The notes below the pieces were generated by a model. That model made no database searches. It was given only the letters and a program-made list of their open reading frames with translations, and was not told the origin of the DNA. Source: an uncultured Candidatus Saccharibacteria bacterium (GTDB lineage: Bacteria; Patescibacteriota; Minisyncoccia; Phycocordibacterales; UBA5272). From it: a stretch of 64,000 bases of DNA. This document shows, piece after piece, positions 1 through 64,000 of the stretch. The DNA lies in the NCBI GenBank assembly GCA_964443675.1, contig CAYUDN010000001.1, forward strand, positions 10,862 through 74,861, read 5' to 3'. Positions within the stretch are counted from its first letter, which is position 1. Every line of letters begins with the position of its first letter. The position numbers and the translations under genes were made by a program.

Positions 1-291
1 CAGAAAAAACTTCATCTGCGTCAATACATATGAAGTGTGTTCCACCATGCTTACGTCCTTCTTCCAGAAGAAGCTTCCTTAATTCGTATTCCTGGTAACC
101 CTCAGTAATTTTGGTAGATTTTTCTGCAAAGAGAGCGCCTGCATCTTTAAGTATTTGTACGCTATTATCAGTTGAACCATTGTCGTACACTACCATGTGG
201 TTCGTAATTTTTTTGATAGCGTTGATGTATTCTTGTAAAACCCAGGACTCATTTTTAAAAGTTAACAAGGCGATTATTTTTGGAGATTTCA
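1..291 (-). CDS. Glycosyltransferase family 2 (partial; N-terminus in window, continues past position 1)
   Basis: Reverse-complement translation from the ATG at 291-289 gives MKSPKIIALLTFKNESWVLQEYINAIKKITNHMVVYDNGSTDNS...HFICIDADEVFS. It carries the GT-A 'DNGSTD' and DXD-like 'IDADE' motifs and stays in frame to the window edge. It is absent from the ORF track because it is truncated. Confidence 0.7.
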
Positions 292-294
292 TAG

Positions 295-1203
295 CTATAT
301 CCATGCGTAGAGTGTTTTATTATCAAGAATAATAGTATATTCCGGAACGTATGTTTTTACTAATGTTGAAAGAACCTCTTTATCGTCAGGGAGATGGTAT
401 GTCCTGAGTGCAAGTTTTGGCTTAAAGTGTTTAATGGTGTTTTCTGCTCCTTTGAGCAAATCTCGTTCCGCTCCCTCGATATCTGCTTTAATAAAATCAA
501 TTTTTGGAATATTGTTTTTTGTAACGTAGTCATCTAAAGTAATTTGTTCTAGTTGCACAACTTTATCTCCGGTGTGTTGTATTGTTTTTGAAGAAGCATT
601 GTAGTTTGAATCGAGATTGTAAAAAAAGTTAACAAGTTGACTTTTTTCTCCTAAGATTTTATTTTCTACACAAACATTAGTACAGTTGTTTTTTTCAAGG
701 TTCTCCGTTAAAATTCTACTAATTTCTTGTAAGGGTTCAAATCCAAAAACTTTCCCTTTTTCTCCTACTGCATCGCTTGCAACCACAGAAAACATCCCAA
801 CATTTGCTCCAGCGTCAACAACATAGTCTCCTCGGGATAAGGTAACTCCAAATTTCTCATAAGAACCTTCCGAGACGTAGAACGGATTATCGTAGACAAT
901 CTTTTCTATTGATGTATCTTTGAGGTTTAGTCTTGGGTACAGTATGTCGAAAAAATCAGTTTCGTAAAAACAGCCTTTCGGAAACCGTAAAGAGAATTTT
1001 CCTGCTTTAAGAAGCATGTCTTCAGATCTTTGTAGATGGATATGTTTACTGTTTTTTGTGAGGGCTCTAAAAAAAGTATTCTCCCCAAAGAACTTTTCTC
1101 GAAGTGATCCTGGTAGTAAAAAGAGAAAACTGAAACCATGTTTATAGTTTTTGATATAAAAAATTCTTTGCAGGATTCCATTTTTTATGTTCTTTATCTT
1201 CAT
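295..1203 (-). CDS. FkbM-family SAM-dependent methyltransferase
   Basis: The 302-aa ORF has the 'VVDAGANVGMFSVVAS' glycine-rich SAM-binding motif and a C-terminal region typical of FkbM-domain methyltransferases. It lies in a glycan operon on the minus strand. Confidence 0.65.
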   Translation of the reverse strand: MKIKNIKNGILQRIFYIKNYKHGFSFLFLLPGSLREKFFGENTFFRALTKNSKHIHLQRSEDMLLKAGKFSLRFPKGCFYETDFFDILYPRLNLKDTSIEKIVYDNPFYVSEGSYEKFGVTLSRGDYVVDAGANVGMFSVVASDAVGEKGKVFGFEPLQEISRILTENLEKNNCTNVCVENKILGEKSQLVNFFYNLDSNYNASSKTIQHTGDKVVQLEQITLDDYVTKNNIPKIDFIKADIEGAERDLLKGAENTIKHFKPKLALRTYHLPDDKEVLSTLVKTYVPEYTIILDNKTLYAWI

Positions 1204-1314
1204 TATATCGAGTTAAGATTGGTTAGTAATTATGTGCACGGCTTCTGTAGAGTGTATCATGATTCTGTAGAGTACTTCACTAAGTACAAAAAAGAATGAA
1301 ATTAAACAACTGAT

Positions 1315-2295
1315 TTACTTTTTTGGAAAGAGTAAATCAAGTTCTGTGATGATTGCTTCTAGTGACGTCTGTGTTGGTTTGTATCCAAGTAGTTTTGTAG
1401 CTTTTTTACTTCTGGAAAAATAAGAGCTTTTTGTTATTATTTTTTGAGTATTAGGCATTACCTGGTTAACCTTGTAGCTCATAGTATACTTTTTTGACAA
1501 AGCTTCAATTAAATCGAATTTAGAAATTGGTTTTTTACTGTAAATATCAAAGTAGTCATTAATCTTCTTCTTTTTTGCGATACGTTTAATAAGAGCTATA
1601 ATATCTTTTGCATTTACGTAGTCACGAACAATATTGTCTTTGTTGGTAATGAAGACACTTTTTTCAAGTATTGCTTTGACAATTTCAGACATGAGAAACG
1701 GGGAGTTTGTGTTGACAAGAGATCCAAAAAAACCAAATACACGTATATCGACAATGTTAAAGGTAGAGAGCGCGCGATGTTTTGCTTCTGCATTTATCTT
1801 TGTAATAGCATAAGGTTCTCCTATTTTTAAAAATCCAGAAGGTAGAGTTGTTGTTGTTTCTTCTGTTACAGAAGTTTTAAAATTGTCTCCATATACAACA
1901 CCGCTACTTATGTTGATGTAGAGCGTTTTTGGGTGAAGAAAAAGATTGTTAATAATAAGAGAATCTACTTCTTCTGCAACTTTAAATAGTTCGTAAGGGT
2001 TTTTTTGTGTATCTGGGTTACTACTTACCCCCGTACAATTAAGAACAATATCGTACTCTCCTTGTTTAAAATTACGAAGTGGAAGAGCTTTGTACTTTGT
2101 CTTTTTTTCCATATCTGCAATACAAGAGTATAAAGTCTTTTTTGAGCGATAAAATAAGAAAAGTTCGTAGTTTTCTTTTTCTAAAAAGAGCTCACGCAAA
2201 AGAGATCTTCCGACATACCCAGTAGAGCCAAGTATCGCTATTTTCTTCATAGATTCTAGTATAATAGTTTTACTAGTGTTTTCAAGACTAGACAT
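1315..2295 (-). CDS. NAD(P)-dependent epimerase/reductase (SDR family); paralog of the 13255-14190 gene
   Basis: N-terminal Rossmann motif 'ILGSTGYVGRSLL'. It aligns along its whole length, by eye about 40% identical, with the +strand ORF at 13255-14190 (shared blocks 'YD.V.NCTG...LQKNP', 'NIVD.RVF.FF', 'VRDY'). Confidence 0.65.
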   Translation of the reverse strand: MSSLENTSKTIILESMKKIAILGSTGYVGRSLLRELFLEKENYELFLFYRSKKTLYSCIADMEKKTKYKALPLRNFKQGEYDIVLNCTGVSSNPDTQKNPYELFKVAEEVDSLIINNLFLHPKTLYINISSGVVYGDNFKTSVTEETTTTLPSGFLKIGEPYAITKINAEAKHRALSTFNIVDIRVFGFFGSLVNTNSPFLMSEIVKAILEKSVFITNKDNIVRDYVNAKDIIALIKRIAKKKKINDYFDIYSKKPISKFDLIEALSKKYTMSYKVNQVMPNTQKIITKSSYFSRSKKATKLLGYKPTQTSLEAIITELDLLFPKK

Positions 2296-2420
2296 TATTA
2301 TAAAGTAATGTCAAGTTTATCTGGGGTGAGTTCAAGAAATAAAAAACACATTCATTTTTTTTAACATAGTATAAACATTTTTGGAAATGATTACTGATTC
2401 CATGCTGACGGTTTTACTTT

Positions 2421-3392
2421 TTAGTGTGCCGCTATCTTTTTTTTGAAATCTCTTATCAACACGATGAGTTTGTTAGGAATAAAGAACACAATAGTTAGCA
2501 GAGAGAGATGTACAACACCGAGACTTTTGAGGTTTTTTAACATGAACCATAAATTTTTTTTATTTATTTTTAGGCCGTGTCCTTTTGCGCGAAGCAGAAT
2601 AATGAGAATTTGCTTTCTGTTTTTTGATAACTCTTTTTCTATGGGTTCTTTTTTAAAGCCAAAATACATCATTCGCTCCAGAAGTAAATTTGAGTTAATG
2701 AATGTTGTAAGCTCTGCACCATTTTCTGACCATCTACAGTCTTGCCCAGTGTAAATGAGTGTTTGGAGAATATTAAGCATCTTTTTGTCTGTTTTTAAGA
2801 ACATTTTAAGAGGTGTTTCTGAATAAAGCCAGTACTCTAAATAGTCGGTGAGGTCTACACACTTCATCCAAAGATCTCGATTGAAAATGAGTGTACTAAA
2901 ACCACCAAGGTTGTGATTATTGTGATAAAAAGCATTACCATCTTTTGTTTCAAAAAGATCTTTTTCGTTGTATTCTTTTTTAGTTGCGTAGCTAGTGTTG
3001 CCTACAGATTGAGATCCGACGGAGATAAGGTCATAGAGATTTGTTTCTAATTTTTTTATAACAAAGTCTATAGATCCGTTTACAAGAGTGTCGTCATCAC
3101 CGAGATACCAGCAGTATGTTCCGTGTGCATGAGACACTACATTATATACATTTCGATCAAATCCTATGTTTTGCTCGTTTGCTGTATATACAAAGTGCGT
3201 AAATAGCGAAGAAAAGGATTGAGCGACTTCCTTGGTTGTGTCTGTGCTTGCGTTATCTGAAATAACAACCTCTACAAGGGGGCGGAGATGAGGGTTTTCT
3301 CTGAGCTGTACTTCGATACTTGTTATACAATCTTTGAGATAGTGTGCCCGGTTGTAAGTTGGAATACAGATACTAAGTAATGGTTTTTCCAT
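2421..3392 (-). CDS. Glycosyltransferase family 2
   Basis: Carries 'LSICIPTYNRAHYLKDCITSIEVQ' and 'VVISDNASTDTT', the typical GT2 N-terminal signature. Confidence 0.75.
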   Translation of the reverse strand: MEKPLLSICIPTYNRAHYLKDCITSIEVQLRENPHLRPLVEVVISDNASTDTTKEVAQSFSSLFTHFVYTANEQNIGFDRNVYNVVSHAHGTYCWYLGDDDTLVNGSIDFVIKKLETNLYDLISVGSQSVGNTSYATKKEYNEKDLFETKDGNAFYHNNHNLGGFSTLIFNRDLWMKCVDLTDYLEYWLYSETPLKMFLKTDKKMLNILQTLIYTGQDCRWSENGAELTTFINSNLLLERMMYFGFKKEPIEKELSKNRKQILIILLRAKGHGLKINKKNLWFMLKNLKSLGVVHLSLLTIVFFIPNKLIVLIRDFKKKIAAH

Positions 3393-3460
3393 AAGTAAAA
3401 AGTTTAGGAATCTATAAGAAAAGATCTTTTCAGTATATCGATTTTGTGATTTTGATGCAA

Positions 3461-4384
3461 TTACAGAATATTCTTTTTTCTTTTTAGAATATACCTTTTT
3501 ATGTCATCTCGTATAAAACCAAGAAGAGGAATAAGTCCTTTGTAATACCAGATAATTACCAAAAGAACATGGAAAGCTTTAAGGATATTGCCTACTTTTA
3601 CGTTTGCTTTTGCAATAGCATAATAACTTCCCGGACAATTTTTGTAGTATGTTGCCAAAAACTCCTGGCGTAATGCTTCTGTTGGGTAGTGTGTTGAGAT
3701 GGTCTGATATAAGTTGTCCCAGTCTTTTTTAATTTCCATCACATTACGTTTGATAAGTCCTTCAAAACCGGTAGAGGTTTTACTTATGTGATAAATAACC
3801 GTCGGCTCATCAATAAAACCGACATCATGTTGACTTGCAATGCGAGACCACATTTCAGCGTCAGAAGACAAAGATTCAATAAAGAGACCGAGTTTATCAT
3901 ACACATTCTTTTTCACTAGTACCGCAGAGCAGACACCGTAGTGGCACTTCATTGCTTCTAATCCTGCATTCCAAAAAGGAGCTTGATTTTTTTTATGGTA
4001 TTCCTTAGTCGTATAGCTTCCTTCATTTACAGAGTAAGAGTTGGCATGGATAAGTGCAACGCTAGGATATTTTTTGGAAAAAGTTTCGTAGTGAGAAAGT
4101 GCCCCAGGAACCATCTCATCGTCCGCATGGAATATCATTAACCATTCTGTGTCACAAAGCTCAATACAACGGTTCCAGTTGTTAGCCATTCCGAGGTTGG
4201 TTTCATTTTGATAGCATGTTATTTGTGGTTCATATGCTTTCGCTATTGTGTAGGTTGTATCTGTTGACTTATTGTCAACAAGAATTACCTTTGTAGAGAT
4301 ATCTTTTTCAGCAAGGATACTTTGTAGGCATCGTTGTATAGTCTTTTCTTTATTGTAAGAAGGGATAGCAATAGTAAGGTTCAT
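3461..4384 (-). CDS. Glycosyltransferase family 2
   Basis: Carries 'LTIAIPSYNKEKTIQRCLQSILAE' and 'VILVDNKSTDTT', the GT2 signature. Its stop abuts the next gene's start. Confidence 0.75.
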   Translation of the reverse strand: MNLTIAIPSYNKEKTIQRCLQSILAEKDISTKVILVDNKSTDTTYTIAKAYEPQITCYQNETNLGMANNWNRCIELCDTEWLMIFHADDEMVPGALSHYETFSKKYPSVALIHANSYSVNEGSYTTKEYHKKNQAPFWNAGLEAMKCHYGVCSAVLVKKNVYDKLGLFIESLSSDAEMWSRIASQHDVGFIDEPTVIYHISKTSTGFEGLIKRNVMEIKKDWDNLYQTISTHYPTEALRQEFLATYYKNCPGSYYAIAKANVKVGNILKAFHVLLVIIWYYKGLIPLLGFIRDDIKRYILKRKKNIL

Positions 4385-4386
4385 GG

Positions 4387-5721
4387 TTAGGCTCGTAGTA
4401 TAGCAAGAATTAAAGTTCGTAGTTTTTTAGTAAAAAACATAGAAAAGAACGGAATGGCATATGAGACAAGGCTTGCAAAGGCTGCTCCTTCCATACCGTA
4501 TTTTGGAATCAGAAAGATGTTAAGAGCTACGTTTATTAGCATTCCAAAAAAAAGAGTAAAAGAAATATGTTTTGTGAGGTTCTCAGTGATAAGAATTTGT
4601 TGTGTGAATAGATTTAAAGCTGTACCAATATTACTCCATACATAGATTTTCAAAACACTTACCGCTCCTAGAAATGAAACACCGTAAATAATGAGTGTTA
4701 TATATTTTGCCAAGATAGTTGTTCCTACTGCAACAGCGCCAGAAATAAGTATAAGAAGGATGAGAAGTTTTTTTACTCGTTTAAGGTAGAGTACTTCTGA
4801 GGTGTTTTTTGCATTGACGATTGCAGGGAACAGTCCGGCAACAATTAAATTAGGAATAAAATATGATATCTCTGACATGCGGACCGCTGCATCGTAGAGT
4901 CCAACAGATTGGGTGTCGATCATATTTTTAATCATAATTTGATCGATTCTTGCGTAAATCATAAAAAAAGCAGAAGCAAACATAAGAGGAAATGAATCTT
5001 TGAATAAGTTTTTGGCAATGTCAGCATTAAAACGAAGCTGAGAAAGGGGGCCATACAGAGTGATATGTATGTAGATGTACATTATTGAATAGAGCACTGG
5101 TTCTAGTAAGATAATTGAAGCAAGGTAGATAACACCTTTGTCAAAAAAGATAACAATAATTTTTAATGCATTTAAAAGGAGGGTAATAAGTATTGAAAAT
5201 ATGGAAGGGAGTTTTGACTTTAAGTCGGCCTGAAGTTCATAACTTATAAGTGTAAAAGTGCTTACCACTGGAGATAGTCCTACTATTAAAATAAGATATA
5301 AGGAAACATCTTTTGGAGAAAAAAGAAAAGCAATCAAAGAGCACGCAGTAAAAGAAACGACAGATGCAAGGAACTTTAAAGTGAGCGCACTCCCTAAGTA
5401 TTCATTTCTTTTCTCTGGGTGTTTTACTAGTTCTCTACAAAGAATTTGCTCAATTCCTAAATTTGCAAAAAAAGAAATAACTCCAACAAAACTGATTGCA
5501 TAACTTAACTCCCCATAGTTTTTCGGCCCAAGATTTCTTGCTGTGTACGCAGTTGCTACCAGTGCAATAATCATGGTAGAAATTCTTGCAAAAAACATCC
5601 AGCCTATATTTGAGGCGTATCTTTGAAAACCTTTATTGTGAAGCTTGTTTACAAAAAGACGAAAAATGTCAGAAAAAGAAACCCAGGAGTCTTGTTTTTC
5701 TTTATGTTGCTCATTATTCAT
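4387..5721 (-). CDS. wzx: Wzx-type polysaccharide flippase (multi-pass membrane protein)
   Basis: About 12 predicted TM helices and a polysaccharide-biosynthesis (MOP) family look. The ORF track start at 5781 is upstream of a more plausible ATG (MNNEQHKEK...) at 5721. Confidence 0.65.
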   Translation of the reverse strand: MNNEQHKEKQDSWVSFSDIFRLFVNKLHNKGFQRYASNIGWMFFARISTMIIALVATAYTARNLGPKNYGELSYAISFVGVISFFANLGIEQILCRELVKHPEKRNEYLGSALTLKFLASVVSFTACSLIAFLFSPKDVSLYLILIVGLSPVVSTFTLISYELQADLKSKLPSIFSILITLLLNALKIIVIFFDKGVIYLASIILLEPVLYSIMYIYIHITLYGPLSQLRFNADIAKNLFKDSFPLMFASAFFMIYARIDQIMIKNMIDTQSVGLYDAAVRMSEISYFIPNLIVAGLFPAIVNAKNTSEVLYLKRVKKLLILLILISGAVAVGTTILAKYITLIIYGVSFLGAVSVLKIYVWSNIGTALNLFTQQILITENLTKHISFTLFFGMLINVALNIFLIPKYGMEGAAFASLVSYAIPFFSMFFTKKLRTLILAILRA

Positions 5722-5791
5722 TGTCTTATAGTAGCATTGTTTTTTGCTATAGACTACTTTTCTTTCTTGGCTATGGTACACTTTAGTACAT

Positions 5792-6706
5792 ATGAAGACA
5801 TCATCATACAGTATCGGTATTGTAACCTATCACGCTCGTTTTGAGTCGTATTTTATTCCTCTTATAAAAAATTTATCAAGAATTTTTCCGGATAAAGAAA
5901 TTATTTGTGTAATCAACGGTCACAGTGATAAGACTTTGCAGATTTCTTACTTGGATAAGGTGACAAAATTCATGAAGCAATATCCAAATGTAAGATACCT
6001 CACTTATGATGTCGGACAGTCTCTCTCGAAATGTTGGAATCAATTAATTATTTTGTCTCACACAGAGAAGACCGTCGTGCTTAGTGATGATGTTTTTATC
6101 GGTGATTTTTTTAGAGAGCAATTAGAAGAAAATATTTCTAAGTATGATTTTTTTGCGATTAATCGATCATTCGCCCACTTTGTTATTTCTAAAGATATTG
6201 TACGTAAAGTTGGGTGGTTTGAAGAAAGACTTCCAAGAATTGGTTGGGAAGATACTGACTACCAGTTTAGACTTTTTATGGAAAAGGTTCCGTATCCGAA
6301 TGTGAAGATTCTTGGTTCTCTTAATTTACACACAGATACAGAAGGTTCTGACTGGGTTAATGATCCAACAAAACCAAAGAGTAAATACACATACGCTAAT
6401 GAAGATTTCTTTAAAACTAAATGGGTAACCAAACATTATAATCCAGAAATAAAAGAATTTGATTACAGGGATGGTGATGATTACCATACCTTCTCCTTGC
6501 GAGAAGGTATGGAGACACCTTGTTTTTACGATCTTGAAGTGCTTAATTTTGATACTACAACTGAAGTAGCTGGTGTCTATGAAAAAGACTCAGCTCGTTA
6601 TTTTATTCAAAAGACACTCTTTTTACTCTCTGATTTTATTTTTACTAATTTACGTAAACTTAAGCGTTTTTTGAAGAAAATAAAAGAAACACACCACCCG
6701 ATTTAG
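5792..6706 (+). CDS. Putative glycosyltransferase (GT-A-like), family uncertain
   Basis: A 304-aa ORF divergent from the wzx operon. It has 'IGIVTYHARFESYFIPLIKN' and acidic 'WEDTDY'-type motifs but no strong family signature. Confidence 0.4.
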   Translation: MKTSSYSIGIVTYHARFESYFIPLIKNLSRIFPDKEIICVINGHSDKTLQISYLDKVTKFMKQYPNVRYLTYDVGQSLSKCWNQLIILSHTEKTVVLSDDVFIGDFFREQLEENISKYDFFAINRSFAHFVISKDIVRKVGWFEERLPRIGWEDTDYQFRLFMEKVPYPNVKILGSLNLHTDTEGSDWVNDPTKPKSKYTYANEDFFKTKWVTKHYNPEIKEFDYRDGDDYHTFSLREGMETPCFYDLEVLNFDTTTEVAGVYEKDSARYFIQKTLFLLSDFIFTNLRKLKRFLKKIKETHHPI

Positions 6707-6729
6707 TTTGTCATTTGAAGCAAAAGATA

Positions 6730-7626
6730 TTACTTTTTTTCCTCACCAGCTAACATTTTTTTGAGTGCTTTTTTGATAGTTGTTTTTGGTTTCCATCCGG
6801 GTACAAGAGAATCTTTGTTCCAAGGCTTCATTATTTCTTTATTTCGATAAGGTCTTCCACCCCACACAATAGGAAGCGATTTCTTTGTTACTGATTCATA
6901 GAGTTTTGCAAGTTCTTGCAGTGTCATTCGTTCCCCTGAGCTTACCAGATATGATTTTCCGTTATAAAGATAACCTTTTTTGGTGGTGAGAAGTTTTGCC
7001 ATGTGGATGTATGCATCTACAACATTCCCAACGTAGTTCATATCAAGTATCTGTTTTCCAGGAGACATAGGGAATGGTTCTTTTGTGTTACCGATAGAGG
7101 ACCAGAGATTAAAAATTTTTGGGCGGGTATCTCCTTCACCAAAAGTGTCGAAGAGTTTAAGAGTGACTAGTATAATATCAGATGATTCTCGGTAATAGGT
7201 TGCTATATCTTCAAAGGCTTGTTTTGTTGCAGAGTAAAGGTTGAAAGGGGAATAACGCTTATTGTTACAATGTTGTGTAAAAGTTCCAGTATTGATAAAC
7301 CACTTTGTCTTACTCTTTGTGGTTGCTTCAAGGAGTGTACTTGCAAATAATATATTGGACTGAATAAGAGGTTCTACATCTGTTTCTTTATGTGAAACAA
7401 GAAAAAGAGAGGCGAGGTGTATCACCCCGTCAAATTTTTCTGTATTCATAAACGTTATAAGAGAGCTAACCGAGGTGTACACATGCACTTTTTTTAGGGG
7501 AACAGGAAATTCTTTTTCTAGGGACGTTTCTCGAACAATGATATGTACAGCATTACCCTCTTCAACCAACTTCTTCACGAGATGTTTTCCTATAAAACCA
7601 GTAGCTCCACTAATAAGAATTTTCAT
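6730..7626 (-). CDS. CDP-3,6-dideoxyhexose synthase-like SDR reductase (RfbJ/RfbS family)
   Basis: 'MKILISGATGFIGKHLVKKL' Rossmann motif, 'IHLAS', and a YxxxK-containing core. Its length and blocks resemble the Salmonella RfbJ/RfbS reductases. Confidence 0.55.
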   Translation of the reverse strand: MKILISGATGFIGKHLVKKLVEEGNAVHIIVRETSLEKEFPVPLKKVHVYTSVSSLITFMNTEKFDGVIHLASLFLVSHKETDVEPLIQSNILFASTLLEATTKSKTKWFINTGTFTQHCNNKRYSPFNLYSATKQAFEDIATYYRESSDIILVTLKLFDTFGEGDTRPKIFNLWSSIGNTKEPFPMSPGKQILDMNYVGNVVDAYIHMAKLLTTKKGYLYNGKSYLVSSGERMTLQELAKLYESVTKKSLPIVWGGRPYRNKEIMKPWNKDSLVPGWKPKTTIKKALKKMLAGEEKK

Positions 7627-7632
7627 AGTCGA

Positions 7633-8169
7633 TCAAAAAGGAGAGTTAAACTTTGCAAAAGGAGGCAGAGTGAGGTCTTTTTCTGAAACAATATACTCGT
7701 TAAGTGTGATAGAGAGATCAAAAGAATCGACACGAATACCCGCGTCATGTTCTTTTGAAAACTGTCCTGATTGCAAGTAAAAGGTGCAAGTATTATCTTC
7801 ATGAGTGATAAAGCCGTGCGCGCATCCTTTTGGAATATAGACCATCTTTCCATTGCTTTGACTGAGTTCGACGGTTATATGTTTACCATATGTGGTAGAG
7901 TTTTTTCGTAGATCAAGAATAATGTCAGTAACAGACCCAGAAGAAACACCTATGATTTTGATGTGATCTTTTGGAGGAAGGTGAAAATGCATTCCCCGTA
8001 CTACGTTTTTTTGAGAAACAGAATAAAAACATTCCTCGATGGTAACCCCAAGGTCCATTTTTTCAAAAGCGTCTTTATTAAATGTTTTAACAAAAGTTCC
8101 TCGATGGTCTTTAAAAACAGTTGGTTCTAAAATAAAGACACCCGCTATTTCTGTTTCTGTTTGCTTCAT
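7633..8169 (-). CDS. RmlC-fold (cupin) sugar-nucleotide 3,5/5-epimerase
   Basis: A 178-aa ORF with 'FKDHRGTFVKTF' and 'RGMHFH' blocks, characteristic of dTDP-4-dehydrorhamnose 3,5-epimerase and AscE-type epimerases. Confidence 0.7.
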   Translation of the reverse strand: MKQTETEIAGVFILEPTVFKDHRGTFVKTFNKDAFEKMDLGVTIEECFYSVSQKNVVRGMHFHLPPKDHIKIIGVSSGSVTDIILDLRKNSTTYGKHITVELSQSNGKMVYIPKGCAHGFITHEDNTCTFYLQSGQFSKEHDAGIRVDSFDLSITLNEYIVSEKDLTLPPFAKFNSPF

Positions 8170-9416
8170 TACTTTTTCTTTTTTTCCGATTTTATTTTTT
8201 GTTGTGAAAGAAATTCGTCAAATTTTGATTTAAGATATTCAATCTGCTCATCGTTAAGACCATGGTGACAAGCAACGACAAAGCCATTTTTCATGATCCT
8301 GTCAGTGTTAGGGAAGGCTGTACTGATTTTTCTGTTTTCAATTTTTCTGAACCCTGGTTGCTTAAGAATATTTCCAGCAAAAACTGGCCTTGTTTGAATG
8401 TTGTTGTCTTCAAGGAAGGTGATGATTTCGAGACGGGTAAATGAAGCTTTTGGTTTAATGATAAGAGGGAAGGCAAGCCACGCTGTTTCGGTGTCAGGTG
8501 TTTGTGTTGGAAGGTCAAAGAACTCACTTTTAGTTTTCATAAAAGCAATTAAGGTTTCAAAGTTCTTTTTTCTTTGCTCTAGGAAACCAGGAAGTCTTTT
8601 CATTTGAGCAAGCGCAAAAGCAGAAGAGATTTCGAGGGGAAGGAAGTTATAACCAACTTCACTAAAAATAAATTTGTTATCGTAAGGAATACCTCCAAGT
8701 TTGAAGTTAAAACGATTCTTAAGAAGTTCGGAATTTGCTTTTTCTCCATAAAGAGATGATTGACGTCCCCAACCACGAAGCACTTTGAGACGATTTACCC
8801 ATTTAGGGTCATTAACCATAATCATTCCTCCTCCTCCTGCACCGTTAATTATGTGAGATCCGTAGAAGCTTGTCGTGGTGATATGAGAATAGGTACCTGT
8901 TGGCTTATTGTAGAGCTTGCCTCCAAGAGTGTCACAAGAATCTTCGATAAGGAAAAGCTTGTGTTTTTTTGCAATATCAGCAAGAGCTTTGAGATCAGGA
9001 ATGTTTCCCATAAGAGAAGGGATCATCAAAGCTTTCGTCTTTTTTGTGATTGCTTTTTTAACTTGCTCAATATTTACAATATATGTTGTCGGATCAACGT
9101 CAACAAATACTGGAACAAGTCCTTTCTGAACAATTGGAGCAACCACGGTTGCAAAAGTGAGTGCCGGGGTTATCACCTCAGATCCTTTTGGAAGATTGAG
9201 AAGCTCAAATGCAAGAAGATTTGCTGAAGATCCAGAATTAACCATTGTACCGTATGCCTTACCGAACATTTTTGCAATTTTTGCTTCGAACTCTGTAGTT
9301 TTGTCTCCAAGAGCAGTGTTCCCTTTGAGGACTTCTACCACTGCGTCAATTTCTTCTTGTCCGTGTACAGAGAATCCGTAAGGTACTCGTAATTTTTGTT
9401 CAGTTTTTTTACTCAT
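8169..9416 (-). CDS. DegT/DnrJ/EryC1-family PLP/PMP enzyme, likely CDP-4-keto-6-deoxyglucose 3-dehydrase (RfbH/DdhC, E1-like)
   Basis: The 415-aa ORF is divergent from rfbG-rfbF. It shows the DegT fold blocks 'GSSANLLAFELL' and 'LFLIEDSCDTLG'. Position beside ddhA/ddhB suggests the E1 role rather than an aminotransferase. Confidence 0.65.
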   Translation of the reverse strand: MSKKTEQKLRVPYGFSVHGQEEIDAVVEVLKGNTALGDKTTEFEAKIAKMFGKAYGTMVNSGSSANLLAFELLNLPKGSEVITPALTFATVVAPIVQKGLVPVFVDVDPTTYIVNIEQVKKAITKKTKALMIPSLMGNIPDLKALADIAKKHKLFLIEDSCDTLGGKLYNKPTGTYSHITTTSFYGSHIINGAGGGGMIMVNDPKWVNRLKVLRGWGRQSSLYGEKANSELLKNRFNFKLGGIPYDNKFIFSEVGYNFLPLEISSAFALAQMKRLPGFLEQRKKNFETLIAFMKTKSEFFDLPTQTPDTETAWLAFPLIIKPKASFTRLEIITFLEDNNIQTRPVFAGNILKQPGFRKIENRKISTAFPNTDRIMKNGFVVACHHGLNDEQIEYLKSKFDEFLSQQKIKSEKKKK

Positions 9417-9593
9417 AAAATATATTAAAGTTTAGTGTGACACTACTATTTATAATGTTCTAGTATCCATGATAACAAAGTTTTACGAAAAAGTAACTAG
9501 TTTTGACATTATCACAAATGAGTTGTATTTTGTTGAATTGTTTGCAGTCGTGTCAGTTCTTTATTATAATCGAAAAATAGTTTCCCTTTATTT

Positions 9594-10670
9594 ATGTCCC
9601 TCCACTCGTTTTATAAAAATAAAAAAGTTCTTATCACTGGACATACTGGGTTTAAGGGTTCTTGGTTTACAGAAATCCTCCTCCTTATGGGGGCGCACGT
9701 GTCTGGTATTTCTCTTGTGCCCACATCAACACCTAACCTTTTCACTCTTTTGGGGTTGGAAAAAAGATGTTCAAGTTATATTGCCGATATCCGCAACAGA
9801 GAGGAAATGCTTCGTATTATTAGTAAAGAAAAACCCGAAATCATTTTTCATCTTGCTGCACAACCTATTGTAAGAACAAGTTACGATGATCCTTTGGGTA
9901 CAATTTCGACAAATGTTAACGGTACGGCGAATATTCTTGATGTTGTTCGTGAGGTTGGATTTGTTAAGTCAGTAGTAATTATTACTACCGATAAAGTGTA
10001 CGAAAATAAAGAGTGGCATTATGCGTATCGTGAGAACGATCCTCTTGGTGGGCATGATCCATATAGTTCAAGTAAAGCAGCGGCAGATATTATTTCTTAT
10101 TCGTATATTCAATCTTTTTTCAATCCTGAGAATTTCGAAAAAACACATAACACTCTCGTTGCTATTGCCCGAGCAGGTAATGTTATCGGAGGAGGTGACT
10201 GGTCTGAGTACCGACTTATTCCTGATGTAATTCGTGCTACTTACCATCATGGGAAACATGTAGAAATACGTAACCCTGATTCAGTGAGACCGTGGCAGCA
10301 TGTTCTTGAACCTATTTCTGGATATTTAATGTTAGGAAAAGAATTGTATGAGAAAAAAACACTTGTATCTGGTGCATGGAATTTCGGTCCACACAATGAT
10401 AGCTTTGTAAGTGTGAGAGCTCTTGCAGAGGGTGCGCAGGAGATTCTTGGCAAGGGAGGGTTTATTATTACTCCAGATACCTCTAAACATGAAGCAAACC
10501 TTCTTAAACTCGATATTAATAAAGCCATTGCTCTTCTTGGATGGAAGCCGGTGCTTTCTTTTAAAGAAACGCTTGAGCTTACTTTTTTGTGGTATAAAGA
10601 GTATTATGAGAGTAAAGGGGATATGGTTGCCTTTACAAACAGACAAATTAAACATTTTTTTAAAATATAA
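9594..10670 (+). CDS. rfbG: CDP-glucose 4,6-dehydratase
   Basis: 'KVLITGHTGFKGSWFTEILLLMGAHV' is the hallmark N-terminus of RfbG/DdhB. The length is 358 aa. Confidence 0.8.
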   Translation: MSLHSFYKNKKVLITGHTGFKGSWFTEILLLMGAHVSGISLVPTSTPNLFTLLGLEKRCSSYIADIRNREEMLRIISKEKPEIIFHLAAQPIVRTSYDDPLGTISTNVNGTANILDVVREVGFVKSVVIITTDKVYENKEWHYAYRENDPLGGHDPYSSSKAAADIISYSYIQSFFNPENFEKTHNTLVAIARAGNVIGGGDWSEYRLIPDVIRATYHHGKHVEIRNPDSVRPWQHVLEPISGYLMLGKELYEKKTLVSGAWNFGPHNDSFVSVRALAEGAQEILGKGGFIITPDTSKHEANLLKLDINKAIALLGWKPVLSFKETLELTFLWYKEYYESKGDMVAFTNRQIKHFFKI

Positions 10671-10673
10671 CGT

Positions 10674-11459
10674 ATGAAGGTAGTTATTTTGGCGGGTGGT
10701 TTTGGGACAAGGATAAGTGAGGAAACTGTGGTTAAACCAAAACCAATGGTTGAAATTGGTGGTAAACCAATTCTTTGGCATATCATGAAGATCTACTCAC
10801 ATTACGGATTTAATGATTTTGTGATTTGTCTTGGGTATAAGAGTCATTATGTGAAAGAGTGGTTTAGTGATTATTTTCTACACTCAAGTGACTTTACTGT
10901 TGACTTATCTAAGAACACTATTACTCACCATCGTAACGGTGCAGAGAAATGGAAGGTAACCCTTGTTGATACTGGTGATACTACAATGACTGGTGGACGC
11001 ATCAAAAGAATTAAGAAGTACATCGGTAATAAACCTTTTATGGCTACGTATGGTGATGGTGTTGCAGATATTGATGTTAAAAAACTTGTTGACTTTCATA
11101 AGAAACATAAGAAGATTGCAACGGTTACTTCTGTCTATCCGGAAGGAAGGTTCGGTACTATTTTTATTGATGAAAAGTCTTCAGTAACTGCATTTGGTGA
11201 GAAAAAAGATAATAAAAACAGAGTCAATGGTGGTTTTTTTGTATTTCAACCAGAAGTATTTGATTACATCGAAGGAGATGATACTGTTTTTGAAAAATAC
11301 CCACTTGAAACATTGGCGAAAGAAGGGCAGCTAAAAGCGTACCATCATGACGGTTTTTGGAAACCAATGGATACACTTAATGATAAAAATAAATTAGAGG
11401 AAATGTGGCACAATGATGCTCCGTGGGGTGTTTGGCTTCATTCTGCCAAGAAACGATAG
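10674..11459 (+). CDS. rfbF: Glucose-1-phosphate cytidylyltransferase
   Basis: 'MKVVILAGGFGTRISEETVVKPKPMVEIGGKPILWHIMK' is the classic RfbF/DdhA sequence. The length is 261 aa. Confidence 0.85.
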   Translation: MKVVILAGGFGTRISEETVVKPKPMVEIGGKPILWHIMKIYSHYGFNDFVICLGYKSHYVKEWFSDYFLHSSDFTVDLSKNTITHHRNGAEKWKVTLVDTGDTTMTGGRIKRIKKYIGNKPFMATYGDGVADIDVKKLVDFHKKHKKIATVTSVYPEGRFGTIFIDEKSSVTAFGEKKDNKNRVNGGFFVFQPEVFDYIEGDDTVFEKYPLETLAKEGQLKAYHHDGFWKPMDTLNDKNKLEEMWHNDAPWGVWLHSAKKR

Positions 11460-11463
11460 GTAT

Positions 11464-13251
11464 ATGAAAAAAAACAGTCAACTTCCCACTAAACGGTGTG
11501 CAAGTATTGTGGCTAGTTTTTTAGCAGAAAAAAAAGTTACTCATGTGTTTGATTTAACAGGAGGAATGATTGCGTACCTAGAAGATGCTATCAGCCTTAC
11601 TAAAGGAATCGAATGTCTTCCAATGCATCACGAACAAGCATCTGGGTTTGCTGCGGAGGGGTATGCTAGAAAAAATCAAAACTTTGGTGTTGCTATTGCT
11701 ACCAGTGGTCCAGGGGCAACAAATATGATTACTTCAATCGGGAGCTGTTTTTTTGATTCAGTGCCAACACTCTTTATTACTGGACAGGTGAATACAGAAA
11801 GTATTAAAAAGAATAACAAGGTGAGGCAGGAAGGTTTTCAGGAGACGGATATCGTTTCGATGGTCTCAGGTATTACTAAGTATGCAACGCTTGTGCGGCG
11901 TGCAGAAGATATTCTTTATGAGCTTGAAAAAGCTTGTTTTTTGATGAAAGAAGGGAGACCTGGTCCTGTTCTCCTCGACATTCCTATTGATGTGCAAAGA
12001 ACAGAAGTTTGTATTGCTTCTTGTCGTCATTTTATAGGATCAAAAGAATACCATCGTCTTGTTAAGAAGAGTGATGCGTATAAGAACGTTGCTACAAAAA
12101 AAGTAAAAGCTTTTGAGAAGATGCTCAGCTCTTCCCGTGCACCGCTTATTGTTCTTGGTAACGGTGCTCGTATTTCAGACGCAGGTAAAAAGATTCTCTC
12201 GTTTGCTTCTCGTAACCATATCCCTATCGTTTCTTCTCTTATGGGGTTAGATGTTATTGCTCATGATGAGCTTTTTGTTGGATACATTGGATCAAACGGT
12301 AACCGTGAAGCAAATATTACTTTTGCAAACGCTGATCTGATTATTGCTCTTGGGACACGACTTGATGTACGTCAAATCGGTACCCCAAAATACTTTACTA
12401 CACGAGCAAAGCTTGTGCATGTTGACATTGATAAGAGCTCTATTAACTATATGGTGCCCGCCACACTTGCTTTTGAGAACGATATTAGTGCATTTTTATC
12501 TGCAGTTCTTCATTGTAAAAATTCTAAAAAAGAAACCTGGTTTAGTTTTATTACTTCAGTGAAGCAGTCATTTAAGCGAGAGTTTGTATATGATGGACCC
12601 TTTGTTGATCCGAATACCTTTTTTGACGAACTCTCTTCTTGTTCCAAAGAGAAAACAACCGTTGTTGTTGATGTTGGGCAGAATCAGATGTGGTGCGCTC
12701 AGTCATGGAAGGTAAAAGAAGGCCAAAGACTTCTTTTTTCCGGTGGAATGGGCGCGATGGGTTTTTCTCTTCCTGCCTCTGTTGGCGCATGGTGTGCAGA
12801 CACAAAGGCGCCTCTTGTGGTGATTACAGGGGATGGAGGACTTCAGATTAATATTCAAGAACTGGAAACAGTATCCAGAAATCAGATTCCACTTAAACTA
12901 TTTGTTATCAACAACAAGTCGCTTGGAATGGTACGCGAGTTTCAAGACCTGTATTTTAATAAAAACTACCAGTCCACTGTTCGTGGGTATGGTTGTCCTG
13001 ATCTTAAAAAAGTTGCAGAAGCATATAATTTTCATTATGAAAAAGTTTCTTCTGTTGCAAAAAATGATTTACATTTGAAAAAGATTATGGAAATGACGGT
13101 GCCGGTGCTTATCGAGGTTGATGTTGATATGCATGCACCGCTTCAGCCAAAGATTGTGTATGGTCATGCGCTTGATGATCAGGCTCCATATCTTGATACT
13201 ACACAAAAAGAATTTCTGGAAAATCTTAAGAAGCAACTTCATGAGTCGTAA
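11464..13251 (+). CDS. Thiamine-pyrophosphate-dependent enzyme (acetolactate-synthase-like), YerE-like
   Basis: Three-domain TPP enzyme architecture with a 'GDGGLQINIQELETV' TPP-binding motif. It sits directly after rfbF. The ATG at 11464 follows rfbF's stop; the ORF-track start at 11413 overlaps rfbF. Confidence 0.7.
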   Translation: MKKNSQLPTKRCASIVASFLAEKKVTHVFDLTGGMIAYLEDAISLTKGIECLPMHHEQASGFAAEGYARKNQNFGVAIATSGPGATNMITSIGSCFFDSVPTLFITGQVNTESIKKNNKVRQEGFQETDIVSMVSGITKYATLVRRAEDILYELEKACFLMKEGRPGPVLLDIPIDVQRTEVCIASCRHFIGSKEYHRLVKKSDAYKNVATKKVKAFEKMLSSSRAPLIVLGNGARISDAGKKILSFASRNHIPIVSSLMGLDVIAHDELFVGYIGSNGNREANITFANADLIIALGTRLDVRQIGTPKYFTTRAKLVHVDIDKSSINYMVPATLAFENDISAFLSAVLHCKNSKKETWFSFITSVKQSFKREFVYDGPFVDPNTFFDELSSCSKEKTTVVVDVGQNQMWCAQSWKVKEGQRLLFSGGMGAMGFSLPASVGAWCADTKAPLVVITGDGGLQINIQELETVSRNQIPLKLFVINNKSLGMVREFQDLYFNKNYQSTVRGYGCPDLKKVAEAYNFHYEKVSSVAKNDLHLKKIMEMTVPVLIEVDVDMHAPLQPKIVYGHALDDQAPYLDTTQKEFLENLKKQLHES

Positions 13252-13254
13252 GGT

Positions 13255-14190
13255 ATGAAAAAAGTCGCACTGCTCGGTGTTACAGGGTATATCGGAAAAT
13301 CCCTACTGAATGAATTCTGTGCACATCCGAAAAAGTATTCACTTTTTCTTTTTTCACGTTCAGTAGACGGTATAGCTAAGCACTTGCAAGGTGTTGATCT
13401 TTCGAAAATTCAGTACGCTATGTGTTCGCTTGATGACTTTGATATATATGAATATGACGTAGTTATCAACTGTACTGGTATAGGTGACCCTGGTCAGTTA
13501 CAAAAGAATCCAAGTGCAATTTTCTCTGTAACTGAGAGTGTGGACGAGATGGTGATTAGTTACCTTATGAAGCATAAAAAGTGTCTCTACCTTGCCATGA
13601 GTAGTGGTGCTGTGTATGGTAACGCTTTTACAAAACCAGTTACCAGTGCAACAAAAGTTGTACTTCCTTCTGTTGCGACTACACCGCATGACTTTTATAC
13701 AATTTCTAAAATACACACAGAAGCAAAACATCGTGCATTGAAGGATCTTAATATTGTCGATTTACGAGTTTTTGCGTTTTTTAGCAGATTCGTTGATGGT
13801 AAGGCTGGTTTTTTCATGTCACAAGTTGTTGATTGTTTGCAAAAGAAGAAAGTTTTTAAAACAAGCACTCATGATATGGTTCGAGACTATTGTGTACCGT
13901 CTGATTTGTTTGCACTAGTACAAATGGTTATGAAGAAAAAGAAAGTTAACAATTCTTTTGATGTGTATAGTAAACGGTCAATAACAAAGAAGAAGTTATT
14001 AGCATTCTTAAAAAAGCATTACGGCCTACGTTATGAATATACAAGCGAGCAGGTAATTGGAAAACGTGCCACTGAAAAGAATGCGTATTGTTCTCTTGAT
14101 AAAAAAGCGGAAGAAATCGGGTATACACCAAAATTCACCTCGCTAGAGGGAATTTCGAGTGAGCTCAGCCTATTTTTTAAGCCTAAGTAG
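13255..14190 (+). CDS. NAD(P)-dependent epimerase/reductase (SDR), paralog of the 1315-2295 gene
   Basis: 'MKKVALLGVTGYIGKSLL'. It is collinear with the minus-strand paralog at 1315-2295 and is a YerF-like reductase candidate. Confidence 0.65.
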   Translation: MKKVALLGVTGYIGKSLLNEFCAHPKKYSLFLFSRSVDGIAKHLQGVDLSKIQYAMCSLDDFDIYEYDVVINCTGIGDPGQLQKNPSAIFSVTESVDEMVISYLMKHKKCLYLAMSSGAVYGNAFTKPVTSATKVVLPSVATTPHDFYTISKIHTEAKHRALKDLNIVDLRVFAFFSRFVDGKAGFFMSQVVDCLQKKKVFKTSTHDMVRDYCVPSDLFALVQMVMKKKKVNNSFDVYSKRSITKKKLLAFLKKHYGLRYEYTSEQVIGKRATEKNAYCSLDKKAEEIGYTPKFTSLEGISSELSLFFKPK

Positions 14191-15043
14191 TCTCTTTTTT
14201 GAAGTATCTAGCAGAGTCTGCTTTCATTGCATTAACAATTTCTTTAATGCCGTCTTCTAGCGTTGTGGTTGCTTTCCAGTAGGTATGAATAAATGGGTCT
14301 GGTTCATTTCTTTTATCTTTTTGAACATCATCTTTTGAACTTGCTGGCACAACTGTTGAGCCAGGGAAGTGTGAAGCAATAATCGAAGCAACGTTAAGAA
14401 TGTTAGTCCACTCAAAGTTAGTAATATGCAGCTCTTTGTCACGTGGAATTTCGTTATATTTTTCTGCAAGTGTTAGCAGTGCTTCACAGCAATCATCTGC
14501 ATACAAGAACTGACGCTCTTCTTCACCATTTGTAAGGAGATCAATGGTGCCTGTATCATGAGCCTTAATGATAAGGTCGGTGATTACGTGAGATTTATCG
14601 AGGTCGTGCTCTATACCGTATACGTTCCAAAATTTAACAACAAGCCCGCCAAGAATAGAGGTGTACGATTCGCCAACAGATTTTAGTCGACCGTAGCTAG
14701 AGTATGTCATGTTCGCCATTTGGCTCGATGCAAAAAGAAATGGTTTTTTGGTGGTGTGAAGTACATCAAACGTGTGTGTCATAAGCTTCATATTGTTGCT
14801 TATGAAATCAGGGGTTTGCTGATAAAGTTTTAGGTAACGAGAACCTCCGACATCAAATGCAAGGAAAAATACGAAATCAGCTTCTTTGATATAACGTTCA
14901 AGAAGAGGATTTTTGTAGATTCGAAGATCTTGTTCATCGCTGTTAACGATATCAAATTCCAAAACAGTATGACCTGCTTTTTTTAAAAAACTGGTCAACG
15001 CGGCACCAATTTGCCCTTCAGAACCCAAAACAAGGTATTTCAT
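14183..15043 (-). CDS. NAD-dependent epimerase/dehydratase family protein
   Basis: 'MKYLVLGSEGQIGAALTSFLKKAGHTV' Rossmann motif. The 286-aa ORF is convergent with, and overlaps by 8 nt, the stop of the previous gene. Confidence 0.6.
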   Translation of the reverse strand: MKYLVLGSEGQIGAALTSFLKKAGHTVLEFDIVNSDEQDLRIYKNPLLERYIKEADFVFFLAFDVGGSRYLKLYQQTPDFISNNMKLMTHTFDVLHTTKKPFLFASSQMANMTYSSYGRLKSVGESYTSILGGLVVKFWNVYGIEHDLDKSHVITDLIIKAHDTGTIDLLTNGEEERQFLYADDCCEALLTLAEKYNEIPRDKELHITNFEWTNILNVASIIASHFPGSTVVPASSKDDVQKDKRNEPDPFIHTYWKATTTLEDGIKEIVNAMKADSARYFKKETT

Positions 15044-15246
15044 GTAAAAGTAAAGTTAATGAATATATAAGTAAATGTACAGTACTTTTAATTCTTTGTA
15101 AATGTATTTCACTTAGTAAGATTATAGACACAATGGTTTATATATAAGTCAATATTTTCAAGTCTTTTTTATAATGATAGAGTAAGTTTAGGTTCCTTAT
15201 AGAGACTATATGTCTTATAAGGTTGTTTGTTTTTTTGGGGCAAAAT

Positions 15247-16251
15247 ATGAAGACTGCGCTTGTGCTTGGTGCTGGTGGCTTCATCGGTCATCACATGGTT
15301 AATCAACTGAAGTCGGAAGGGTTCTGGGTCCGCGGTGTTGACATCAAGGATCCAGAATTCGAGCCGACGAAGGCTGATGATTTTCAGATCTTCGACCTTC
15401 GTAACTACTATGGTCTGAATCAGATCATGACGACTCCGCAAGGGGATGTGTTTGATCAGATCTACCAATTTGCTGCCGACATGGGCGGTGCTGGGTATGT
15501 GTTTTCAGGTCATCATGATTACGACATCATGCATAACTCTGGGCAAATCAACCTGAATGTGTCCCGTGTTCAGCTTGCGCTTAATCAGGTTCACAAGACA
15601 AACAAGACTGTTATCTTTTACAGTAGCAGTGCTTGCATGTATCCTGAGTACAACCAACTGGATCCGGATAATCCGAATTGCAGCGAAGACTCAGCATACC
15701 CTGCTAACCCTGATAGCGAGTACGGTTGGGAGAAGCTCTTCAGTGAGCGGATGTATCTCTCTCTTCTGCGTTGCTATGGGGTTCAGGTCCGTATTGCTCG
15801 TTTCCACAACATCTTCGGACCTCTTGGTACCTGGGAAGGTGGCAAGGAAAAGGCTCCAGCTGCCTTCTGTCGCAAGCTTGCGATGGCAAATAACGGTGAC
15901 ACGATTGAAGTGTGGGGAGATGGAATGCAAACGCGTTCTTTCCTCTACATTGATGAGTGCATCAAGGCGGTAAGGCTTTTGGTTGAATCTGACTTCGTTG
16001 GTCCGGTGAATATCGGTTCTGACGAAATGGTTTCGATCAACCAGCTTATCGATATGGTTTCCAAGATCTCCGGTAAGGATGTTGGAAGGAATCACATCCC
16101 TGGTCCTCTTGGTGTTCGTGGTCGCAATTCTGATAACAGGCTGTATCAAGAAAAGATCGGATGGTCTGTCTCTCAACCGCTTGAAGTTGGCCTTCGAGAG
16201 ACCTATAAGTGGATTGCCGAGCAGGTTGCCATGAAGCACTCGACAAAGTGA
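15247..16251 (+). CDS. GDP-mannose 3,5-epimerase-like NAD-dependent epimerase
   Basis: Long blocks almost identical to plant and bacterial GME: 'SSSACMYPE', 'RIARFHNI(F/Y)GP(L/F)GTW.GG.EKAPAAFCRK', 'WGDG.QTRSF..IDEC', 'NIGSDEMVS', 'HIPGP.GVRGRNSDN'. The start is moved to ATG 15247 (MKTALVLGAGGFIGHH). Visibly G+C-rich relative to its neighbours. Confidence 0.75.
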   Translation: MKTALVLGAGGFIGHHMVNQLKSEGFWVRGVDIKDPEFEPTKADDFQIFDLRNYYGLNQIMTTPQGDVFDQIYQFAADMGGAGYVFSGHHDYDIMHNSGQINLNVSRVQLALNQVHKTNKTVIFYSSSACMYPEYNQLDPDNPNCSEDSAYPANPDSEYGWEKLFSERMYLSLLRCYGVQVRIARFHNIFGPLGTWEGGKEKAPAAFCRKLAMANNGDTIEVWGDGMQTRSFLYIDECIKAVRLLVESDFVGPVNIGSDEMVSINQLIDMVSKISGKDVGRNHIPGPLGVRGRNSDNRLYQEKIGWSVSQPLEVGLRETYKWIAEQVAMKHSTK

Positions 16252-16278
16252 TTATGACTCAGTGATGGGTTGTAACAA

Positions 16279-16308
16279 AACCGTAGCACAGCTACGGTTT
16301 TTCTTTTG
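16279..16308 (+). terminator. Rho-independent terminator after the GME-like gene
   Basis: Hairpin ccgtagc-aca-gctacgg followed by a TTTTTCTTTT run. Confidence 0.6.
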
Positions 16309-16311
16309 TTA

Positions 16312-16347
16312 TCAATAATAAATAAAACCCCCGGTATACGCCAGGGG
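16312..16347 (-). terminator. Putative terminator of the NUDIX gene (minus strand)
   Basis: Hairpin cccccgg/ccagggg (6 of 7 bp) followed on the minus strand by TTTTATTTATT. Confidence 0.45.
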
Positions 16348-16361
16348 TTGTTGAACTTCAT

Positions 16362-17096
16362 CTATTCAAACGTGAGTCTTCCAAGTTTTCGGAATGCTAC
16401 GTATGTCGATGCGCGTGCGCAATCCTCGAGACCGAAGTCTGGATTGTCATCAAAGAGCGAATTATCTTCAAGAAGCTTGAGCCATTCATTGCATGGAAAG
16501 AGTACTACAGCAAGATGTTCGGTGCTGTCGAATTTTGCAACACCTCGCTTTGTATACGGTTTTACTTTTCCAAGAAATGCAAAGCAACGCGCTTCACTGT
16601 TGCGCACAGAATGAAACGTGCCATTTTTTGAAGAAAGAGGGGTAACACTTTCGAGTTCAAGCCCTGTTTCTTCATGCCATTCACGTATCGCTGTTGCTTC
16701 CATTTTTTCTGCAAGTGTTGGTAAGTGTGACTCTTCACGACCTGCAACACCACAGACTGGAACAATGGCAATATGATTGTTGCCGTGCTTCCATTCTGCT
16801 GTTACAGCAACATATTTGTCATCGATAAGTGCAATAACAAGAGCGTATGGCTTGAATTCAACACGGAACGCATCGAATACAGAATCATCGAATGGGTTCC
16901 TGTGCTCAATTGCAAACGACTTCGGTGCAAATTTTCGATATGCCGCAAGTTGCCCCTCTTTGGCATTTTTGAGAAAATCTTCAATCGGCACTTGTTCGCT
17001 AATCTTTGGCCATAATTGTATCCCTGTATCACGAATCACTTGGAAACAGTTTTTGGCGGTCACAATCGGCCACCCAAGAACTGGGTGTTTGTTCAT
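16362..17096 (-). CDS. NUDIX hydrolase (possible nucleotide-sugar hydrolase)
   Basis: Nudix box 'REWHEETGLE' within GX5EX7REUXEEXGU. An AAGGA SD sits 7 nt upstream of the ATG at 17096. It is adjacent to the GME-like gene, so GDP-mannose hydrolase is a candidate role. Confidence 0.7.
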   Translation of the reverse strand: MNKHPVLGWPIVTAKNCFQVIRDTGIQLWPKISEQVPIEDFLKNAKEGQLAAYRKFAPKSFAIEHRNPFDDSVFDAFRVEFKPYALVIALIDDKYVAVTAEWKHGNNHIAIVPVCGVAGREESHLPTLAEKMEATAIREWHEETGLELESVTPLSSKNGTFHSVRNSEARCFAFLGKVKPYTKRGVAKFDSTEHLAVVLFPCNEWLKLLEDNSLFDDNPDFGLEDCARASTYVAFRKLGRLTFE

Positions 17097-17235
17097 GTAT
17101 ATTCCTTTACTGGTTTTGTTACAAGTTTAAAGATCTTTTGTAATTATGCCACCATGCTACAGAAATGTCAACACTCTTTTCAGTAGTTCTGCACCATGTT
17201 CGCAAAACGTACTATGCTGTACTATAATTATATAT

Positions 17236-17736
17236 ATGATTATTCAATATAACGATTTACAAAGTATCCGAAAGCAGTTTGAGGATAAAAAAATAGTTTT
17301 CTGTTCAGGAAGTTTTGACCTGCTTCACGCAGGACATGTTCTTTTTTTTGAGGATTGTAAAAAGTATGGTGATGTTCTTGTTGTTGCTATAGGTGATGAT
17401 ACAATCTTGCGAATTAAGGGGCCTGATAGACCAATTCAAAATCAACATATTAGAATAAAAATGGTTGATTCAATAAAAGCAGTTGATTATTGTTTTATCC
17501 ATAAAAATGTCGAAGGTCCATTTCTTAACACCTTTATGGATGAAGTGCTTAGCTTACTTAAGCCTGATGTGTGGGTAGTTAATGGAGATGCCTCTGAGAT
17601 TCCGTATCGAGAGGAGTTGGCAAAAAAACACGCAACCACATTTCATATTCTTGATAGAGAATGTCCACCTGAGTTTGAAGGTATTTCCACTTCAAGTATT
17701 ATTAAAAAGATCCGAAGTGGTATCACAGTTATGTAA
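17236..17736 (+). CDS. Cytidylyltransferase-like nucleotidyltransferase (TagD / RfaE domain II family)
   Basis: 'FCSGSFDLLHAGHVLFFEDCKKYGDVLVVAIGDD' gives the HxGH nucleotidyltransferase motif with TagD-like spacing. The start is placed at an internal ATG (MIIQYN...); the track's longer N-terminus lies in an AT-rich promoter-like region. Confidence 0.6.
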   Translation: MIIQYNDLQSIRKQFEDKKIVFCSGSFDLLHAGHVLFFEDCKKYGDVLVVAIGDDTILRIKGPDRPIQNQHIRIKMVDSIKAVDYCFIHKNVEGPFLNTFMDEVLSLLKPDVWVVNGDASEIPYREELAKKHATTFHILDRECPPEFEGISTSSIIKKIRSGITVM

Positions 17737-17751
17737 TCAAATAAAAATATA

Positions 17752-18540
17752 TTACTTCATGTATCTTTTAAAAGACATTAATTTAATAAGGCGTAACAGT
17801 AGATATAAAGAAAATGTTGCTTTATAGGTTAAAGATTTTGATACCCCTTCATAAAAAAGTTTTGTAAGAGTTTCTATTTGCTCACTTAAGGTTCGTGTAC
17901 GAAAATTAAGACCGTGTGCTGCATCGTACCCATCTGAGATTGTACTATTGTGATCATAATAGTACATACCAGAAAGTAGCCCAAGCTGGTAGAAAAAGAA
18001 CCATTCCTCTCCTTGTTTTACTAACTGAGAAAAAAGGATTTTTTTGGTAGTAATAAGTTTAGATTCGATACAGTGTGTGGCGTCACCTTTACATCGTTTA
18101 AGAAGTAAGTACGACCAAGCATAAGAATATACGTGTTCGTCATGTGGAAATGTGGTCAATGAAGTTCCGTTTGAAAGTGCTCGATTGGTGACGAACCATT
18201 TTTGTTCAGAGTGTTGATGAATAAGTTTTGCAAATGTGGCAAGACAGTCTGGTGCAAGATAATCATCATCATCTAAAAAAATAACCCATCGTGAGTCTGC
18301 TGAAAGAAGACTAAGTGCACGGTTGCGTGAATAGTTAACACCACGATTATCAGTGTTTACATAATAGCGAATTCTTTGATCTTGTATTGTTGCAGCAAAA
18401 AGTTGGTAGGCAGTATCAGTTGGAGAGTCGTTGATAATAATCATCTCCCAGTCTTTGTAGGTTTGTGCAAGTACAGAAGCAACAGCTCGTTCGAGTTTCT
18501 CTTTTCTTCTAAAGGTTGGGGTGATGATGCTAAATTTCAT
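17752..18540 (-). CDS. Glycosyltransferase family 2
   Basis: 'MKFSIITPTFRRKEKLERAVASVLAQTYKDWEMIIINDSPTD' is the GT2 signature. The start is moved to ATG 18540 to avoid overlap with the upstream gene. Confidence 0.7.
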   Translation of the reverse strand: MKFSIITPTFRRKEKLERAVASVLAQTYKDWEMIIINDSPTDTAYQLFAATIQDQRIRYYVNTDNRGVNYSRNRALSLLSADSRWVIFLDDDDYLAPDCLATFAKLIHQHSEQKWFVTNRALSNGTSLTTFPHDEHVYSYAWSYLLLKRCKGDATHCIESKLITTKKILFSQLVKQGEEWFFFYQLGLLSGMYYYDHNSTISDGYDAAHGLNFRTRTLSEQIETLTKLFYEGVSKSLTYKATFSLYLLLRLIKLMSFKRYMK

Positions 18541-18547
18541 AGTATGA

Positions 18548-19240
18548 CTATACAAAACCAAGAATTTTTTTGAGCACTTTTTTAATGCCAAGGGTTTCTG
18601 CAATGTTTGTACCTATGCGATGGATTCCAAGTTTTTTGAATAGTCTGTTAAGTGGATGCCCCCATGAGTAGTTCCATAGATGAACTCCATACACGTCATG
18701 AGGGAGTGTTTGCCCTTTATAGTTTTTGATGGAATGAGCATCGAATGGGTAAAAAGCATGAGGTGGTGTTACCAAGGTGTCTTCAGGTTGTAACTCTTTA
18801 TAAAGTCTTGTCATGATGACTGGGTTAGGGGAAAGAGTGGTCATCGTGTCATATTCTTTTCGCATAGCTTCAATGAATGGGTGGTTTTTTGTTGCGCCGA
18901 TCATTCCACAACTGACGTAGGTATCAGATTCTTTTCCAAGAAGAAGAGAATGGTCGATAAGTGGGGTGAGCGACTGAAGAAGGAGCATGTCTGTATCAAG
19001 ATATATGCCTCCTTCTTGAAGAAGTGCAACAAGGCGTACGTAATCGGCCACAAAGGCATATTTCTTTTCTCCATACATTTTTTTTGTGAAGGGGTGGCTT
19101 GTTACATCAAAAGTTTCTTCATTCCACTCTTGCAAAGAGTAGTCTGGGCATGTTTTTTGCCAACTTTCAATGCAGCGAGTAATTAGTTCGCTCTTAGGTT
19201 TTTTGCCGAACCAGCAATAGTGGATTTTTTTAGGAATCAT
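18548..19240 (-). CDS. Glycosyltransferase (GT32/capsule-type DXD family, tentative)
   Basis: 'MIPKKIHYCWFGKKPKSELITRCIESWQK' resembles the Gly_transf_sug N-terminal motif of mannosyl/capsular transferases. The start codon is ambiguous between 19273 and 19240. Confidence 0.5.
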   Translation of the reverse strand: MIPKKIHYCWFGKKPKSELITRCIESWQKTCPDYSLQEWNEETFDVTSHPFTKKMYGEKKYAFVADYVRLVALLQEGGIYLDTDMLLLQSLTPLIDHSLLLGKESDTYVSCGMIGATKNHPFIEAMRKEYDTMTTLSPNPVIMTRLYKELQPEDTLVTPPHAFYPFDAHSIKNYKGQTLPHDVYGVHLWNYSWGHPLNRLFKKLGIHRIGTNIAETLGIKKVLKKILGFV

Positions 19241-19353
19241 AATGAGTTTGTGAGGATGTATATAGTATAACATTCCTGGGGTCTGTCACTCTAGGATACG
19301 ATACCCACTCTATGGTACACTTTGCCTATTATTCTTGGTAAAAGAAGTATTGT

Positions 19354-21570
19354 ATGCAAAATATCATTAAAAAAGTAGTCTGGGGCTGTTTGCTTATTAT
19401 CCCGTTCATCGCTCTTCATGTGGGAGATATGGGTCTTATTGATGTGTTTAAGTGGTTTGGTTCTTCCGGAATGTTTTTCCCATTTATTTCTGGTAAGAAT
19501 CTTTTGTTTAGAATTTTGGTTGAGGTTGCTTTTGCTGGTTGGGCTGTTCTTGCACTTCATGATTCATCGTATCGTGTAAAAGTGCTTAAATCGCCAATTA
19601 TGATTGCTTACGGTCTCTTTATGATCGTGCTCTTTTTTGCTGACATGTTCGGCGTTGATCGTGAGAAGAGTATGTGGAGTAACTTTGAAAGAATGGAAGG
19701 TTTTGTCGGACATATTCATCTTTTCGCATACTTTTTCGTTCTTACGGTAATGGTTCGTTCTCTTGATGAGTGGAGAAAAGTATGGAAAGTTTTTTTGGCT
19801 GCAGATATTCTCATGCTTATTGTTGGAGCTTTTCAGTTGATTGGCGCAAGAGGTCTCTATTTTTCTAAGCACGCACCTGCTCTTTCTGATTGGTTTAACG
19901 AAAGGTTCCCGATCCATCAGAGTGCTATTCGTGTGGACGGAACTATTGGTAACTCTGCATACTTTGGTGTCTTTTGTCTTATCTATATTTTTATTACGGC
20001 AATGCTTTGGTCACAAGAACGTCAGTTCAAGAAGCATTACGGATATCTTGCGCTTATCATTGCAAACGTGATTGGCGTTCTCTATTCAGGTACTCGTGGA
20101 ACAATGGTTGGTCTTGTGGTTGCAACGTTTATTACCTTGGGTATTTTGGCCTTCAAAGAAAGAGGAGTTCTGCGTAAGCGGTTTATTATTGGTACTGTCA
20201 TTTTTGCGGTACTTATTGGTTCATTGTTTGTGTTTAAGAATACAACTTTTGTACAGTCATACCCGGTACTTGCTCGTATTGCAAGTATTTCCCCAAACGA
20301 TATTACTGGTATGAGTCGTCTCTCTATGTGGAAAATTAGTTACAAGGCATGGTTGGAGAGGCCGATTCTTGGGTATGGCCAAGATAACTTCAGTCATATC
20401 TTTGCACGTAAATTTATCTCAGATAAGATGTGTAATCTTGAGCCTTGGTATGACAGGTCTCATGATGTGTTCTTTGATTGGCTTGTTGCGGCTGGAGCGC
20501 TTGGGTTGCTTACCTACCTCTCTTTGTACGGCGTTACTCTTTGGTTTATGTGGAAGAAGAAAGGGCACGATATGTCTCTTGAAGAAAAGTCTATTCTCAC
20601 CGGACTTATTGCCGGATACTTTGTCCATAATATCTTTGTATTTGATAACCTTACAAGTTACATCCTTTTCTTCGCTATTCTTGCGTACATTACTGTACGT
20701 ACCAGGGAAGCATTTCCTGATAAGAAGCAGCCTCTTTTTGATAACGATCAAATGAATCTTCTTATTGTTCCGTTGATCGCGATCGCTCTTGTGGTGACAC
20801 AATATTTTGTCAATGTGCGACCACTTATTGTTAATAACTTGATTATTAAGGCAATGACTTTAAGCCAGTACATGAAGACAATGCCATTCTCAGATGCGCT
20901 CAAGATGAGTCAGACAGCGTTTACTGATGCTATTGCAATGAATACTCTCGGAAGTATTGAGGCTAGAGAGCAGTTTATGCAAATGTCGGTCCATGTCGGG
21001 CAAATCAAACTGCCAGAATCTCTTGCAGTGGGTGAGAAACAGATTGCGGCTCAGGCAATTAATAATTATCTTCTTGCTGCAAAAGACGAGGTTGAAAAGT
21101 CTCTCCCTCGATACCAAGAAGATGTGAGAATGCTTTCTATCTATGGACTCTTTTTCTTAGGTTTTGGTGACGGTGCTACAGGAGAAAAAATCTTAGGAGA
21201 CGCACATCGTCTTGCTCCGGGTAAGCAGTTAATTTCTTATGACCTTATACGTGCAATGTTACTACAACGAAAAACTGTAGAAGCATATACACTTGCAAAG
21301 GAAACATATGAACTCTCGGATGTATGTCATGATGCTGATCGCTGGCTTTTGATTGGTGCTGCGTATGCAGGGAAATATAAAGAAGGTGAGGCAATGATCC
21401 TTGCAAAAGGAAAAGTCCCTCCTCTTGATGTTGATATTGTTGCAGGGGTGCTCGCGTCTAATCAAACAGGTGTCGCGATTGAACTTCTTAATAAGTTGAA
21501 AGCAAAAGACCCAAGTCTTGCGCCTCAAATTGATCAGTATATTAAGCAGCTCCTTGCAGGAAAGAAATAG
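19354..21570 (+). CDS. O-antigen ligase/polymerase-like (Wzy/WaaL family) membrane protein with C-terminal soluble TPR-like domain
   Basis: More than 10 TM helices. The 'SRLSMWKISYKAWLERPILGYGQDNF' periplasmic loop motif is typical of O-antigen ligase-like proteins. The roughly 250-aa C-terminal helical domain is repeat-like. Confidence 0.6.
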   Translation: MQNIIKKVVWGCLLIIPFIALHVGDMGLIDVFKWFGSSGMFFPFISGKNLLFRILVEVAFAGWAVLALHDSSYRVKVLKSPIMIAYGLFMIVLFFADMFGVDREKSMWSNFERMEGFVGHIHLFAYFFVLTVMVRSLDEWRKVWKVFLAADILMLIVGAFQLIGARGLYFSKHAPALSDWFNERFPIHQSAIRVDGTIGNSAYFGVFCLIYIFITAMLWSQERQFKKHYGYLALIIANVIGVLYSGTRGTMVGLVVATFITLGILAFKERGVLRKRFIIGTVIFAVLIGSLFVFKNTTFVQSYPVLARIASISPNDITGMSRLSMWKISYKAWLERPILGYGQDNFSHIFARKFISDKMCNLEPWYDRSHDVFFDWLVAAGALGLLTYLSLYGVTLWFMWKKKGHDMSLEEKSILTGLIAGYFVHNIFVFDNLTSYILFFAILAYITVRTREAFPDKKQPLFDNDQMNLLIVPLIAIALVVTQYFVNVRPLIVNNLIIKAMTLSQYMKTMPFSDALKMSQTAFTDAIAMNTLGSIEAREQFMQMSVHVGQIKLPESLAVGEKQIAAQAINNYLLAAKDEVEKSLPRYQEDVRMLSIYGLFFLGFGDGATGEKILGDAHRLAPGKQLISYDLIRAMLLQRKTVEAYTLAKETYELSDVCHDADRWLLIGAAYAGKYKEGEAMILAKGKVPPLDVDIVAGVLASNQTGVAIELLNKLKAKDPSLAPQIDQYIKQLLAGKK

Positions 21571-21633
21571 TCTTGCTACACTATACCTTGTGAGCGCACC
21601 ATAAGGTGTGCCCTACAAGATAAATAAATGCCT

Positions 21634-21690
21634 AACGTAAATGAGTCACCTAAAAAGTGACTCTTTACGTTTTGTGGAAAAGTCGTAGTT
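21634..21690 (+). terminator. Rho-independent terminator of the Wzy-like gene
   Basis: 15-bp stem aacgtaaatgagtcac / gtgactctttacgtt with a 7-nt loop, followed by a T-rich run. Confidence 0.55.
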
Positions 21691-21695
21691 TTTTC

Positions 21696-21724
21696 TTGAA
21701 AAATATTTTTATACCTTGTACAAT
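21696..21724 (+). promoter_or_regulatory. Consensus-like sigma70 promoter (TTGAAA-N17-TACAAT) in the intergenic region
   Basis: TTGAAA at 21696-21701, a 17-nt spacer, and TACAAT at 21719-21724. There is no protein-coding ORF downstream before the hairpin at 21826-21870. Confidence 0.4.
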
Positions 21725-21730
21725 AGAGTG

Positions 21731-21872
21731 GTGGTTCTCATCGCGCATAGTTGCGGTGAGCGACTGCGCTCACATAAGGCATTTATCTTTGGAGCATGCC
21801 ACGCTCACCACAACTGGGCGGGAGGCAAAATAAATGACGCATAATTGCATCGCAATTATGCGTCATTTATTT
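21731..21872 (+). ncRNA. Candidate small non-coding RNA (about 140 nt), unknown family
   Basis: Bounded by the promoter above and a perfect 21-bp palindrome with a 3-nt loop at 21826-21870. It contains the internal hairpin gtgagcg-actg-cgctcac. No match to tmRNA, SRP or RNase P motifs was recognised. Confidence 0.25.
21826..21870. terminator. Perfect 21-bp inverted repeat (aaataaatgacgcataattgc-atc-gcaattatgcgtcatttattt), bidirectional terminator-like
   Basis: Read directly from the sequence. It lies between the convergent Wzy-like/sRNA region and the tsaD 3' end. Confidence 0.5.
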
Positions 21873-21924
21873 TATCTCTCGCTTCTAATGTCTGTTACGT
21901 AGCGTCTAACACTTAGTACTCACT

Positions 21925-23106
21925 CTAGCACTCTCCTACAGACCAGCTTCCTTTTGCTTGCAACTTTGCTCTTGGGGTTTCATCGTGTGCGAGATGAAGC
22001 AACCCAGTCGATGCAATCATGAGACCGTTATCAGTAGAGAGGTTACGATTAGGAATGAAGAGACTGAAGCCTTCTGCTTCTGCAAGATTCTTAAGTGCAA
22101 AGCGCAAATGGCTGTTAGCACTTACTCCACCACCAACAATAAGAGTGCTTGCTCGTGTTTCGTACATTGCTTGTTTTACTTTTGCAATAAGTACATCGGT
22201 GACCGCGTTTTCAAATTCAAGGGCAAGCATACGCCTAGTTCTATCGTTAAGAGGGGTTACTTTTTTGGTACGTACAAGCACAGCAGTTTTTAGTCCGCTA
22301 AAAGAAAAGTGAAGATCGCCACTATGAATCATCGGACGAGGAAGGCGAAGCATTTCATCAACCACAAGACCTTCTTTGCGTGCATGTTCTGCAAGACGAG
22401 AAATCTCTGGCCCTCCAGGGTAGGGGAGGTCAAGCATTCGTGCTGCTTTGTCGAAGGCTTCTCCTACGGCGTCATCTTTAGTCTTGCCGATAACTTTGTA
22501 GCTACGAAGTTTTGGGATGTACACGAGTTCAGTGTGTCCACCTGAAACAAGGAGTGCACACGCAGGAAGTTCCGCATCTGATATTTCGTAGACATCGTCA
22601 GAGGCAGAAATAAGCCCCGCAATAATATGACCTTCCATGTGATTAACTGGATAAAGAGGAATATCCCAGATAAGATGCATGGCATGAGCAGCGTTGATAC
22701 CAACCCAGAGTGCTGGCTCAAGACCAGGGCCTTCGGTGACGGCAATAGCGTCCACAAGAGGTTTTTGTATTCCTCCAAAGAGTACTTTCATTGCACTTAA
22801 CATTTCAGGTTCTCGCTCAAGAAGGGTTTCTAGTTTTTTGCGCTCCGCTGCAGGGATATGATAGGTGTTTGTGCGTTCAACAAGGAGTCCTGCTTCTTCG
22901 AGTGCTTCTGCAATAAGTTGGGTAATTGCTTTAGTGTGTTCTCGTTTAGCAAGCGCAGGAAAGACACCCCCATACTCTTTGTGAAGATCAATTTGAGAAA
23001 GCACTTTATGAGAAAGTACTTCGAAGCGAACTTGTTTGCCACGAACACGCTTTACAACCGCTATTGCGGTTTCGTCACAACTGGTTTCGATAGCAAGAAG
23101 AATCAT
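21925..23106 (-). CDS. tsaD: tRNA N6-adenosine threonylcarbamoyltransferase TsaD (Kae1/TsaD family)
   Basis: 'LAIETSCDETAIAVV' N-terminal motif, HxxH metal-binding region and C-terminal 'GGVSAN' block. The ORF-track start at 23139 is a TTG, and the ATG at 23106 (MILLAIETSCDE) is preferred. Longer than typical TsaD because of internal and C-terminal insertions. Confidence 0.85.
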   Translation of the reverse strand: MILLAIETSCDETAIAVVKRVRGKQVRFEVLSHKVLSQIDLHKEYGGVFPALAKREHTKAITQLIAEALEEAGLLVERTNTYHIPAAERKKLETLLEREPEMLSAMKVLFGGIQKPLVDAIAVTEGPGLEPALWVGINAAHAMHLIWDIPLYPVNHMEGHIIAGLISASDDVYEISDAELPACALLVSGGHTELVYIPKLRSYKVIGKTKDDAVGEAFDKAARMLDLPYPGGPEISRLAEHARKEGLVVDEMLRLPRPMIHSGDLHFSFSGLKTAVLVRTKKVTPLNDRTRRMLALEFENAVTDVLIAKVKQAMYETRASTLIVGGGVSANSHLRFALKNLAEAEGFSLFIPNRNLSTDNGLMIASTGLLHLAHDETPRAKLQAKGSWSVGEC

Positions 23107-23215
23107 AAGGGTTAGATAGTAGACGTTAGAGTGTAACAAATACAGGCATTTAGAAGTATACTATTAGTTTTTACAATATACCATATTGCTTATTCTCTAA
23201 TAGTTCGGTAGAGTA

Positions 23216-23671
23216 ATGGGTATGAAAATAGTTGTGGTTACTGTAGGTAAAGAAAAGGATGAAGCAAGTAAAGAACTGCTTAGCTACTATCAAGTGAAAT
23301 TACTCCGTTTCCTCCCCGTCGAGTGGGTGTATATTGAGCATGCTCACACCAAAGAAAAAGAGGCTGAAAAAATTCTCGAGTATATAAAGAAAGAAGACTA
23401 TGTAGTGCTTCTTGACGAAAAGGGGAAAGAGATGAAAAGTGAAATGGTGGCAGAGCTTATCGAGAATAGAATGGTGGACTCTGTAAGAAGAATGGTTTTT
23501 GTGATTGGTGGTGCATACGGTGTATCTGAAAAGGTGTTCGAAAGAGCAAATCATGTATGGAAACTTTCTTTGCTGGTATTCCCTCATATGCTTGTACGTG
23601 TCATTCTTATAGAGCAACTCTATCGCGCGATGACTATACTAAAAGGGGAGAAGTATCATCATGCCGAGTAG
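23216..23671 (+). CDS. rlmH: 23S rRNA (pseudouridine1915-N3)-methyltransferase RlmH (SPOUT)
   Basis: The 151-aa ORF has 'KIVVVTVGKEKD', 'VVLLDEKGKEMKSE' and 'FVIGGAYGVSEKV' blocks typical of RlmH. Confidence 0.85.
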   Translation: MGMKIVVVTVGKEKDEASKELLSYYQVKLLRFLPVEWVYIEHAHTKEKEAEKILEYIKKEDYVVLLDEKGKEMKSEMVAELIENRMVDSVRRMVFVIGGAYGVSEKVFERANHVWKLSLLVFPHMLVRVILIEQLYRAMTILKGEKYHHAE

Positions 23672-23878
23672 CTTGACTACGAAGATATTCGTAAACAGCT
23701 GTTGTAGGAGGTAAATAATTAACCTGAGATATTTTGTGGACTACGGGAACGAGGTTTGGAAATAAGTTGTGAGAGAGATTGAATGTTTGTATGAGATCTT
23801 AAAACAAAAACACGGTGAAGTGGGAAAATGAAAAGGCCGCCACATCGTGACAACCTTTTCGGTTGTTGATGGGCGACA

Positions 23879-24391
23879 CTAGTTGGTACGTGGCTTGTGA
23901 AGGCCTTCATACTGCAGACGAGGAAAAGGATACCGGCCAACAGACTTGGTTGCAACCCTGATGACTTGCTCGAAATTGCCGTCGGCAACCTGGGCTTCGT
24001 CGTAGAGCACTGTCGGGCCGAGCATTTCGATGAAGTCACCAAGGCGGACAACCAGTCTGTATTCGGCAGGCTTGCGCCAGAACCAGAAACCACGACCTTT
24101 GGCGGGATTGCGCCAGAACAGCAGTACTGCGCCCTCACCGATCTGGAAGCCATCCACACGCTCGTGCTCGCTAGAGCCGTCGTTGAACTGCTTTCGCACT
24201 TCCGTTTCGGTCAAGGTTCGCACCTGTTCCAAAGAGGCGAACTCATGACGAACTGTCAGGCCGGTAGCGTGACGAATCTCGATACCTTCCTCGTTGATGG
24301 TGATCTGAATCTCACCCATTGCAATTTTGGATTCATCTGTCGGTGAAAGACCTGTGAAGGTTCCAAAGTAACGCTGAATGCCGTGTTCCAT
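23879..24391 (-). CDS. Hypothetical protein (170 aa) on G+C-rich foreign-looking DNA
   Basis: The ATG at 24391 is preceded by a GGAG SD about 8 nt upstream. Codon third positions are strongly G/C-biased, unlike most genes in the window. It contains the tandem motif 'FWRNPAKGRGFWFWRKPAE'. No family was recognised. Overlapping opposite-strand ORFs (23897-24346, 23719-24159) are judged to be GC-driven artefacts. Confidence 0.5.
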   Translation of the reverse strand: MEHGIQRYFGTFTGLSPTDESKIAMGEIQITINEEGIEIRHATGLTVRHEFASLEQVRTLTETEVRKQFNDGSSEHERVDGFQIGEGAVLLFWRNPAKGRGFWFWRKPAEYRLVVRLGDFIEMLGPTVLYDEAQVADGNFEQVIRVATKSVGRYPFPRLQYEGLHKPRTN

Positions 24392-24460
24392 AGCTGATCT
24401 CCGTGTGTATAAAGAACAAAAGCATTATACAACATATATACTGTATTTGTCAATATATGT

Positions 24461-24481
24461 GGACAGTAGAGGATTCGACGA
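24461..24481 (-). repeat. Exact 20-21 nt copy of the tRNA-Val 3' end (att-like partial tRNA duplication)
   Basis: Plus strand gtggacagtagaggattcga is the reverse complement of TCGAATCCTCTACTGTCCAC, identical to the 3' T-arm and acceptor segment of the tRNA-Val at 24835-24906. No upstream tRNA body is present. Confidence 0.6.
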
Positions 24482-24658
24482 TTGTTAAGGGTTTTCTTTT
24501 TCGTGTTGCACACTCAAACAAAAACTCTTAACTTTCGCCTAAGCTTCGTCGCCACAACTTTTGATTACAAAAGTTGGCTTCGCTTGCGGCTCAGTTCGAA
24601 TCCTCTACATGTCGCACAAAACATAATCACCCGAAGCCTTCGCTTCAGGTTCATTGTT

Positions 24659-24680
24659 TTGTGGACAGTAGAGGTTCGGT
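24659..24680 (-). repeat. Degenerate copy of the tRNA-Val 3' end (att-like scar)
   Basis: Plus strand gtggacagtagaggttcggtcc matches the acceptor 3' strand exactly, but its T-loop is degraded (ACCGAAC in place of TTCGAAT). Confidence 0.4.
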
Positions 24681-24795
24681 CCCAAATCTGCCTCGCTTTG
24701 CCTGCCTAAAGGCAAGGCAGACTCGAAGCAGATTCCTGACCTGTATTCGAATCCTCACGAACATGAAGCAGTTCATGTTCTTACTATCCACGAAC

Positions 24796-24826
24796 AAAAA
24801 CGGCACGGATTACCGTGCTCATTTTT
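24796..24826. terminator. Bidirectional intrinsic terminator downstream of tRNA-Val
   Basis: aaaaa-cggcacgg-atta-ccgtgc-tcattttt: hairpin gcacgg/ccgtgc flanked by an A-run and a T-run. Confidence 0.6.
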
Positions 24827-24834
24827 GTACTCGT

Positions 24835-24906
24835 GGACAGTAGAGGATTCGAACCTCTGACATCTACAACGTCAATGTAGCGCTCTACCAACTGAGCTAA
24901 CCGTCC
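24835..24906 (-). tRNA. tRNA-Val (anticodon GAC)
   Basis: Manual fold of the reverse complement: acceptor GGACGGT/ACTGTCC, D-arm GCTC-AGTTGGTA-GAGC, anticodon stem CTACA/TGTAG with loop TTGACGT (GAC), T-arm AGAGG-TTCGAAT-CCTCT and discriminator A. Confidence 0.85.
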
Positions 24907-25016
24907 CTATGATCTACTAGTATACTATATAACACCAATTTTGAAAAAGTAAAATAATATGGTATTATATCGCGTACCGGTGATACTTTTTATTAAAAGG
25001 GTTTCACTATAAAGAC

Positions 25017-25091
25017 GGCCCCATCGTCTATCGGTTAGGACATCGGCTTTTCATGCCGGTAAGCGGAGTTCGACTCTCCGTAGGGTCACCA
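25017..25091 (+). tRNA. tRNA-Glu (anticodon UUC), CCA encoded
   Basis: Collinear with E. coli tRNA-Glu: acceptor GGCCCCA/TAGGGTC (one C-A mismatch, one G-U), D-stem GTCT/GGAC, anticodon stem TCGGC/GCCGG with loop TTTTCAT (TTC), T-arm CGGAG-TTCGACT-CTCCG and encoded CCA. Confidence 0.75.
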
Positions 25092-25212
25092 ACGAAGATT
25101 TATCTTCACCACATTCGGTTGTTTTTACGTTGTTATAACAACGTAAAAGTAGTTGCAATATTTGCGTCATTTTATCTGTTATTTCTCTGATATAACAGAT
25201 AATGTTAGATAA

Positions 25213-25260
25213 CAAAAAAGACCCCCGCTTCGCATGACAATGTCATTTGATTTGGGGGTC
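25213..25260 (-). terminator. Rho-independent terminator of the SPFH gene
   Basis: gaccccc...gggggtc stem with an internal atgacaatgtcat palindrome, followed on the minus strand by TTTTTTGTT. Confidence 0.6.
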
Positions 25261-25278
25261 TGACCAGCACTGGTCTGG

Positions 25279-26217
25279 TTACTTGAGAGGGACTGTCGCC
25301 GGCACAGCCAGTTCGCCGATGATGGCCGTGCAGTTGGCTTTCGCTCCGCACTTCTCCACCGCTTCGACTTGCTTCTTGGCAACTTCCAGCTTGAGGAACT
25401 GCTCCGGCGTAAAGCCGACGCTGTTGCGGTAGGCGTTGTCCGCATTGGCGCGTTCGGTTTCAGCGCCCTTGCGATTGATTTCCGCTTTCCGGCGCTCGTC
25501 TTCAGTCTTTGCACGCTGTTGTTGCGAAGCAGTTTCAGCGAGAGCTTCGAGAACCTTGCTGGGAGGAGTTGCTTTGCCGACGATGACTTCCATCACTTCG
25601 ACATCGATGCCCTTGGCCTTCACGAACTCGCGCATCTCGGTGAGAACGACACGCTGGATTTCTCCGAGAATGTCTTTCCCTTCCTTGTTGAGCTGGCGGG
25701 TTGTGAGGGCTGTCATCGGCGTCTTGGCCACTTCATCGCGCACCGAGGTACGAAACAGTTCCTTAAGGTTCTGCTTGTACCAGTCAGGGCCGAAAGACGC
25801 ATGCAGTTTCGGGGTCTTGCCGGGGATCGGCCGGACCTTGATGTATGCATTGAAGTCGATCGGGATGTTGTCGACGGTGATCGTGCCATCCTTGACGTCA
25901 TCGAACCCTTCCGTAAACTGGAAAGGGCGCGTGTCGTACATGACGACGTTCGTCGTGTAGAAGAGCCACTTCGAGCCGGTGACATGGGGTTCTTGACGAA
26001 CACCGCCGTCACCGAACATCGTGAAGAACGGCTTGTCGATGAGGACGGCCTCGTGACCGGCCTCGACTTGCACCCGTTGCGTGACCATCACCATGAAGGC
26101 GATGAACAGGACGAACGAGATTGCGCCGATGATGCGCTTCTTGTATTGAGTCCAGAAACTGAACTCGTTTTCATGGCCGTAGCTCATGGGATTTCCTTTC
26201 GTGGGTTGTGTTGTCAA
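25279..26217 (-). CDS. SPFH/band-7 (stomatin/prohibitin-like) membrane protein
   Basis: N-terminal TM helix (IIGAISFVLFIAFMVMV) followed by an SPFH-type domain and an Ala/Glu/Lys-rich coiled-coil tail. An AGGAA SD precedes the ATG at 26217. Strongly G+C-rich codon usage. The three +strand ORFs overlapping it are rejected as antisense artefacts. Confidence 0.75.
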   Translation of the reverse strand: MTTQPTKGNPMSYGHENEFSFWTQYKKRIIGAISFVLFIAFMVMVTQRVQVEAGHEAVLIDKPFFTMFGDGGVRQEPHVTGSKWLFYTTNVVMYDTRPFQFTEGFDDVKDGTITVDNIPIDFNAYIKVRPIPGKTPKLHASFGPDWYKQNLKELFRTSVRDEVAKTPMTALTTRQLNKEGKDILGEIQRVVLTEMREFVKAKGIDVEVMEVIVGKATPPSKVLEALAETASQQQRAKTEDERRKAEINRKGAETERANADNAYRNSVGFTPEQFLKLEVAKKQVEAVEKCGAKANCTAIIGELAVPATVPLK

Positions 26218-26584
26218 AAAAACAGAAAATGTATCAGGAACATATATATCATATTATGATTATTATATTTTGTCAAGGCCGAAATTTTGCTTGATTTTAC
26301 TCACTAATACATAGTTCTATACCAGATACGGTATATAAACTAGAAGAGTTTTTGATGGTTTTTCTATGGAAAGATTGTAAAATATAGATATTATTCATAA
26401 TTAGTTAGTGCTAAAAGTCGATTTGGATACTTATTGAAAACTGTTTTCCATTTTATAATCTCATTTTCAATGGTGTTCCACCCTAGATAGTACTGGCTCA
26501 CCTTCAACAGCTAGCACTAGAAGGGTGCTTAAAGTAGTAAAAACAGTGTCTAAAAAACGCTGTTTTTACTATGCTTTTTTACCT

Positions 26585-26613
26585 TGACTTTTTACTACTT
26601 TCATGCTATTATT
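26585..26613 (+). promoter_or_regulatory. Candidate sigma70 promoter for the 26689 gene (TTGACT-N17-TATTAT)
   Basis: Read from the AT-rich 470-bp spacer between the two G+C-rich genes. A 10-bp hairpin gtaaaaacag...ctgtttttac lies just upstream at 26531-26563. Confidence 0.4.
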
Positions 26614-26688
26614 GTAGGAGTCACAATCTGTGGCAAATTGTTTCGGCAATGTAAACCGAGTTTGAACATTTACAAGGAGAGATAACCC

Positions 26689-27582
26689 ATGAACGGGATT
26701 ACTCAAGTCGTTCCTGCAACCGCAGGTCAACTCAAGCAGATCAATCGCATCATCGCTGATGCCGTCGAAAAGATCGTAACTGAACTCGGTCTCGACAAGG
26801 ACGGTGCACAGCGGGTCATCGAACATGGTGACGAACTCGTTGGCAACATCGGCGAGGTCACCCTGGCGACGCTCAAGGACTTGTCGGTCTCCGACAAGTA
26901 CAAGGACGAAGAAGTGAAGTCGAACTACGGCTACCTGTCGGGCTACAAGAAGCCGAAGGGTATCACTGAGCAGACCAACATCCTCCGTCAGCTGTTCCCT
27001 GGCATCGGCTTCGCTGACGAAAAGCTCGTCGAGCATGAAGTACCGAAGAATGCCGACGGATGGTTCGCCATTCCGAAGTGGCAGTCGCTCGCACCGACCT
27101 ATGGTGAAGCGGTGGAACTGGTGCTGAAGAAGCTGAGCGAAACCCGCAACGGTCGTTTCCAAAACTACCGTGAAAGCGAACTCGGTCCTGATCAGCTCCG
27201 CCAATCGGCGAAAACGGCAAGCGTGTTCCAGGAGCTCGCCGAAGAGCAGAACGGCTACGACATCCTCGTGGTCGCAGCCCAATTTGGTCTGCGTCACCGT
27301 GGTCGCTCAGTTCGCCGTGTGCGTGAGATCCTGCTCGGCAACGAGTTCGGACTCGGAGCGTTTGCTGTCGGCATCATGCTCCTCACCCACCCTGAACGAC
27401 TTGCCCACTACGACGATCTCTGGATCGACTGTGCTGGTGACGAGTTCGCTCCGGATGCGGATGGCGACTTCTGGAGGTCTCCGATCTTCATCTTCAGTGG
27501 CGTCAGGCTCAGGTTCGGCACCGACGGTGTGTCGGATGCGGACGGCTGCTGCGGTTCCGTCTCGGGGTTTCTTCCGCTGTGA
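26689..27582 (+). CDS. Hypothetical protein (297 aa), G+C-rich, unknown family
   Basis: A strong SD (caAGGAGAgataaccc) precedes the ATG. G/C-biased third positions. Acidic Gly/Asp-rich C-terminus. No motif was recognised. Confidence 0.55.
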   Translation: MNGITQVVPATAGQLKQINRIIADAVEKIVTELGLDKDGAQRVIEHGDELVGNIGEVTLATLKDLSVSDKYKDEEVKSNYGYLSGYKKPKGITEQTNILRQLFPGIGFADEKLVEHEVPKNADGWFAIPKWQSLAPTYGEAVELVLKKLSETRNGRFQNYRESELGPDQLRQSAKTASVFQELAEEQNGYDILVVAAQFGLRHRGRSVRRVREILLGNEFGLGAFAVGIMLLTHPERLAHYDDLWIDCAGDEFAPDADGDFWRSPIFIFSGVRLRFGTDGVSDADGCCGSVSGFLPL

Positions 27583-27638
27583 TCCTTGGATCTTGGGAAC
27601 TTGATTCTTTTGTTCCCTTGATTCTTGAATCCTTGAAC

Positions 27639-27666
27639 GGCTCGCTTGCGAGCCCTTTTTCTTTTG
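27639..27666 (+). terminator. Rho-independent terminator of the 297-aa gene
   Basis: ggctcgc-tt-gcgagcc hairpin followed by CTTTTTCTTTT. Confidence 0.55.
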
Positions 27667-28292
27667 GTCGAAGACCTCCGTATATTTTTTATATTTGATA
27701 TACTTTCCCTTGAGTCTAGGTTAGTGCATAGTAGTTCACGGATTACTATCACCGAACTCTTTCTCTATGAGAAATTGTAATCAGTATCATGGTGATCACG
27801 GTTACTATGACAGTGTTGTTGCTCTAGAGATACTGCTTACTACTTTTCAAGACAAATGAGCAATCATGTTGTCAGATAAAATACAGAATTATGAAGAAGA
27901 ACCTAAAAGGCTTTATGAGGCTTGGCCAGAAAAAGACTAGGCTGCCAATGAACATGAATACCCACACAGCCTTGAGCGGCCAAGGGGTTTCTGTGCTAGA
28001 ATTAGACATCTCACTTACTCTCTATGGTTGAGATTAATAAAATGAACAGAAAGTCTCCTTCTCAATTAGTGCCTGTGTTACTATACAACAAAACTATCAG
28101 TTTATCAAACCAATAAAAGACGAACCCAGTTTTGGGGTGAGATACTTAAAACCTTTTAAAACTCATTAAATTCCATTATCTCCTCCACTAACAATTCTCA
28201 ATTCTTTAGCCTCAGGGTTATATTGGTAGAGAGTTTCTACTCACACTTTACCCACATCTGCTTCTTCTGTATTCCATATATACTCTATCAAT

Positions 28293-28475
28293 ATGAAACT
28301 TTTATTTAAATTAATTGGGGTTGTTTTTATTGGTCTTGGGGTATTAGTTAATATGGTCTCAGTAATTGCTATTTTCAAAGGCCAGGAAACCGTTGCTGGT
28401 GTACTTGCTGCTGCTCTTTTTGTAGCACTCGGTGTTGCTATTATTGTTATTAATAAAAAGGGCTACACTTGGTAG
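28293..28475 (+). CDS. Small two-TM membrane protein (60 aa), tentative
   Basis: Two hydrophobic helices (LIGVVFIGLGVLVNMVSVIAIF and VLAAALFVALGVAIIVI). No SD is present. Confidence 0.35.
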   Translation: MKLLFKLIGVVFIGLGVLVNMVSVIAIFKGQETVAGVLAAALFVALGVAIIVINKKGYTW

Positions 28476-28479
28476 CTTA

Positions 28480-28773
28480 CTACACTTCTTGTCCTACTTG
28501 CTCCATTACACGGAGTACTTTTTTTAGACGAAGACCTTTTTTGGTTAGTGAATAGAAAGAATCTTCTTTGGTAAGTATTCCTTCTTGGGTTAGTGTGGTA
28601 AGTTTAAGGGTCAGGGTTCTTGTGCTAATCCCTTGAAGAGATCTTTCTAGTTCACAAAAACGTTTTTTGTGAACAATAAGATCTCGTATGATAAGCATTG
28701 TCCATACATCAGATAAAAGGAGTGCAAGTTTTTGAACTGGACAAAGGCTTTTGTCAGTAAGGGATGGTTTCAT
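28480..28773 (-). CDS. HxlR-family (MarR-like wHTH) transcriptional regulator
   Basis: 'CPVQKLALLLSDVWTMLIIRDL...RFCELERSLQGISTRTLTLKLTTLTQEGIL' follows the HxlR consensus. Confidence 0.75.
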   Translation of the reverse strand: MKPSLTDKSLCPVQKLALLLSDVWTMLIIRDLIVHKKRFCELERSLQGISTRTLTLKLTTLTQEGILTKEDSFYSLTKKGLRLKKVLRVMEQVGQEV

Positions 28774-28867
28774 GAAGACAATCTACCACATTTTTTGTTT
28801 TTTACAATACTTTACAAAGTAAAGTGTTTGCTTTATACTTTATTACTATAGTAATAACAATATAAGT

Positions 28868-29290
28868 ATGATCATCAATTTTCATCCAAAAGAATTAGAA
28901 AGTAAGAAAGGTAAAGAAGTGATTGCTTCTCTTAACCAAGGGGGCGCACATCAAGTGTTCCATTCAACTGATAAGAGCGCAGAGGAGTGGAAGGATGTTA
29001 TTAAGGGAGATGAAAAGCTTGTTCTCGTTGCTCCAACCTACTGGTGGGGGCTTAGTTATGAATTCGATAAGTGGGCGCAAAATGTTCTTAGTTATGGCTT
29101 CGCATATGAGTATAATGCTGAAGGATTCCCGGTTGGTTTACTTAATGGGAGAGAGTTCGAAGTACATACTACACAAGGGACACCTGAAGTGTATGCGTCT
29201 GAACTTCGTGAAAACATGAAGAAGCGTCTTGAAAAAGGAATCTTTGGATTCTGTGGCGGAAAGGTGACAGTACACTTCTATGTGGCGTAG
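28868..29290 (+). CDS. Flavodoxin-like NAD(P)H-dependent oxidoreductase (YwrO/MdaB/NQO-like)
   Basis: A 140-aa ORF with 'LVLVAPTYWWGLSYEFDKWAQNVL' typical of NAD(P)H dehydrogenase (quinone)-family proteins. It is divergent from the HxlR regulator, the usual pairing. Confidence 0.6.
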   Translation: MIINFHPKELESKKGKEVIASLNQGGAHQVFHSTDKSAEEWKDVIKGDEKLVLVAPTYWWGLSYEFDKWAQNVLSYGFAYEYNAEGFPVGLLNGREFEVHTTQGTPEVYASELRENMKKRLEKGIFGFCGGKVTVHFYVA

Positions 29291-29448
29291 AGGGTGGGTA
29301 TTAGAGATTAGACGTTAGACGTTAGACTTTAGAAAATGCAAGATAGAGGCGGCCGCGAAGCGGCTGCCCTCTGTATTTATCTGTTGCCTGAGAGCGCAGG
29401 GATCTGTAGTCCATACTCTAGTGTCTGTCTCTGTGCTATACTTTTTGT
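29291..29448. repeat. Member R1 of the long-hairpin intergenic repeat family (core gaggcggccgc-gaa-gcggctgccctc)
   Basis: Tandem tagacgt motifs on the left and atctgt/gtctgt motifs on the right around a GC-rich GAA-loop hairpin. Related copies are listed below. Confidence 0.55.
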
Positions 29449-29892
29449 ATGCTTATGTATTTAACACCAAGTAATATTATTGTCGCTGCTTTAGTTGCTT
29501 TTGCATATGGTGCACTTTGGTATTCACCAATTCTTTTTATTAACGTGTGGATGAAAGGGGAGGGTATGACAAAAGAAACACTCCCTAAGAGAACGCCTCT
29601 TTATCTTTTGCAAACTAACCTCTATTCTCTTATTTCTTTAGGGGCAATGGCTTCTGTGCTTGCCATTATTTTTGATCTTCTTGCAGTCCCTACGCTTAAA
29701 GCCGCTATTGCTCTTGCGCTTTTGCTTGGTTTTGGTCTTGTGGTAACGACACGTTTTATGGATATGATATATACCGTACATGGCAAGCATTATGAAGCTC
29801 GTTCGCAGATACGCTTCCTCCTCTCTTCTTCCTATTATCTTGGAACTATTGTAGTGCTCACCGTGGTGCTTTTTGCGATGGCTCACAGGTAA
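29449..29892 (+). CDS. Hypothetical membrane protein (147 aa, four TM)
   Basis: Hydrophobicity pattern only. Confidence 0.45.
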   Translation: MLMYLTPSNIIVAALVAFAYGALWYSPILFINVWMKGEGMTKETLPKRTPLYLLQTNLYSLISLGAMASVLAIIFDLLAVPTLKAAIALALLLGFGLVVTTRFMDMIYTVHGKHYEARSQIRFLLSSSYYLGTIVVLTVVLFAMAHR

Positions 29893-29976
29893 TTGTGTAA
29901 AGGGTATATTACTATAGGTTTTTTGGGTATATTGGTATACACTGATAGATATTGAGAGATAATTTCTGTACGTCTA

Positions 29977-30357
29977 ATGAAAGAAATGACACCAAAAAGA
30001 ATTTTGATTATTGAAGATGAAAAGCCGTTAGCGCACGCGCTTTCACTTAAGCTTTCTCATGAAGGTTTTGAAGTTGTTACTGCACTTACTGGAGATGAAG
30101 GGGTGGAGTATCTTTCAAAAGAAAAGTTTGATATGGTGCTCACTGATCTTATTATTCCAGGAGCTGACGGATTCAAGGTACTTGAGTTGATTAAAGAGAA
30201 AAAGATTAAGACACACGTTATTGTTATTACTAATCTTAATCAAGAAGAAGATAAGAAGAGGGTCTTTGATCTTGGTGCAGCAGAGTTTTTTGTGAAGTCG
30301 AATACGCCAATATCCTCTATTGTTGAAAGTGTGAAGAAAAAAATACAATCTTCCTGA
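29977..30357 (+). CDS. Single-domain response regulator (CheY-like receiver)
   Basis: 'ILIIEDEKPLA...DMVLTDLIIPGADGF...' gives the receiver-domain D-D-K pattern. It lies immediately upstream of pilB. Confidence 0.8.
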   Translation: MKEMTPKRILIIEDEKPLAHALSLKLSHEGFEVVTALTGDEGVEYLSKEKFDMVLTDLIIPGADGFKVLELIKEKKIKTHVIVITNLNQEEDKKRVFDLGAAEFFVKSNTPISSIVESVKKKIQSS

Positions 30358-30386
30358 TATACTAAAGGTATCGTTATTTATTTTGT

Positions 30387-32072
30387 ATGAACATTGACAC
30401 TAACAACATAAAAGAAATACTCATCACTGGTAACTACATTAGTGAGGACGACGCAAAGAAAGCAGAAGATATTGCTAAGAAAAGTAATATTAGTTTTATT
30501 GAAGCACTTCGTCGTGATGGTATTGTAAATAGTGACATTGTTGGCCAGGCAACAGCAGAGAGCTTTGGTGTTCCTTATGCTGATCTTAACTCTGCTTCTA
30601 TTAGTGCAGACCAGGTGCGTAAGATTGACGAAGATACTGCTAAGAAACTACGAGTGGTTCTTTTTAACGAAGAGGAAGAAGGGTCAGTTACAGTAACTAC
30701 TGATAACCCAAAACAAGAAGGTCTTGCTAAGGAACTCGGAGCTATTTTTAAAGGAAAGAAAGTAGTGATTACCTATTCTTTGTCTGAAGACATTGATGCA
30801 TTTTTTATTTTTTATGAAAAACCACTTGATACAAGATTTTCAAAAATTATCGAAGAGTCAAGTGATCAAGTTGCTCCAGAAATTCTCGAAGAGATTTTTG
30901 ATGATGCGATTACCTACAAAGCTTCTGATGTGCACTTCGAACCACAAGCACGAGTAGTGGTAATTAGATTCCGTGTTGATGGAGTGCTTCATGAAGCAGG
31001 AAGATTACCAAAAGAATACTATGAGAATGTTCTTAATCGTATCAAAGTTAAGAGTGCTCTTCGTATTGATGAGCACTACGCGGCACAAGATGGTTCGCTT
31101 CATTACGATAGCAAACGAAATGGTGTGGCAGTTGATATGCGTACTTCCATTGTACCTATCGTGGAAGGGGAGAAGGTGGTACTTCGTATTCTTGGTTCGT
31201 ATGTACAAGGACTTACTTTTAATGATCTTGGGTTAACGCCTAAGAATCAAGAGCTTCTTCGAGAAGCTGCGGACAAACCTTTTGGTATGATCCTTGTCGT
31301 TGGACCAACAGGGTCTGGTAAGACCACGACACTGTATTCTTTGCTTAAGATGCTTAATACACCAGATACGAATATTACTACTATTGAAGATCCTGTGGAG
31401 TATAAGGTGCAAGGACTTAATCAAATACAGGTAACACAAGCTACAGGGTTAACGTTTGCGCGAGGACTTCGTGCAATTGTGCGACAAGACCCAGATATTA
31501 TTCTTGTGGGAGAGATTCGCGACTTAGAGACCGTAGAAATATCAGTGAATGCTGCGCTCACTGGACACTTACTTCTTTCTACTTTTCATGCTAATGATGC
31601 TGCAACTGCTATTCCTCGTCTTCTTGATATGGGGACAGAGCCATTTCTTCTTGCGTCAACAATGAATCTTATTATTGCACAACGTCTTGTGCGTAAAATT
31701 TGTGATCACTGTAAAGTAAGTAGCATCAAAAAACCTTCTGACTTCGACACTCCACAATTAAAAGGAGTTATGAAGTTTTTGCCATCCAAAAATCTTACTC
31801 TGTATGAAGGGAAGAAATGCGAGGCATGCGGATTCACTGGGTATAAAGGGAGAACTTCTATTTATGAAGTAATTAAGATCACACCAACTATGCAAGATCT
31901 TATAGTAAAGCGCCCCTCTGCTCAAGAAATTTGGAAACTTGCACGAAAGGAAGGTGCGTTGTCGGTGTTTGAAGATGGTCTCGAAAAAGTAAAGAACGGT
32001 CTTACGACTATTGATGAACTAGTGCGTATTGCACCACCACCAGATAAGCTTTTTGATGAAAAAGAAAAATAA
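30387..32072 (+). CDS. pilB: Type IV pilus assembly ATPase PilB (GspE family)
   Basis: Walker A 'VGPTGSGKTTT', 'ILVGEIRD' and a tetracysteine motif (CDHC...CEAC). Confidence 0.9.
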   Translation: MNIDTNNIKEILITGNYISEDDAKKAEDIAKKSNISFIEALRRDGIVNSDIVGQATAESFGVPYADLNSASISADQVRKIDEDTAKKLRVVLFNEEEEGSVTVTTDNPKQEGLAKELGAIFKGKKVVITYSLSEDIDAFFIFYEKPLDTRFSKIIEESSDQVAPEILEEIFDDAITYKASDVHFEPQARVVVIRFRVDGVLHEAGRLPKEYYENVLNRIKVKSALRIDEHYAAQDGSLHYDSKRNGVAVDMRTSIVPIVEGEKVVLRILGSYVQGLTFNDLGLTPKNQELLREAADKPFGMILVVGPTGSGKTTTLYSLLKMLNTPDTNITTIEDPVEYKVQGLNQIQVTQATGLTFARGLRAIVRQDPDIILVGEIRDLETVEISVNAALTGHLLLSTFHANDAATAIPRLLDMGTEPFLLASTMNLIIAQRLVRKICDHCKVSSIKKPSDFDTPQLKGVMKFLPSKNLTLYEGKKCEACGFTGYKGRTSIYEVIKITPTMQDLIVKRPSAQEIWKLARKEGALSVFEDGLEKVKNGLTTIDELVRIAPPPDKLFDEKEK

Positions 32073-32074
32073 AT

Positions 32075-33496
32075 ATGCCATCCGCTGCTCTTACAAAAAA
32101 GAATAGTGCTAAAGCAACCAAGAAAGTAAGTAAGACTGCCAAGGAAGTACAAGAAGAAAAGAAAGAAGAAAATGTAGCAACACCAAAGACGACACCTAAA
32201 GAAGTGGCGGTATTACAAAGCGTCACACAAGAACACAAAGAAAAAGAGAATGCACAAGAAAAGAAATCATTCTTTTCTTTTTTGAAACGCTACAAAGAGA
32301 CAAAAGAAAAGAAAGAGGATACAAAAGAACCTAACAACTCCCAAGGTGTCACTTCTTTAGAATCAAAAGTTTCTATTTCTGAGCCTGTGCGCGCAACTCC
32401 TGCACCTGAGAGAAAGATTGCAGCACGAGAACACCTATCGACATTTGGTCTTGGGAAAGAAAGAGATCAGTTCATTGAAAACTTAAGTATGCTTGTGCTT
32501 TCTGGAATGACTATTGTTGATGCGCTCACCTCTATCATTAAGCAGACAAAAAATGGAGGAATGAAAAAAATTCTTGAAAGAATGCTTCTTGAGATTGAGT
32601 CTGGATCGACGGTGTGGAAAGCTTTTCTTGCAACAGACCTTTTTAAGGGGTATACTATTTCGCTTATTCGTCTTGGGGAAGAATCTGGTAATTTTGCTGA
32701 GAACTTAAAAGTTGTCGCGCTTGAAGAGGAAAAGGATCGTGAGTTTAAGTCAAAGATTCGTTCAGCACTGATGTATCCAGTGTTTGTGCTTACTCTTACA
32801 GCGGTTGTCGGTATTGGTATTTCTTGGTTTATTCTCCCTAAACTTGCTAAGATTTTTGAGGATCTTAAGCTTACTCTCCCTTTTATTACACGAGTACTTA
32901 TTGGCTTTGGAATGTTTCTTAATAAGCACGGACTTATTGCTGTCCCACTTGGGGTTTTTGTGGTAGGGCTTATCGGGTATGTAGTATTTTTCTACAAAAA
33001 AACAAAATATGTAGGAGAAGTTATTATTTTTTCTATTCCAGGTATTAAGACACTTCTTATGGAGGTTGAGGTTGCTAGGTTCGGGTATCTTCTTGGAACA
33101 TTGCTTGATGCAGGGCTTCCTGTGACAAAAGCTATTGATTCTTTGGCGGGTGCGTCAGATGTGGTACGTTACAAGAGGTTTTATCTTCATTTACGGGAAT
33201 CAATCGAGCTTGGTAACTCTTTTGAAAAAAGTTTTGCGAGTTACAAAAAAATAAACGTACTTATCCCCGAACCAATACAGCAACTCATCGTATCAGGAGA
33301 AAAGTCAGGGAATTTGAACAAGACACTTGTGAAGGTTGGACAAGTACTTGAAGCAAAATCAGACACTACTACGAAAAACCTTACTATTATCATGGAGCCG
33401 ATACTTCTTGTGATTGTGTGGGCAGGTGTGGTATCAGTTGCGTTTGCGGTGATCTTGCCAATTTATAGTTTGGTTGGAGGACTTAATAATGTATAA
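32075..33496 (+). CDS. pilC: Type IV pilus platform protein PilC (GspF family) with about 110-aa Lys/Glu-rich N-terminal extension
   Basis: Two GspF repeats and three TM segments. Residues 1 to about 110 are low-complexity K/E-rich. Confidence 0.85.
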   Translation: MPSAALTKKNSAKATKKVSKTAKEVQEEKKEENVATPKTTPKEVAVLQSVTQEHKEKENAQEKKSFFSFLKRYKETKEKKEDTKEPNNSQGVTSLESKVSISEPVRATPAPERKIAAREHLSTFGLGKERDQFIENLSMLVLSGMTIVDALTSIIKQTKNGGMKKILERMLLEIESGSTVWKAFLATDLFKGYTISLIRLGEESGNFAENLKVVALEEEKDREFKSKIRSALMYPVFVLTLTAVVGIGISWFILPKLAKIFEDLKLTLPFITRVLIGFGMFLNKHGLIAVPLGVFVVGLIGYVVFFYKKTKYVGEVIIFSIPGIKTLLMEVEVARFGYLLGTLLDAGLPVTKAIDSLAGASDVVRYKRFYLHLRESIELGNSFEKSFASYKKINVLIPEPIQQLIVSGEKSGNLNKTLVKVGQVLEAKSDTTTKNLTIIMEPILLVIVWAGVVSVAFAVILPIYSLVGGLNNV

Positions 33497-33956
33497 CTTT
33501 TTTTTGAAAATTACTAAGAGTAGGTCAGTACGAGGGTTCACTCTTCAGGAGATTCTTCTTTCTGTTGCGCTTGTTGCTATTATCGCAGGCATGTCACTGC
33601 CAATGTATCGCACTTTTATTACAAGAGATGATTTAGATACAGCAGTTACTTCATTTGCATACGCCTCACGTCGGGCACAGGCACTTTCATTTTCTTCAGA
33701 TGGGGATACTGGATGGGGTGTACATGTGGGGGTTGGAGGTATACTACTCTTTAAGGGTGCAAGTTATGTCGGAAGAGATGCATCATTTGATGAGGTGACT
33801 TCTATACCAACTACAATTACCATCTCAGGACTTACTGATATTACTTTTGCAAAAGTAACTGGTGAGCCATACGCGACAGGAACAGTGAGCTTTACTTCAC
33901 AAGATAATGAAACACGCACTGCAACAATTAATGAAAAAGGAACAATTGACTACTAG
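33489..33956 (+). CDS. Prepilin-type pseudopilin / minor pilin
   Basis: 'RGFTLQEILLSVALVAIIAGMSLPMY' is a class III signal with G|FTLxE. The start ATG at 33489 overlaps the pilC stop by 8 nt. Confidence 0.7.
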   Translation: MYNFFLKITKSRSVRGFTLQEILLSVALVAIIAGMSLPMYRTFITRDDLDTAVTSFAYASRRAQALSFSSDGDTGWGVHVGVGGILLFKGASYVGRDASFDEVTSIPTTITISGLTDITFAKVTGEPYATGTVSFTSQDNETRTATINEKGTIDY

Positions 33957-36228
33957 ATTAAGGAGAGGGTTTTTTCTAGTAGAGATGCTTCTTACGAGTG
34001 CTATTTTTGTGCTATTTTTGGCTGGATTTTCTGGAGCACTGTACTATGGGCTTCAGTCGTCTTCTCTAGCCGGGGAAAGAGGGAGAGCAATGTCGTATGC
34101 AGAAGAGGGGCAGGAAGCAGTAAGAAGTATTCGTAATGCGAACTTCGCTAACCTGGTCGATGGAACGTATGGATTGTCGTACTCATCAGGAGCTTGGAGT
34201 CTTACAGGGAGTCAAGATACCTCTGGTATTTTTACTAGAACCGTTACCGTAGCGAGTGTGGGGTCTAACAAGAAAAATGTTACCGTTACTGTAACGTGGA
34301 GACAAACACCTTCACGAACAGGAAGTGTGAGTATGGAATCTCGTTTTACTAATTGGAAAACTATTCCTAATCTTGGTGTTGGTATTACTGTCAATGCAAT
34401 TGTGATTAATCATGGTCTCAATAAAGTCGCTACTGATTTTGCTCCTTATAAAGTGGGAACTACTACAGTAACTTTGGCGACATCAACACTTTTTGCTCCT
34501 GGAACATACACGGTTACCGCCGTAACAGATCCAGATTACACAACAACATTTAGTGGTGACTGTAATGCAAGTGGTCAGATCACTGTTGCTACTGGAAGTG
34601 CTAAGTTATGTACTATTACTCATGAGGAGAAGTTGGCCTATGTCACTCTTACTAATACTGTGATTAATCACGGAGGTAATAAAACCGTTACGGACTTTGC
34701 TCCTTACAAAGTAGGTTCGACAACAGTGATACTTAATACTCCTACACCAATTAATTCAGGAAGCTATCAGATTACAGAAGCAACAAGCTCTAACTACACT
34801 CTTACGTTTACAGGGGATTGTTTTACTAACGGAACTATTACTCTTACTTCTAATTCAACAAAGTCATGTGCCCTTACTAATGAAGAAAATATACAAGGTG
34901 GAGGAGGAAGTCAGTCTCTTGCAGGTATTACTATTTATGGTGATGGGTCTAATGTGCCAAAGTATCGTACCTTTAATCAGAATACTAATCAATTTAGTGC
35001 CGAGACAGGAACCTTTACTGCAACCGTTGGCCCAACATGGATTATTCGTGCTTCTCCAACACAACATATTGCACTTGCTGGGTATTACGACAACTCAGCA
35101 ACGTTAACCATTATGTGTTTTGATGGAACTAACTGGACTAAAGAGTTCGCTGCGCAGTCCGGAGGTGTTGGTAATAGGCATCGTTTTGATATTGCATTCG
35201 AGAAGACTTCTGGTAAAGCTATGGTGGTATTCAGTAAAGGAAGTTATGTGTTTGGTGACTTAGGCTACAGAACTAAAACGGGGGGCACAGGGTGTGGTCA
35301 AGGGTGGTCAAATGAAAGTATTCTTGCTCCGACAAGAACTTCTAACGATATTATGTATGTAAAACTTGCACAAGATCGTCGGATTGGGTCTAATCTTTTG
35401 GCGCTTACGTGGGTGGATACAAGTGAGGATATTTCTGCGCGTATATGGGACGGAAGTTCGTGGATGAATGAACCAACCGCAGTTACAGATAATAATCTTG
35501 AGCGAATTACCTCCTCCCATGATATAGAGAATATGGATATAGAGTATGAGTCTCTTTCTGGGGATCTTATGTTGGTGTGGTCTAATGCACTTGGTAACAA
35601 TGGAACAAACGGAGTTCGTTATCGAACATGTACAGGCGGTATTGCGGCGTGTACATGGAATCCGGTAACAACACCACCTTCTTTCCTTGATGATGCAACA
35701 AGCCTAGATATTTCCGCTAATCCAGCTTCTGATGAGATAGTATTTGCATCTATCGGAAACGCAGGCGGTGACCTTCAACTTGGTTATTGGAGTGGTAACG
35801 CATGGACAGATACACCAAATGCAGACACTTCATGCACGGTACCGTACACCGCTTCTAAGTTAGTAACAACGGGATGGCTTATTCTTGGAAGCACTACTCG
35901 TTCTGTTGTTGTGTATTCTGATCTTAATTCAACCAATATTAACTGGTATACCGGTAACGGTGGAGTGTTTACACGTCAATCAGACTTTACTCCTTCAACA
36001 CCGATAGCAAGTCCAAGAGGGTATATGGATATCTATATGAACCCAAGAGATTACGCACAGCTAATGTATTACACTTCGGATAACAATAGTGACTTTTTTG
36101 CGAAACGTCTCATGATGACAGGTACCTCTACACTCACCTGGACTAATTCAGACGGCGGCCCTCCTCTTGAAACAACTCTCCCACAAATCATCTCGTCTCC
36201 TTTTTCGTTTACTTTTTGGCAACAGTAA
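33907..36228 (+). CDS. Large prepilin-type protein (773 aa), candidate tip adhesin with tandem about 85-aa repeats
   Basis: N-terminal 'RRGFFLVEMLLTSAIFVLFLAGF'. Two tandem repeats 'VINHG.NK..TDFAPYKVG.TTV.L.T...GDC...G.IT...S.K.C..T.EE' lie at about nt 34400-34890. The start is ambiguous between 33907 and 33931; both overlap the previous gene. Confidence 0.7.
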   Translation: MKHALQQLMKKEQLTTRLRRGFFLVEMLLTSAIFVLFLAGFSGALYYGLQSSSLAGERGRAMSYAEEGQEAVRSIRNANFANLVDGTYGLSYSSGAWSLTGSQDTSGIFTRTVTVASVGSNKKNVTVTVTWRQTPSRTGSVSMESRFTNWKTIPNLGVGITVNAIVINHGLNKVATDFAPYKVGTTTVTLATSTLFAPGTYTVTAVTDPDYTTTFSGDCNASGQITVATGSAKLCTITHEEKLAYVTLTNTVINHGGNKTVTDFAPYKVGSTTVILNTPTPINSGSYQITEATSSNYTLTFTGDCFTNGTITLTSNSTKSCALTNEENIQGGGGSQSLAGITIYGDGSNVPKYRTFNQNTNQFSAETGTFTATVGPTWIIRASPTQHIALAGYYDNSATLTIMCFDGTNWTKEFAAQSGGVGNRHRFDIAFEKTSGKAMVVFSKGSYVFGDLGYRTKTGGTGCGQGWSNESILAPTRTSNDIMYVKLAQDRRIGSNLLALTWVDTSEDISARIWDGSSWMNEPTAVTDNNLERITSSHDIENMDIEYESLSGDLMLVWSNALGNNGTNGVRYRTCTGGIAACTWNPVTTPPSFLDDATSLDISANPASDEIVFASIGNAGGDLQLGYWSGNAWTDTPNADTSCTVPYTASKLVTTGWLILGSTTRSVVVYSDLNSTNINWYTGNGGVFTRQSDFTPSTPIASPRGYMDIYMNPRDYAQLMYYTSDNNSDFFAKRLMMTGTSTLTWTNSDGGPPLETTLPQIISSPFSFTFWQQ

Positions 36229-36232
36229 TTCT

Positions 36233-36748
36233 ATGCAACACTTTTCTTCACAAAAAGGATTTACTTTAGTTGAAATGGTGCTATATGTTGCTATTTGCTC
36301 ATTGTTTTTGGTTTCCAGTTCTTACTTTTTGTCATTTCTTATGGAGTCCAAAGTTCGTTCTCAGGTGATGAATGAAGTAAATCAACAAGGGGTACAAATA
36401 ACCACACTGCTGACAAGAACTATTCGTGGTGCACGAAGCATCGATGTGCCTCTGGTCGGCACTGCCTCTACTACGCTTTCCTTGACCGTGGTAGATGGTA
36501 CTCGTAGCCCAACGGTATTTACTTCCAGTTCTTCTGTGTTTACAATTCGAGAAGGGGGTAAGAGTTCTGTAGCCCTTACAAATCACCGTATTGTGGTAAC
36601 CGATCTTCTTTTCCAAAATGTATCAGCATCTTCTTCGCTTGAAAAAATAGTACGCTTTTCTTTTGTGCTTCGATACGCAACCACAAGTAGTAGTAATGCT
36701 ACGTATGAATATTCTAAAACATTTTCTGGAAGCGCAATTGTGCGTTAA
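36233..36748 (+). CDS. Prepilin-type pseudopilin
   Basis: 'MQHFSSQKGFTLVEMVLYVAICSLFLV'. The ATG at 36233 directly follows the previous stop. Confidence 0.7.
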   Translation: MQHFSSQKGFTLVEMVLYVAICSLFLVSSSYFLSFLMESKVRSQVMNEVNQQGVQITTLLTRTIRGARSIDVPLVGTASTTLSLTVVDGTRSPTVFTSSSSVFTIREGGKSSVALTNHRIVVTDLLFQNVSASSSLEKIVRFSFVLRYATTSSSNATYEYSKTFSGSAIVR

Positions 36749-36757
36749 TATACTAAT

Positions 36758-37171
36758 ATGAATCTACGTCCTCATGTACAACAACTTACTCGTGGTTACA
36801 TTGCCATGCTCTCCGTTATCCTCATTGCTGCAATAGGTACTGTGGTAATGATGTCTGTCGTTGCTTCTGGTGTTGATTCTGGTAAAACTAATCTTTCTCT
36901 TCAGCTTTCTGGCACAGCAAGGATGATGGCAACTTCTTGTGTTGAAGAAGCGCTTCAAGAGATCATTGATACCGGCACTACTTCTAAAAGGGGCATGTTG
37001 ACACTTGGCTCTAATTCATGTGATTACACAATCAGCACCTCTTCTGGGCAAACAATTCTTGTTAAAGCAACAGGCACAGCAATGACGGTAGTCTCAAAAA
37101 TCCTTGTAATTATAGCTTCTACCACCCCCTCTCTTACGTTATCCTCATGGCAAGAGGTTTCTGACTTCTAA
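36758..37171 (+). CDS. Minor pilin-like protein (PilX-like), tentative
   Basis: N-terminal 'QQLTRGYIAMLSVILIAAIGTVVMM' hydrophobic segment resembling the PilX/minor-pilin leader. No canonical GFxxxE motif. Confidence 0.45.
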   Translation: MNLRPHVQQLTRGYIAMLSVILIAAIGTVVMMSVVASGVDSGKTNLSLQLSGTARMMATSCVEEALQEIIDTGTTSKRGMLTLGSNSCDYTISTSSGQTILVKATGTAMTVVSKILVIIASTTPSLTLSSWQEVSDF

Positions 37172-37339
37172 AGCCTTTTTTGTCTGTTATACTTATATAC
37201 ATAGGTTAGTAAAGGTTATTCCTGTTGTCCGACGGGACAGCAAAATCTTTACAGAGGTTTTTCTTTTTTTAAGAAAAGCTCTATTTAAAAAGTTTAATTA
37301 GTTTCGAATACATTTTTGTGTATTCATAAAATATATTTT

Positions 37340-37795
37340 ATGAAAAACTTTACTCGTAACCAGAAAGGATTTACTCTTATTGAAATCCTTCTCGTGGTTG
37401 CTGCTATTGCTATTCTTGCCGGTATTGTGATCGTTGCTATTAACCCAGCTAAGCAGCTTGGTGATACTCGTAACGCAGACCGTCGTTCCGCAGTTAACAC
37501 TATTCTTAACGCGGTTACTCAGTACGCAATTGATAACAACGGTGTTCTTCCAACTGGTATCTCAACTACCACTACAGAAATCTGTTCTTCATCTGTTGCA
37601 ACAACTTCATGTACAGGTCTTGTAGATCTTTCAGTGCTTACTCTTAATGGTAAGTATCTTGGGGCTGTTCCAGATGAACCTCAGAAGACTAATGCAAATG
37701 GCGCAGGGTATATGATCTCTAAGAATTCTAATGGTCGTGTTACTGTAGCTGCACAGTTCGCAGAGCAGGGGGCAACTATCTCTGTAACCCGCTAA
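37340..37795 (+). CDS. pilA: Type IV major pilin (PilA-like)
   Basis: 'MKNFTRNQKGFTLIEILLVVAAIAILAGIV' is a canonical class III signal and N-methyl-Phe pilin N-terminus. The start is moved to ATG 37340. Confidence 0.75.
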   Translation: MKNFTRNQKGFTLIEILLVVAAIAILAGIVIVAINPAKQLGDTRNADRRSAVNTILNAVTQYAIDNNGVLPTGISTTTTEICSSSVATTSCTGLVDLSVLTLNGKYLGAVPDEPQKTNANGAGYMISKNSNGRVTVAAQFAEQGATISVTR

Positions 37796-37799
37796 TTGT

Positions 37800-38576
37800 A
37801 TGACGCTCTGGTTCCTGCGTAAGGAAGAGAAAAAAGGGAAGAATGATTTTATTTCTATTGCTTCCCACGAACTCCGTTCACCTCTTTCTATTATCAAGTG
37901 GTATACCGAAATATTGCTTGATGGTGATGCAGGGCCACTTACCGAGGATCAGCGTAAGTATCTTACGCTTATTGAATCAAGTAATCAAAGAGCAATAGAC
38001 CTTGTAAGGTCATTACTTAACGTATCCAGGCTCGACCTGGATACGTTTGGTATTTCACCAGAGGTTGTTAGCCTTTCTTCTTGTATCGAGGAAGCGATTT
38101 CTTCTATACAAGAAACCGCTTCACAACATTCTGTCGAAATTGTTACTAAAAGCGTTACTGATAGCACGCTCTCGCTTGATCGTCACTTAACAGTGATGAT
38201 GCTTAGACAGCTTCTTCTTAATGCGGTACTGTACTCTTCTTCTGGTGGCAAGGTTACTCTTGTTGCTCAAGAAGAAAAGAAACATGACAACGAACATCTT
38301 CTTAGTGACAGTGTGGTAATTACTGTTACCGATCAAGGGATGGGGATACCTCTTTCTGAACAGGAACATATATTCGAAAAAATGTTCCGTGCGAAGAATG
38401 TGAAGGATTCTGAGATTCCTGGATCCGGCTTTGCATTGTATGTGATTAAGGAATTACTTACACGTATTGGCGGAGCTATTTGGTTTTCTTCTAGAGAGGG
38501 TGAAGGTTCTACTTTTTCTATTGCTATTCCTCGTACAGGGATGCCAAAGAAAGTAGGAAGAACGACTCTCGATTAA
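37800..38576 (+). CDS. Cytoplasmic sensor histidine kinase (HisKA+HATPase_c only, no TM or sensor domain)
   Basis: H-box 'ISIASHELRSPLSIIKWYTE' and G-boxes 'DQGMGIP' and 'GSGFALYVIK'. It is only 258 aa and starts 5 nt after the pilA stop. Confidence 0.75.
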   Translation: MTLWFLRKEEKKGKNDFISIASHELRSPLSIIKWYTEILLDGDAGPLTEDQRKYLTLIESSNQRAIDLVRSLLNVSRLDLDTFGISPEVVSLSSCIEEAISSIQETASQHSVEIVTKSVTDSTLSLDRHLTVMMLRQLLLNAVLYSSSGGKVTLVAQEEKKHDNEHLLSDSVVITVTDQGMGIPLSEQEHIFEKMFRAKNVKDSEIPGSGFALYVIKELLTRIGGAIWFSSREGEGSTFSIAIPRTGMPKKVGRTTLD

Positions 38577-38609
38577 GAAGGAAGAAACAAGAGAGAAGAT
38601 TCAATGGTC

Positions 38610-38658
38610 AAGAAAAGATGACGACACCTACGGTGTCGTCATCTTTCTTTTGTTTTTC
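38610..38658. terminator. Bidirectional intrinsic terminator (14-bp stem aagatgacgacacc-tac-ggtgtcgtcatctt)
   Basis: Lies between the convergent histidine-kinase and HTH-murA genes, with T-runs on both sides. Confidence 0.6.
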
Positions 38659-38674
38659 AATTTGCGCTGTATTG

Positions 38675-40189
38675 CTATACTCCTCGCACCACAGTGATGC
38701 GCGCACCGATACTGTTGAGGCGTTCTGCGATATCAGCGTAGCCTCGTTTGATGGAATACACATTACGAAGCATTGAGGTTCCTTCTGCTGCAAGCATGGC
38801 AATAAGAATGATTGCAGTAGGACGAAGTGCTGGAGGGGAGACGATTTGAGCGCCACGAAGTTTTTTTACACCATTTATAAGAGCTCGGTGAGGGTCGAGT
38901 AGTTTAATTTCAGCACCAAGACGATTAAGTTCTGTAAAGTAGATCGCGCGATTTTCCCATGTCCAATCATGAATAAGTGTTTGCCCTTCTGCAAAACAGG
39001 TAATCGGTACGAAGAAGGGGAGATTGTCATTGTTAATACCAGGGAATGGTTGTGTATGTATCTTGTCATGAGGTGCAACAAGAGAAGAAGGAAGTACGGT
39101 AATATCGACGAGTTTGGTTTTGGCATTCTTCGAAAGATATTCTTTTGAAGTTTTGTATACAAGTCCCATACGTTTCAATTTTTCGAGTTCAAGGGTGAGG
39201 AATTCAACAGGACATCTTTCTACGGTGAGTTTTGATTTGGTTACGATACCAGCTGCAATAAAGAACATACTCTCGATAGGGTCTTCACTGTTGTAGTGCT
39301 CAACATTACAGGTAATTTCTTTTTTACCGTGGATGGTAAGAGTGGTGGTTCCGATACCCTCGATCTCTACTCCAAAGGATTGAAGTAAAAAACAGACGTC
39401 TTGTACTTGGTAATTAGGTGGAGCAAACTTAATAATCGTTGTTCCTTCGATACGAGACGCAGCAATGAGTGCAGTAATCGCACCAGTGTCAGAGGACTCA
39501 TAAAGAGGGATGATACCAGGGTGGAGTTTTTTGTGGGAGATTTCATAGTAGTGTTCTTTGGTTACGACCGAAGCACCAAGGTATTCAAGTGCGTACTTAT
39601 GGGAAGCAACTGTTCTTTCTCCCATTTTGCAACCACCAGAGTGAGGGAGGGTGCATGATTCTGCGAAGTGGATGAATGCACCAGCAAAGGTGAAGGAGCG
39701 TATCTTTTCTGCAACACTTTTGTTCATTTTGGAAAAGGTGAGCTTCTTTGGTGGAGTAATTTCAAGTGCCGTATCGTTGTGGGTCCATTTGATTTTGACG
39801 CCAAGACTCTCTAAGAGTTCTTTGTAACGGTATACTTCTTCTATATGAGGAATGTCACGAAGCACGGTAGTGCCAGCGTTGACAAGAGAAGCAACCATCA
39901 TATTGATTGCACCGTTTTTGGAAGTGTTTGTTACAATCTTACCGTGTAGTTTGTGTCCACCTTCTACCTTAAAATCAATCGTATCTTGAATACTCACGAT
40001 GTTATGCTTAAGCACACTACTCATTTTGAGGAGTTGTTCTATGGTGACATTTTGGTTACCGGACTCAATGCGAGCCACTGCAGATTGTGAGGTTTTTAGC
40101 TTTTTTGCGAACTCTTCTTGAGTTAATCCTTGTTCTTCACGTAACTTTTTAATAAAAATACCTATTTTTTGCTGATCATTTGGTTCCAT
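38675..40189 (-). CDS. murA: XRE-family HTH domain fused to UDP-N-acetylglucosamine 1-carboxyvinyltransferase (MurA)
   Basis: Residues 1-65 carry 'IGIFIKKLREEQGLTQEEFAKKLKTSQSAVARIESG', an XRE helix-turn-helix. The remainder is MurA: 'SKNGAINMMVASL', a Cys loop 'HSGGCKMGERTVASH', and C-terminal 'IKRGYADIAERLNSIGARI'. It is one uninterrupted 504-aa frame. Confidence 0.75.
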   Translation of the reverse strand: MEPNDQQKIGIFIKKLREEQGLTQEEFAKKLKTSQSAVARIESGNQNVTIEQLLKMSSVLKHNIVSIQDTIDFKVEGGHKLHGKIVTNTSKNGAINMMVASLVNAGTTVLRDIPHIEEVYRYKELLESLGVKIKWTHNDTALEITPPKKLTFSKMNKSVAEKIRSFTFAGAFIHFAESCTLPHSGGCKMGERTVASHKYALEYLGASVVTKEHYYEISHKKLHPGIIPLYESSDTGAITALIAASRIEGTTIIKFAPPNYQVQDVCFLLQSFGVEIEGIGTTTLTIHGKKEITCNVEHYNSEDPIESMFFIAAGIVTKSKLTVERCPVEFLTLELEKLKRMGLVYKTSKEYLSKNAKTKLVDITVLPSSLVAPHDKIHTQPFPGINNDNLPFFVPITCFAEGQTLIHDWTWENRAIYFTELNRLGAEIKLLDPHRALINGVKKLRGAQIVSPPALRPTAIILIAMLAAEGTSMLRNVYSIKRGYADIAERLNSIGARITVVRGV

Positions 40190-40277
40190 ATCTTAATAGT
40201 ATATCACATGTGATATAAAGTACGGTGGAAAACCTGGTATGAGTATGGTAGTAGTATAGTAGACTTTAGGAGAGATC

Positions 40278-40427
40278 ATGAAAGTTCGAACTCATTCCAA
40301 GCGACGTAAGTGGTTTTTGTTTGCAACTACTCCTTCACGGGCACGGTTTTATCTGAACTTCCTGTATAAGCCAGCTCATTTCACTGTCGATCAGATAAGA
40401 AAAGCAGTTCGTTCTGCTACTTGATGA
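40278..40427 (+). CDS. Small basic hypothetical protein (49 aa)
   Basis: A strong SD (ttAGGAGAGatcATG) precedes MKVRTHSKRRKWFLFATTPSRARFYLNFLYKPAHFTVDQIRKAVRSAT. It is below the ORF-track size cutoff. Confidence 0.4.
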
Positions 40428-40476
40428 ACTTATTTGTATACCTTGTACACTTCACTTTTTGTGAGGTGTTCTTGTA

Positions 40477-41739
40477 TTACTGTATCAGTGATTCTATAGT
40501 AAAGAGAGATATAGCCCCCATAAGAACAGTGGTAAGAATAACGAGCATGTTACTTACTCGAGAGTTTACTTTGTCGCCAAGAATTTTTTTGTTATTCGCT
40601 ACAAAAAGAATAATGACAAGCAGTGGTGCTGCTAGTACGCCGTTTACTGCTGCGGCATAATAGAGCATAAGTACAGGGTCAATATGTAAAAAGTTAAGTA
40701 ATACTCCCATCAAAATTGCGATAGTGATCACCAAATAAAAGCGAACTGCTTGAGTGAATGTTTTGTTAAGTCCAAGAGGGAATGAGAACATTTCTGCAAC
40801 TGAGTAGGCAACAGATCCAGCGAGCACAGGGATTGCAAGTAGACCTGTTCCTAATATTCCAAAAGAAAAGAGGTATACCGCAAAGTCTCCAGCAAGAGGG
40901 CGGAGCGATTCTGCAAATTGCGCAGCAGAAGTAATCGCGGTACCTGAGCCACCAATAGTTCCATGAGCTGTGATAATGATAAAGAAAGCAATAAGATTAG
41001 AAAGGAACATTCCAATCACCGTGTCGATGCGCATTTGAACAAGGTCATTCTTGGTAATAGCCGGAGTTCCTTTACCAAAAGCAGTAAGTTTTTTGTGTTC
41101 GATTTCTTCCTCTACTTCTTCATCTGCTTGCCAGAAAAAAAGATATGGGGAGATGGTGGTTCCTAAAAATGCTGTAATATTAAGGAGATATTCTTTGTTC
41201 CATTCAAAATGGGGTGCAAATGTAGCAAAAGTAATGGCTTGCCAGTCTTGGGTAATAAAAAATGCAGTAACGATATATGCAAGTACTGTTGCAGCAAAAT
41301 ATTTCAAAATTTTTGCATATTTATGGTAAGGGATATAGATAACTGAAAATATAGTAAAGAGGGTGATAATTATTATCCCCACCCCAGAAGGAACAGAAGG
41401 AGTCATTAAGGTAATAGCTTGACCCATTGCACCAAGGTCAGCTCCGATGTTGATTACATTTGCAAGAGTAAGGAGTGTTACCGCGATAACGAGTACATAA
41501 TGGGGATAGTGACCTTTGATGACACCAGCAATTCCTTTTCCAGTAACAATACCAATGCGAGCACACATTTCTTGTACTGCGACCATTAATGGAAAGGAGT
41601 AGAGTGTCATCCATAACTGTGAAAGCCCAAATATAGCGCCTGTTTGTGCGTAGGTTGCAATTCCTGAAGGGTCATCATCAGCAATACCTGTAACAATTCC
41701 TGGTCCAAGCGACTTTTTGATTTTTTTAAAAAGTGTCAT
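40477..41739 (-). CDS. mntH: NRAMP-family divalent metal (Mn2+/Fe2+) transporter
   Basis: 'GPGIVTGIADDDPSGIATYAQTGAIFGLSQLW...MVAVQEMCARIGIVTGKG' is the NRAMP consensus. The start is chosen at MTLFKK (41739); the track start at 41913 is far upstream. Confidence 0.8.
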   Translation of the reverse strand: MTLFKKIKKSLGPGIVTGIADDDPSGIATYAQTGAIFGLSQLWMTLYSFPLMVAVQEMCARIGIVTGKGIAGVIKGHYPHYVLVIAVTLLTLANVINIGADLGAMGQAITLMTPSVPSGVGIIIITLFTIFSVIYIPYHKYAKILKYFAATVLAYIVTAFFITQDWQAITFATFAPHFEWNKEYLLNITAFLGTTISPYLFFWQADEEVEEEIEHKKLTAFGKGTPAITKNDLVQMRIDTVIGMFLSNLIAFFIIITAHGTIGGSGTAITSAAQFAESLRPLAGDFAVYLFSFGILGTGLLAIPVLAGSVAYSVAEMFSFPLGLNKTFTQAVRFYLVITIAILMGVLLNFLHIDPVLMLYYAAAVNGVLAAPLLVIILFVANNKKILGDKVNSRVSNMLVILTTVLMGAISLFTIESLIQ

Positions 41740-41799
41740 ATGGGAAAAGTATAGCATGAAGAAGGTTGACGGCTTCTTGGTAGAGAGTGGAAAGTTGCG

Positions 41800-42168
41800 A
41801 TGAGAAAAGTGTATACTTTCTGTATGAAAACAACACCCTTTCTTGAATATGTGCTTTATGATATATTCGGTGAACAAGAGCCAATCACTGCAAGGTATAT
41901 GATGGGCGCACACATGCTTTACTATGAAGGGAAGCCTTTTGCGATTGTTGAAAATGATGAACTCTACTTCAAAGGATCAAAAGAGGTAGCAGGGTGGTAT
42001 CTATATCGTGGAAGCAAACAGTTCACCTACACTAAGGAGGGAAAGGAGGCACATCTTTATTACTTTTTTGTTCCACCTGAAGTGTATGAAGAAAGAGAGA
42101 GTCGTGAGGAGTGGTTAGAGGTAGCACTTAGTGTTTCAAAGAAGAAACAAGTAAAAAGCAATAAGTAA
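41800..42168 (+). CDS. TfoX N-terminal-domain-like protein (tentative)
   Basis: 'ARYMMGAHMLYYEGKPFAIVENDELYFKGSKE' resembles the TfoX_N (Sxy) domain pattern. Weak call. Confidence 0.35.
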   Translation: MRKVYTFCMKTTPFLEYVLYDIFGEQEPITARYMMGAHMLYYEGKPFAIVENDELYFKGSKEVAGWYLYRGSKQFTYTKEGKEAHLYYFFVPPEVYEERESREEWLEVALSVSKKKQVKSNK

Positions 42169-42312
42169 AAAGTAACAAGGAAGAGATATAGAGCGCAGAC
42201 AACAGATAACAGACAATGGGCACATACAATACCCATTACTTATTGCTAGTTGCTGTTTGCTCGCGTTTTCTCCGCGTTTGTTCTGCAACTGTCCGCGTCC
42301 AGTCTGTGTCTG
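42169..42312. repeat. Member R2 of the intergenic hairpin repeat family (gcagacaacagataacagacaa ... tccgcgt/ctgtccgcgtcc motifs)
   Basis: Shares the acagataacagac arm with R4 and R6, and the 'ttctgc...tccgcgt...ctgtccgcgtcc' segment with R3 (45110-45163). Confidence 0.5.
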
Positions 42313-44055
42313 TCAGACTTGGTGTGCCACCAAATTCTTATACACCTCATTATTTTCCATGAGCTCGTCATGAGTACCTTCGCCAACAATATGCCCTTTA
42401 TCCATGACAATAATTTTGTCGGCATCTTTTACTGTAGAGAGTCGGTGAGCAATAATAATGGTGGTTTTCCCCTGAGAGACTTCATTAATTGCTTCCATCA
42501 CTTTTGCTTCATTTTCGGTATCAAGAGAAGCGGTTGCTTCATCGAAGATGAGGATATCCGGGTCTTTGATAATCGCACGTGCAATACCGATGCGTTGTCG
42601 TTCACCACCGGAGAGCTTCACACCACGTTCTCCAATAAAGGTGTCTAACTTTGTCTCTCCGAGACGGTGGTAAAATTCTGTAATACGTGCATGACGTGCT
42701 ACTTCTTCAAGTTTTTTCTCAGCCTCTTTCTTTTCTTTTGTGTTAAGACCTATCAATATGTTTTCTCGTATTGTTTCATCAAAAAGATCAACATGTTGCT
42801 CGACATATCCAACTTTTTTTCTTAAAAAAGTACTGTCGATACTGTTTAGTTCAGCGCCGTTAATAGTTATTGTTCCTTGTGTGTAGGTGTACATACGAAG
42901 AAGAAGTTTGACAATAGAAGATTTCCCTGACCCGGAAGCGCCGACGAAGGCAGTTTTTTTGCCGTAAGGAATAACTGTTGAAATGTTTTCAAAAAGTGGT
43001 TTTATCCCGTGTGGGTAACGGAAGGTAAGGTTGGTAATGAGGATGTCGCCAAGAAAAGAAGACTGTACTCCCTTTTCGCTAAAGTTCGGTTCTTTGTCGA
43101 TGATGTTAAGATACTTTTCAAGTTCACTGAAGCGAAGTGGCATTTGTCGTATTGTGTGAATAATAGAAAATATCTGATTGTTTGCTTCATTAATGTAGGA
43201 CCAGATTGCATAAATTGCTCCCACAGTAAGAGAACCAAGTGATGCAAAATAGATAATTGCAAGCGAGCTTATTGCTCGAGAGGTGGTAAATGAAGCGTAT
43301 CGTTTGTGGCCATGACGAGCTGCTTTATTCCAGACGAACTTTTTATAGTCCATGAACTTTTGTCTATTTTTAAGGTATTTATCAAGATAAAAGTGTTCAG
43401 CGCCAAGTGTGCGAATAAGACTTAGATGTTGAAATGATTCTGCCCGTATCCTTTTTTGTTTGTCACTGTTATCAATATCTTGCTTAATAAATGGTCGGTG
43501 ATATTTTGCAAACCGATTACTCCACCAAATAACGGTGACGAGAGTAGCAAAAGACCAAAGTGCAATTGCTTTTGAATAGAAAGCAATTGCGGTAAGGGCA
43601 AAAAGTATTTGTAGTATCGTTGGAAGCATGGTGAGAACAATATTTGAAATAATGTTTTCAACAGCATTTTCTCCACGATTAATTACCTGTTCTTTGATTG
43701 CGGAGTGGTCTTCTGTATATTGAGAAATATTAAGCGCGAAGATCTTTTTAAAAGAATATTCTTCTAGATGTTGCTGTATCGCATATCCTATATTATTTTG
43801 AGCATGAATTTCTGTGTAGTAGCTAATTACGACCTTTGTGAGGAGAATTCCAAGGTTGTAAAGAATAAAAGTAGTTGCTTGATGGTAATTTTGATGAATA
43901 ACAGAATCAAGAATTTTTGCCGATAGATAAATACTTGCAATGGTTATACCTTGTTGTACGACAGAAGAAAGAAGTTGTAAGTAGAAATCTTTATGGAAAG
44001 GTTTAAGAATTTTCCAAAGTCGGAAAATGAGAGAGAAATATTTGAGCATACTCAT
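42313..44055 (-). CDS. ABC transporter, fused permease/ATPase (MsbA-like exporter)
   Basis: Six-TM N-terminal half, Walker A 'GASGSGKSS' and signature 'LSGGERQRIGIARAI'. The start is moved to MSMLKYF (44055). Confidence 0.8.
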   Translation of the reverse strand: MSMLKYFSLIFRLWKILKPFHKDFYLQLLSSVVQQGITIASIYLSAKILDSVIHQNYHQATTFILYNLGILLTKVVISYYTEIHAQNNIGYAIQQHLEEYSFKKIFALNISQYTEDHSAIKEQVINRGENAVENIISNIVLTMLPTILQILFALTAIAFYSKAIALWSFATLVTVIWWSNRFAKYHRPFIKQDIDNSDKQKRIRAESFQHLSLIRTLGAEHFYLDKYLKNRQKFMDYKKFVWNKAARHGHKRYASFTTSRAISSLAIIYFASLGSLTVGAIYAIWSYINEANNQIFSIIHTIRQMPLRFSELEKYLNIIDKEPNFSEKGVQSSFLGDILITNLTFRYPHGIKPLFENISTVIPYGKKTAFVGASGSGKSSIVKLLLRMYTYTQGTITINGAELNSIDSTFLRKKVGYVEQHVDLFDETIRENILIGLNTKEKKEAEKKLEEVARHARITEFYHRLGETKLDTFIGERGVKLSGGERQRIGIARAIIKDPDILIFDEATASLDTENEAKVMEAINEVSQGKTTIIIAHRLSTVKDADKIIVMDKGHIVGEGTHDELMENNEVYKNLVAHQV

Positions 44056-44215
44056 AATTGTATCATTTTTATGAGAGTGAAGGAACGAAAGTCTAAAAGG
44101 GTACGTTAGAAAAAGTGAAGAGTAGGGGGTGTGATAATCAATACAGCGGGGCGGAACTGAAGGTTTCGTCCCTGTATTTTGTATTTTCTTCACCGTCTTT
44201 TTCTTCTCCTTGTAA

Positions 44216-45109
44216 CTACACCTTTTCTTCTTGGTAAATCGATGCTAGAAGAGGAAAGTTATTCTTTACTTCAGAAAGTATAAAACGTTTCTCTTCTTCC
44301 GGAAGAAGAGAATCTCTAACAATATCTTCGTAGTGCTTCATATAGGTTTCTTTAGAAAGTGATGAAGGTAAGTAACGGAGAGCAAGCTTAAGCATCCTTA
44401 TAATACACCCTTCTCTTGTTGCGCACACGGCAAGCAATGAGTCTTCCGGCAAAGAATCAAGTTTTGTGGAGTAGGTTTTCCAAGAACCTTCCGGTGTAAG
44501 TTCTTTAGGCTCAAAGAAATCGACAAAGTGTAGTTCGCCTCGAGCGTCTAAAATAATGTTTGCTAGCTTAAGATCTATGCCATAAGGAAGTGAAGAAAGC
44601 GTAACAGCGCCATATTTCTTTCGTACAAGAGACTGATGCTTGTTGTTAGTAAGTGTTGCGACAACTTTTTGAAGTACTGCAAGTCGTTCGAAATGAGCAG
44701 TGTTTTCATCTTTAAACATTCTCTCCGCAGCGATGGCCTCGACAAGTTCTTCGTAGGAAAAAATAACATGCCCACTATCAAAATGGACTACATGAGAGTA
44801 AAAAATTGAAGGAACATTCCAGCCAAATTGTTGCAGTGATTCTCGGTAGTGTGGAATGTGTTTTGCAAGAAGTGTTGCCTCTTCTTTTGTGAGACCTTTT
44901 TCTACACCGCAGCGCTTCCATATTACTTTTCTTGTTGAGTCAGCTTTAATAATTTCAAGGGCGCTTACTCGAGATTGTCTACCTTCTCCGAAAGTAATCT
45001 TAGGGGTTGCAAAGCGAATTCCTGGGTTTTCTTGTATAAAAACAAGTTTTTCTTCTTCACGTATATCATTACGCTCTAGAGTAGTGTGAAGTTTAAATTC
45101 TTGTTGCAT
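44216..45109 (-). CDS. Hypothetical protein with protein-kinase-like (PKL/APH) catalytic motifs
   Basis: 'YGIDLKLANIILDARGELHFVDFFEP' resembles the kinase catalytic loop (D-L-K-x-x-N) followed by a DFG-like 'VDF'. Otherwise unrecognised. Confidence 0.45.
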   Translation of the reverse strand: MQQEFKLHTTLERNDIREEEKLVFIQENPGIRFATPKITFGEGRQSRVSALEIIKADSTRKVIWKRCGVEKGLTKEEATLLAKHIPHYRESLQQFGWNVPSIFYSHVVHFDSGHVIFSYEELVEAIAAERMFKDENTAHFERLAVLQKVVATLTNNKHQSLVRKKYGAVTLSSLPYGIDLKLANIILDARGELHFVDFFEPKELTPEGSWKTYSTKLDSLPEDSLLAVCATREGCIIRMLKLALRYLPSSLSKETYMKHYEDIVRDSLLPEEEKRFILSEVKNNFPLLASIYQEEKV

Positions 45110-45163
45110 AGTGGGTTTACTTTCTGCGATCTTCCGCGTCTATTCCGCATCTGTCCGCGTCCC
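45110..45163. repeat. Member R3 (short) of the intergenic repeat family
   Basis: cttccgcgtctattccgcatctgtccgcgtcc is near-identical in motif content to the right arm of R2. Confidence 0.45.
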
Positions 45164-46072
45164 TTAGGCATGGAGATGAAGATAAATATCTTCTAGTGCT
45201 CGAACCGCATCGCCTGCTGCAATGTTGTTCTGATGATAGAGCACATCGGTACAGTCTCCTGCTGCCCAGACACCCTTTACTGATGTCTCTTGGGTGCGAG
45301 GATTGGTAACGATATTGTTAGTAGGGGTCATTTCTACGAATCCATTCGCAAATCCCGTTGCTGGAAGTTGGCCGATTTCGACGAAGACAGCAGAGACTGG
45401 AAGGGTGATTTCTTCACCGGAATCTTTTTTATAGGAAAGTGACTCAACGAATACTTGTCCTTCCACTTTAGTTGGAAGTACGTTTTCGATGAGGGTGAAC
45501 TTCGGATTTTGTTTTAGTTTTTCGACAGTGATTGCGTCTGCTCTTGGTGCACTTCGTGACAAAAGGGTAACATGACTACAGTATGCAAGAAGCTGTGCTG
45601 CGGACTCAAAACCAGCATTACCTCCACCAACTACCACTACATCCATTCCAGAGAAGAGTGGTCCATCACATGATGCACAATAGGTGAGCCCTTTGTGTTC
45701 GAGTGTATCTGCTCCAGGAACATCAAGTCTTCTTCTGGCTGATCCTGTGCCAATAAGAACGGTTTTCGAAGTGTGTGCTCCCTTGTTGGTGGTGACAGTG
45801 AAGTCTCCTTCAGTTCCCGCAAGCGAAGTCACTTCTTCTTCAAGAATAGTGAGGTTATCTCCTTTATATTCTTCTACGTGAGCACGAAATGACTGAGCAA
45901 GATGTGCACCGCTAATATGAGGGGTGCCGATCCAGTTCTGAATATCTTCAGAAACAATTGATTGCCCACCCCATTCTTTTACAAGAAGAAGTGTCTTTAA
46001 TTGCTTGCGTGCAGCATAGACTGCTGCTGCTGATCCTGCTGGTCCTCCGCCGATGATGATAAGGTCGTACAT
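45164..46072 (-). CDS. trxB: Thioredoxin-disulfide reductase
   Basis: 'MYDLIIIGGGPAGSAAAVYAARK' FAD motif, 'CASCDG' redox-active disulfide and a second GxGxxG for NADPH. Confidence 0.85.
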   Translation of the reverse strand: MYDLIIIGGGPAGSAAAVYAARKQLKTLLLVKEWGGQSIVSEDIQNWIGTPHISGAHLAQSFRAHVEEYKGDNLTILEEEVTSLAGTEGDFTVTTNKGAHTSKTVLIGTGSARRRLDVPGADTLEHKGLTYCASCDGPLFSGMDVVVVGGGNAGFESAAQLLAYCSHVTLLSRSAPRADAITVEKLKQNPKFTLIENVLPTKVEGQVFVESLSYKKDSGEEITLPVSAVFVEIGQLPATGFANGFVEMTPTNNIVTNPRTQETSVKGVWAAGDCTDVLYHQNNIAAGDAVRALEDIYLHLHA

Positions 46073-46181
46073 AAATAGTGTATAGTAGTTAGATGTTAGT
46101 AATGACTAAGATGAAAAAAGTATACCATAGTGAGTGATATATAAAGACACACTACAAAGTCGGCACCGTAGTGCCGACTTT

Positions 46182-46691
46182 TTAATGAGAGAGTACAAAC
46201 TTCTTTGGGTTTCTTTTAATCATTAAAATCCCAAGAATATAAGGAACTACTGACCAGACGACACTGAGAAGTGTCATCCCTACTTCTAGGAAGTGGTTCA
46301 AGAATTGATGTTCTGGTAACGATGTCCAGTAATACCATCCAGCAGTAACCACCACACCACCAAGAAGAGAGGGGAAGAAAAGTATTTTAAATTTATCTCC
46401 TTTTGTCCATTCTTGTGTGTGAAGTGCAAGTGTTCCAAATCCTGTGACAATTCCAAAGGTTAAGAAAGTAATACCAAGCATTACAAGAAAAAGAATTTCA
46501 ATGACAAAGTGAAGTATCTTTTCTGGGTAGAAGGTGTCGATTTTGAGAAAAAAACACACTACCGAAAAAAGAAATCCAGTAAACAAGCTGAAAACATAGA
46601 TTGACTTGAGCTCATTTCCATTTACTACCCCTGTTTTGTTTTCTTTTGGAGTGTTCTTTATCACTGTTTCTTTTCTTTGGTAAGTAAACAT
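46182..46691 (-). CDS. Hypothetical membrane protein (169 aa, 4 TM)
   Basis: Hydrophobicity only. Confidence 0.45.
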   Translation of the reverse strand: MFTYQRKETVIKNTPKENKTGVVNGNELKSIYVFSLFTGFLFSVVCFFLKIDTFYPEKILHFVIEILFLVMLGITFLTFGIVTGFGTLALHTQEWTKGDKFKILFFPSLLGGVVVTAGWYYWTSLPEHQFLNHFLEVGMTLLSVVWSVVPYILGILMIKRNPKKFVLSH

Positions 46692-46799
46692 TTGTTGCCT
46701 TTCTTTGGCGAAGTGCGTCTTTGCTTATCCTACACGAATTTATGTACTTTGTAAAAACACCCGCACTACTTACTAGTGTGGGCGTTTTTGTAAAGATTA

Positions 46800-48095
46800 C
46801 TATTTCTTTCTTCTTAGGAATGGTGGAAGTGCCTCCCAATCATCATCGTCATCTTCATCTTCAAATTTAAAAACAGGTTTTTTTGTAGCTGGAAGAGGTT
46901 GAGTTTTTTTCACATCTTCTATCACTTTAGTTTCTCCTTCTTGAAGTTCGTGATCGATACGTTTGTCTTCTTTTGTTTCCGTGACTGATTCACGAACGGT
47001 TTCTGTTTTTTCTGTGCGAGGTTCTGGTTTTGTATGTTCTTCTCTATAGTGAACTTTTGGTGTAGGAATTTCTTCTTCCTCTTCCTTTTCAATGCGTGAA
47101 GGTGAAGAAAGGGAAGCGCCTGCTTTTAGTTGAGTGTAGCCACTTGGAAAGCCTGTTGCGATAACAGTAACTTTGATTTCATCTTTTTTGAGTGAGGAGT
47201 CTGTAGCGATACCAAAAATAATTTTTGCATCTTTGTCCACTGATTCAGTGATGATCTTCGCAGCTTCTTGTACTTCAAACATTCCAAGATCTTCTGCACC
47301 GTAAATTGCAAAGAGTACTCCTTTTGCTCCATGAATAGATACATCAAGAAGAGGGGAATTAACTGCAGATGTCGCCGCTTCTCTTGCGCGATTTTCTCCC
47401 ATACCACGACCGACACCCATAAGTGCCGTTCCTGAGTCTTTGAGGATTCTCTTGATATCTGCGAAGTCGAGGTTAATTGTTCCTGCGGTTCGGATAATAT
47501 CCGAAATACCTTCAACTGCTTGCTTGAGTACTTCGTCACACATTTCAAATGCTTGCTTAACGGTGGTATTCTTATCAATCACTGATAGAAGTCTATCGTT
47601 AGGAATAACGATGAGTGCGTCGACTTCCTTCTCAAGCTCTTCGAGACCTTTTTCTGCGAGCTTCATGCGAGATGCTCCTTCGAAGAAGAATGGCTTTGTT
47701 ACTACACCGATTGTAAGTATTCCTTCATTCTTTGCAATCGACGCAACAATAGGAGCAGCGCCTGTGCCTGTACCTCCACCCATTCCTCCCGCGATAAACA
47801 CCATGTCAGCCCCTTTGATGACATCTTGAATTTCTTCGCGAGTTTCTTCTGCGGAACGCTTGCCTACTTCTGGATCCATTCCTGCTCCTAGACCTTTGGT
47901 GAGATTTTTTCCAATGTGGATTTTTTTCTCTGCAAGTGAATGATGAAGATCTTGTGTGTCGGTATTCATTGCAACGAACTCAACTCCTTGCAACTTGGAG
48001 TTGATCATGTGATTAAGTGCACCTTTTCCTGATCCTCCAATTCCGATTACTTTAATGCGTGCGAAACTTTCGATTTCTGGGTTTACTTTTGCCAT
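46800..48095 (-). CDS. ftsZ: Cell division GTPase FtsZ
   Basis: 'GIGGSGKGALNHM' and tubulin signature 'FIAGGMGGGTGTGAAP'. It has a long acidic C-terminal linker. Confidence 0.9.
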   Translation of the reverse strand: MAKVNPEIESFARIKVIGIGGSGKGALNHMINSKLQGVEFVAMNTDTQDLHHSLAEKKIHIGKNLTKGLGAGMDPEVGKRSAEETREEIQDVIKGADMVFIAGGMGGGTGTGAAPIVASIAKNEGILTIGVVTKPFFFEGASRMKLAEKGLEELEKEVDALIVIPNDRLLSVIDKNTTVKQAFEMCDEVLKQAVEGISDIIRTAGTINLDFADIKRILKDSGTALMGVGRGMGENRAREAATSAVNSPLLDVSIHGAKGVLFAIYGAEDLGMFEVQEAAKIITESVDKDAKIIFGIATDSSLKKDEIKVTVIATGFPSGYTQLKAGASLSSPSRIEKEEEEEIPTPKVHYREEHTKPEPRTEKTETVRESVTETKEDKRIDHELQEGETKVIEDVKKTQPLPATKKPVFKFEDEDDDDDWEALPPFLRRKK

Positions 48096-48203
48096 AAAGG
48101 GTGTAAGGGGTTACCTGGTTATTAGTACTAGTACTATACCAACTTGGAGACATTTTTGCAAAGGCAATAAAAGTGACTAGAAATAGGAAAAAAGTATTGA
48201 AAA

Positions 48204-49352
48204 TTAAGGCAAAAAACGAACTACCATCTTTTTGACATGAGCAAAAAAAGATGTTACAAGTTCTTTAAGAACATCTTTTTCTGTATCAAATGGTGCAAGG
48301 AAAGTAAGGCCGTAACTTCTTGCCCATCCACTATCACGTAACACATCACCGGTGATGCGTACTAGTTCTCCAGATGCAATCTTTACAGGAAGACGTAGTT
48401 CGTTACGAAATACAAACTCAAGACGTGGTACAAGTGAAGTAGATCCACAGACTACGATCCCTGCTGGAAGAAGTTCTGCACGTTGTATACGAGTGAGTTC
48501 TTTTGTAATTTTTTGGCAAAGGTCTTCTAGTCTTGCTTCGATGATTTCTTCCACCCTTCTTTTTGAGTAAGGAGACAGTGTGCGCCCACATTTTATTTCT
48601 TCTGCTTCTTCGAGGGTGACTTTCATTCCAAGTGCGATATCTTTGGTAATGTCTTCTCCTCCAACAGGGATAGTAGAGACAAGAAGTGGTGTATTTTTTT
48701 CATACACAAGAAGAGAGGTTACCGCTTGTCCAATGTTAACAAGAGCAACGCCTGCAACTTTTTGTTTTTTGGTGAGAAGGGGAATGCTTTCTGCAATTGG
48801 GCCAGCAACAATATCAGTAACACGTACACCGGCCTGGTCGAGGGTTTTTCGGAGTGTGTTCATACACTGTAGTGGGTAGGTCACAAAGAGAGTTCTTGCT
48901 TCAAGTTTGTTGCCACGTACTCCTACGACTGTGCCTTGCACTTTTCCTCCATCAACTTTGTAATCAATAGGGATTGCATGAATAATAGATTTGTTACGAA
49001 CATCAGGAATAGTTCGATTACCGTCTTTGATTGCATTTTCTATATCAAGATCAGTAACAGAAGCATCACCTCTTGAAACCTGTGCATATCCAACAGTATG
49101 ATTCGATGAGAGGCCGATCGCTCCAATAGAGATAAGCGTATGAAGTGTTCCACACCCAGATTCTTCCTCAAGAGAAAGAATAGCATCGGTAATAGCATGA
49201 GCAACTTCCTTTTCATCGGTAATGGTGCCGCGATCCATCCCGTCAAGCGATTTTTTGTAGGTAGCTACTACGACAGGATATTTAGAATCTTCATGTCGAA
49301 TTGCACCGACCGCACGCAAGTTGCCGGATCCTAAGTCTATTCCCACAATCAT
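48204..49352 (-). CDS. ftsA: Cell division protein FtsA (actin-like ATPase)
   Basis: 'MIVGIDLGSGNLRAVG' phosphate-1 motif and an FtsA domain pattern. The start at 49352 is chosen to avoid a 62-nt overlap with ybeY; 49424 (with an AAAGG SD) is an alternative. Confidence 0.8.
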   Translation of the reverse strand: MIVGIDLGSGNLRAVGAIRHEDSKYPVVVATYKKSLDGMDRGTITDEKEVAHAITDAILSLEEESGCGTLHTLISIGAIGLSSNHTVGYAQVSRGDASVTDLDIENAIKDGNRTIPDVRNKSIIHAIPIDYKVDGGKVQGTVVGVRGNKLEARTLFVTYPLQCMNTLRKTLDQAGVRVTDIVAGPIAESIPLLTKKQKVAGVALVNIGQAVTSLLVYEKNTPLLVSTIPVGGEDITKDIALGMKVTLEEAEEIKCGRTLSPYSKRRVEEIIEARLEDLCQKITKELTRIQRAELLPAGIVVCGSTSLVPRLEFVFRNELRLPVKIASGELVRITGDVLRDSGWARSYGLTFLAPFDTEKDVLKELVTSFFAHVKKMVVRFLP

Positions 49353-49362
49353 GTCTTTTCTG

Positions 49363-49761
49363 TTATTTGCCACGGAAAAATTGTTTATGATATTTTGTTT
49401 CCAATGATTCCATTGTACTCCCATGATCGTAACCTTTCAAATGGAGACATCCATGAATAAAAAGAAGATAAAGGAAAGAAAGGTAGGACATGTTGAAATT
49501 CTTTGCGTCGTTGCGTGCAGTTGCAAGAGAAATATAAATTTCTCCTTCTTTTTCGGAAAGAGGAAAAGAAAGAATATTGGTCGGATAGTCTTTTCCTCTG
49601 TAGGCGTTGTTTCGTTCTTTAGACTCTTGAGGTGTACAGAAAATAACAGTCAAGTTGTATCTTGTGCCTAAGATTTTTTCTTTGATAGAAATAAAAGGAA
49701 TTTCTGGAAGTTTCCCATTTTTTCGAATAACGGTAAGGTTGTGTGTTTCGGAGAGTGTCAT
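49363..49761 (-). CDS. ybeY: Endoribonuclease YbeY (rRNA maturation factor)
   Basis: Zinc-binding 'FIHGCLHLKGYDH' (H..H.....H) motif. The alternative start at 49794 would lie inside the hairpin at 49795-49822. Confidence 0.7.
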   Translation of the reverse strand: MTLSETHNLTVIRKNGKLPEIPFISIKEKILGTRYNLTVIFCTPQESKERNNAYRGKDYPTNILSFPLSEKEGEIYISLATARNDAKNFNMSYLSFLYLLFIHGCLHLKGYDHGSTMESLETKYHKQFFRGK

Positions 49762-49826
49762 ACTCTTGTTGTCTTTTTCTAAAGAAGCGCTCACCGGGTT
49801 ACGGTGAGCGCTTCTTGATCGTACTT

Positions 49827-50072
49827 TTAGCGACGCTTCTTTCGCTCAACTACTTTGCCCATACGTTTATCTTCTTCGTACTTTGCGATGTTGGCAAGCT
49901 TCTTTAATTTTGCTCGCTTAGTCTTTAGTACGGAGAGTGGTCGTTCGTTGTAACGAATACCTCGAACACGAGGGAGTACACCTGATTCCTGAACACGCTT
50001 CTGGAAACGGCGGACAAGCGAGAGTGCGTTCTCACTTCCATTTTTCTTGACTTCTACATTTACGTTTGACAT
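49827..50072 (-). CDS. rpsU: 30S ribosomal protein S21
   Basis: Small basic protein with 'ALSLVRRFQKRVQESGVLPRVRGIRYNERP' and a KR-rich tail, the bS21 pattern. The start is ATG 50072 (MSNVNVEV). Confidence 0.75.
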   Translation of the reverse strand: MSNVNVEVKKNGSENALSLVRRFQKRVQESGVLPRVRGIRYNERPLSVLKTKRAKLKKLANIAKYEEDKRMGKVVERKKRR

Positions 50073-50228
50073 ATATAGGCGCAATTATAGCACAAGAGAA
50101 AGCGATTAGCAACTAGTAAAAGTAGCCAAGAATACCTATTGCCTACAGAAAACGGTTATAAAAATATAACCACTTTCGTAACGATAATTTGGTTACTACG
50201 AGTATATAGGTTGCTAAGTTTTTAGAGA

Positions 50229-50256
50229 TTAAAAAAGCTCGCCGGAGTGGCGAGCT
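50229..50256 (-). terminator. Rho-independent terminator of the 50284-50631 gene
   Basis: gctcgcc-ggagt-ggcgagc hairpin followed on the minus strand by TTTTTT. Confidence 0.6.
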
Positions 50257-50283
50257 CCCCCTAGGGAAGTGTTGACTGACCAG

Positions 50284-50631
50284 TTAGTCAACAGGAAGCA
50301 AACTTTTGAAGTAGTCAGATAATGCTGTCCCGAGCGCTTCTGCACCGTTGTCTCGTGCATAGTCCCACAGATCAACAAAAGTGCTATTAGTCTTGATGCG
50401 GATGAGTCTGGCATACAGGTCGTTAAAGACGAATGGAATCATCCCGGAGCCATGTCCGTGGTCGGTAAGAGGTTTTGAATTCCGTAGAAGAGTTTCTGCC
50501 TCTTTGATACTCATTACATGACCAGGTCGCTCTCCAATACGACCAAGCGAACATGCTGTTGCATTATTATATAGTGCAGCAAGCAGATTTGGTCGTGACT
50601 TGAAAGGGACATTAAAAACTAGTCTGTGCAT
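50284..50631 (-). CDS. Orphan hypothetical protein (115 aa) with its own consensus promoter and terminator
   Basis: An AAGGAG SD sits 6 nt upstream of the ATG at 50631. Protein MHRLVFNVPFKSRPNLL...HGHGSGMIPFVFNDLY...; no family recognised. Moderately G+C-enriched. Confidence 0.5.
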   Translation of the reverse strand: MHRLVFNVPFKSRPNLLAALYNNATACSLGRIGERPGHVMSIKEAETLLRNSKPLTDHGHGSGMIPFVFNDLYARLIRIKTNSTFVDLWDYARDNGAEALGTALSDYFKSLLPVD

Positions 50632-50682
50632 GACATGCTCCTTGCAAATATCTAACACTGCAGTGGGTCAGACGCAGGACTT

Positions 50683-50711
50683 ACTATACTATAATACTGT
50701 ATACATGTCAA
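50683..50711 (-). promoter_or_regulatory. Sigma70-type promoter TTGACA-N17-TATAGT (minus strand)
   Basis: -35 at 50706-50711 and -10 at 50683-50688, both read as reverse complements. It drives the orphan gene. Confidence 0.45.
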
Positions 50712-50908
50712 CAACTTTTTTTGGGGTGGATAATTTGGTTTTGGTGCTAGCCTTTACACAGGTCACTATCAAGCTTTTCATGAGAAAAAGCTCACCGCAG
50801 GCTGACGAGCCGAGGTGGAGGAAAATTTTTAGCAAAAAATTATTCCGTCTTTTTCGATGAAAAGCTTAAAAAAGAAAACTTTATTGAAAAAATGGCCTGT
50901 AGTATCAA

Positions 50909-52216
50909 TTACTTCAAATGCTTAATATAATCCGTAAGCGCATCAATCTTTACTGTATCTTGCGAACGTGTTGCCATTGTTCGTACAATCACTGTATTGT
51001 CCATTGCTTCTTTTTGGCCGAAGATGATTACATAAGGAACGTCCATCTTTTCTGCTTGAGAAAGTTGTGTTGCGAGGGAGTCTTTTGAAATTGATTGATA
51101 CACAGGAATGCGGTTCTTACGAAGTGTTTCCATAATGCAGAGACTCTTTAGTTTTGCTTCAAAACCAAGTTGAATGAAGTACACTTTAGGGGTCTTCATA
51201 ATGCGAGGACTAAGAGACTTACATTCAGGGAACATCATGATGCGTTCCATGCTAAGTCCTGTACCTACTGCGTGTACATCTTTTTTGCTCCCCATCATTT
51301 TTGCGAGATTATCATAACGACCTCCTCCAGTAATAGTTATTTCTTTTTCTTTACCATTTTCGTCAACATCAACTTTTATTACTTCGAAAACAGTTCTTGT
51401 GTAGTAACTTTGACCACGAACAAGTGCGTTGTTAACTCGATACGGAATACCCATTTCTTCGAGATATTGGAGTACTTCTTTGAAGTGTGTGCGAGCATCA
51501 TTAGAAAGATAGGAAAGAGAAGAAGGTGCACCTTCTTTATACGGCTGACAACTTTCTTGTTTGCAATCAAGAAGACGAAGAGGATTATTTTTGAGTCGCT
51601 CTACACAATCCTTACAAAGAGAGTCGATGTGTTTTTTGTAATAATTGGTGAGGTCTTTTATAAATGCGGGACGGGTTTCTTTGTCTCCCATGGAGTTAAG
51701 ATCAACAATAAGATCTTTGAAGCCGTACTCTTCAAGTATTGTGGTGAGTGTTCGAATGATAAGCGCATCAGCAATAGATTTGCTTGTTCCGAGAATTTCC
51801 ATATTAAATTGACGGAACTGTCGCCAACGTCCACGTTGTGGTTTGTCATGACGGAATGTTTGACCATAGGAGTAGAGCATTACTGGCTGAGGAAGTGTTT
51901 GCATGCCGTGTTCAAGATATGCACGCATCACACTTGCGGTGTATTCTGGACGAAGTGCAAGTTTGTCACCTCCTTTTGTTCGAAGTGTGTACATTTCTTT
52001 ATCGATAATATCCGTACCTTCACCAATTGCAGACACGAATACTTCTTCATGTTCAAGAACAGGGGTTTCGATCGGCTTGAACCCATAGTACACCGCAACC
52101 TCTTGAGCTTTTTCAAAGAGACCCTGGAAAGAGTAATAGGTGTCTCCTATAAGATCATCCATTCCTTTGAGAGAGGTTGGGGTTTCTTTTTTTGGTTGTT
52201 TTTCATTTTCATTCAT
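50909..52216 (-). CDS. hisS: Histidine--tRNA ligase
   Basis: Class II aaRS motifs ('LRPEYTASVMRAY', 'FRHDKPQRGRWRQFRQFNMEILG', 'GGGRYD') and a C-terminal anticodon-binding domain. Confidence 0.9.
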   Translation of the reverse strand: MNENEKQPKKETPTSLKGMDDLIGDTYYSFQGLFEKAQEVAVYYGFKPIETPVLEHEEVFVSAIGEGTDIIDKEMYTLRTKGGDKLALRPEYTASVMRAYLEHGMQTLPQPVMLYSYGQTFRHDKPQRGRWRQFRQFNMEILGTSKSIADALIIRTLTTILEEYGFKDLIVDLNSMGDKETRPAFIKDLTNYYKKHIDSLCKDCVERLKNNPLRLLDCKQESCQPYKEGAPSSLSYLSNDARTHFKEVLQYLEEMGIPYRVNNALVRGQSYYTRTVFEVIKVDVDENGKEKEITITGGGRYDNLAKMMGSKKDVHAVGTGLSMERIMMFPECKSLSPRIMKTPKVYFIQLGFEAKLKSLCIMETLRKNRIPVYQSISKDSLATQLSQAEKMDVPYVIIFGQKEAMDNTVIVRTMATRSQDTVKIDALTDYIKHLK

Positions 52217-52257
52217 ACTAGTGTGGTGAAGGCTATGTAATATACTATTACGTGATG

Positions 52258-52986
52258 TTATTTACTAAAGGTGTACTTGCCTGGTTCATACCCGATTTGT
52301 TTGAAGGGGTAGATACGGAAAAGCACTTGTCCTCGTATGTGTAGTTGATCAAGCGCGCCCCAATCTCGACTATCATAACTTTGTGCGCGGTTGTCTCCCA
52401 TCACAAAATAGTGGTGATCGTCTAAAGTAATGTCGACATCTTTATTTTCATCTTTGTAGATCACATAAGGTTCATCAAGGATAAAGCCTTCTCGATTATC
52501 AACATTGTAAATAGTGGTGACACCGTTATGAACTACTACTCTCTCCCCAGGAAGCCCAATTACTCGCTTAATGAGATGCTTCCCTTCATAGGGGTTATTG
52601 TTGTTTTCATAGAGTTTAAAAATCATAACATCTCCACGTTCTGGTTTTACAAGATGGTAGCTAAGTTTGTCCACAAGAAGAAAATCTTGATTGTGGTAGG
52701 TATTAAGCATTGATGCTCCATCAACAATGAATGGTTGAATCAAGAATCCTTGTACAAGCTTCACTAAAATAATGATACCAATAATCCAAAGAAGAAGTGA
52801 TGCAGGAGCTTCATCTTCTTCGAGAAGTTTGATACGCACAAGGAGGTCGCGCATTCGTGGAGAAAGAATGGCAATACTTAGACAAATAATAATGAGCGTA
52901 AGAATTCCAAAGATAGTTATCGAAACTGGATTTTGTGTCATGTCTGAAATGGAATTCAAGACAACATCAGTGATAGAAGAAAACAT
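52258..52986 (-). CDS. lepB: Signal peptidase I
   Basis: N-terminal TM, catalytic Ser box 'IVDGASMLNTY', Lys box 'KRVIGLPGE' and 'GDNRAQSYDSRDWG'. Confidence 0.85.
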   Translation of the reverse strand: MFSSITDVVLNSISDMTQNPVSITIFGILTLIIICLSIAILSPRMRDLLVRIKLLEEDEAPASLLLWIIGIIILVKLVQGFLIQPFIVDGASMLNTYHNQDFLLVDKLSYHLVKPERGDVMIFKLYENNNNPYEGKHLIKRVIGLPGERVVVHNGVTTIYNVDNREGFILDEPYVIYKDENKDVDITLDDHHYFVMGDNRAQSYDSRDWGALDQLHIRGQVLFRIYPFKQIGYEPGKYTFSK

Positions 52987-53155
52987 TGTGACTCTCAGTA
53001 TATAGATTCATAATGAGTTGCGCAACTTTTTGGAATACAATGATGGTCACTGTCTTGTGCGATACGGTGCGCGACGCCTACGGCGTCGCGCACACCTCTT
53101 TACTCATCATCTTTTGCACCCCATTTTTCATATATATTCATGCTACACTTACTGT

Positions 53156-53689
53156 ATGTACACACTTGTTCCGCTCGGTAATCCTGGGAGTAGATATGCT
53201 CACACTCGTCACAATGTTGCTCGAGTGTTGCTTGCGATGATCAAAGATGAAGTGATGAATCTTCCGTCTTGTGAGATTATGACGCCGTCAACATTTATGA
53301 ATGAAAGTGGTCTTGCAGTGAAAGAATACCTTCGTTATCACGAAGGGAGAGAGTTGATTGTGATGTATGATGACAAAGATTTACCATATGGAACTTTTCG
53401 TATTTCGTATGATAGAGGAGATGGTGGGCACAACGGAGTAAAGAGTATTATCGATACACTTGGCACCAAAGAGTTCATCCGTATTCGTATCGGTATTGCC
53501 CCAAAAGATGTTGATGGTAAAGAAGTAAAAGCACCTCACGGCACCCTTGTGCACAAATATGTACTTGATCCTATTTTGGAAGAGGAGGAGGAATTGTTGC
53601 GAACGATCGCATCTCGAGTGCTCGGCGCACTCCAAACGATCGTCAAAGATGGTTACATAAAAGCCATGGAGGTGTATAATGGAAAGTAA
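53156..53689 (+). CDS. pth: Peptidyl-tRNA hydrolase
   Basis: 'LVPLGNPGSRYAHTRHNVARVLL' is the Pth signature. The start is moved to ATG 53156; the track's extra 46 aa upstream are unlikely to be coding. Confidence 0.85.
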   Translation: MYTLVPLGNPGSRYAHTRHNVARVLLAMIKDEVMNLPSCEIMTPSTFMNESGLAVKEYLRYHEGRELIVMYDDKDLPYGTFRISYDRGDGGHNGVKSIIDTLGTKEFIRIRIGIAPKDVDGKEVKAPHGTLVHKYVLDPILEEEEELLRTIASRVLGALQTIVKDGYIKAMEVYNGK

Positions 53690-53709
53690 TTAACTTAAAA
53701 GAACTATAT

Positions 53710-54603
53710 ATGCCACCGTCATCAGACAAAAGAATTATCAATCCAAATCCACAAGAAGTTAAAGGGGTAGATCCTGTACCCCAGGTGGTTCATTCGCGTA
53801 TTGAGATTCCTGATCTTCATCCAGTGTTTCAACAGGCATATGAGCGTGCGGTGGCTATTTTTAGTGAACGTATACAAATGGATCTTTTTACGGACAGGCG
53901 TTCGTATATCACGGATGTTGCTCGTGTTAATGAGAGATTAAAACAAATTTCCAACGAATGTAAAAGTGGCGGACCAGACAGACAGATGGCGTACGTGCAA
54001 TCAGATGTATTTGAGGCAATGCTGTTTGATTATGTTTCAGTTGGAAAGTGGTTTGGTGATAAAGTTACCGGAATATTACCATCAATCTACGATGATCTTT
54101 TTAATGGTGTTGATCTTATTTTGGAACAGGATCTTGGTCCTGGAGCATTCTCGTATGCTGCGCTTGCAATTGATGCTACATTTAGCTCAGAAGGTGCAGT
54201 TAAAAAAATTGCTAAAGATAAAGCTTTCATTGCAGAAGGAAGATTGAGTCGTATTAAATATTTTTCTTCAGAACAAGCTAATTTTAGGGGGAACGTTGAC
54301 CAGATACCTCATTTTGTTGTTGGTGTGGATCGCCCTACACTATTTTCTTCGGCCCTTGAATACGTTCAAAAAGGTCCTGAAGAGAAGGGTTGTGCTTCAC
54401 TACGTCGATTGGTTCTTGAACAAATATGCAAACAAGCTATTTACTACAACAAACTTCTTTCTGAAAAAGGGTTTGTTGATGAAGCCTTTCAGTATGAAAG
54501 AGTTTTGTCAGTACTTAAACCTGTTCTTGATTCACTTCCACCAATTGATGCAAGGTATGCCAGTGATCAGGTGCATGCACTTATTATGCAAAACCTAAGA
54601 TAG
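53710..54603 (+). CDS. Hypothetical protein (297 aa)
   Basis: Long ORF with ordinary codon usage. No motif recognised. Confidence 0.5.
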   Translation: MPPSSDKRIINPNPQEVKGVDPVPQVVHSRIEIPDLHPVFQQAYERAVAIFSERIQMDLFTDRRSYITDVARVNERLKQISNECKSGGPDRQMAYVQSDVFEAMLFDYVSVGKWFGDKVTGILPSIYDDLFNGVDLILEQDLGPGAFSYAALAIDATFSSEGAVKKIAKDKAFIAEGRLSRIKYFSSEQANFRGNVDQIPHFVVGVDRPTLFSSALEYVQKGPEEKGCASLRRLVLEQICKQAIYYNKLLSEKGFVDEAFQYERVLSVLKPVLDSLPPIDARYASDQVHALIMQNLR

Positions 54604-54621
54604 TTTTAAGTCACTGAACAA

Positions 54622-54668
54622 AAAACAAAGAGCGGGACGCCGAAGGCGTCCCGCTCTTATCTTATTTG
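54622..54668. terminator. Bidirectional intrinsic terminator (aagagcgggacgcc-gaa-ggcgtcccgctctt)
   Basis: 14-bp GC stem with a GAA loop and T-runs on both strands. It lies between convergent genes. Confidence 0.6.
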
Positions 54669-54696
54669 CTTATCGCTCACTGCAATCTGCTCTTCT

Positions 54697-55779
54697 TTAC
54701 GCCTTCTTCTCTCCAAACGAAAGTGTCATGCGTTCTTCTTGTGCGTCGAAGAGAGTGATCGCGAACTTGTAACTCTTTCCAAGAGAAAGGGTGTCACGAA
54801 GCTTTGCTTCATCACCAAATTCAGATACATGTACAAGTCCCGCAACTCCTTCTTCAATAGAAACGAGTGCGCCGTGCTTGTTGAACTTGATCACGACACC
54901 TTGTACTTCATCACCCTTTTTATACTTCTTCGCAGCTTCTTTCCAAGGATTCTCCTTGAGCGCCTTAAGAGAAAGGGAGATCTTGTTGTCCTTCACTTCG
55001 ATTACCTTAGCGCGAACCTTATCACCAACACGAGCGTGAGCCTTAGTGTCTTCTACGAGACCCCAATCAATTTCACTCTTGTGAACGAGTCCTTCAACGC
55101 CGTCGTTTAGCTTCACGAAGATACCGAACTCAACTACACCGGTTACAGTTCCTTCTACTTCGTCACCAACACTGTAGGTGCCAAGAGAAACTTCTTTAAC
55201 TTCCTTGTGAGATCCTCCACCATCCTTGTCTGAGAAAGTAAGTTTGCCTGCCTTAGGAATAGCAGAAATGATAGTAACGGAAATACGCTTACCGATAAGC
55301 TTCTTGAGTTCACGAAGAATCTTATCCTTGTCACCATCTTCAATACGTGGATATTTGTCTTCCTTAAGTTGTGAAGCAGGAAGGAATCCAGACATACCTT
55401 GCCATTCGATGATAAGGCCACCTTTGTTAGCGTCTTTGACCACAAGGTCCATAATACGCTTTTCTTTAATTGCTTGTTCTGCATCATTCCACATGAGTGC
55501 CTGACGAGCTTCTTTAAGAGAAAGTTCGACATAGCCATTCTTGTTCTCACGAAGTACAATCTTTGCAGAGATAGTGTCACCAATATTGATACGTTTGATT
55601 ACGTCACGTGCATTCATGAACTCGATACCATAAATGATACCGGTTCCTGCGATACCAAGGTCAACATAGAGTGCTGACTTCTCGATCGCAACGATGATAC
55701 CTTCTACGATATCTTCTTCTTTAAATATAACTGCATCTTTAGCAAAAGGTGCAATCACTTCTGTAGTAGTTGTTGTCAT
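54697..55779 (-). CDS. rpsA: 30S ribosomal protein S1 (four S1 domains)
   Basis: Repeated S1 motifs ('GDEVEGTVTGVVEFGIFVKL', 'DGVEGLVHKSEI', 'GLVHVSEF'). The start is moved to ATG 55779 (MTTTTTEV). Confidence 0.8.
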   Translation of the reverse strand: MTTTTTEVIAPFAKDAVIFKEEDIVEGIIVAIEKSALYVDLGIAGTGIIYGIEFMNARDVIKRINIGDTISAKIVLRENKNGYVELSLKEARQALMWNDAEQAIKEKRIMDLVVKDANKGGLIIEWQGMSGFLPASQLKEDKYPRIEDGDKDKILRELKKLIGKRISVTIISAIPKAGKLTFSDKDGGGSHKEVKEVSLGTYSVGDEVEGTVTGVVEFGIFVKLNDGVEGLVHKSEIDWGLVEDTKAHARVGDKVRAKVIEVKDNKISLSLKALKENPWKEAAKKYKKGDEVQGVVIKFNKHGALVSIEEGVAGLVHVSEFGDEAKLRDTLSLGKSYKFAITLFDAQEERMTLSFGEKKA

Positions 55780-56012
55780 AAAAATAATAATGCTCCAACA
55801 CGAAAGTGGGGGAGCTGCCACATCGGTCTGGTTTCTTACGAGCACTATCACTAAGCGGATAGATCTTTCGAAAGGGTTACGCCAGAACGGTATCTATTAA
55901 ATAGATGGTTGCTATTCTACAATACAAACGTTTCTAATGCAAGAATTGTGAGTAGTAGCTGGAGGGTAAAAAGTAGAAAGAGATGCGAAGGAGGAAGAGA
56001 AGAGGAGAACGG

Positions 56013-56041
56013 TGAGGAACTGAAAAAGCCACAACAGGTGT
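56013..56041. terminator. Bidirectional terminator hairpin aaagccaca-acag-gtgtggcttt
   Basis: T-run on the plus strand (TTTTG) and T-run on the minus strand. It likely ends the minus-strand transcript of the 56170-56358 gene. Confidence 0.5.
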
Positions 56042-56169
56042 GGCTTTTGTCAGGATATGACCTGACCCCGGCTAAGCGGGCTTACACAATCGAGCAACAA
56101 AGATCGGTTACTCAAAACTGTGCGTACTGATGTCTTACTTCTTCAGTATCCTATGGGGTGGCATGCTGT

Positions 56170-56358
56170 TTAGTTGATGCCGTACTCCTTCAGAAGTTGG
56201 TTGATTTCCTCGTCGTCATTGTATCCAATATCCTCTTTGATAAGAGGGTCCAGATACGTATCGAACGAGAACGGTTGTCCAGGTGGAATTTCTTCCACTC
56301 TGGTCACTACTCCCCGGAAGGGGAATGCCCTCATGTGGGCGTCGACTGATATGATCAT
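56170..56358 (-). CDS. Small acidic hypothetical protein (62 aa)
   Basis: An AAAGGA SD sits 5 nt before the ATG. Protein MIISVDAHMRAFPFRGVVTRVEEIPPGQPFSFDTYLDPLIKEDIGYNDDEEINQLLKEYGIN. A promoter-like TATACT and a 5' UTR hairpin gtgagac/gtctcac lie upstream. Confidence 0.4.
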   Translation of the reverse strand: MIISVDAHMRAFPFRGVVTRVEEIPPGQPFSFDTYLDPLIKEDIGYNDDEEINQLLKEYGIN

Positions 56359-56693
56359 CAGAAGTATCCTTTCAAAAAAAGTTGAAGAACAGTGTGAGAC
56401 CCTTCTGTCTCACAGGTATTAGTATAGCACGGGTAGTGTGATTGTGGAAGGTGAAAGGTGGGCCACTTCGCTTGTAGAGAGTGGAAGGGAGGGAAGAATG
56501 AAGAGTGAAAAGGAAAACAAAAAACCGCGGCGACTCCCGTCGTAGCGGCTTCCTGATCAAGTTGTCTTTTTTTGACTTCGTACACACGCTGTGTACCAAG
56601 AGTCTTGATCGCGGAGTTGCGAGCTCCTACTCTTGTGACCTTCTCAGGTCTCTAGATCTTCAACTCAAGGGTTTCTCCTTGTTGAGGTTTTTC

Positions 56694-56861
56694 TTACCGT
56701 TGCCAGGGGGCAGCGGCTTGAGGGCGGCGGGGGATGAACTTCTGCCGGATGGTCTTCGACCGCGCAGTGTGGGTCTTCCGCAGCGCATCGAAGCGTTCCC
56801 GCTTCTTACGCCGCTCCTCTTCTGCGAAGAACTCGCAGAAAGTCTTGTCCCAGTCGGTCAA
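56694..56861 (-). CDS. Small Arg/Lys-rich protein (55 aa), TTG start, translationally coupled to the upstream gene
   Basis: The upstream gene's TAA stop is embedded in an SD (cTAAGGAGAacca), followed by TTG. Frame: (M)TDWDKTFCEFFAEEERRKKRERFDALRKTHTARSKTIRQKFIPRRPQAAAPWQR. G+C-rich. Not in the ORF track. Confidence 0.35.
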   Translation of the reverse strand: MTDWDKTFCEFFAEEERRKKRERFDALRKTHTARSKTIRQKFIPRRPQAAAPWQR

Positions 56862-56870
56862 TGGTTCTCC

Positions 56871-57476
56871 TTAGATGAGTTGTCCCATGAAGTAGAGAGG
56901 GGTCTTGTCGACCGCGCGGAATTGCGAGGAGCGAATGTCCTTATAGCGAGGCATCCGCGGGTCACGCTTTTGCATGCTCTTGTTGTGGTGACCCTTGCAC
57001 TCCAGGACTGTGGTTTGTTCACCGGTATTCGACCGGTAAACCAGCACAGGTTGTCGCTTGCCGATACCTGTGCGACGGTTGAGGTGCAAGCGGCGGCTAC
57101 CACTCCGGTCCTTGTCCTTCTCATTGAAGGTCTCCCGCTCGAACGAACCGGCAGTAGGCTGCCACAAGTCGTGGTCGAAGTGCCACAGTTGCTCGCGGAT
57201 CTTGTTGATCCGCTTGCGCTCTTCGGCGCGGGCGTGCGCGGCAGCGATCTTCTGGTTGATCTCGGCGCGACGCGCCTCGACCAGGGCCTGGTTGTCGGCG
57301 AGCCAGTCATCCATCGAAACCACGACATCTTTCCGCTGGACACGGTAGGCGAGCCAGCCAGGGCCGGATGCCAAGGAAGTCTTCGGCGCCTTCTGTTCCA
57401 TCATCATCCCGACGAAGCCGGGAACGAAGTCGAACGAAACGCGCGGAGAAACTTGTTCCGAAAAAGTCGCAAACAT
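56871..57476 (-). CDS. Hypothetical protein (201 aa) on a G+C-rich islet
   Basis: A perfect SD (tAAGGAGGgtttgaATG) precedes the ATG. G/C-biased codons. The longer +strand ORF 56505-57491 and the nested minus-strand ORF are rejected as GC artefacts. Confidence 0.55.
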   Translation of the reverse strand: MFATFSEQVSPRVSFDFVPGFVGMMMEQKAPKTSLASGPGWLAYRVQRKDVVVSMDDWLADNQALVEARRAEINQKIAAAHARAEERKRINKIREQLWHFDHDLWQPTAGSFERETFNEKDKDRSGSRRLHLNRRTGIGKRQPVLVYRSNTGEQTTVLECKGHHNKSMQKRDPRMPRYKDIRSSQFRAVDKTPLYFMGQLI

Positions 57477-57567
57477 TCAAACCCTCCTTAGGGTATTGCG
57501 TTGAAAGAAATTTGAGAGATCTAATACAACGAACTCTTAGGTATAAGCATAGCATATCTTAGTATTT

Positions 57568-57589
57568 TTGTCAAGTATTTACTTGACAA
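57568..57589. promoter_or_regulatory. Perfect 10-bp inverted repeat operator ttgtcaagta-ttt-acttgacaa overlapping divergent -35 elements
   Basis: Each arm contains TTGACA. Candidate -10 elements are TGaTATTAT downstream on the plus strand and TATGCT on the minus strand. Confidence 0.45.
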
Positions 57590-57646
57590 AGTAATTGTGA
57601 TATTATTAGATAAATTGTTGTTTTTAACCATGAAAGGAACCCTAAA

Positions 57647-57925
57647 ATGGCGTTGTTTGATGTTGCCATTGCAGAAGAAAAGAAGATGAAGATTGTGTTG
57701 CTCGGAGAAGATGAATATTTCCCTGGCATAGCTAGACCCGGAGACAAAGTTGTTGTCGGGGGTCGTGAGACTCCTATCGAAGTATTCAAAGAGTACGCTA
57801 TGAAGAATGGGGCAATGCTCAGAGATCTGGGTGAACGACCTTATTTTTTGATGGCATACCACAATCTTGGTCTCTTTGCTCGACAAGAGTTCTTTGGTTC
57901 TCCTTTGAAACATTTTCTGAACTGA
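57647..57925 (+). CDS. Hypothetical small protein (92 aa)
   Basis: An AAAGGAA SD sits 7 nt upstream. It lies downstream of the palindromic operator and is followed by a strong terminator. Confidence 0.5.
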   Translation: MALFDVAIAEEKKMKIVLLGEDEYFPGIARPGDKVVVGGRETPIEVFKEYAMKNGAMLRDLGERPYFLMAYHNLGLFARQEFFGSPLKHFLN

Positions 57926-57954
57926 TTTCAAGGGTAGGGTTTGGTTTTTTTGGG

Positions 57955-57987
57955 GCGGCGCACGAAGTGCGCCGCTTTTGCTTTTTT
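57955..57987 (+). terminator. Rho-independent terminator (ggcggcgcac-gaa-gtgcgccgc + TTTTGCTTTTTT)
   Basis: Read directly from the sequence. Confidence 0.6.
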
Positions 57988-58004
57988 AGAGGTTTGGTAC
58001 TGTT

Positions 58005-58712
58005 GTGGAAGTTTTGTTTCGTAGTGCTATTTTGTTGCGATGGAAAAATTACTTCTTTTTTGTTACACTAGGTGCCATGATTATTTCGTATTATGGACGG
58101 CAACATTTCAAATTACAAGTAGGTGACTTAACGGTCGCGGTTAACCCTGTTTCTAAGGATGGCAAGGGCAAGGTGTCTAAGTATGGGGCTGATATTACTC
58201 TTATCACTACTAACCATCCTGACTATAACGGTAGTGAACAAACAGAACTTGGTGCGAAGGTTCCTTTTGTGGTTCGTGGTGCAGGGGAGTATGAGGTGAA
58301 TAATATTTTTATTCGTGGATTTGCTACACCTGTTACTCTTAAAGAGGGGAAGACGGAGAAAACATATCAGAATACAAGCTATGTTTTTACTATCGACGGT
58401 ATTCGGGTTACGTTCCTTGGAGCCCTTCATGAAATGTTAAAACCTGAGCATAAGGAGATTATTGATGAGACTGATGTGCTTTTTGTTCCTGTGGGACGTG
58501 ATGGGTTCCTACTTAACCCTTACGAAGCTCATAAACTCGCAGTATCACTTGAGCCGAAACTTATTATTCCTATTGATTATGATGAGCAATCACTCCCAAT
58601 CTTTTTGAAAGAAGCTGGCTCTGAAAAGGTAGAACCAGTAGAAAAGCTTACCATTAAGAAAAAAGACATTGAAGGTAAGTTAGGAGAAGTGGTGCTTTTC
58701 CATGAGATGTAG
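58005..58712 (+). CDS. Hypothetical protein (235 aa; possible metallo-hydrolase-like fold)
   Basis: The GTG at 58005 is the track start; an in-frame ATG lies at 58077. 'ADITLITTNHPDYNG' is weakly reminiscent of an MBL-fold motif. Low-confidence function. Confidence 0.4.
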   Translation: MEVLFRSAILLRWKNYFFFVTLGAMIISYYGRQHFKLQVGDLTVAVNPVSKDGKGKVSKYGADITLITTNHPDYNGSEQTELGAKVPFVVRGAGEYEVNNIFIRGFATPVTLKEGKTEKTYQNTSYVFTIDGIRVTFLGALHEMLKPEHKEIIDETDVLFVPVGRDGFLLNPYEAHKLAVSLEPKLIIPIDYDEQSLPIFLKEAGSEKVEPVEKLTIKKKDIEGKLGEVVLFHEM

Positions 58713-58881
58713 GAAAAAAGAGATAAGACGACAGGATGCAGATAACAGAGTACAGACAACAGAACACAGACAGATAGATGACAGATAAATACAAGGGCGG
58801 CCGCGAAGCGGCCGCCCTTCTGTTATCTGTAAGCGGAGTGAATCTGCTATCTGTTATCTATTCTGTTGTATACTATCTTTA
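58713..58881. repeat. Member R4 of the hairpin repeat family (acagataaatacaagggcggccgc-gaa-gcggccgcccttctgttatctgt)
   Basis: A near-perfect imperfect palindrome of about 130 bp: the left arm has cagataacagagtacagacaacagaacacagacagatagatgacagataa, and the right arm has ctgttatctgt...ctgctatctgttatct. Confidence 0.6.
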
Positions 58882-59250
58882 ATGAAACATCATATCAGGA
58901 ACTACGAGAAGTATTTTAGTGTTTATCATTATATTGAAGTGCTTAAGAAGAAGCCTGTGCATGTTCGTCATATATATGCACTTGTTATTGCAGGGACAAT
59001 TACTGCTCTTATTGCTGCTTTTATTTTGTATGTTGATTATGGTTTTTGGCATGACCGTTACATACGAACAGAAGAGGTTGAGGTGACGACCGGAGAAGAA
59101 GATCAGATGATTACTGTGCGATCTCCTAGGGAGATGATAGACGGGTTCTTTGATGAGGCAAGAAAAAAGGTAAAAACAATTCAGTTTTCTAACCCTGCAC
59201 GTGTACTTGAAGGTAAAGAGAAGTATTCAAAAGATAGTGATGTACAGTAA
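58882..59250 (+). CDS. Hypothetical single-TM protein (122 aa)
   Basis: One TM helix (IYALVIAGTITALIAAFILYV) and a charged C-terminus. Confidence 0.45.
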   Translation: MKHHIRNYEKYFSVYHYIEVLKKKPVHVRHIYALVIAGTITALIAAFILYVDYGFWHDRYIRTEEVEVTTGEEDQMITVRSPREMIDGFFDEARKKVKTIQFSNPARVLEGKEKYSKDSDVQ

Positions 59251-59340
59251 GGATAAGTAAGAGAGATCTCCCCGCATCTTTTCCTGCAAAGATTCTCTTT
59301 TTGTGCTATACTGTAGACCTATTATATTTCTTTATAATGT

Positions 59341-61812
59341 ATGGCAAAAAAGACTATCGCACAAGAAGAACCAATCAAAGAGAATAGACCGTCAGGACTT
59401 TTTCCTGTGAGCATCGCAGAAGAAATGCGTACCGCATATCTTGACTATGCAATGAGTGTGATTACTGCTCGTGCGTTACCGGATGCACGCGATGGGCTTA
59501 AGCCAGTACATCGCCGTATTCTTTTTGCGATGAACAATATGGGGCTTACTGCTGGCGCGAAGTTCCGCAAGTCTGCAACAGTGGTTGGTGAAGTACTTGG
59601 TAACTATCACCCACACGGTGATGCGTCTGTGTATGATGCTATGGTAAAAGCTGCGCAGGACTTTTCTTTTAGGTATCCTCTTGTGCTTGGTCAAGGTAAC
59701 TTCGGATCAATTGATGGTGATGGTGCTGCGGCAATGCGTTATACCGAAGCAAAAATGAGTCGTGTATCGATGGAAATGCTTCGTGATATTGAGAAAGACA
59801 CTGTACAAATGGTGCCTAACTATGATGGGCGATTACGAGAACCAAGCGTGCTCCCTACTGCGGTACCTAATCTTCTTCTTAATGGAACACTTGGTATTGC
59901 GGTTGGTATGGCAACGAATATTCCACCACATAATCTTCGCGAAGTGGTTGATGCAACAGTACACTTAATTGATAACCCTCAAGCAACCACAGAAGAACTT
60001 TGTGAATATGTGAAAGGCCCCGACTTTCCACTTGGTGGTGTTGCGTTCGGTCAATCAGATATTCGTTCTGCATACGCAACAGGTCGCGGCGGTGTAGTGG
60101 TACGAGGAGAAGCAGAAATCGTCGAAAACAAGAATGGTCAATTCCAGATTATTATTACTTCTATTCCATTCCGTGTTCTCAAAAGCAACTTGATTGAAAA
60201 TATTGCGGATCTTGTTCGCGATAAGAAGATCGAAGGGATTAAAGGCCTCCGTGATGAATCAACCAAAGATATTCGTGTTGTGATTGATCTCAAGAGTAAT
60301 ACTCAACCTCAGAAGGTACTTAATTATCTTTATAAGCATACAGAACTCGAGTCTACATTCCACTATAACCTTGTTGCGCTTGTTGACGGTGTGCCACAAA
60401 CACTTGCTCTTAAAGGTGCGCTTGAATCATTCGTAGGACACCGAAGAGAAGTGGTACGCAGGAGGACAGAGTTTGATCTTGCTCGTGCACTTGAACGTGA
60501 ACATATTCTTCTTGGTCTCAAAAAAGCACTTGATCATATTGATGAAATTATTCAGACGATTAAGAAAAGTAAGGATACTTCTGATGCACACGCGCAACTC
60601 ATGAAGAAGTTTAAGTTCTCAGAGATTCAAGCAACTGCGATCCTCGAAATGAAGCTTCAGCGTTTGGCGGGGCTTGAGCGTAAGAAGATTGAAGATGATT
60701 TGAAGGCGGTACAAGCACTCATTGCGGAACTTCAGGCTATTCTTAAGTCAGAGAAGAAGATGCTTGCTATTATCAAAGGAGAACTTAATGATATTAGGGA
60801 ACGATACGGTGATGATCGTCGTACCAAGATCGTAAAGCATAAAGCAAAGGAGTTTAATCCTGAAGACTTGATTGCAGATACTGAGCAGGTGCTTGTGTAT
60901 ACATCAGGCGGATATGTGAAGCGAACCGATCCATCAGAGTTCCGAACACAGAAGCGTGGAGGGGTTGGTGTTGTGGATCTTTCTACCAAGGAAGAAGATT
61001 TTGTTACGATGTCACTTACGACATCTACACATTCTGATCTTCTTTTCTTCACTGACAAAGGTAAGGCGTATCAGATCAAGATGTATGATCTTCCAGAAGG
61101 GAAGCGTGCAACTCGTGGTAAGAGTATTATGAACTTCCTTCAGCTTAATGAAGGAGAGCGTGTAACCTCGATACTTCCAATGCCAAAGGATGTCAAAGAA
61201 ATGAAAGGTATGTCACTTATGATGATCACTAAAGATGGCACTACGAAGAAATCATCCGCAGAAAGCTTCAAGGATGTTCGTCGTAACGGCCTTATTGCTA
61301 TTAGACTCGAAGAAGGAGATGAGCTTCTTGCTGCGCTCTTTGTGTCAGGGGATGATACTGTGATTTTGACAACAGAACATGGTCAATCGATTAGATTCCA
61401 TCATGACGACGTTCGTGAGATGGGTCGTACTGCCGCAGGGGTGATTGGCATGAAGCTCGATAAGGGTGATGTGATCGTTGCTGCAGACAAAGTCCTTCAT
61501 GGGGTGAAAGGGCAGGAACTTCTCATTATGACTGCAAATGGCTATGGTAAGAAAACTAAGCTTACCGAATATAAGACGCAGAAGCGTGGTGGGTCAGGTA
61601 TCAAGACGGTAAAGGTGACCGAGAAGACCGGTAAGCTGATTGTTGCACGTGTAGTCACTGAAGAAAGTGAAGAACTTCTCGCGGTGTCTAAGGATTCTCA
61701 AGTGATTCGTACCGAAGTGTCATCAATTCCAACTCTTGGACGTGATACTCAAGGAGTGAGAATTATGAAGTTGAGGGATGGGGACTCGGTTGCATCCTTC
61801 AATCTTCTCTAA
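59341..61812 (+). CDS. gyrA: DNA gyrase subunit A
   Basis: '[26 protein letters not shown]', active-site region '[11 protein letters not shown]', a GyrA-box-containing C-terminal beta-pinwheel. The length is 823 aa. Confidence 0.95.
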
Positions 61813-62088
61813 AGACGCAGACCACGCAGACTAAAGCAGACCACGCAGACTAAGGATGCAGACGGCAGAACACAGATAGACAGACAACAGACAGATGCAG
61901 ATTGTAGATGTTAGAAATTAAGAAGAGCGGCGCCGTAGGCGCCGCTCTCTCGTATTTCTAACATCTAAAGTCTAACATCTAAAATCTGTGTTTGTTTGTA
62001 TTCCTTCCGCGATCTGTAGCGAAGCGGTCTGTGCTCTGTTGTCTGTTTTCCACTATTACCTGCCACCTATTACCTGTATACTATCTGT
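61813..62088. repeat. Member R5 (largest) of the hairpin repeat family with tandem 20-mer (gcagaccacgcagactaa x2) and core aagagcggcgcc-gtag-gcgccgctct
   Basis: The central palindrome gatgttagaaattaag...cttaatttctaacatc has flanking acagacaacagacag and ctgtgctctgttgtctgt arms, about 275 bp in total. Confidence 0.6.
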
Positions 62089-62613
62089 ATGTCATTCCTT
62101 ACCCCAGAACATCTTGTACGTGAGTTATATTTAAAAGCAGGTGACCGAGTTGCAGATATTGGATGTGGTACTGGTGTGTATACTATGGCCCTTGCTCATA
62201 ATGTTGGTGCGATGGGTATTGTATATGCGGTTGATGTACATCGTGAAGCATTGCATACTCTTGCAGGTACACTTGATAAGCGCGGTATCGTGAACGTCGA
62301 GATGCTCTGGGCTAACGCTGAAGAAAGAATCCCAATCGATGCCTATAGTCTTGATGCGGTGGTGCTTTCTAATGTGCTTTTCCAGTTTGAGGATCCTGAT
62401 AAAGCACTGTCTCTTGTTGCGAAGCTTATCAAGCCAGAAGGAATGCTTTTGGTGGTTGATTGGAGTGATTCGCACGGCGGAATAGGCCCACATACAAAGC
62501 ATGTTATCACTGAAGATAAAGCAATTTCGCTTGTACAATCGCATGGATTTAGAATCCAGAAAAGGCTTCCTGCGGGCGATTTTCATTATGCATTCCTAGC
62601 GATAAGTTCGTAG
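62089..62613 (+). CDS. Class I SAM-dependent methyltransferase
   Basis: Motif I 'VADIGCGTGVYTMALA' and acidic motif II 'VLSNVLFQFEDPD'. Confidence 0.75.
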   Translation: MSFLTPEHLVRELYLKAGDRVADIGCGTGVYTMALAHNVGAMGIVYAVDVHREALHTLAGTLDKRGIVNVEMLWANAEERIPIDAYSLDAVVLSNVLFQFEDPDKALSLVAKLIKPEGMLLVVDWSDSHGGIGPHTKHVITEDKAISLVQSHGFRIQKRLPAGDFHYAFLAISS

Positions 62614-62790
62614 GGGTGGAGGGGTAGAATACAGATAACAGACAACAGATGACAGATGAATACACAAGGGCGGCCGCGAAGCGGCCGCCCCCTTCGTCTA
62701 TCTGTAAATGAGGCGATCTGTCATTTGTACTCTTTTAGTTATCTTTTGTCCCTAGCGTCTCTCGTATAATCTTTATATACTTTCTGGTAT
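62614..62790. repeat. Member R6 of the hairpin repeat family (acagataacagacaacagatgacagatgaatacacaagggcggccgc-gaa-gcggccgccccctt...)
   Basis: Its core hairpin is identical to that of R4. Confidence 0.6.
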
Positions 62791-64000
62791 ATGGACTCGA
62801 ATATTCTTTCCCTTCGCAATATTATTTTAGGTGTAGGTATTTTTGCAACACTGGCTTCAGTAATTGTTTTTTCTCATCCAAGTAAAAAAACAGAATCAGG
62901 TGCGCAAGGTAATGTAACGATTTGGGGAACCGTTCCTCAAGAGATTATCAGTGATTCTTTGCAACGATTTAATCCAACTGCAAAAAATTACGGCCTTACC
63001 TATATCTACATACCTGAGGAAAAGTTTAACCAAAAACTTCTTGAAGGGTTGGCAAACAACAATGGACCTGATCTTATTCTTGCCCCGTATCAGATGATAC
63101 TTACACAAGCTCAAAGACTACAACCATTTCCAATTACTGCAACAGAGTACAAAAATATTTATGTTGATGGAGCAGGTGTTTTGTATGCAAAAGACGGAGC
63201 CCTTGCTCTTCCTGTATCTATTGAACCAATGGTTCTCTTTTATAACAGGTCTTTCCTCTCCAAACACTCGATTGTAAAACCTCCTGAGACTTGGGATGAA
63301 CTTAGTGATATAACATCAACACTTACTCTTCAAAAAGGGAACAAGATTGTCGAGTCTGCGATACCTCTTGGTACGCCTGACACCCCTTACGCAAAAGATA
63401 TTATCATGGCAATAGTAAGTCAGCTCGGACAAGTTCCTGTTCTTTTAGAAACAGGCAGAGACGGAAAGGTTGTCTACACTGTTACTGCAAACACTCCGGT
63501 TACTGAGGATAGTCAGGTCTTTCCTCTTGCCACTACAATGAGGTTTTTTACTCAGTTTTCTGACTCGGGGCAGTCCTCGTATACATGGAACACCTCTTTA
63601 GGAGATCCTATTACTGCATTTATTGCAGAGAAAGTTGCTATGTATATTGGATATGCGGGAGAGTATGAAGAACTTAAGGCAAGGAACCCTCGAGCTGACT
63701 TCGGAATGACATATTTTCCTCAAACAAAAGGATACAACACCTTCAAAACAGGTATGCGTATGTATGCTATCGCTTCACTTAAAGCAAGTAAAAATCCTAC
63801 CACTGCCTTTGTGGTTGAGTCACAGCTCGCTGGTGCAGATTTTGCTCCTGGAATCGCATCGACTTTAGGAGGTGTAGCACCACTTCGTTCAGTGCTTAAT
63901 TCATCGAACTTAGATCCAGTGCTTATGCGTAGCGCTCTTGTTGCTTATGGTTGGTATGACTCTCATCCAACAGAAACTTCGATGAGAACCACTTCTATGA
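62791..64000 (+). CDS. ABC transporter substrate-binding protein (family 1, sugar-type), partial; C-terminus beyond window
   Basis: ATG 62791. N-terminal signal/anchor 'ILGVGIFATLASVIVF' and SBP-like 'GNVTIWGTVPQE...GPDLILAPY' pattern. The frame stays open to the window end. Confidence 0.7.
   Translation, partial: MDSNILSLRNIILGVGIFATLASVIVFSHPSKKTESGAQGNVTIWGTVPQEIISDSLQRFNPTAKNYGLTYIYIPEEKFNQKLLEGLANNNGPDLILAPYQMILTQAQRLQPFPITATEYKNIYVDGAGVLYAKDGALALPVSIEPMVLFYNRSFLSKHSIVKPPETWDELSDITSTLTLQKGNKIVESAIPLGTPDTPYAKDIIMAIVSQLGQVPVLLETGRDGKVVYTVTANTPVTEDSQVFPLATTMRFFTQFSDSGQSSYTWNTSLGDPITAFIAEKVAMYIGYAGEYEELKARNPRADFGMTYFPQTKGYNTFKTGMRMYAIASLKASKNPTTAFVVESQLAGADFAPGIASTLGGVAPLRSVLNSSNLDPVLMRSALVAYGWYDSHPTETSMRTTSM

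Follow-up and report, generated by a model that had tools for sequence, protein, structure and literature searches.

Modular type IV pilins are widespread, and the survey devoted to them lists CPR examples (PMC8179133). In Streptococcus sanguinis, PilB-vWA and PilC-lectin combine a pilin module, a linker and a tip-presented binding module, and in CofB of ETEC a beta-repeat spacer precedes the terminal binding domain (PMC8179133; PMC9934059); both layouts resemble the one proposed here for the giant pilin of a CPR pilus operon. SpaA_2-like repeats joined to an unannotated eight-bladed propeller are, however, not among the architectures described in the modular-pilin literature (PMC8179133; PMC9934059). 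Because its repeats and propeller reach no family threshold, a survey based on InterPro would overlook the giant pilin.

In Nanosynbacter lyticus TM7x, likewise a CPR bacterium, PilX2 of the Saccharibacteria T4P-2 is also larger than the other minor pilins of its locus and also combines a pilin-like N-terminal helix with a C-terminal propeller, which again resembles PLL-type lectins (PMC11623550). It has been proposed as a tip adhesin, and experiments showed that it is needed for host binding and not for filament extrusion (PMC11623550). The description of PilX2 gives it seven blades, RCC1 repeats and no recognizable PilD signal peptide (PMC11623550). Compared with this description, the giant pilin differs in having a canonical G|FxxxE motif, two probable SpaA-type stalk domains and approximately eight blades, and its propeller gave no RCC1 family match at E<=1. 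Neither the operon organization found here nor the linked kinase and regulator has been reported for TM7x.

The PilY1/PilC proteins of type IVa pili in Pseudomonas, Neisseria and Myxococcus are also large and tip-associated, carry a C-terminal propeller, which has been regarded as a conserved 'carrier' domain (PMC8179133), and are encoded alongside the core minor pilins. In the priming/tip complex, PilY1 acts together with four minor pilins. However, it is a non-pilin with a Sec signal that docks on minor pilins, whereas the giant pilin has its propeller covalently fused to a pilin. The PLL, PHL and BP39L lectins of Photorhabdus and Burkholderia are soluble secreted proteins with seven blades and no pilin fusion, compared with approximately eight blades here; their identity to the propeller of the giant pilin is 9-13%. 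With regard to control, PilG/PilH (Pil-Chp) and the cyanobacterial PixG/PixH-type proteins are receiver-only regulators encoded with pilus genes, as here, and affect PilB localization or activity rather than transcription (PMC11656802, 10.1101/2021.06.11.447907). They receive their signal from CheA-type kinases that have chemoreceptor input, whereas the kinase of our locus is a minimal class I HisKA/HATPase_c protein with no input domain and is accompanied by no chemotaxis-like components.

Gene content and boundaries of the operon

We analyzed positions 29977-38576 of a 64-kb contig stretch, the whole of which is referred to as the window; all genes of this locus lie on the (+) strand (Table 1). 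Family assignments and the sequence itself bore out the predicted compact type IV pilus locus, with the order receiver-only regulator, PilB, PilC, minor pilin 1, giant minor pilin, minor pilins 3 and 4, major pilin and a 258-aa histidine kinase. Several genes had been said to overlap, which holds for two junctions (8 nt between PilC and minor pilin 1, and 26 nt between minor pilin 1 and the giant pilin); the remaining junctions are gaps of 2-9 nt, including 4 nt between pilA and the kinase gene, apart from the 168-nt gap 5' of pilA. No terminator was detected between pilA and the kinase gene by the terminator scan, and the only one lies 3' of the latter, which places the end of the operon at the kinase. 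The locus is one transcription unit, a complete and conserved type IV pilus operon closed by a strong hairpin terminator. The AT-rich region before pilA scored no consensus promoter in the promoter scan; as a candidate internal promoter it is a possibility suggested by its sequence.

Table 1. Features of the pilus operon, with positions in the window
Feature	Position	Strand	Basis or remark
Promoter-like site	29936-29963		Upstream of regulator gene; promoter scan
Receiver-only CheY-like response regulator, 126 aa	29977..30357	+	Response_reg 1.7e-22, sole domain (Pfam)
PilB-type assembly ATPase, 561 aa	30387..32072	+	T2SSE 2.7e-121; MshEN/GspE-N 1.3e-7 (Pfam)
PilC platform protein, 473 aa	32075..33496	+	T2SSF x2, 3.4e-43 (Pfam)
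Minor pilin 1, 155 aa from ATG	33489..33956	+	Motif SVRG|FTLQE; maximal ORF 160 aa, TTG 33474
Giant modular minor pilin, 765 aa from ATG 33931	33931..36228	+	Motif LRRG|FFLVE; maximal ORF 773 aa from 33907
Pilin module of giant pilin, aa 1-158	33907..34380	+	Leader, alpha1 helix 20-78, beta-sheet head 86-148 (DSSP of models)
Stalk repeat 1, aa 160-241	34384..34629	+	Beta-sandwich (AlphaFold2); Cys pair 219/235
Stalk repeat 2, aa 246-327	34642..34887	+	Same basis as repeat 1; Cys pair 305/321
Flexible hinge, aa 329-337, IQGGGGSQS	34891..34917	+	pLDDT below 50
C-terminal beta-propeller, aa 338-773	34918..36225	+	Approximately eight blades; last strand 766-769 closes ring
Minor pilin 3, 171 aa from ATG	36233..36748	+	Motif SQKG|FTLVE; maximal ORF 193 aa, TTG 36167
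Minor pilin 4, 137 aa	36758..37171	+	Motif TRG|YIAML, prepilin-like N-terminus read from sequence
AT-rich intergenic region, 168 nt	37172..37339	+	Sole long gap in operon, 5' of pilA
Major pilin PilA, 151 aa	37340..37795	+	Motif NQKG|FTLIE; N_methyl 8.8e-8, strongest in operon; TIGR02532
Cytoplasmic input-less class I histidine kinase, 258 aa	37800..38576	+	HisKA 2e-16, HATPase_c 3.2e-20
Hairpin terminator, 15-bp stem	38614..38646	.	Terminator scan; between convergent kinase and HTH-MurA genes

Gene calls in the NCBI and Logan records match the 765-, 151-, 258- and 126-aa products, the 151-aa PilA being called in the NCBI record. Likely ATG starts yielded 155, 765, 171 and 151 aa for four of the pilins, and the start of minor pilin 3 is the same ATG in the gene call of L001. 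GAST residues account for 38-42% of the pilins versus 22-29% of the cytoplasmic proteins, a high content reported as the pattern of exposed pilins (PMC11623550).

The best NCBIfam match of PilB was type IV-A PilB (TIGR02538, 2.5e-146, 489 bits), under the equivalog cutoff. As in type IVa pilus machinery, a PilB-type ATPase is thus accompanied by a PilC platform; PilT, PilM/N/O and PilD, which also belong to that definition, were found to be missing from the 64-kb window, as had been stated, with no match among approximately 60 ORFs in the Pfam scan. The sole PilM_2 match in the window is FtsA, adjoining FtsZ. A PilB paralogue was detected neither in the window (tblastn) nor within +/-10 kb of the operon in approximately 50 related loci. 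Assembly competence would accordingly rest on genes assumed to lie elsewhere. Homologues carry the names Pacebacteria, Parcubacteria, Paceibacterota or Patescibacteria, and the operon is best explained as encoding a type IVa-like pilus in an ultrasmall CPR bacterium of Paceibacteria type.

The PilC protein had been credited with a 110-aa Lys/Glu-rich extension. The composition was confirmed (K+E = 35% across the first 110 aa), but the tail preceding the first T2SSF domain is longer, approximately 125 aa (residues 1-125, nt 32075-32449), and is K/E/S/T-rich and probably disordered. The GspF profile alignment begins at residue 128, and the tail is approximately 65 aa longer than the profile expects. 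Tail lengths are 41-248 aa in the close clade compared with 10-40 aa in distant Patescibacteria.

Among the small pilins, minor pilin 1 is weakly GspH/ComGD-like (N_methyl 1.1e-3; weak NCBIfam matches to GspH, ComGD and ComGE), and minor pilin 3 is weakly ComGF/GspJ-like (N_methyl 2.5e-5; NCBIfam PRK10557 1.1e-4 and ComGF 1.1e-3). Minor pilin 4 had no family match in Pfam or NCBIfam; it lacks Glu5, as do GspK/PilX/ComGG-type subunits, and is kept at the same operon position in relatives (26-61% identity). PilA is 68-87% identical in relatives and is duplicated in some of them.

Architecture of the giant modular pilin

The original prediction would have failed if the 773-aa ORF were split by frameshifts. 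The ORF proved to be unbroken: the 765-aa protein recurs without change in one NCBI contig and in two independent Logan assemblies, and its homologues form more than 100 clusters at 60-76% identity. Its N-terminus carries a class III signal, LRRG|FFLVEMLLTSAIFVLFLAGF, with a short basic leader, Gly, a hydrophobic residue at +1, Glu at +5 and a stretch of approximately 20 hydrophobic residues. The giant pilin itself falls below the Pfam N_methyl threshold, and its homologue P0002 matches this family at 7.8e-6.

The AlphaFold2 model (mean pLDDT 85) comprises a helix and head, two beta-sandwiches, a hinge and a propeller. When modeled in isolation, the pilin module formed a helix (3-69) and six strands; the models thus display the pilin lollipop, a long alpha1 helix on an antiparallel beta-sheet head. 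Foldseek returned no significant pilin match for the isolated module, and the corresponding profile (A3) matched solved pilins through the N-terminal motif only. Eight Cys residues are invariant, which suggests four disulfides and would fit an extracellular protein. With a pilin module, a linker and extra domains, of which the propeller and the SpaA_2-type repeats are also found outside pilins, the protein has the composition of a modular pilin, and the earlier view of it as a genuine prepilin-type protein with tandem repeats and a beta-rich C-terminal domain was upheld.

The tandem repeats are real at the protein level and consist of two 82-aa units, whose self-alignment scored 229 compared with 36.8 +/- 6.7 for shuffles; at the DNA level they are too diverged, and TRF detected no tandem repeat. 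Both units fall under the Pfam SpaA_2 (PF19403) threshold. In the homologue P0003, however, five stretches match SpaA_2 at 8e-20, and its repeats are 43-62% identical to repeat 1 of the window. Sequence searches found no solved homologue of the repeats, and their Cys residues are invariant in 39/39 sequences. On the basis of the model, the repeats are probably rigid SpaA-type beta-sandwiches stabilized by disulfides. Variation in repeat number, whose comparison between strains had been proposed as a check, was observed between lineages (0, 2, 3, 4 or 8), but not within the close clade, where the number is fixed at 2 and more than 100 close homologues are all approximately 750-780 aa long.

Structure prediction, proposed earlier as a check on this protein, yielded the two beta-sandwiches and a propeller of 32 strands, that is, approximately eight blades, for which Pfam and NCBIfam contain no matching family. 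Its best solved structural matches were Photorhabdus PLL lectins at 9-13% identity, but WD40, cd1 and BamB propellers scored nearly as well, and the likeness of the modeled domain to lectins is at the generic fold level, with 9-12% identity. With approximately eight blades and this low identity, membership in the seven-bladed PLL-type lectins was rejected. A PilY1-type propeller (PF05567/IPR008707) was likewise rejected, with no sequence match and PilY1 not among the top structural matches, and so was a PilY1-type non-pilin with a Sec signal, the N-terminus being a prepilin motif. Considering the stalk and a propeller that is closest to lectins among solved structures, a modular pilus-tip adhesin is the best reading of the giant pilin, with Saccharibacteria PilX2 as an analogue and experimental precedent (PMC11623550).

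The further suggestion that this protein is a host-recognition factor was not supported by the conservation pattern. Conservation is highest in the propeller (72% identity) and lower in the pilin module (58-60%), which is unexpected for a host-range determinant and would fit a structural role as well. Giant non-pilin proteins of Elusimicrobia and Acidimicrobiales share this domain, which is reused in giant surface proteins that carry Sec signals or are rich in fn3, and distant Patescibacteria have a pilin+propeller gene without repeats in the equivalent place in the operon. The conservation of the propeller and its occurrence outside pilins make a widely shared ligand more fitting than a rapidly adapting host-specific receptor.

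The kinase and the receiver-only regulator

The phospho-acceptor residues of the regulator are canonical (D57, T85 and K107). The kinase has 0 TM segments and only 13 residues before the H-box region; its H-box (at residue 23) and N/G boxes are intact. Kinase orthologues in the close clade are similar (250-273 aa, 0 TM), whereas those of distant operons have 470-1260 aa and TM segments. A regulator gene precedes pilB in 17/17 close loci and in 15/24 distant ones, with unrelated genes inserted between the two in a few relatives, and the kinase gene lies 3' of pilA in 14 of 17 close loci, the other three being contig ends. Because the neighborhood is collinear throughout the close clade, synteny there is weak evidence. 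Across Patescibacteria, however, the operon is accompanied by a histidine kinase (HK) and one to three receiver-only regulators (RR). The distant arrangement is HK-RR(-RR)-pilB, and its kinases are 35-41% identical to the window kinase compared with 27-29% for an unrelated neighboring two-component system. This synteny supports the predicted pairing, and the kinase and the CheY-like regulator are probably partners.

A minimal PilS/PilR-like circuit had also been suggested. PilS is a multi-pass membrane sensor kinase, and PilR consists of a receiver, a sigma54-activator AAA+ domain and a DNA-binding domain. The kinase of this operon lacks both a TM segment and an input domain, the regulator lacks an output domain, and the linked regulators are all CheY-like (117-144 aa). 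The analogy is therefore with CheY-like motor modulators, not with PilS/PilR. Pil-Chp or chemotaxis-like control was also rejected: the CheY-like regulator is present, but the kinase is of class I HisKA type, and Pfam detected no MCP or CheW among the window ORFs.

Proposed mechanism and alternative explanations

We consider it reasonably likely that the operon encodes a type IVa-like pilus with a propeller-tipped, ligand-binding giant pilin and a kinase whose CheY-like partner acts on the motor. PilB and PilC would form the assembly motor and platform, and PilA would build the shaft. A priming/tip complex would comprise four minor pilins, namely the GspH-like, giant, ComGF/GspJ-like and Glu5-less GspK/PilX-like subunits, which the giant pilin would enter via its N-terminal alpha1 helix. 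The two probable SpaA-type sandwiches and the GGGGS hinge would then hold the eight-bladed propeller beyond the tip, from where it may bind a conserved extracellular ligand of host cells or surfaces, most likely a glycan. The soluble kinase, whose gene shares a transcript with pilA and is probably coupled to it in translation, would phosphorylate the regulator encoded at the operon head. Since the regulator has no DNA-binding output, it would act post-translationally on the PilB/PilC motor.

The same architecture could instead serve mainly as a structural priming or capping subunit, analogous to the PilY1 propeller, that assists assembly or counters retraction and is not an adhesin. We regard this as unlikely, although no other part of the protein is as well conserved as the propeller, the pilin+propeller gene is fixed at the same operon position across Patescibacteria, and the PilC/PilY1 propeller is a conserved carrier (PMC8179133). 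That the propeller is a tip-displayed enzyme of the glycoside hydrolase, lyase or sialidase type, remodeling host or matrix polysaccharide, seems very improbable: identity to any enzyme is approximately 10%, no catalytic motif or family was recognized, and lectins score higher. Quite improbable is a DNA-uptake (competence-type) pilus, in which the giant pilin would capture extracellular material or surfaces generally with no role in host association. The small pilins do have weak ComGD/ComGE/ComGF/ComGC matches, the window yielded no retraction ATPase, a gene for a TfoX_N protein lies 3 kb downstream, and CPR bacteria depend on scavenged nucleotides. However, the scores of PilB are far higher with type IV-A PilB or GspE than with ComGA, the TfoX_N synteny reflects only that the close clade is collinear overall, the invariant positions of the propeller carry acidic residues, which are unfavorable for DNA binding, and comEC and comEA are not in the window.

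With respect to the kinase and the CheY-like protein, these might not be a pilus-dedicated pair but neighbors as a result of compaction of the genome, or members of a broader phosphorelay with its output elsewhere. Such an arrangement would suit a kinase without input and a regulator without output encoded at opposite ends of the operon, the unrelated genes between regulator and pilB in some relatives, and the wholly collinear close-clade neighborhood in which synteny counts for little. We nevertheless judge it rather unlikely, as distant Patescibacteria, whose flanks otherwise differ, show the association again, mostly in the order HK-RR(-RR)-pilB, and as pilA and the kinase gene are transcribed together with no terminator between them.

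Gene content and boundaries of the pilus operon

All nine ORFs of the original prediction were found where it had placed them, on the + strand, and its description of the locus was confirmed with minor corrections. For PilB, the best NCBIfam model was type IV-A PilB, with a score under the equivalog cutoff, and no PilB paralogue was found in the window. The N_methyl prepilin motif was matched in three proteins of the operon, and the profile searches returned no family match for the 773-aa and 137-aa ORFs. Four cleavage motifs could be read off the sequence (SVRG/FTLQE, LRRG/FFLVE, SQKG/FTLVE and NQKG/FTLIE; slash, cleavage site), together with TRG/YIAML in the 137-aa protein, which is without the Glu5 residue. 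A missing Glu5 is a hallmark of GspK/PilX/ComGG-type subunits. Counted from ATG starts, the pilins are 155, 765, 171 and 151 aa long; the 765-, 151-, 258- and 126-aa products agree with independent gene calls in public records.

Features of the pilus locus and its neighbourhood (window positions)
Feature	Position	Strand	Evidence or description
Wzy_C membrane protein, 738 aa	19354-21570	+	Wzy_C/O-antigen-ligase domain (7e-18)
High-G+C island	24000-28000		0.47-0.50 G+C; adjoins tRNA-Val and tRNA-Glu
ORF in first island	25279-26217	-	phrog_200 'lipoprotein'
Receiver-only response regulator	29977-30357	+	Response_reg 1.7e-22 (profile search)
PilB/GspE-type ATPase	30387-32072	+	T2SSE 2.7e-121
PilC/GspF platform protein	32075-33496	+	two T2SSF domains
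PilC N-terminal tail	32075-32449	+	residues 1-125; K/E/S/T-rich, low-complexity
Giant pilin, maximal ORF	33907-36228	+	773 aa (765 aa from ATG 33931)
Histidine kinase	37800-38576	+	HisKA + HATPase_c
Terminator	38614-38646		15-bp stem
HTH-MurA fusion	38675-40189	-	HTH_3 2.3e-14
TfoX_N protein, 122 aa	41800-42168	+	TfoX N-terminal domain only (1.2e-18)
High-G+C island	56000-58000		0.47-0.50 G+C

The predicted overlap of several genes holds at two junctions (8 and 26 nt), but the remaining genes are 2-9 nt apart, except at pilA, which is preceded by a 168-nt AT-rich gap. The kinase gene does directly follow pilA, although it starts 4 nt past the pilA stop rather than 5. Because a promoter-like site lies upstream of the response regulator, the only strong terminator lies downstream of the kinase and the spacing is tight, 29977-38576 is most simply regarded as a single operon, in which pilA may have a promoter of its own. 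As had been noted, PilT, PilD and PilM/N/O are missing from the window: none appeared when about 60 ORFs over the 64 kb were scanned with Pfam.

The giant pilin and its propeller

The giant pilin occurs in identical form in one NCBI contig (125,748 bp) and in two independent Logan assemblies; its ORF is therefore intact and not a frameshift artefact. Its homologues form >100 clusters with 60-76% identity and nearly equal length (748-781 aa). A few carry a name (Pacebacteria or Parcubacteria), and many are labelled 'PilV' by JGI. Pfam hits to DUF2510 and Pect-lyase_RHGA_epim were dismissed as short sub-threshold fragments.

An AlphaFold2 model built with 39 homologues (mean pLDDT 85) predicted an alpha1 helix (residues 20-78), a small beta-sheet head (86-148), two beta-sandwiches (159-241 and 244-327), a GGGGS hinge of low confidence (329-337) and, at 340-773, a propeller whose 32 strands would form eight four-stranded blades, the first being completed by the C-terminal strand 766-769. 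An internal duplication of a two-blade unit was detected in the propeller (hhalign probability 96%). The beta-sandwich repeats of the window protein score under Pfam thresholds, whereas those of the homologous protein P0003 match SpaA_2 in five stretches (8e-20). SpaA_2 domains adopt the prealbumin-like fold that is characteristic of stalks in Gram-positive adhesins. The profile of these repeats gave no real match against PDB sequences, and that of the pilin module aligned at the N-terminal motif only, leaving its subtype (GspH/I/J/K, PilV/W/X) unassigned; Foldseek with a separate model of residues 9-156 returned nothing under E 0.08.

The tandem repeat is highly significant at the protein level (self-alignment score 229 versus 36.8 +/- 6.7 for shuffled sequences), and TRF found no tandem repeat in the DNA of the gene. 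Each unit comprises 82 aa and a linker of 4 aa, and two of its Cys are invariant. Variation in repeat number was observed between lineages, with no copy in homologues of about 600 aa from Microgenomates, Uhrbacteria and other Patescibacteria, two in the window protein, three in P0117 and P0120, four in P0116 and eight in P0002 and P0003. However, the number is fixed at two within the close clade, so that strain-level phase-type variation is not indicated.

Used alone as a query, the propeller retrieved 571 representatives among 1.84 billion (400 at E<=1e-10), nearly all in end-to-end alignments; one representative protein contained up to 14 matching stretches. It appears in three architectures: pilin+propeller proteins of about 600 aa; proteins of 1,000-3,000 aa in which an N-terminal propeller is combined with a Sec-type signal or anchor; and still larger proteins, reaching 7,900 aa, that enclose it, as in Elusimicrobia, where it lies among fn3 domains. 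It is not covered by any Pfam or NCBIfam model. The propeller is an uncatalogued family and probably an ancestral component of Patescibacterial pilus operons.

In Elusimicrobia (L056, L059-L061, L063) and Acidimicrobiales (L069/L073) loci, the 430-aa propeller lies inside ORFs of 2,000-4,700 codons, near which no pilus genes were found. The one such ORF scanned for domains (L060, 4,720 aa) contains many fn3, Ig-like and lamin-tail domains.

Within the close clade, the propeller is the most conserved module (72% identity, compared with 58% for the leader and helix, 60% for the pilin head and 63-67% for the repeats), with four invariant Cys and numerous invariant Trp, Gly, Asp, Glu and Arg residues. 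Such sequence conservation points to a structural role or to a ligand that is itself conserved rather than to a fast-evolving host-specific receptor, and the proposal that the giant pilin is a host-recognition factor fits it poorly.

The few CPR bacteria in culture cannot live as episymbionts without type IV pili, and to our knowledge the tip proteins and the regulation of CPR pili are known only for oral Saccharibacteria. The conserved pilin-borne propeller is common to another environmental group of much greater size, comprising Paceibacteria together with many Microgenomates/Parcubacteria lineages. The locus encodes a CPR type IV pilus with a modular pilin that would sit at the tip, a kind of system already known; it is well conserved and had not been characterised before, and the interpretation in the original prediction is supported in part. 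Among known systems, TM7x PilX2 comes closest in function. This minor pilin ends in a seven-bladed RCC1-type propeller resembling PLL lectins and is required for efficient host binding, although filaments are extruded without it (PMC11623550). In contrast to PilX2, the giant pilin has a canonical prepilin motif, a stalk, about eight blades and no RCC1 signal. It can be classed as a modular pilin in the general sense (PMC8179133, PMC9934059), and it failed the defining tests for PilY1 and the PLL lectins. A literature search found nothing specific on Paceibacteria pilins. The locus supplies exact domain boundaries for expression of the propeller and ligand assays, and a ligand, if found, could help to predict or capture hosts of uncultivated CPR lineages.

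The linked kinase and regulator

A scan of species-representative genomes yielded 80 loci and was followed by tblastn with the window proteins. About 20 close relatives share the order regulator-PilB-PilC-pilin-giant pilin-pilin-137-aa protein-PilA (one or two copies)-kinase, followed by a convergent HTH-MurA gene, in a neighbourhood that is collinear overall. In distant Patescibacteria the core order is unchanged but the kinase lies upstream (kinase-regulator(-regulator)-PilB-PilC-pilin-pilin+propeller-pilin-...-PilA). A regulator lies <=2 kb upstream of pilB in 17/17 close and 15/24 distant loci, and a kinase within the operon in 14/17 close loci (the other three are contig ends) and 16 of the 24 distant ones.

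All linked regulators are receiver-only (117-144 aa). The close-clade kinases have 250-273 aa and no TM segment, whereas those of distant operons have 470-1260 aa, mostly with TM segments, and are 35-41% identical to the window kinase, compared with 27-29% for an unrelated neighbouring two-component system. The simplest history would be that an ancestral pilus-linked sensor kinase was truncated and relocated. Catalytic and acceptor residues of kinase and regulator are intact. The pair is a minimal kinase/CheY system tied to the pilus operon; the PilS/PilR-like circuit that had been proposed failed the defining tests, as did membership of Pil-Chp. The locus suggests that this very simple circuit is one of few signalling systems in these reduced genomes, and our literature search found no paper tying CPR pili to a kinase/CheY pair.

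The PilC tail has 41-248 aa of non-conserved sequence in close relatives (L003-L023, L068) and 10-40 aa in distant Patescibacteria; the long form is clade-specific and co-occurs with the sensor-less kinase.

Several loci differ in detail. In three of them (L014, L016 and L017, at about 1-2 kb and 16.5-19.5 kb), another two-component pair, unrelated to that of the operon, lies close by and comprises a 7-8-TM kinase (528-558 aa) and a receiver-only regulator (135-141 aa) with 27-29% identity to the window pair. Between regulator and pilB, L068 has an unrelated gene for a 608-aa protein (1121-2947), and L014 has, on the opposite strand, one for a 344-aa Thr/Pro-rich protein (3421-4455). The MurA (UDP-GlcNAc 1-carboxyvinyltransferase) with an N-terminal XRE-type HTH adjoins the operon in all close relatives (75-87% identity). 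Many MAGs with the Patescibacteria-type operon (L003-L023, L025, L027, L029 and others) are titled 'uncultured Candidatus Saccharibacteria', 'Gammaproteobacteria' or 'Pseudomonadales', and one 'Methanoperedens'; because the rest of the clade is titled Paceibacterota, Parcubacteria or Patescibacteria, these are probably placeholder or mis-binned labels.

Readings of the locus and its neighbourhood

The best-supported model, in which we place moderate confidence, combines a tip-borne propeller pilin with a kinase and regulator that tune the motor. PilB and PilC would assemble PilA onto a primer of four minor pilins, and the giant pilin, as part of this primer, would end at the tip. There the two SpaA-type domains would act as a spacer, the hinge would give the propeller freedom, and the propeller would bind a conserved ligand, probably a glycan. 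Kinase and regulator, through putative phosphotransfer, would modulate the motor post-translationally. Precedents for such modulation are PilG/PilH, which affect PilB localisation (PMC11656802), and cyanobacterial regulators, which interact with the pilus motor (10.1101/2021.06.11.447907).

A broader and distinctly more tentative reading, which we consider rather unlikely, is that Patescibacterial pilus operons carry two ancestral, undescribed parts: a dedicated phosphorelay of histidine kinase and CheY-like regulators only, and a new propeller family as ligand-binding tip. The former may act on the pilus motor at the post-translational level. Its kinase may, in this Paceibacteria clade, have been stripped of all sensor and membrane domains and coupled to the major pilin gene, whereby kinase dose would report pilin supply, and PilC could concurrently have acquired its hypervariable disordered tail as a possible docking site. 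The eight-bladed family may be the conserved ligand-binding tip of Patescibacterial pili, and the fact that Elusimicrobia and Acidimicrobiales reuse it in giant adhesins would be a sign that episymbionts attach to a common, widespread receptor.

Four rival explanations were scored separately. The giant pilin might have a PilY1-like priming or cap role. The propeller might instead be a tip-borne enzyme, and the kinase/regulator pair might be unrelated to the pilus, a reading to be set beside the recurrence of both genes in distant operons. The operon might also build a DNA-uptake pilus. A TfoX_N gene lies 3 kb past the operon and is syntenic in close relatives; since the whole neighbourhood is collinear there, this gives no specific link to the pilus, and we rejected the gene as a sign of a competence pilus.

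Upstream, the 738-aa Wzy_C protein stands at the end of a 23-kb glycan cluster (1-23 kb) with glycosyltransferases, sugar epimerases/dehydratases, a DegT aminotransferase, RmlC and a flippase. Its domain is also found in pilin O-oligosaccharyltransferases (PglL/TfpO), and by analogy it might glycosylate Ser/Thr-rich pilins. The two islands of high G+C (background about 0.39) contain ORFs overlapping on both strands, with no Pfam match, no Rfam family and a sole phrog match, and may be foreign DNA.

Follow-up and report, generated by a model that had tools for sequence, protein, structure and literature searches.

The 64-kb window, by which is meant the whole stretch of DNA analysed here, carries an open reading frame in which an XRE-type helix-turn-helix (HTH) domain runs directly into MurA. 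The locus raises the question of whether such a fusion genuinely exists and, if it does, what a DNA-binding domain would do on an enzyme of peptidoglycan synthesis. A preliminary description had reported one uninterrupted HTH-MurA frame of 504 aa, with an HTH of 65 aa and a junction at about nt 39990-40000, and had suggested an autoregulatory function while allowing for mis-assembly.

The frame itself was confirmed, as the sequence and the list of open reading frames give an ATG start, no internal stop codon and 504 aa, and Pfam and NCBIfam models match along it (Table 1). The length given for the HTH and the position of the junction were right to within a few residues, and the peptide quoted from the HTH, QGLTQEEFAKKLKTSQSAVARIESG, corresponds to aa 20-44 of the fusion protein. 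HTH_3 and EPSP_synthase, the pair of Pfam domains named for checking, are both above threshold on the same chain, the former at aa 13-60 (E 2.3e-14, 53.6 bits against a cut-off of 23) and the latter (PF00275) at aa 75-491, spanning model positions 1-417 of 417 (E 2.3e-39). The AF2 model of the single chain, built from alignment A3, which is shallower than the locus-derived alignment A2, has a pLDDT of 89.5. It places four confident helices between residues 5 and 60 (5-19, 24-30, 35-42 and 50-60), and pLDDT is low across linker residues 61-70. In a Foldseek comparison, the predicted fold gave a target-normalised TM score of 0.92 to C. difficile MurA (6q03) and 0.90 to 1uae, and the MurA domain aligns end to end with the PDB sequences of solved MurAs.

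Table 1. Features of the HTH-MurA locus, with positions in the 64-kb window.
Feature	Position	Strand	Basis and details
HTH-MurA fusion CDS	38675..40189	-	504 aa + stop codon; ORF list, sequence, Pfam/NCBIfam matches
XRE/Cro-C1-type HTH domain, aa 9-62	40004..40165	-	HTH_3 match, AF2 helices
Putative recognition helix SQSAVARIE, aa 34-42	40064..40090	-	residue invariance across fused representatives
Linker, aa 63-72 (10 residues), from HTH to MurA beta-strand 1	39974..40003	-	low pLDDT, near-constant length
MurA (UDP-GlcNAc enolpyruvyl transferase) domain, aa 73-504	38678..39973	-	EPSP_synthase, NF006873, alignment to solved MurAs, Foldseek
Codon of catalytic Cys187 (E. coli Cys115 equivalent), loop SGGCKMGERTV	39629..39631	-	alignment to PDB MurA sequences
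Extended -10, TGaTATACT	40198..40206	-	read from sequence; in the right half of the palindrome and just past it
Perfect 18-bp palindrome TATATCACATGTGATATA, candidate operator	40200..40217		10 nt upstream of ATG; 9+9 nt perfect arms
G+C-rich hairpin, probably a shared terminator	38614..38646		terminator scan: 15 pairs, 3-nt loop on + strand

The HTH-MurA fusion is real and old. At least 594 Patescibacteria/CPR species genomes and hundreds of independent assemblies have the junction, and this recurrence excludes the mis-assembly considered in the preliminary description. At least 120 protein clusters from NCBI, JGI, ENA and Logan, with 78-100% identity, share the ~504-aa architecture, fused representatives were found down to 30% identity, and cultured Nonomuraea also have the fusion. 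An assembly or frameshift artefact joining a small regulator gene to murA, which draws on the prior plausibility of such errors in metagenome assemblies and on nothing else, has a negligible probability. Against it stand the presence of a protein 100% identical to the window fusion (P0001) in both NCBI and Logan assemblies, the Logan run SRR12487045 being independent, the repetition of the frame in hundreds of assemblies from the four sources and in isolate genomes, and a linker of nearly constant length between fused families. The architecture is unusual for bacteria generally, as had been stated, yet it is common and widespread across Patescibacteria when counted as species genomes with the junction, so that the window protein is an ordinary member of a large family. 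NCBI names for members vary between 'MurA' and 'helix-turn-helix domain-containing protein', and given this inconsistency the family is of relevance to annotation. No description of an HTH-MurA fusion was found in the literature, where apparent matches were reference-list artefacts and MurA was discussed without the fusion.

As judged by profile scores, the MurA domain of the window protein is a divergent MurA subfamily: NF006873 is above its cut-off (318.9 bits against 297), whereas the murA equivalog TIGR01072 (297.2 against 392.7) and NF009470 (220.5 against 552) are below theirs. Alignment to solved MurAs identified equivalents of K22, R91, C115, R120, D305, R331, R371 and R397. Across 75 fused orthologues (47-87% identity), none of these eight catalytic or substrate-binding residues varies apart from a single C-to-D change, the catalytic C being kept in 74 of the 75 and replaced by D in the remaining one. 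The MurA domain is thus predicted, from residue conservation and the modelled fold, to be catalytically competent. A tblastn search of the 64-kb window revealed no second murA, and none lies within 10 kb on either side of the fused gene in 81 loci. In the complete genome of the cultured Southlakia epibionticum, the 1524-bp gene SEML1_0687, with PF01381 at 14-65 and PF00275 at 79-494, is the only carboxyvinyltransferase/EPSP row, and it was essential by Tn-seq at 3 of 3 time points (PMC10633639, Tables S1 and S2). Taking the 64-kb window and the 10 kb to either side in relatives as the area searched, the fused protein is most likely the organism's only MurA.

The mean identity over 120 homologues is 81% for the HTH and 84% for the MurA domain. 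Residues S34, Q35, S36, A37, R40 and E42 are invariant in nine fused representatives with 30-48% overall identity, as well as in a 46-sequence alignment, and the recognition helix TSQSAVARIE is near-invariant among fused proteins. By this pattern of substitution the HTH domain is under selection. Other classes of HTH were considered and rejected. The Pfam model HTH_25 (RodZ-type) gave a weak, sub-threshold match (17.1 bits against a cut-off of 24.6); MurA follows the HTH directly and the membrane segment of a RodZ-type cytoskeletal protein is absent. All models for XRE antitoxins of type II systems (HipB, HigA, PezA and MqsA) scored below their cut-offs, with TIGR03070 at 47.8 against 71.65, and there is no adjacent toxin gene. 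Scores for a Wmk-like HTH were likewise below the family cut-offs. No second HTH paralogue was detected by tblastn in the 64-kb window.

A candidate target of the HTH is the palindrome TATATCACATGTGATATA, which has a single match in the window at up to 3 mismatches (0.04 expected). No further operator copies were found in the window, whether up to 3 mismatches were allowed or the N4 pattern was sought with 2 at most, and the window has no other mur genes on which an operator could be sought. Among 80 related loci, 66 have the palindrome ahead of the fused gene with no more than 2 mismatches, against about 0.2 expected from the background rate; 64 of these were counted within 200 nt upstream, and two were added after correction of the start codon. 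Of the 42 perfect copies, every one is upstream of a fused gene, with none elsewhere in 1.2 Mb. The information content is 0.9-2.0 bits per position within the palindrome and 0.0-0.6 (mostly below 0.4) in the flanks, dropping sharply at both edges, and the left half-site matches the right in conservation, at 1.4-2.0 bits. About 11 Saccharibacteria loci retain just a degenerate left half-site. The consensus of the candidate operator is TATATCA-N4-TGATATA (18 bp), with half-site centres 11 bp apart, a spacing that suits a dimer on one face of the DNA.

This candidate operator is conserved from Paceibacteria to Saccharibacteria, and Nonomuraea, at 69% GC, retains the related palindrome ATCTCA-N4-TGAGAT. 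The commonest gap between palindrome and ATG across the loci is 8-11 nt, and in some loci the site lies 30-150 nt upstream of the ATG. Some close relatives (L082 and L083) lack both the HTH and the palindrome, and the regulation would therefore be dispensable in some lineages. Weak sites with 2 mismatches elsewhere in the related loci, which neighbour genes for ValRS, SHMT, thioredoxin reductase and others, were taken as chance occurrences because the neighbouring genes are unrelated.

The palindrome overlaps a putative extended -10 element. The ATG lies 8 nt downstream of this element with no Shine-Dalgarno sequence between them, and the mRNA is therefore probably leaderless or nearly so, with a putative start of transcription. 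A scan for the two-hexamer sigma-70 consensus reported no promoter at the fused gene, missing the one read by eye because there is no match to a -35 hexamer. Conservation of the right half-site could in part reflect its -10 role. At the other end of the gene, whose neighbours encode an Nramp transporter and a histidine kinase, the hairpin is followed on the minus strand by TTTTCTT and separates the convergent fusion and histidine-kinase genes. No known RNA elements were found in 38400-40700. A divergent ORF of 48 aa (40278-40424) has no Pfam match and is not conserved in relatives.

Sites of the same kind also occur at other mur genes. In a sister branch of the family, the catalytic loop has been lost and the MurA-like body retained. 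The loop-less gene is the first of an operon that also contains ddl and/or a Mur ligase gene, and it is divergent to a canonical murA-murB or murD-to-murB operon, with the same palindrome in the shared intergenic region. In one further locus (L010), a second copy of the candidate operator, the only other site at up to 1 mismatch, is directly upstream of murC; murC in L018 and L053 has no operator site. From the position of these sites we infer that the regulatory role may extend to the mur pathway, and the retention of a MurA-like body in a catalytically dead branch is consistent with a sensing or dimerising role.

Taken together, these comparisons suggest that the fused protein probably has two functions, as enzyme and as autorepressor, in the manner of BirA and PutA. 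Its C-terminal 432 residues would act as MurA in the first committed step of peptidoglycan synthesis, and the XRE-type HTH, carried on a short linker, would bind TATATCA-N4-TGATATA, presumably as a dimer. The binding site would overlap the extended -10 and the transcription start of the protein's own monocistronic, probably leaderless gene, so that the bound HTH would occlude RNA polymerase and MurA would act as a negative autoregulator, repressing its own production. Dimerisation, ligand sensing or both probably come from the MurA body. Candidate signals are the open and closed states of MurA with UDP-GlcNAc, PEP or UDP-MurNAc, in which case the degree of repression could follow precursor flux, much as BirA responds to biotinoyl-AMP. 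That the protein binds DNA, that the regulation is repression, that the mRNA is leaderless and that a ligand exerts control are what we infer here. A point against the model is that MurA enzymes are generally described as monomers, whereas a palindrome would need a dimer. The autoregulatory reading of the preliminary description thus has strong comparative support in the conserved palindrome over the gene's own promoter and the near-invariant recognition helix. Its labels 'DNA-tethered' and 'moonlighting' suit the protein less well than 'bifunctional enzyme-repressor', since the enzyme keeps its catalytic residues and since, in the cultured relative, the fused gene is essential and there is no other MurA.

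Other readings assign the two domains differently. The protein could be purely a regulator, its MurA-like domain sensing a ligand or dimerising while a separate canonical MurA encoded elsewhere in the genome performs catalysis. This would match the sister branch, in which a canonical murA stands next to the loop-less gene, and it would be in keeping with a score under the murA equivalog cut-off and with the extent of the second-murA search (64-kb window and 10 kb to either side in relatives). However, invariance of eight residues in 75 orthologues across deep divergence is unexpected for a sensor, the true pseudoenzyme branch having lost its catalytic residues quickly, and no second MurA came to light in the window or around the 81 fused genes. 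With the fused gene also the sole EPSP-family gene of S. epibionticum, and essential there, a pure regulator is very unlikely. We judge it just as improbable that the HTH does not bind DNA and either mediates protein contacts, as in RodZ, or is a remnant, in which case the palindrome would belong to the promoter or be bound by some other factor. The weak HTH_25 match and the doubling of the right half-site as extended -10 agree with such a role, but a promoter element would not account for a left half-site as conserved as the right, and the site is specific to the fused gene rather than to promoters generally, as the absence of perfect copies elsewhere in 1.2 Mb indicates. Moreover, the palindrome goes with the gene that carries the HTH, both in an actinomycete of 69% GC and in the pseudoenzyme branch, and is missing from the HTH-less relatives; no other HTH paralogue was found in the window, and the residues of the recognition helix that canonically read DNA do not vary.

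Slightly less improbable, though still unlikely, is a palindrome-binding HTH that works as an activator, or one that serves chiefly other targets, in place of autorepression. The sign of the regulation is read from operator position only, the site of the pseudoenzyme branch lies in a divergent region and could serve either or both operons, and the sites 30-150 nt upstream of the ATG would also suit an activator. At most loci, however, the site covers the -10 and stops 8-11 nt short of the ATG, leaving no room for an activator-type upstream position, and repression is typical of XRE-family regulators that overlap the core promoter. As regards other targets, the murC site in L010 is the single one found at up to 1 mismatch. 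Autorepression by the enzyme is the reading followed here. A bolder form of it, which we hold tentatively and consider rather doubtful, would make the MurA body an allosteric sensor of peptidoglycan-precursor flux, with the closed or 'dormant' state (occupied by UDP-MurNAc and the PEP adduct, or else by UDP-GlcNAc) driving dimerisation and operator binding in a BirA-like feedback circuit found throughout Patescibacteria; in one branch, the protein would have turned into a pseudoenzyme devoted to transcriptional control of the mur operon. If so, the first committed enzyme of the wall would read the output of its pathway and set its own transcription, and in some lineages also that of murC or of the whole mur operon.

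The conserved 18-bp palindrome at the promoter of the fused gene, recognised by sequence comparison, is new here, and its near-invariance indicates that in these ultra-small bacteria the enzyme may switch off its own gene. In no bacterium is the transcriptional control of peptidoglycan precursor synthesis well understood, and Patescibacteria/CPR are a very large, mostly uncultured group in which gene regulation is almost unstudied. An essential enzyme with its own DNA-binding domain and a conserved 18-bp site represents a concrete candidate regulator-operator pair, testable in cultivable and transformable Saccharibacteria (SEML1_0687) and in cultured Nonomuraea. MurA would thereby join the short list of enzyme-repressor fusions, and the dead sister branch within the mur operon offers a natural example of the passage from enzyme to transcription factor.

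Among known systems, BirA, the biotin protein ligase and bio operon repressor with a winged HTH and corepressor-driven dimerisation, is the template for the mechanism proposed by analogy. Both proteins have an N-terminal HTH fused to a biosynthetic or ligase enzyme and a palindromic operator over the promoter of their own pathway, and in BirA the enzyme domain supplies dimerisation and corepressor sensing. Unlike the winged HTH of BirA, that of the fusion is of the XRE type, the enzyme fold and the pathway are unrelated, and corepressor-driven dimerisation is experimental for BirA and proposed for HTH-MurA. The 'trigger enzymes' PutA, NadR and archaeal RbkR, the last being described as a bifunctional riboflavin kinase/regulator (PMC5397151), also combine a DNA-binding domain and a catalytic domain of the regulated pathway in a single polypeptide. 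As enzyme-repressors require, HTH-MurA appears from its sequence to have a DNA-binding domain and intact catalytic residues on one chain. PutA, NadR and RbkR differ in having other DNA-binding folds (RHH in PutA) and other pathways, none of them involving peptidoglycan or the EPSP-synthase fold.

With stand-alone MurA (that of E. coli and E. cloacae, and Gram-positive MurAA/MurAB), the fusion shares the fold, the catalytic Cys loop and the Lys, Asp and Arg residues. It is nonetheless only 24-28% identical to canonical MurA in structural alignments and forms a separate clade, with an insertion of ~11 residues and PGINxDN in place of PGFPTD. No match to the HTH region came from any of the 33 solved MurA-family sequences, all of which align at or beyond query residue 73. 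The known control of MurA is post-translational, through ClpCP/ReoM in Firmicutes and feedback by UDP-MurNAc, and to our knowledge does not operate via a fused DNA-binding domain. The XRE/Cro-C1 repressors (434/P22, SinR and HipB-type) resemble the fusion in HTH_3, an ~18-bp palindrome, half-sites one helical turn apart and overlap with their own promoter, but they are small or carry oligomerisation or peptidase domains, where HTH-MurA carries a housekeeping enzyme. The XRE-HTH and shikimate-kinase fusion NF006015 ('anaerobic benzoate catabolism transcriptional regulator') likewise joins an N-terminal XRE HTH to an enzyme-like domain; its model matches the window HTH weakly (26 bits against a cut-off of 204), and its C-terminal domain is different.

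The XRE-type HTH-MurA fusion was correctly located and described, down to its peptide, in the preliminary description, as judged by ORF reading and by Pfam and NCBIfam matches: HTH_3 and EPSP_synthase were both found in one 504-aa frame. The C-terminal part passes the NCBIfam MurA subfamily model NF006873 (318.9 versus a cut-off of 297 bits) and scores below the cut-off of TIGR01072, the stricter murA equivalog (297 versus 392.7 bits). In an AlphaFold2 model (pLDDT 89.5, pTM 0.82), an HTH of four helices is followed by a low-confidence linker and the MurA body.

Features of the window, domains of its HTH-MurA protein and related loci (L-numbers; HTH-MurA*, fused protein without the catalytic Cys loop, encoded by a 'dead' gene)
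Feature	Position	Strand	Details
Fusion gene	38675-40189	minus	one uninterrupted ORF, 504 aa, ATG start
HTH_3 (XRE-type) domain	aa 13-60	minus	Pfam, E 2.3e-14
HTH-MurA linker	aa 63-72		~10 residues
EPSP_synthase domain, complete	aa 75-491	minus	Pfam, model positions 1-417 of 417
Candidate operator, perfect 18-bp palindrome	40200-40217		TATATCACATGTGATATA; 10 nt upstream of ATG
DnaA-box-like word	40224-40232	minus	TTTTCCACC
Type IV pilus cluster	30387-37795		
PilB	30387-32072		type IV pilus
PilC	32075-33496		type IV pilus
Histidine-kinase gene	37800-38576		convergent with fusion gene
Shared hairpin	38614-38646		between fusion and histidine-kinase genes
48-aa basic ORF	40278-40424	plus	divergent
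Nramp transporter gene	40477-41913	minus	upstream of fusion gene
TfoX-domain ORF	41800-42168	plus	
ftsA-ftsZ pair	46800-49424		
L084	8598-14295		dead gene first in operon with ddl and Mur ligase; divergent to canonical murA-murB operon
L089	5574-10791		dead gene then Mur ligase; divergent to murA-murB
L090	1174-11106		dead gene then Mur ligase; divergent to murD, two Mur ligases, murA, murB
L087	7388-11467		murB, relA/spoT, HTH-MurA*, co-directional; AATATCAAATATGATATA upstream, operator-like
L088 (Nonomuraea sp. NEAU-A123 fused locus)	10001-12605		JAHFZZ010000002.1; 69% G+C

Mis-assembly, raised in the preliminary description as the alternative origin of the fusion, was not borne out. An identical protein is present in an independent Logan assembly (run SRR12487045), and in a search space of 5.8 billion proteins the matches listed include at least 120 clusters of 78-100% identity from NCBI, JGI, ENA and Logan; an assembly artefact was therefore rejected. 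About 110 of the 120 listed clusters are 504-507 aa long, nearly all contain both Pfam domains, and their sources label them Paceibacterota, Parcubacteria or Nomurabacteria. Fused proteins reach down to 30% identity in a search against representatives clustered at 50% identity. The same fusion was found in related genomes when GTDB, at one genome per species, was scanned with the HTH/MurA junction: at least 600 junction stretches were recovered, 594 of which were confirmed. By record title, the best 80 loci include Paceibacterota, Nomura-, Zambryski-, Doudna-, Uhr-, Lipton-, Taylor- and Gracilibacteria, Minisyncoccia and Saccharibacteria. The family is thus very large and extends across the Patescibacteria, and the HTH-MurA of the window is an ordinary member of it.

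The MurA half of the protein looks active. Aligned to solved MurAs, it has equivalents of K22, R91, C115, R120, D305, R331, R371 and R397 (E. coli numbering), with the C115 equivalent in SGGCKMGERTV. Among 75 full-length fused orthologues (47-87% identical) that the 80 loci supplied, none of the eight positions varies, apart from one Cys-to-Asp replacement, a natural active-site variant. The modelled MurA body superposes on the MurAs of C. difficile, E. coli and others with target-normalised TM scores of 0.90-0.92. No second MurA-like gene was found in the 64-kb window or within 10 kb on either side of 81 related loci. In the complete genome of a cultured relative, Southlakia epibionticum ML1, SEML1_0687 (1524 bp) is the sole 'carboxyvinyltransferase' row of Table S1 and the sole 'EPSP' row of Table S2 (PMC10633639). 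As it carries PF01381 at residues 14-65 and PF00275 at 79-494, it is the fused form. By Tn-seq HMM it is essential at all three time points, with 48 insertions in input DNA and 1, 1 and 0 after growth (PMC10633639).

The HTH half is, as judged by conservation, under strong constraint. Mean identity across the 120 listed close homologues is 81% for the HTH versus 84% for the enzyme. In nine fused representatives with an overall identity of only 30-48%, 18 positions of the HTH region are invariant, including T33, S34, Q35, S36, A37, R40, E42, G44, Q46 and N47 of the putative recognition helix and following turn, and linker length differs by at most 1-2 residues.

The window has no match to the candidate operator other than this one when up to three mismatches are allowed (0.04 expected). 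Its right half and the next two bases read TGaTATACT, an extended -10 element. Between this element and the ATG lie 8 nt without a Shine-Dalgarno sequence, so the mRNA is probably leaderless; a promoter scan of the window gave no call at this site. In the 200 nt preceding the fused gene, TATATCA-N4-TGATATA was found at up to two mismatches in 66 of 80 related loci (64, plus two after start-codon correction; three further loci had no upstream DNA), where the background rate predicts ~0.2 sites. The 42 perfect copies all lie upstream of a fused gene, with none elsewhere in 1.2 Mb. Loci aligned on the palindrome (consensus TATATCATATATGATATA) carry 0.9-2.0 bits at all 18 positions versus 0.0-0.6, mostly below 0.4, in both flanks. 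The gap to the ATG is most often 8-11 nt, and half-site centres are 11 bp apart. Conservation of the right half-site may be due in part to its -10 role. A -35-like TTGCAA or TTGACA adjoins the palindrome in other loci. An enriched DnaA-box-like word (TTATCCACA, ATATCCACA) occurs at variable spacing upstream of the operator, 13-35 nt away in 13 related loci; ATCCAC is present there in 9 of 71 loci versus 0.67 expected.

In a rough neighbour-joining tree, all fused proteins and a few unfused ones form one clade apart from canonical MurAs. Two close MurA-domain relatives, P0121 (61% identity; L082:548-1912) and P0123 (52% identity; L083:295-1626), are truly unfused and lack the HTH, and their upstream DNA has no site within three mismatches of the palindrome. 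Some lineages nested among the fused ones have thus lost the HTH or never gained it. In L082, a tRNA gene lies upstream of the unfused MurA. Proteins with the helix SQSAVARIE have near-perfect sites (mean 0.36 mismatches, n=53), and those with SQSAVNRIE, mainly from Saccharibacteria, have more degenerate left half-sites (mean 1.9 mismatches, n=24), a correlation confounded by phylogeny. The absence of a site at the HTH-less relatives and the match of helix type to site fit direct recognition by the HTH.

At the base of the fused clade in this rough tree lies the dead branch, in which the Cys loop and R91 are lost, as are R120 and R371 in most members, and the HTH is kept (P0131, P0133, P0134 and P0286-P0290; more distantly P0135, P0140, P0198 and P0200). 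On three independent contigs (L084, L089 and L090), the operator occupies the short intergenic region shared with the divergent genes: TATATCATATATGATATT in L084, with TTGACA in front of it and the ATG 11 nt further on; a perfect TATATCATACATGATATA in L090, 8 nt before the ATG; and a near-palindromic variant in L089. The dead-branch gene looks like an enzyme turned dedicated mur-operon regulator. In another related locus, L010, an operator copy with one mismatch (TATCTCATATATGATATA, 7923-7940) lies directly upstream of murC (6625-7920, minus strand) and is the only other site with at most one mismatch in the 1.2-Mb set; the operator is absent at murC of L018 and L053.

Outside the Patescibacteria, the fused representative P0122 (48% identical, catalytic residues intact) stands for a 246-member cluster from cultured Nonomuraea species, whose members are named MurA or 'helix-turn-helix domain-containing protein' by NCBI. 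In strain NEAU-A123, an AT-rich, operator-like palindrome, ATCTCA-TATG-TGAGAT, is located 12 nt before the ATG. A phage-type integrase gene and an XRE gene immediately downstream suggest that the fused gene is on a mobile island and that horizontal transfer took place between Patescibacteria and Actinomycetota. Cultured Nonomuraea offer a tractable organism for testing HTH-MurA.

In the window (40% G+C), the fusion gene is monocistronic. No other mur genes were found in the 64 kb, and no Rfam family matched in 38400-40700. The divergent 48-aa ORF has a good AGGAG-type ribosome-binding site; with no Pfam match and no conservation in related loci, it is probably either strain-specific or no gene at all. 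In the Nramp ORF, the Pfam domain begins at aa 85, after a long N-terminal extension that runs into the TfoX-domain ORF; translation probably begins at an internal Met. The pilus cluster, in which several pilin-like ORFs carry N-methylation motifs and one 773-aa ORF has no confident family, is, with ftsA-ftsZ, typical Patescibacteria content. TfoX, an ABC exporter and a glycan-synthesis cluster are also encoded.

The best-supported reading is that HTH-MurA would be bifunctional, both enzyme and autorepressor. Through its XRE HTH, a MurA that is active and probably the sole one would bind a palindromic operator that overlaps the -10 and start site of its own gene, so that the first committed step of wall synthesis would be under negative autoregulation. 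Regulation would extend to murC or a mur operon in some lineages, and in one branch, with a canonical MurA in place, the enzyme would have decayed to serve as a dedicated regulator. Retention of the whole MurA-like body in the dead branch argues that this body may supply dimerisation, ligand sensing or both, which motivates the speculation that the UDP-sugar/PEP state could control DNA binding in a BirA-like manner. MurA is usually described as a monomer.

Full-text literature searches found no description or discussion of the HTH-MurA fusion. The architecture is visible without comment in annotation tables, e.g. Table S2 of PMC10633639, the main text of which does not mention MurA. Enzyme-repressor fusions are known as a kind of system from BirA, PutA, NadR and RbkR. 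HTH-MurA differs from these in its subject, and what appear to be new are MurA and peptidoglycan synthesis as the target of such a fusion, the Patescibacteria-wide operator and the derived pseudoenzyme regulator.

What the first reader, a model, noticed from the sequence alone, without database searches (positions are those of the whole stretch)
56160..57700. Second G+C-rich islet: unknown 201-aa gene translationally coupled (stop-in-SD, TTG start) to a 55-aa Arg/Lys-rich protein, plus a 62-aa acidic protein, adjacent to a perfect palindromic operator controlling divergent promoters
Seen: the gene at 57476-56871 (minus strand, perfect AAGGAGG SD) ends with its TAA inside a second SD (TAAGGAGA) followed by TTG, opening a 55-codon highly basic frame (56861-56694). 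A 62-aa acidic protein (56358-56170) follows after a CT-rich spacer, and a bidirectional terminator closes the unit (56013-56041). Upstream, the 22-bp perfect inverted repeat ttgtcaagta-ttt-acttgacaa (57568-57589) contains TTGACA in both arms and sits between this unit and a divergently transcribed 92-aa gene with its own strong terminator. The composition (G+C far above background in 56.4-57.5 kb) indicates foreign origin. The organisation (a tightly autoregulated operator, a coupled large and small basic pair, an acidic small protein) resembles toxin-antitoxin or abortive-infection style modules, but no component matches a family I can name. It is therefore a candidate novel accessory system.
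Basis: partly seen in the sequence, partly recalled or inferred. Interest (0 to 1): 0.65.

Follow-up and report, generated by a model that had tools for sequence, protein, structure and literature searches.

The report
Fast-evolving orphan gene cassette in hotspot
This G+C-rich stretch is a real, strain-variable cassette of small orphan genes sitting in a gene-insertion hotspot of an uncultured Patescibacteria genome; its core is a fast-evolving basic protein found only in this clade, and nothing tested here supports calling it a toxin-antitoxin or abortive-infection system.

Summary
Three independent assemblies reproduce both junctions, so it is not a chimera. The host is a Paceibacteria/Nomurabacteria-type Patescibacterium. 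The cassette fills the gap between the divergent S1 and Lactamase_B_3 genes. That gap is 64-200 bp in distant relatives and 0.1-3.9 kb, with variable content, in the close clade.

The 201-aa protein belongs to an unnamed family. It had 7 hits among 1.8 billion representatives, and I found it in about 18 related species, always in this gap. It is basic, mostly low-confidence in AlphaFold2, and has a conserved C-terminal motif domain. The 55-aa and 62-aa genes recur beside it in 4 and 5 species. In four species the core gene stands alone, which argues against an obligate toxin-antitoxin pair.

No component matches Pfam, NCBIfam, PADLOC, PHROGs, PDB, phage or plasmid records. A strain 96-98% identical in the flanks carries a mosaic allele with the 92-aa gene replaced. 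GC3 exceeds the flanks in every family member, although family divergence tracks flank divergence. The palindrome is two inverted copies of the family's extended -35 element, so it is most simply a bidirectional promoter core.

Function is unknown. I favour a dispensable nucleic-acid-binding conflict-type module.

The parts
56871..57476 (-). Core gene p201: 201 aa, pI 10.1. It has a variable N-terminal part (aa 1-57), a long helix (aa 55-101 in the AF2 models) and a conserved basic C-terminal motif domain (GS.ER ... RR.GIGKR ... C..H ... KR..R.P.YKD.RS..FR).
   Evidence: ORF and SD. Homologues. Models. Charge.
56694..56861 (-). p55: 55-aa Arg/Lys-rich protein with a TTG start. It is translationally coupled to p201, whose stop lies inside the p55 SD.
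   Evidence: Homologues lie directly downstream of p201-like genes in L004, L008/L088 and L009, with conserved ends M..W ... AP.PW(K/Q)(R/K).
56518..56552 (-). Intrinsic terminator hairpin plus U-run that ends the p201-p55 transcript.
   Evidence: Fold; coordinates.
56421..56448 (-). Promoter-like site for p62 (TCCACA-16-TATACT with TG).
   Evidence: Part of the about 80%-identical block 56391-56430 shared with L004.
56393..56414 (-). 8-bp stem hairpin (TGTGAGAC-N6-GTCTCACA) about 7 nt downstream of the predicted -10 box of the p62 promoter, so probably at the 5' end of the p62 mRNA.
   Evidence: Hairpins with different sequences occupy the same place upstream of p62 homologues in L004, L008, L005 and L014. 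6 of 8 consensus pairs show compensatory change.
56170..56358 (-). p62: 62-aa acidic protein (pI 4.3) with a conserved N-terminal VDa.mRaFPFrg motif and an acidic tail.
   Evidence: Homologues in L004, L005, L008/L088 and L014.
56024..56048 (.). Hairpin (10-bp arms, 5-nt loop) flanked by an A-run and a T-run. Probable bidirectional terminator separating the cassette from the S1 promoter.
   Evidence: Not flagged by the terminator scan.
57546..57574 (-). Consensus sigma-70-type promoter of the p201 operon: TTGACA-17-TATGCT with a TG extension.
   Evidence: The same (t)ACTTGACAAAA-N14-TGnTATAAT-type element lies upstream of p201 homologues in relatives.
57567..57590 (.). Perfect inverted repeat (11-nt arms, 2-nt spacer): two inverted copies of the extended -35 element ACTTGACAAA.
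   Evidence: Identical in L004.
57578..57606 (+). Promoter-like site for the 92-aa gene (TTTACT-17-TATTAT with TG). The TTGACA of the right arm lies only 12 nt from this -10 box.
   Evidence: spacing read directly from the sequence.
57647..57925 (+). p92: divergently transcribed 92-aa orphan gene with host-like GC3 (0.41). In strain L004 an unrelated 95-aa gene occupies the same slot.
   Evidence: No family or structure match. Only a faint profile match to the divergent genes of L008/L010/L085.
57952..57978 (+). Strong intrinsic terminator of the 92-aa gene. A hairpin at the same position in L004 has matching changes on both stem sides.
   Evidence: L004 sequence; identity map.

Best explanation
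SHOWN. The region is a self-contained, strain-variable expression cassette, about 55,950-57,950. It lies in the gap between the divergently transcribed S1 gene and a Lactamase_B_3 (MBL-fold) gene of a Paceibacteria/Nomurabacteria-type Patescibacterium. Across the clade this gap is a hotspot for accessory and mobile genes.

The core gene, p201, belongs to an undescribed protein family restricted to this clade. The family occurs only at this locus and always points toward S1. It is expressed from a consensus promoter with a strong SD. It is basic and gets low AlphaFold2 confidence outside one long helix. Its sequence diverges far more between species than the flanking genes do, and only a C-terminal motif domain of about 75 aa is conserved. 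p55 is translationally coupled to p201. p62 and p92 are separate transcription units. The inverted repeat consists of two inverted copies of the family's extended -35 element.

INFERRED.
- p201 binds nucleic acid through its Arg/Lys-rich C-terminal domain.
- p201 is a dispensable effector in a genetic-conflict role, against phage, mobile elements or the host organism, rather than a housekeeping factor.
- p55 is made by termination-reinitiation and acts as a partner subunit of p201.
- The acidic p62 modulates or neutralises the basic pair.
- Alleles diversify by homologous recombination. The conserved blocks (flanks, promoter/5'UTR/first 13 codons, helix segment) serve as crossover points, and this recombination may also sustain the GC3 excess through biased gene conversion.
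For: Real sequence: three independent assemblies are 100% identical across both junctions.

Hotspot:
- The S1-lacB gap is 64-200 bp in distant relatives and 106-3,901 bp with variable content in the close clade.
- In other species the gap holds DUF559, a Y1/IS200-like transposase flanked by repeated hairpins, an rve fragment, and weak ParD/RelE-like and RHH-like genes.

Family:
- Only 7 hits among 1.84 billion representatives.
- Every context recovered is this same gap.
- 17 loci, including two near-identical pairs, were found by iterated HMM, plus L024 by eye.

Co-occurrence: p55 in 4 species and p62 in 5.

Fast evolution and mosaicism:
- WIN and L004 are 95-100% identical in the flanks, in 57441-57600 and in 57168-57287, and unalignable elsewhere.
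- pN is 0.19 for p201 against 0-0.003 for the flanks.
- aa 18-57 show 26 nonsynonymous against 6 synonymous codon changes; aa 58-112 show 3 against 7.
- dN between species is 0.39-0.84.

Expression signals:
- TTGACA-17-TATGCT with TG, AAGGAGG, and terminators.
- The same promoter type lies upstream of the homologues.
- The window has only three TTGACA-N16-18-TAnnnT sites, all in the two G+C-rich islets.
- 29 of 53 such sites in 917 kb of relatives lie inside these gaps.

Basic character: pI is 9.6-10.6 in 16 of 17 members.

GC3 excess: +0.15 to +0.49 over the flanks in all 18 members.
Against: - No biochemical or structural evidence exists for nucleic-acid binding. AF2 confidence is low (mean pLDDT 49 and 60), and Foldseek against PDB gives nothing.
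- Nothing matches a known defence or TA protein.
- Family divergence correlates with flank divergence (Mantel r=0.29, p=0.003; congruent nearest neighbours). That fits a resident, vertically inherited gene as well as, or better than, a mobile conflict module.
- Allele replacement rests on a single strain pair (WIN and L004).
- The L004 allele lacks the conserved C-terminal domain, so that domain is dispensable or that allele is decaying.
- p62 and p55 are absent from most family loci.
Confidence: 0.45

Rival explanations
1. Resident clade-specific structural or regulatory nucleic-acid-binding protein. On this reading the p201 family is a nucleoid-, RNA- or ribosome-associated basic protein placed upstream of S1. 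It is highly expressed, vertically inherited and simply poorly constrained. p55, p62 and p92 are unrelated small add-on genes.
For: - Fixed position and orientation upstream of S1 in about 18 species.
- Stand-alone gene in the minimal loci L046, L049, L028 and L018.
- Consensus promoter and perfect SD.
- pI about 10 and low AF2 confidence outside one helix.
- Divergence correlates with the flanks.
Against: - I detected it in only about 18 of 44 clade species, and it is absent from all more distant relatives.
- Mosaic allele replacement between strains only 2-4% apart.
- dN of 0.39-0.84 between species whose lacB proteins are 73-91% identical.
- The C-terminal domain is deleted in L004.
- Codon usage is opposite to that of the host's own highly expressed genes.
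Confidence: 0.22
2. A new type II toxin-antitoxin or abortive-infection module. p201 (with or without p55) would be the toxin or effector. The acidic p62, or p55, would be the antitoxin. The module would be autoregulated at the palindrome.
For: - Stop-in-SD coupling of p201 and p55, also seen in L004; homologues abut p201-like genes in L008/L088 and L009.
- A basic/acidic protein set.
- Palindromes overlapping promoters.
- Patchy distribution in a hotspot that elsewhere holds a weak ParD/RelE-like pair.
- Allele replacement between strains.
Against: - No hit to any TA or defence model, and no RHH, HTH or AbrB fold detected.
- The p201 homologue is the sole gene in the gap in four species, under a consensus promoter. 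An unpartnered toxin should not persist like that.
- p55 occurs in only 4 and p62 in only 5 of about 18 family loci.
- The palindrome is explained by two promoter elements.
Confidence: 0.12
3. Decaying or neutrally drifting orphan DNA. On this reading the cassette is a remnant of an old insertion from a G+C-rich element, or young de novo ORFs, with no current cellular function.
For: - No homology to anything known.
- Low-confidence structure.
- pN/pS of about 0.5 against L004.
- Truncated allele in L004.
- Frequent absence in relatives.
Against: - Motif-level conservation of the C-terminal domain across about 18 species although dS is saturated.
- Purifying pattern in aa 58-112: 3 nonsynonymous against 7 synonymous codon changes.
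- Promoter, SD and coupling retained.
- Compensatory changes in the p62 hairpin.
Confidence: 0.15
4. Artefact: a chimeric assembly across 56.4/57.5 kb, or a G+C-rich structured RNA misread as ORFs.
For: An abrupt composition change and a long antisense ORF (56505-57491 +, 328 aa).
Against: - Contigs from SRR12487045, SRR12487046 and ERZ4216102 are identical across the junctions.
- A syntenic homologous cassette exists in SRR33394499 and in many MAGs.
- There is protein-level conservation.
- No Rfam match at E<=1.
- The antisense ORF follows from the complete avoidance of TTA, CTA and TCA codons.
Confidence: 0.02

Closest known systems
Type II toxin-antitoxin operons (for example RelBE, ParDE, HigBA)
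   Same: Small genes that are translationally coupled, an inverted repeat overlapping the promoter, a basic/acidic protein mix, patchy distribution in a variable region.
   Different: No homology to any toxin or antitoxin superfamily. No recognisable DNA-binding antitoxin fold. The core gene occurs alone in four species. The inverted repeat is accounted for by two promoter -35 elements.
Phage 'morons' (autonomous promoter-gene-terminator units of atypical composition; from my own knowledge of Juhala/Hendrix, lambdoid phages)
   Same: Each unit has its own promoter, strong SD and terminator. Composition differs sharply from the surrounding genes. Presence and absence vary between close relatives.
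   Different: The cassette lies between two chromosomal housekeeping-type genes, not in a prophage. There are no phage genes nearby and no match in phage or viral collections. The family appears to be inherited with the locus.
Mosaic, recombination-shuffled specificity or immunity loci (for example hsdS target-recognition domains, polymorphic toxin/immunity cassettes; from my own knowledge)
   Same: Blocks that are near-identical alternate with blocks that cannot be aligned, between strains that are 96-98% identical in the flanks. A conserved helical segment separates variable segments in p201. A neighbouring small gene is swapped at the same time.
   Different: No homology to HsdS, or to polymorphic-toxin or immunity domains. 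There are no silent spare cassettes or repeats nearby. Only one strain pair is available.
Small basic nucleoid- or ribosome-associated proteins
   Same: pI about 10, Arg/Lys-rich, low predicted-structure confidence, short conserved motifs, strong expression signals, position next to a translation gene (S1).
   Different: No sequence or profile match to any ribosomal or nucleoid protein family. Dispensable in about half of the clade. Extreme sequence turnover and non-host codon usage.

Membership tests
Type II toxin-antitoxin system | Obligate pairing of a toxin gene with an adjacent cognate antitoxin gene | tested here: not met
   The p201-like gene is the only gene in the S1-lacB gap in L046 (541 bp), L049 (737 bp), L028 and L018. 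p55 is present in 4 and p62 in 5 of about 18 family loci.
Type II toxin-antitoxin system | Toxin or antitoxin belongs to a recognised superfamily (RelE/ParE, MazF, VapC, HicA, Doc and others; RHH, HTH, AbrB or Phd antitoxin folds) | tested here: not met
   No hit at E<=1 of any relevance in Pfam, NCBIfam, PADLOC or PHROGs for the four proteins or for 16 family members. No PDB sequence match.
Type II toxin-antitoxin system | Autoregulation by antitoxin binding to a palindromic operator at the promoter | tested here: inconclusive
   The palindrome exists and is conserved in L004. Its arms equal the extended -35 element found singly upstream of homologues that lack a divergent gene. Inner symmetry is kept in WIN, L010 and L008 but not in L005 or L085.
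Type II toxin-antitoxin system | Toxicity of one component, rescued by the other | not testable with these tools
   Requires expression experiments.
Known anti-phage defence or abortive-infection systems (PADLOC catalogue) | Homology of at least one component to a catalogued defence protein | tested here: not met
   PADLOC gave 0 families for all four proteins at E<=1.
Known anti-phage defence or abortive-infection systems (PADLOC catalogue) | Location in a variable island together with other defence or mobile genes | tested here: inconclusive
   In other species the same gap carries DUF559, a Y1 transposase with repeated flanking hairpins, an rve fragment, and sub-threshold ParD/RelE-like and RHH-like genes. 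No catalogued defence gene was found next to a p201 homologue.
Phage moron / prophage remnant | Own promoter and terminator with atypical composition | tested here: met
Phage moron / prophage remnant | Embedded in, or homologous to, phage genomes | tested here: not met
   No tblastn hit in 50,697 phage records. No confirmed hit in IMG/VR. The flanks are S1 and an MBL-fold gene.
Genomic islet at a recombination or insertion hotspot | Variable content between conserved flanking genes across relatives, with an empty site in some | tested here: met
   The gap is 64-200 bp in distant relatives and 106-138 bp in clade members L036, L045 and L040. It reaches 3.9 kb in others, with differing gene content.
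Genomic islet at a recombination or insertion hotspot | Mobility genes or att-type direct repeats bounding the insert | tested here: not met
   There is no integrase or transposase in the window cassette, and no direct repeats bound it.
Diversity-generating retroelement target | Template/variable repeat pair and a nearby reverse transcriptase; substitutions without indels | tested here: not met
   No repeat of the variable segment occurs anywhere in the window. The variable blocks contain many indels.
Structured non-coding RNA (G+C-rich islet in an A+T-rich genome) | Match to an RNA family, or conservation of structure rather than of a reading frame | tested here: not met
   No Rfam match at E<=1. 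Conservation is at the protein level. Only the short hairpin upstream of p62 shows covariation.

The most novel reading that the evidence does not exclude
The p201 family, with its optional partners p55 and p62, could be the effector of a previously undescribed Patescibacteria-specific conflict or immunity module. It would be highly expressed, bind nucleic acid and diversify by block-wise recombination at a fixed chromosomal slot. Its anomalous GC3, kept in all 18 members although its divergence tracks that of the flanking genes, would be maintained by locally intense recombination (GC-biased gene conversion) or by selection on the mRNA.
Probability: 0.2. Interest if true: 0.65.

Novelty: new member of a known kind. 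Interest (0 to 1): 0.38.

Why it matters
Patescibacteria have tiny genomes with many unnamed genes, and little is known about how they handle phages, mobile DNA or their host cells. This locus is a concrete and tractable example for four reasons:
- It is one fixed chromosomal slot that carries different small cassettes in different species.
- It holds a clade-restricted basic protein family with consensus expression signals.
- It shows block-wise allele replacement between near-identical strains.
- It shows a GC3 excess of 0.15-0.49 that persists although the family's divergence tracks that of the flanking genes.

The last point is hard to explain by recent transfer. If confirmed, it would be a useful natural test case for biased gene conversion against selection in an A+T-rich streamlined genome.

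In practice, the result also removes a tempting but unsupported toxin-antitoxin/Abi label.

Tried and rejected
- Family and profile searches of all four proteins and of 16 family members found nothing (Pfam, PHROGs, PADLOC, NCBIfam).
- PDB sequence and profile searches found nothing meaningful.
- AlphaFold2 gave mean pLDDT 49 from the single sequence and 60 from a 9-sequence alignment. Only the helix at 55-101 and a beta-hairpin at 141-160 were moderately confident. Foldseek against PDB had a best E of 7. I did not search AFDB because the model is too poor.
- Rfam found nothing on the region at E<=1, and only two tRNAs in the whole window at gathering thresholds.
- tblastn of p201 and p92 against phages, and of p201 against plasmids, gave no match.
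- A profile-guided scan of IMG/VR and of JGI metagenome contigs with the C-terminal domain gave pattern hits, but none was confirmed. The full-family alignment was too divergent for that tool.
- My DNA scan of metagenome contigs for the palindrome used a 3-nt spacer (NNN) instead of the true 2-nt spacer. This was my error, so more alleles with this promoter may exist unseen.
- Exact-protein look-ups of lacB and the 297-aa neighbour, meant to find further alleles, returned only the two known alleles.
- The apparent deletion at the p92 start in contig L003 is a run of N, not a variant.
- Stop-codon readthrough fusing p201 to p55 is rejected. The two are in frame in WIN and L008/L088 but out of frame in L004 (coordinates).
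- DGR-type diversification is rejected: no template repeat, and the variable blocks contain indels.
- The antisense 328-aa ORF is rejected as a by-product of avoiding A-ending codons.
- The p201 5'UTR shows no unusual structure (z = -0.67).
Full report
1. THE OBSERVATION

- The 201-aa ORF (57476-56871, minus strand) follows AAGGAGG at a 6-nt spacing.
- Its TAA stop lies inside TAAGGAGAACCATTG. The TTG at 56861 is the only start codon available to the 55-codon frame.
- A 62-aa acidic ORF (56358-56170) follows a pyrimidine-rich spacer.
- A 92-aa ORF (57647-57925, plus strand) is transcribed divergently and ends at a strong terminator (57952-57978).
- The inverted repeat at 57568-57589 is perfect. 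It reads best as 10-nt arms with a 2-nt spacer, or 11-nt arms at 57567-57590.

Perfect inverted repeats with arms of at least 10 nt are far more frequent in this window than chance allows: about 20 distinct sites against 0.56 expected. Most of them are G+C-rich terminators. This one is A+T-rich and carries TTGACA in both arms.

The 'bidirectional terminator' is a hairpin at 56024-56048, a few bases from the coordinates given. G+C reaches 0.52-0.62 against about 0.41. The excess is at synonymous sites: GC3 is 0.75, 0.79 and 0.59 for p201, p55 and p62, against 0.26-0.41 in the neighbours. p92 is host-like at 0.41.

Two units were missed. An intrinsic terminator at 56518-56552 closes the p201-p55 transcript. 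p62 has its own promoter-like site (56448-56421), followed by a hairpin (56414-56393).

2. NOT AN ARTEFACT

Contigs from three independent assemblies (SRR12487045, SRR12487046, ERZ4216102) are 100% identical to the window across both composition boundaries. No Rfam family matches at E<=1. The 328-aa antisense ORF follows from the complete absence of TTA, CTA and TCA codons in p201 and p55.

3. CONTEXT

The 80 loci returned for the Lactamase_B_3 neighbour are almost all MAGs labelled Paceibacterota, Nomurabacteria, Parcubacteria or 'Saccharibacteria', mostly from fresh water and groundwater. In these genomes S1 and the MBL-fold gene form a conserved divergent pair.

The gap between them is 64-200 bp in distant relatives (lacB 51-57% identical). 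In the closer clade (lacB 73-100%) it ranges from 106 bp to 3.9 kb, usually with higher G+C than the flanks. Its contents differ from species to species:
- a DUF559 endonuclease-like gene (L062);
- Y1/IS200-like transposases flanked by repeated hairpins (L063, L067);
- an rve fragment (L011);
- a sub-threshold ParD/RelE-like pair (L032);
- a sub-threshold RHH protein (L005).

The slot is therefore a hotspot for accessory and mobile genes. A published survey of aquifer Patescibacteria, which produced some of these same nzgw MAGs, reports hundreds of genomic islands and mostly within-phylum transfer (PMC12455944).

4. THE PROTEINS

p201
- It has almost no relatives. The word-indexed search of 5.8 billion proteins found 2 hits. 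An exhaustive HMMER search of 1.84 billion representatives found 7.
- Every recovered context is this same gap, on the S1-facing strand.
- Iterated HMM searches over the ORFs of the gaps raise the family to 17 loci, including two near-identical pairs, plus L024 by eye. That is about 18 of 44 clade species.
- Only the C-terminal 75 aa or so is conserved: GS.ER, RR.GIGKR, C..(Y)H, KR..RKP.YKD.RS..FR. One subfamily ends YKDRRFR.NGSGKTR.
- N-terminal halves are interchangeable. About half the members begin with 'MC' followed by a short strand-like segment.
- Members are basic: pI is 9.6-10.6 in 16 of 17.
- AlphaFold2 gives confident structure only for a long helix (aa 55-101) and, weakly, a beta-hairpin.

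p55
- Homologues lie immediately after the p201-like stop in L004, L008/L088 and L009. Their ends are conserved: M..W ... AP.PW(K/Q)(R/K).
- L004 keeps the same stop-in-SD arrangement as the window, and the conserved N-terminus begins exactly at the proposed start codons. Both points support the TTG start.
- p55 is in frame with p201 in WIN and L008/L088 but not in L004, so the common feature is coupling, not readthrough.

p62
- Homologues occur in L004, L005, L008/L088 and L014 (VDa.mRaFPFrg plus an acidic tail).

p92
- It has no detectable relative beyond its own population. Its only other signal is a faint profile match (hhalign probability 12%) to the divergent genes of L008, L010 and L085.

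None of the four proteins, and none of 16 family members tested, matches Pfam, NCBIfam, PADLOC, PHROGs or PDB. The p201 family also found no confirmed match in IMG/VR; p201 had no tblastn hit in phage or plasmid records, and p92 none in phage records.

5. EVOLUTION

Contig L004 (SRR33394499) is from a strain whose flanks are 96-98% identical in nucleotides, with lacB and the 297-aa protein identical in amino acids. Inside the gap the alignment is a patchwork.
- 95-100% identical: the flanks, the promoter/5'UTR/first 13 codons (57441-57600), and the helix segment (57168-57287).
- About 80% identical: the p62 promoter and hairpin (56391-56430).
- Unalignable: everything else.

The 92-aa gene is replaced by an unrelated 95-aa gene. 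The replaced stretch runs from just past the shared promoter block to just before the terminator hairpin, which has matching changes on both stem sides in L004. The L004 p201 allele has lost the C-terminal domain.

Codon-level comparison with L004:
- pN is 0.19 for p201, against 0-0.003 for the flanks.
- aa 18-57 carry 26 nonsynonymous and 6 synonymous codon changes.
- aa 58-112 carry 3 nonsynonymous and 7 synonymous codon changes.

Ordinary in-situ mutation cannot produce this pattern in genomes 2-4% apart. It requires recombination with divergent alleles.

Between species, dN is 0.39-0.84 and dS is saturated. Even so, family distances correlate with lacB distances (Mantel r=0.29, p=0.003) and with S1 distances (r=0.21, p=0.02). 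For comparison, lacB against S1 gives r=0.50. Nearest-neighbour pairs agree: L021-L022, L009-L015, L013-L049, WIN-L085. The family is therefore inherited with the locus, or exchanged only among close kin.

Against that background the composition is odd. In all 18 members GC3 exceeds the flanks by 0.15-0.49, mean 0.33. Codon usage avoids essentially all A-ending codons. The non-coding spacer has 0.47 G+C, above the window average of about 0.41.

6. REGULATION

The minus-strand promoter TTGACA-17-TATGCT with a TG extension (57574-57546) is the best match in the region. Nearly every p201 homologue has the same element, (t)ACTTGACAAAA or tATTGACAAA, followed by N14-TGnTATAAT-like sequence.

Where a divergent gene is present, a second inverted copy of this element sits beside the first.
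- In WIN, L004, L085 and L005 the two hexamers are back-to-back, 8 nt apart.
- In L010 and L008 they are back-to-back, 9 nt apart.
- In L009 they are back-to-back, 18 nt apart.
- In L006 they are face-to-face.

Where no divergent gene is present (L013, L018, L028, L046, L015) there is a single copy. Symmetry in the inner spacer is kept in WIN, L010 and L008 but not in L005 or L085.

The simplest reading is a bidirectional promoter core built from two copies of one 11-nt element. An operator function is neither needed nor excluded. In WIN the right-arm TTGACA lies only 12 nt from the best -10 box, so that arm might serve another purpose.

Two further observations:
- ACTTGACAAA occurs exactly twice in the 64-kb window, both times in this repeat.
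- The only three TTGACA-N16-18-TAnnnT sites in the window all lie in the two G+C-rich islets. Across 917 kb of relatives, 29 of 53 such sites fall inside the S1-lacB gaps.

Consensus promoters are thus a hallmark of these cassettes.

Upstream of p62 and its homologues, a hairpin of differing sequence begins 4-8 nt after the -10 box. 6 of 8 consensus pairs show compensatory change, though from only five sequences. This fits a hairpin at the 5' end of the mRNA better than a sequence-specific operator.

7. WHAT IT MOST LIKELY IS

Shown: a self-contained, strain-variable cassette in a hotspot. Its core is a clade-restricted, basic, fast-evolving protein with consensus expression signals. It has a coupled small basic partner, a separately transcribed acidic protein and an exchangeable divergent gene.

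Inferred (confidence about 0.45 for the whole statement): p201 binds nucleic acid through its C-terminal domain. It acts as a dispensable effector in a genetic-conflict setting, with p55 as a partner subunit and p62 as a modulator. Diversification is by block-wise recombination, which may also sustain the GC3 excess.

Main rival (0.22): an ordinary, poorly constrained nucleoid- or ribosome-associated protein that happens to sit upstream of S1.

Nothing matches a known toxin, antitoxin or defence protein. The core gene also stands alone under a strong promoter in four species, which an unpartnered toxin could not tolerate.

Neutral decay (0.15) is opposed by motif conservation despite saturated dS, by the purifying pattern in the helix, and by the retained expression signals.

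8. NOVELTY AND SCORE

The kind of thing is familiar: a small variable islet of orphan genes at a hotspot. The proteins are new families, so I rate it a new member of a known kind.

Two features deserve a specialist's attention. One is the persistent synonymous-site G+C excess in a family whose divergence tracks its flanks. The other is the near-exclusive association of consensus promoters with these cassettes.

Function remains untested, and I give interest 0.38. The most novel reading still open is a Patescibacteria-specific conflict module with recombination-maintained composition. I give it a probability of about 0.2.

Noticed in passing
window 23879-27600: This is the first G+C-rich islet. 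It flanks tRNA-Val (24833-24906, -) and tRNA-Glu (25017-25091, +). An exact 20-nt copy of the tRNA-Val 3' end lies at 24459-24478, and an 80% copy at 24661-24680, which look like att-type remnants. Its genes are an SPFH/Band_7 protein (25279-26217, -; GC3 0.72) and orphan ORFs of 297 aa and 170 aa (GC3 0.69 and 0.60). Two of the window's only three TTGACA-N16-18-TAnnnT sites lie here (26276-26248 and 24453-24424, both minus strand), the same promoter type as in the second islet.
   Followed up: partly
window 58712-58832, 62626-62705, 29348-29384, 42183-42213: A repeated element family. It consists of CAGA/ACAGA-rich short repeats followed by a G+C-rich hairpin, GGCGGCCGCGAAGCGGCCGCC. It occurs downstream of the Lactamase_B_3 gene and at two or three other sites, and looks like a REP-like or terminator element (families D1, D2, I6).
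   Followed up: no
L063 (gap coordinates 742-1507) and L067 (1385-1637): In two Nomurabacteria genomes the same S1-lacB gap holds an IS200-like Y1 transposase gene (Pfam hit obtained for the L067 copy). It is flanked by repeated hairpins such as GATAGGGGCTCAACCCCTATC, which resembles a REP-associated transposase arrangement.
   Followed up: partly
L032 gap ORFs 169-387 and 389-643: An adjacent 72-aa and 84-aa gene pair with sub-threshold ParD-like and RelE/HigB-like matches occupies the same slot in another species.
   Followed up: partly
window 36251-36292 and 37361-37402: Two copies of a sequence encoding a type IV pilin-like N-terminus (KGFTL(V/I)E...), suggesting tandem pilin genes (family D11). 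The pilin reading is my own, made from the sequence.
   Followed up: no
window 55779-55851 and 58005-58077: Start codons of the flanking genes are probably over-extended in the mechanical ORF list. Gene calls on other contigs give S1 357-360 aa, which suggests an ATG near 55779 rather than the GTG at 55851. The MBL-fold gene is called at 211 aa or 235 aa in different assemblies.
   Followed up: no
L091-L098 (JGI metagenome contigs): A 10+10 palindrome with a 3-nt spacer, TTGTCAAGTA-NNN-TACTTGACAA, occurs in promoter-like contexts in unrelated contigs, most of them more G+C-rich than this genome. Four of them share the flanking sequence AAAATAAAGGATTTA. It may be an operator or promoter motif of another lineage. 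I found it through a mis-specified search.
   Followed up: no
p201 family N-termini (P0005, P0008; L005, L013, L018, L021, L024, L026, L028, L030): About half of the family members, and two 60-aa ORFs in the same slot, begin with Met-Cys followed by a short hydrophobic, strand-like segment (MCVLIVE, MCILIID, MCQVHRV and similar). Cys2 is not universal in the family, and its significance is unknown.
   Followed up: no
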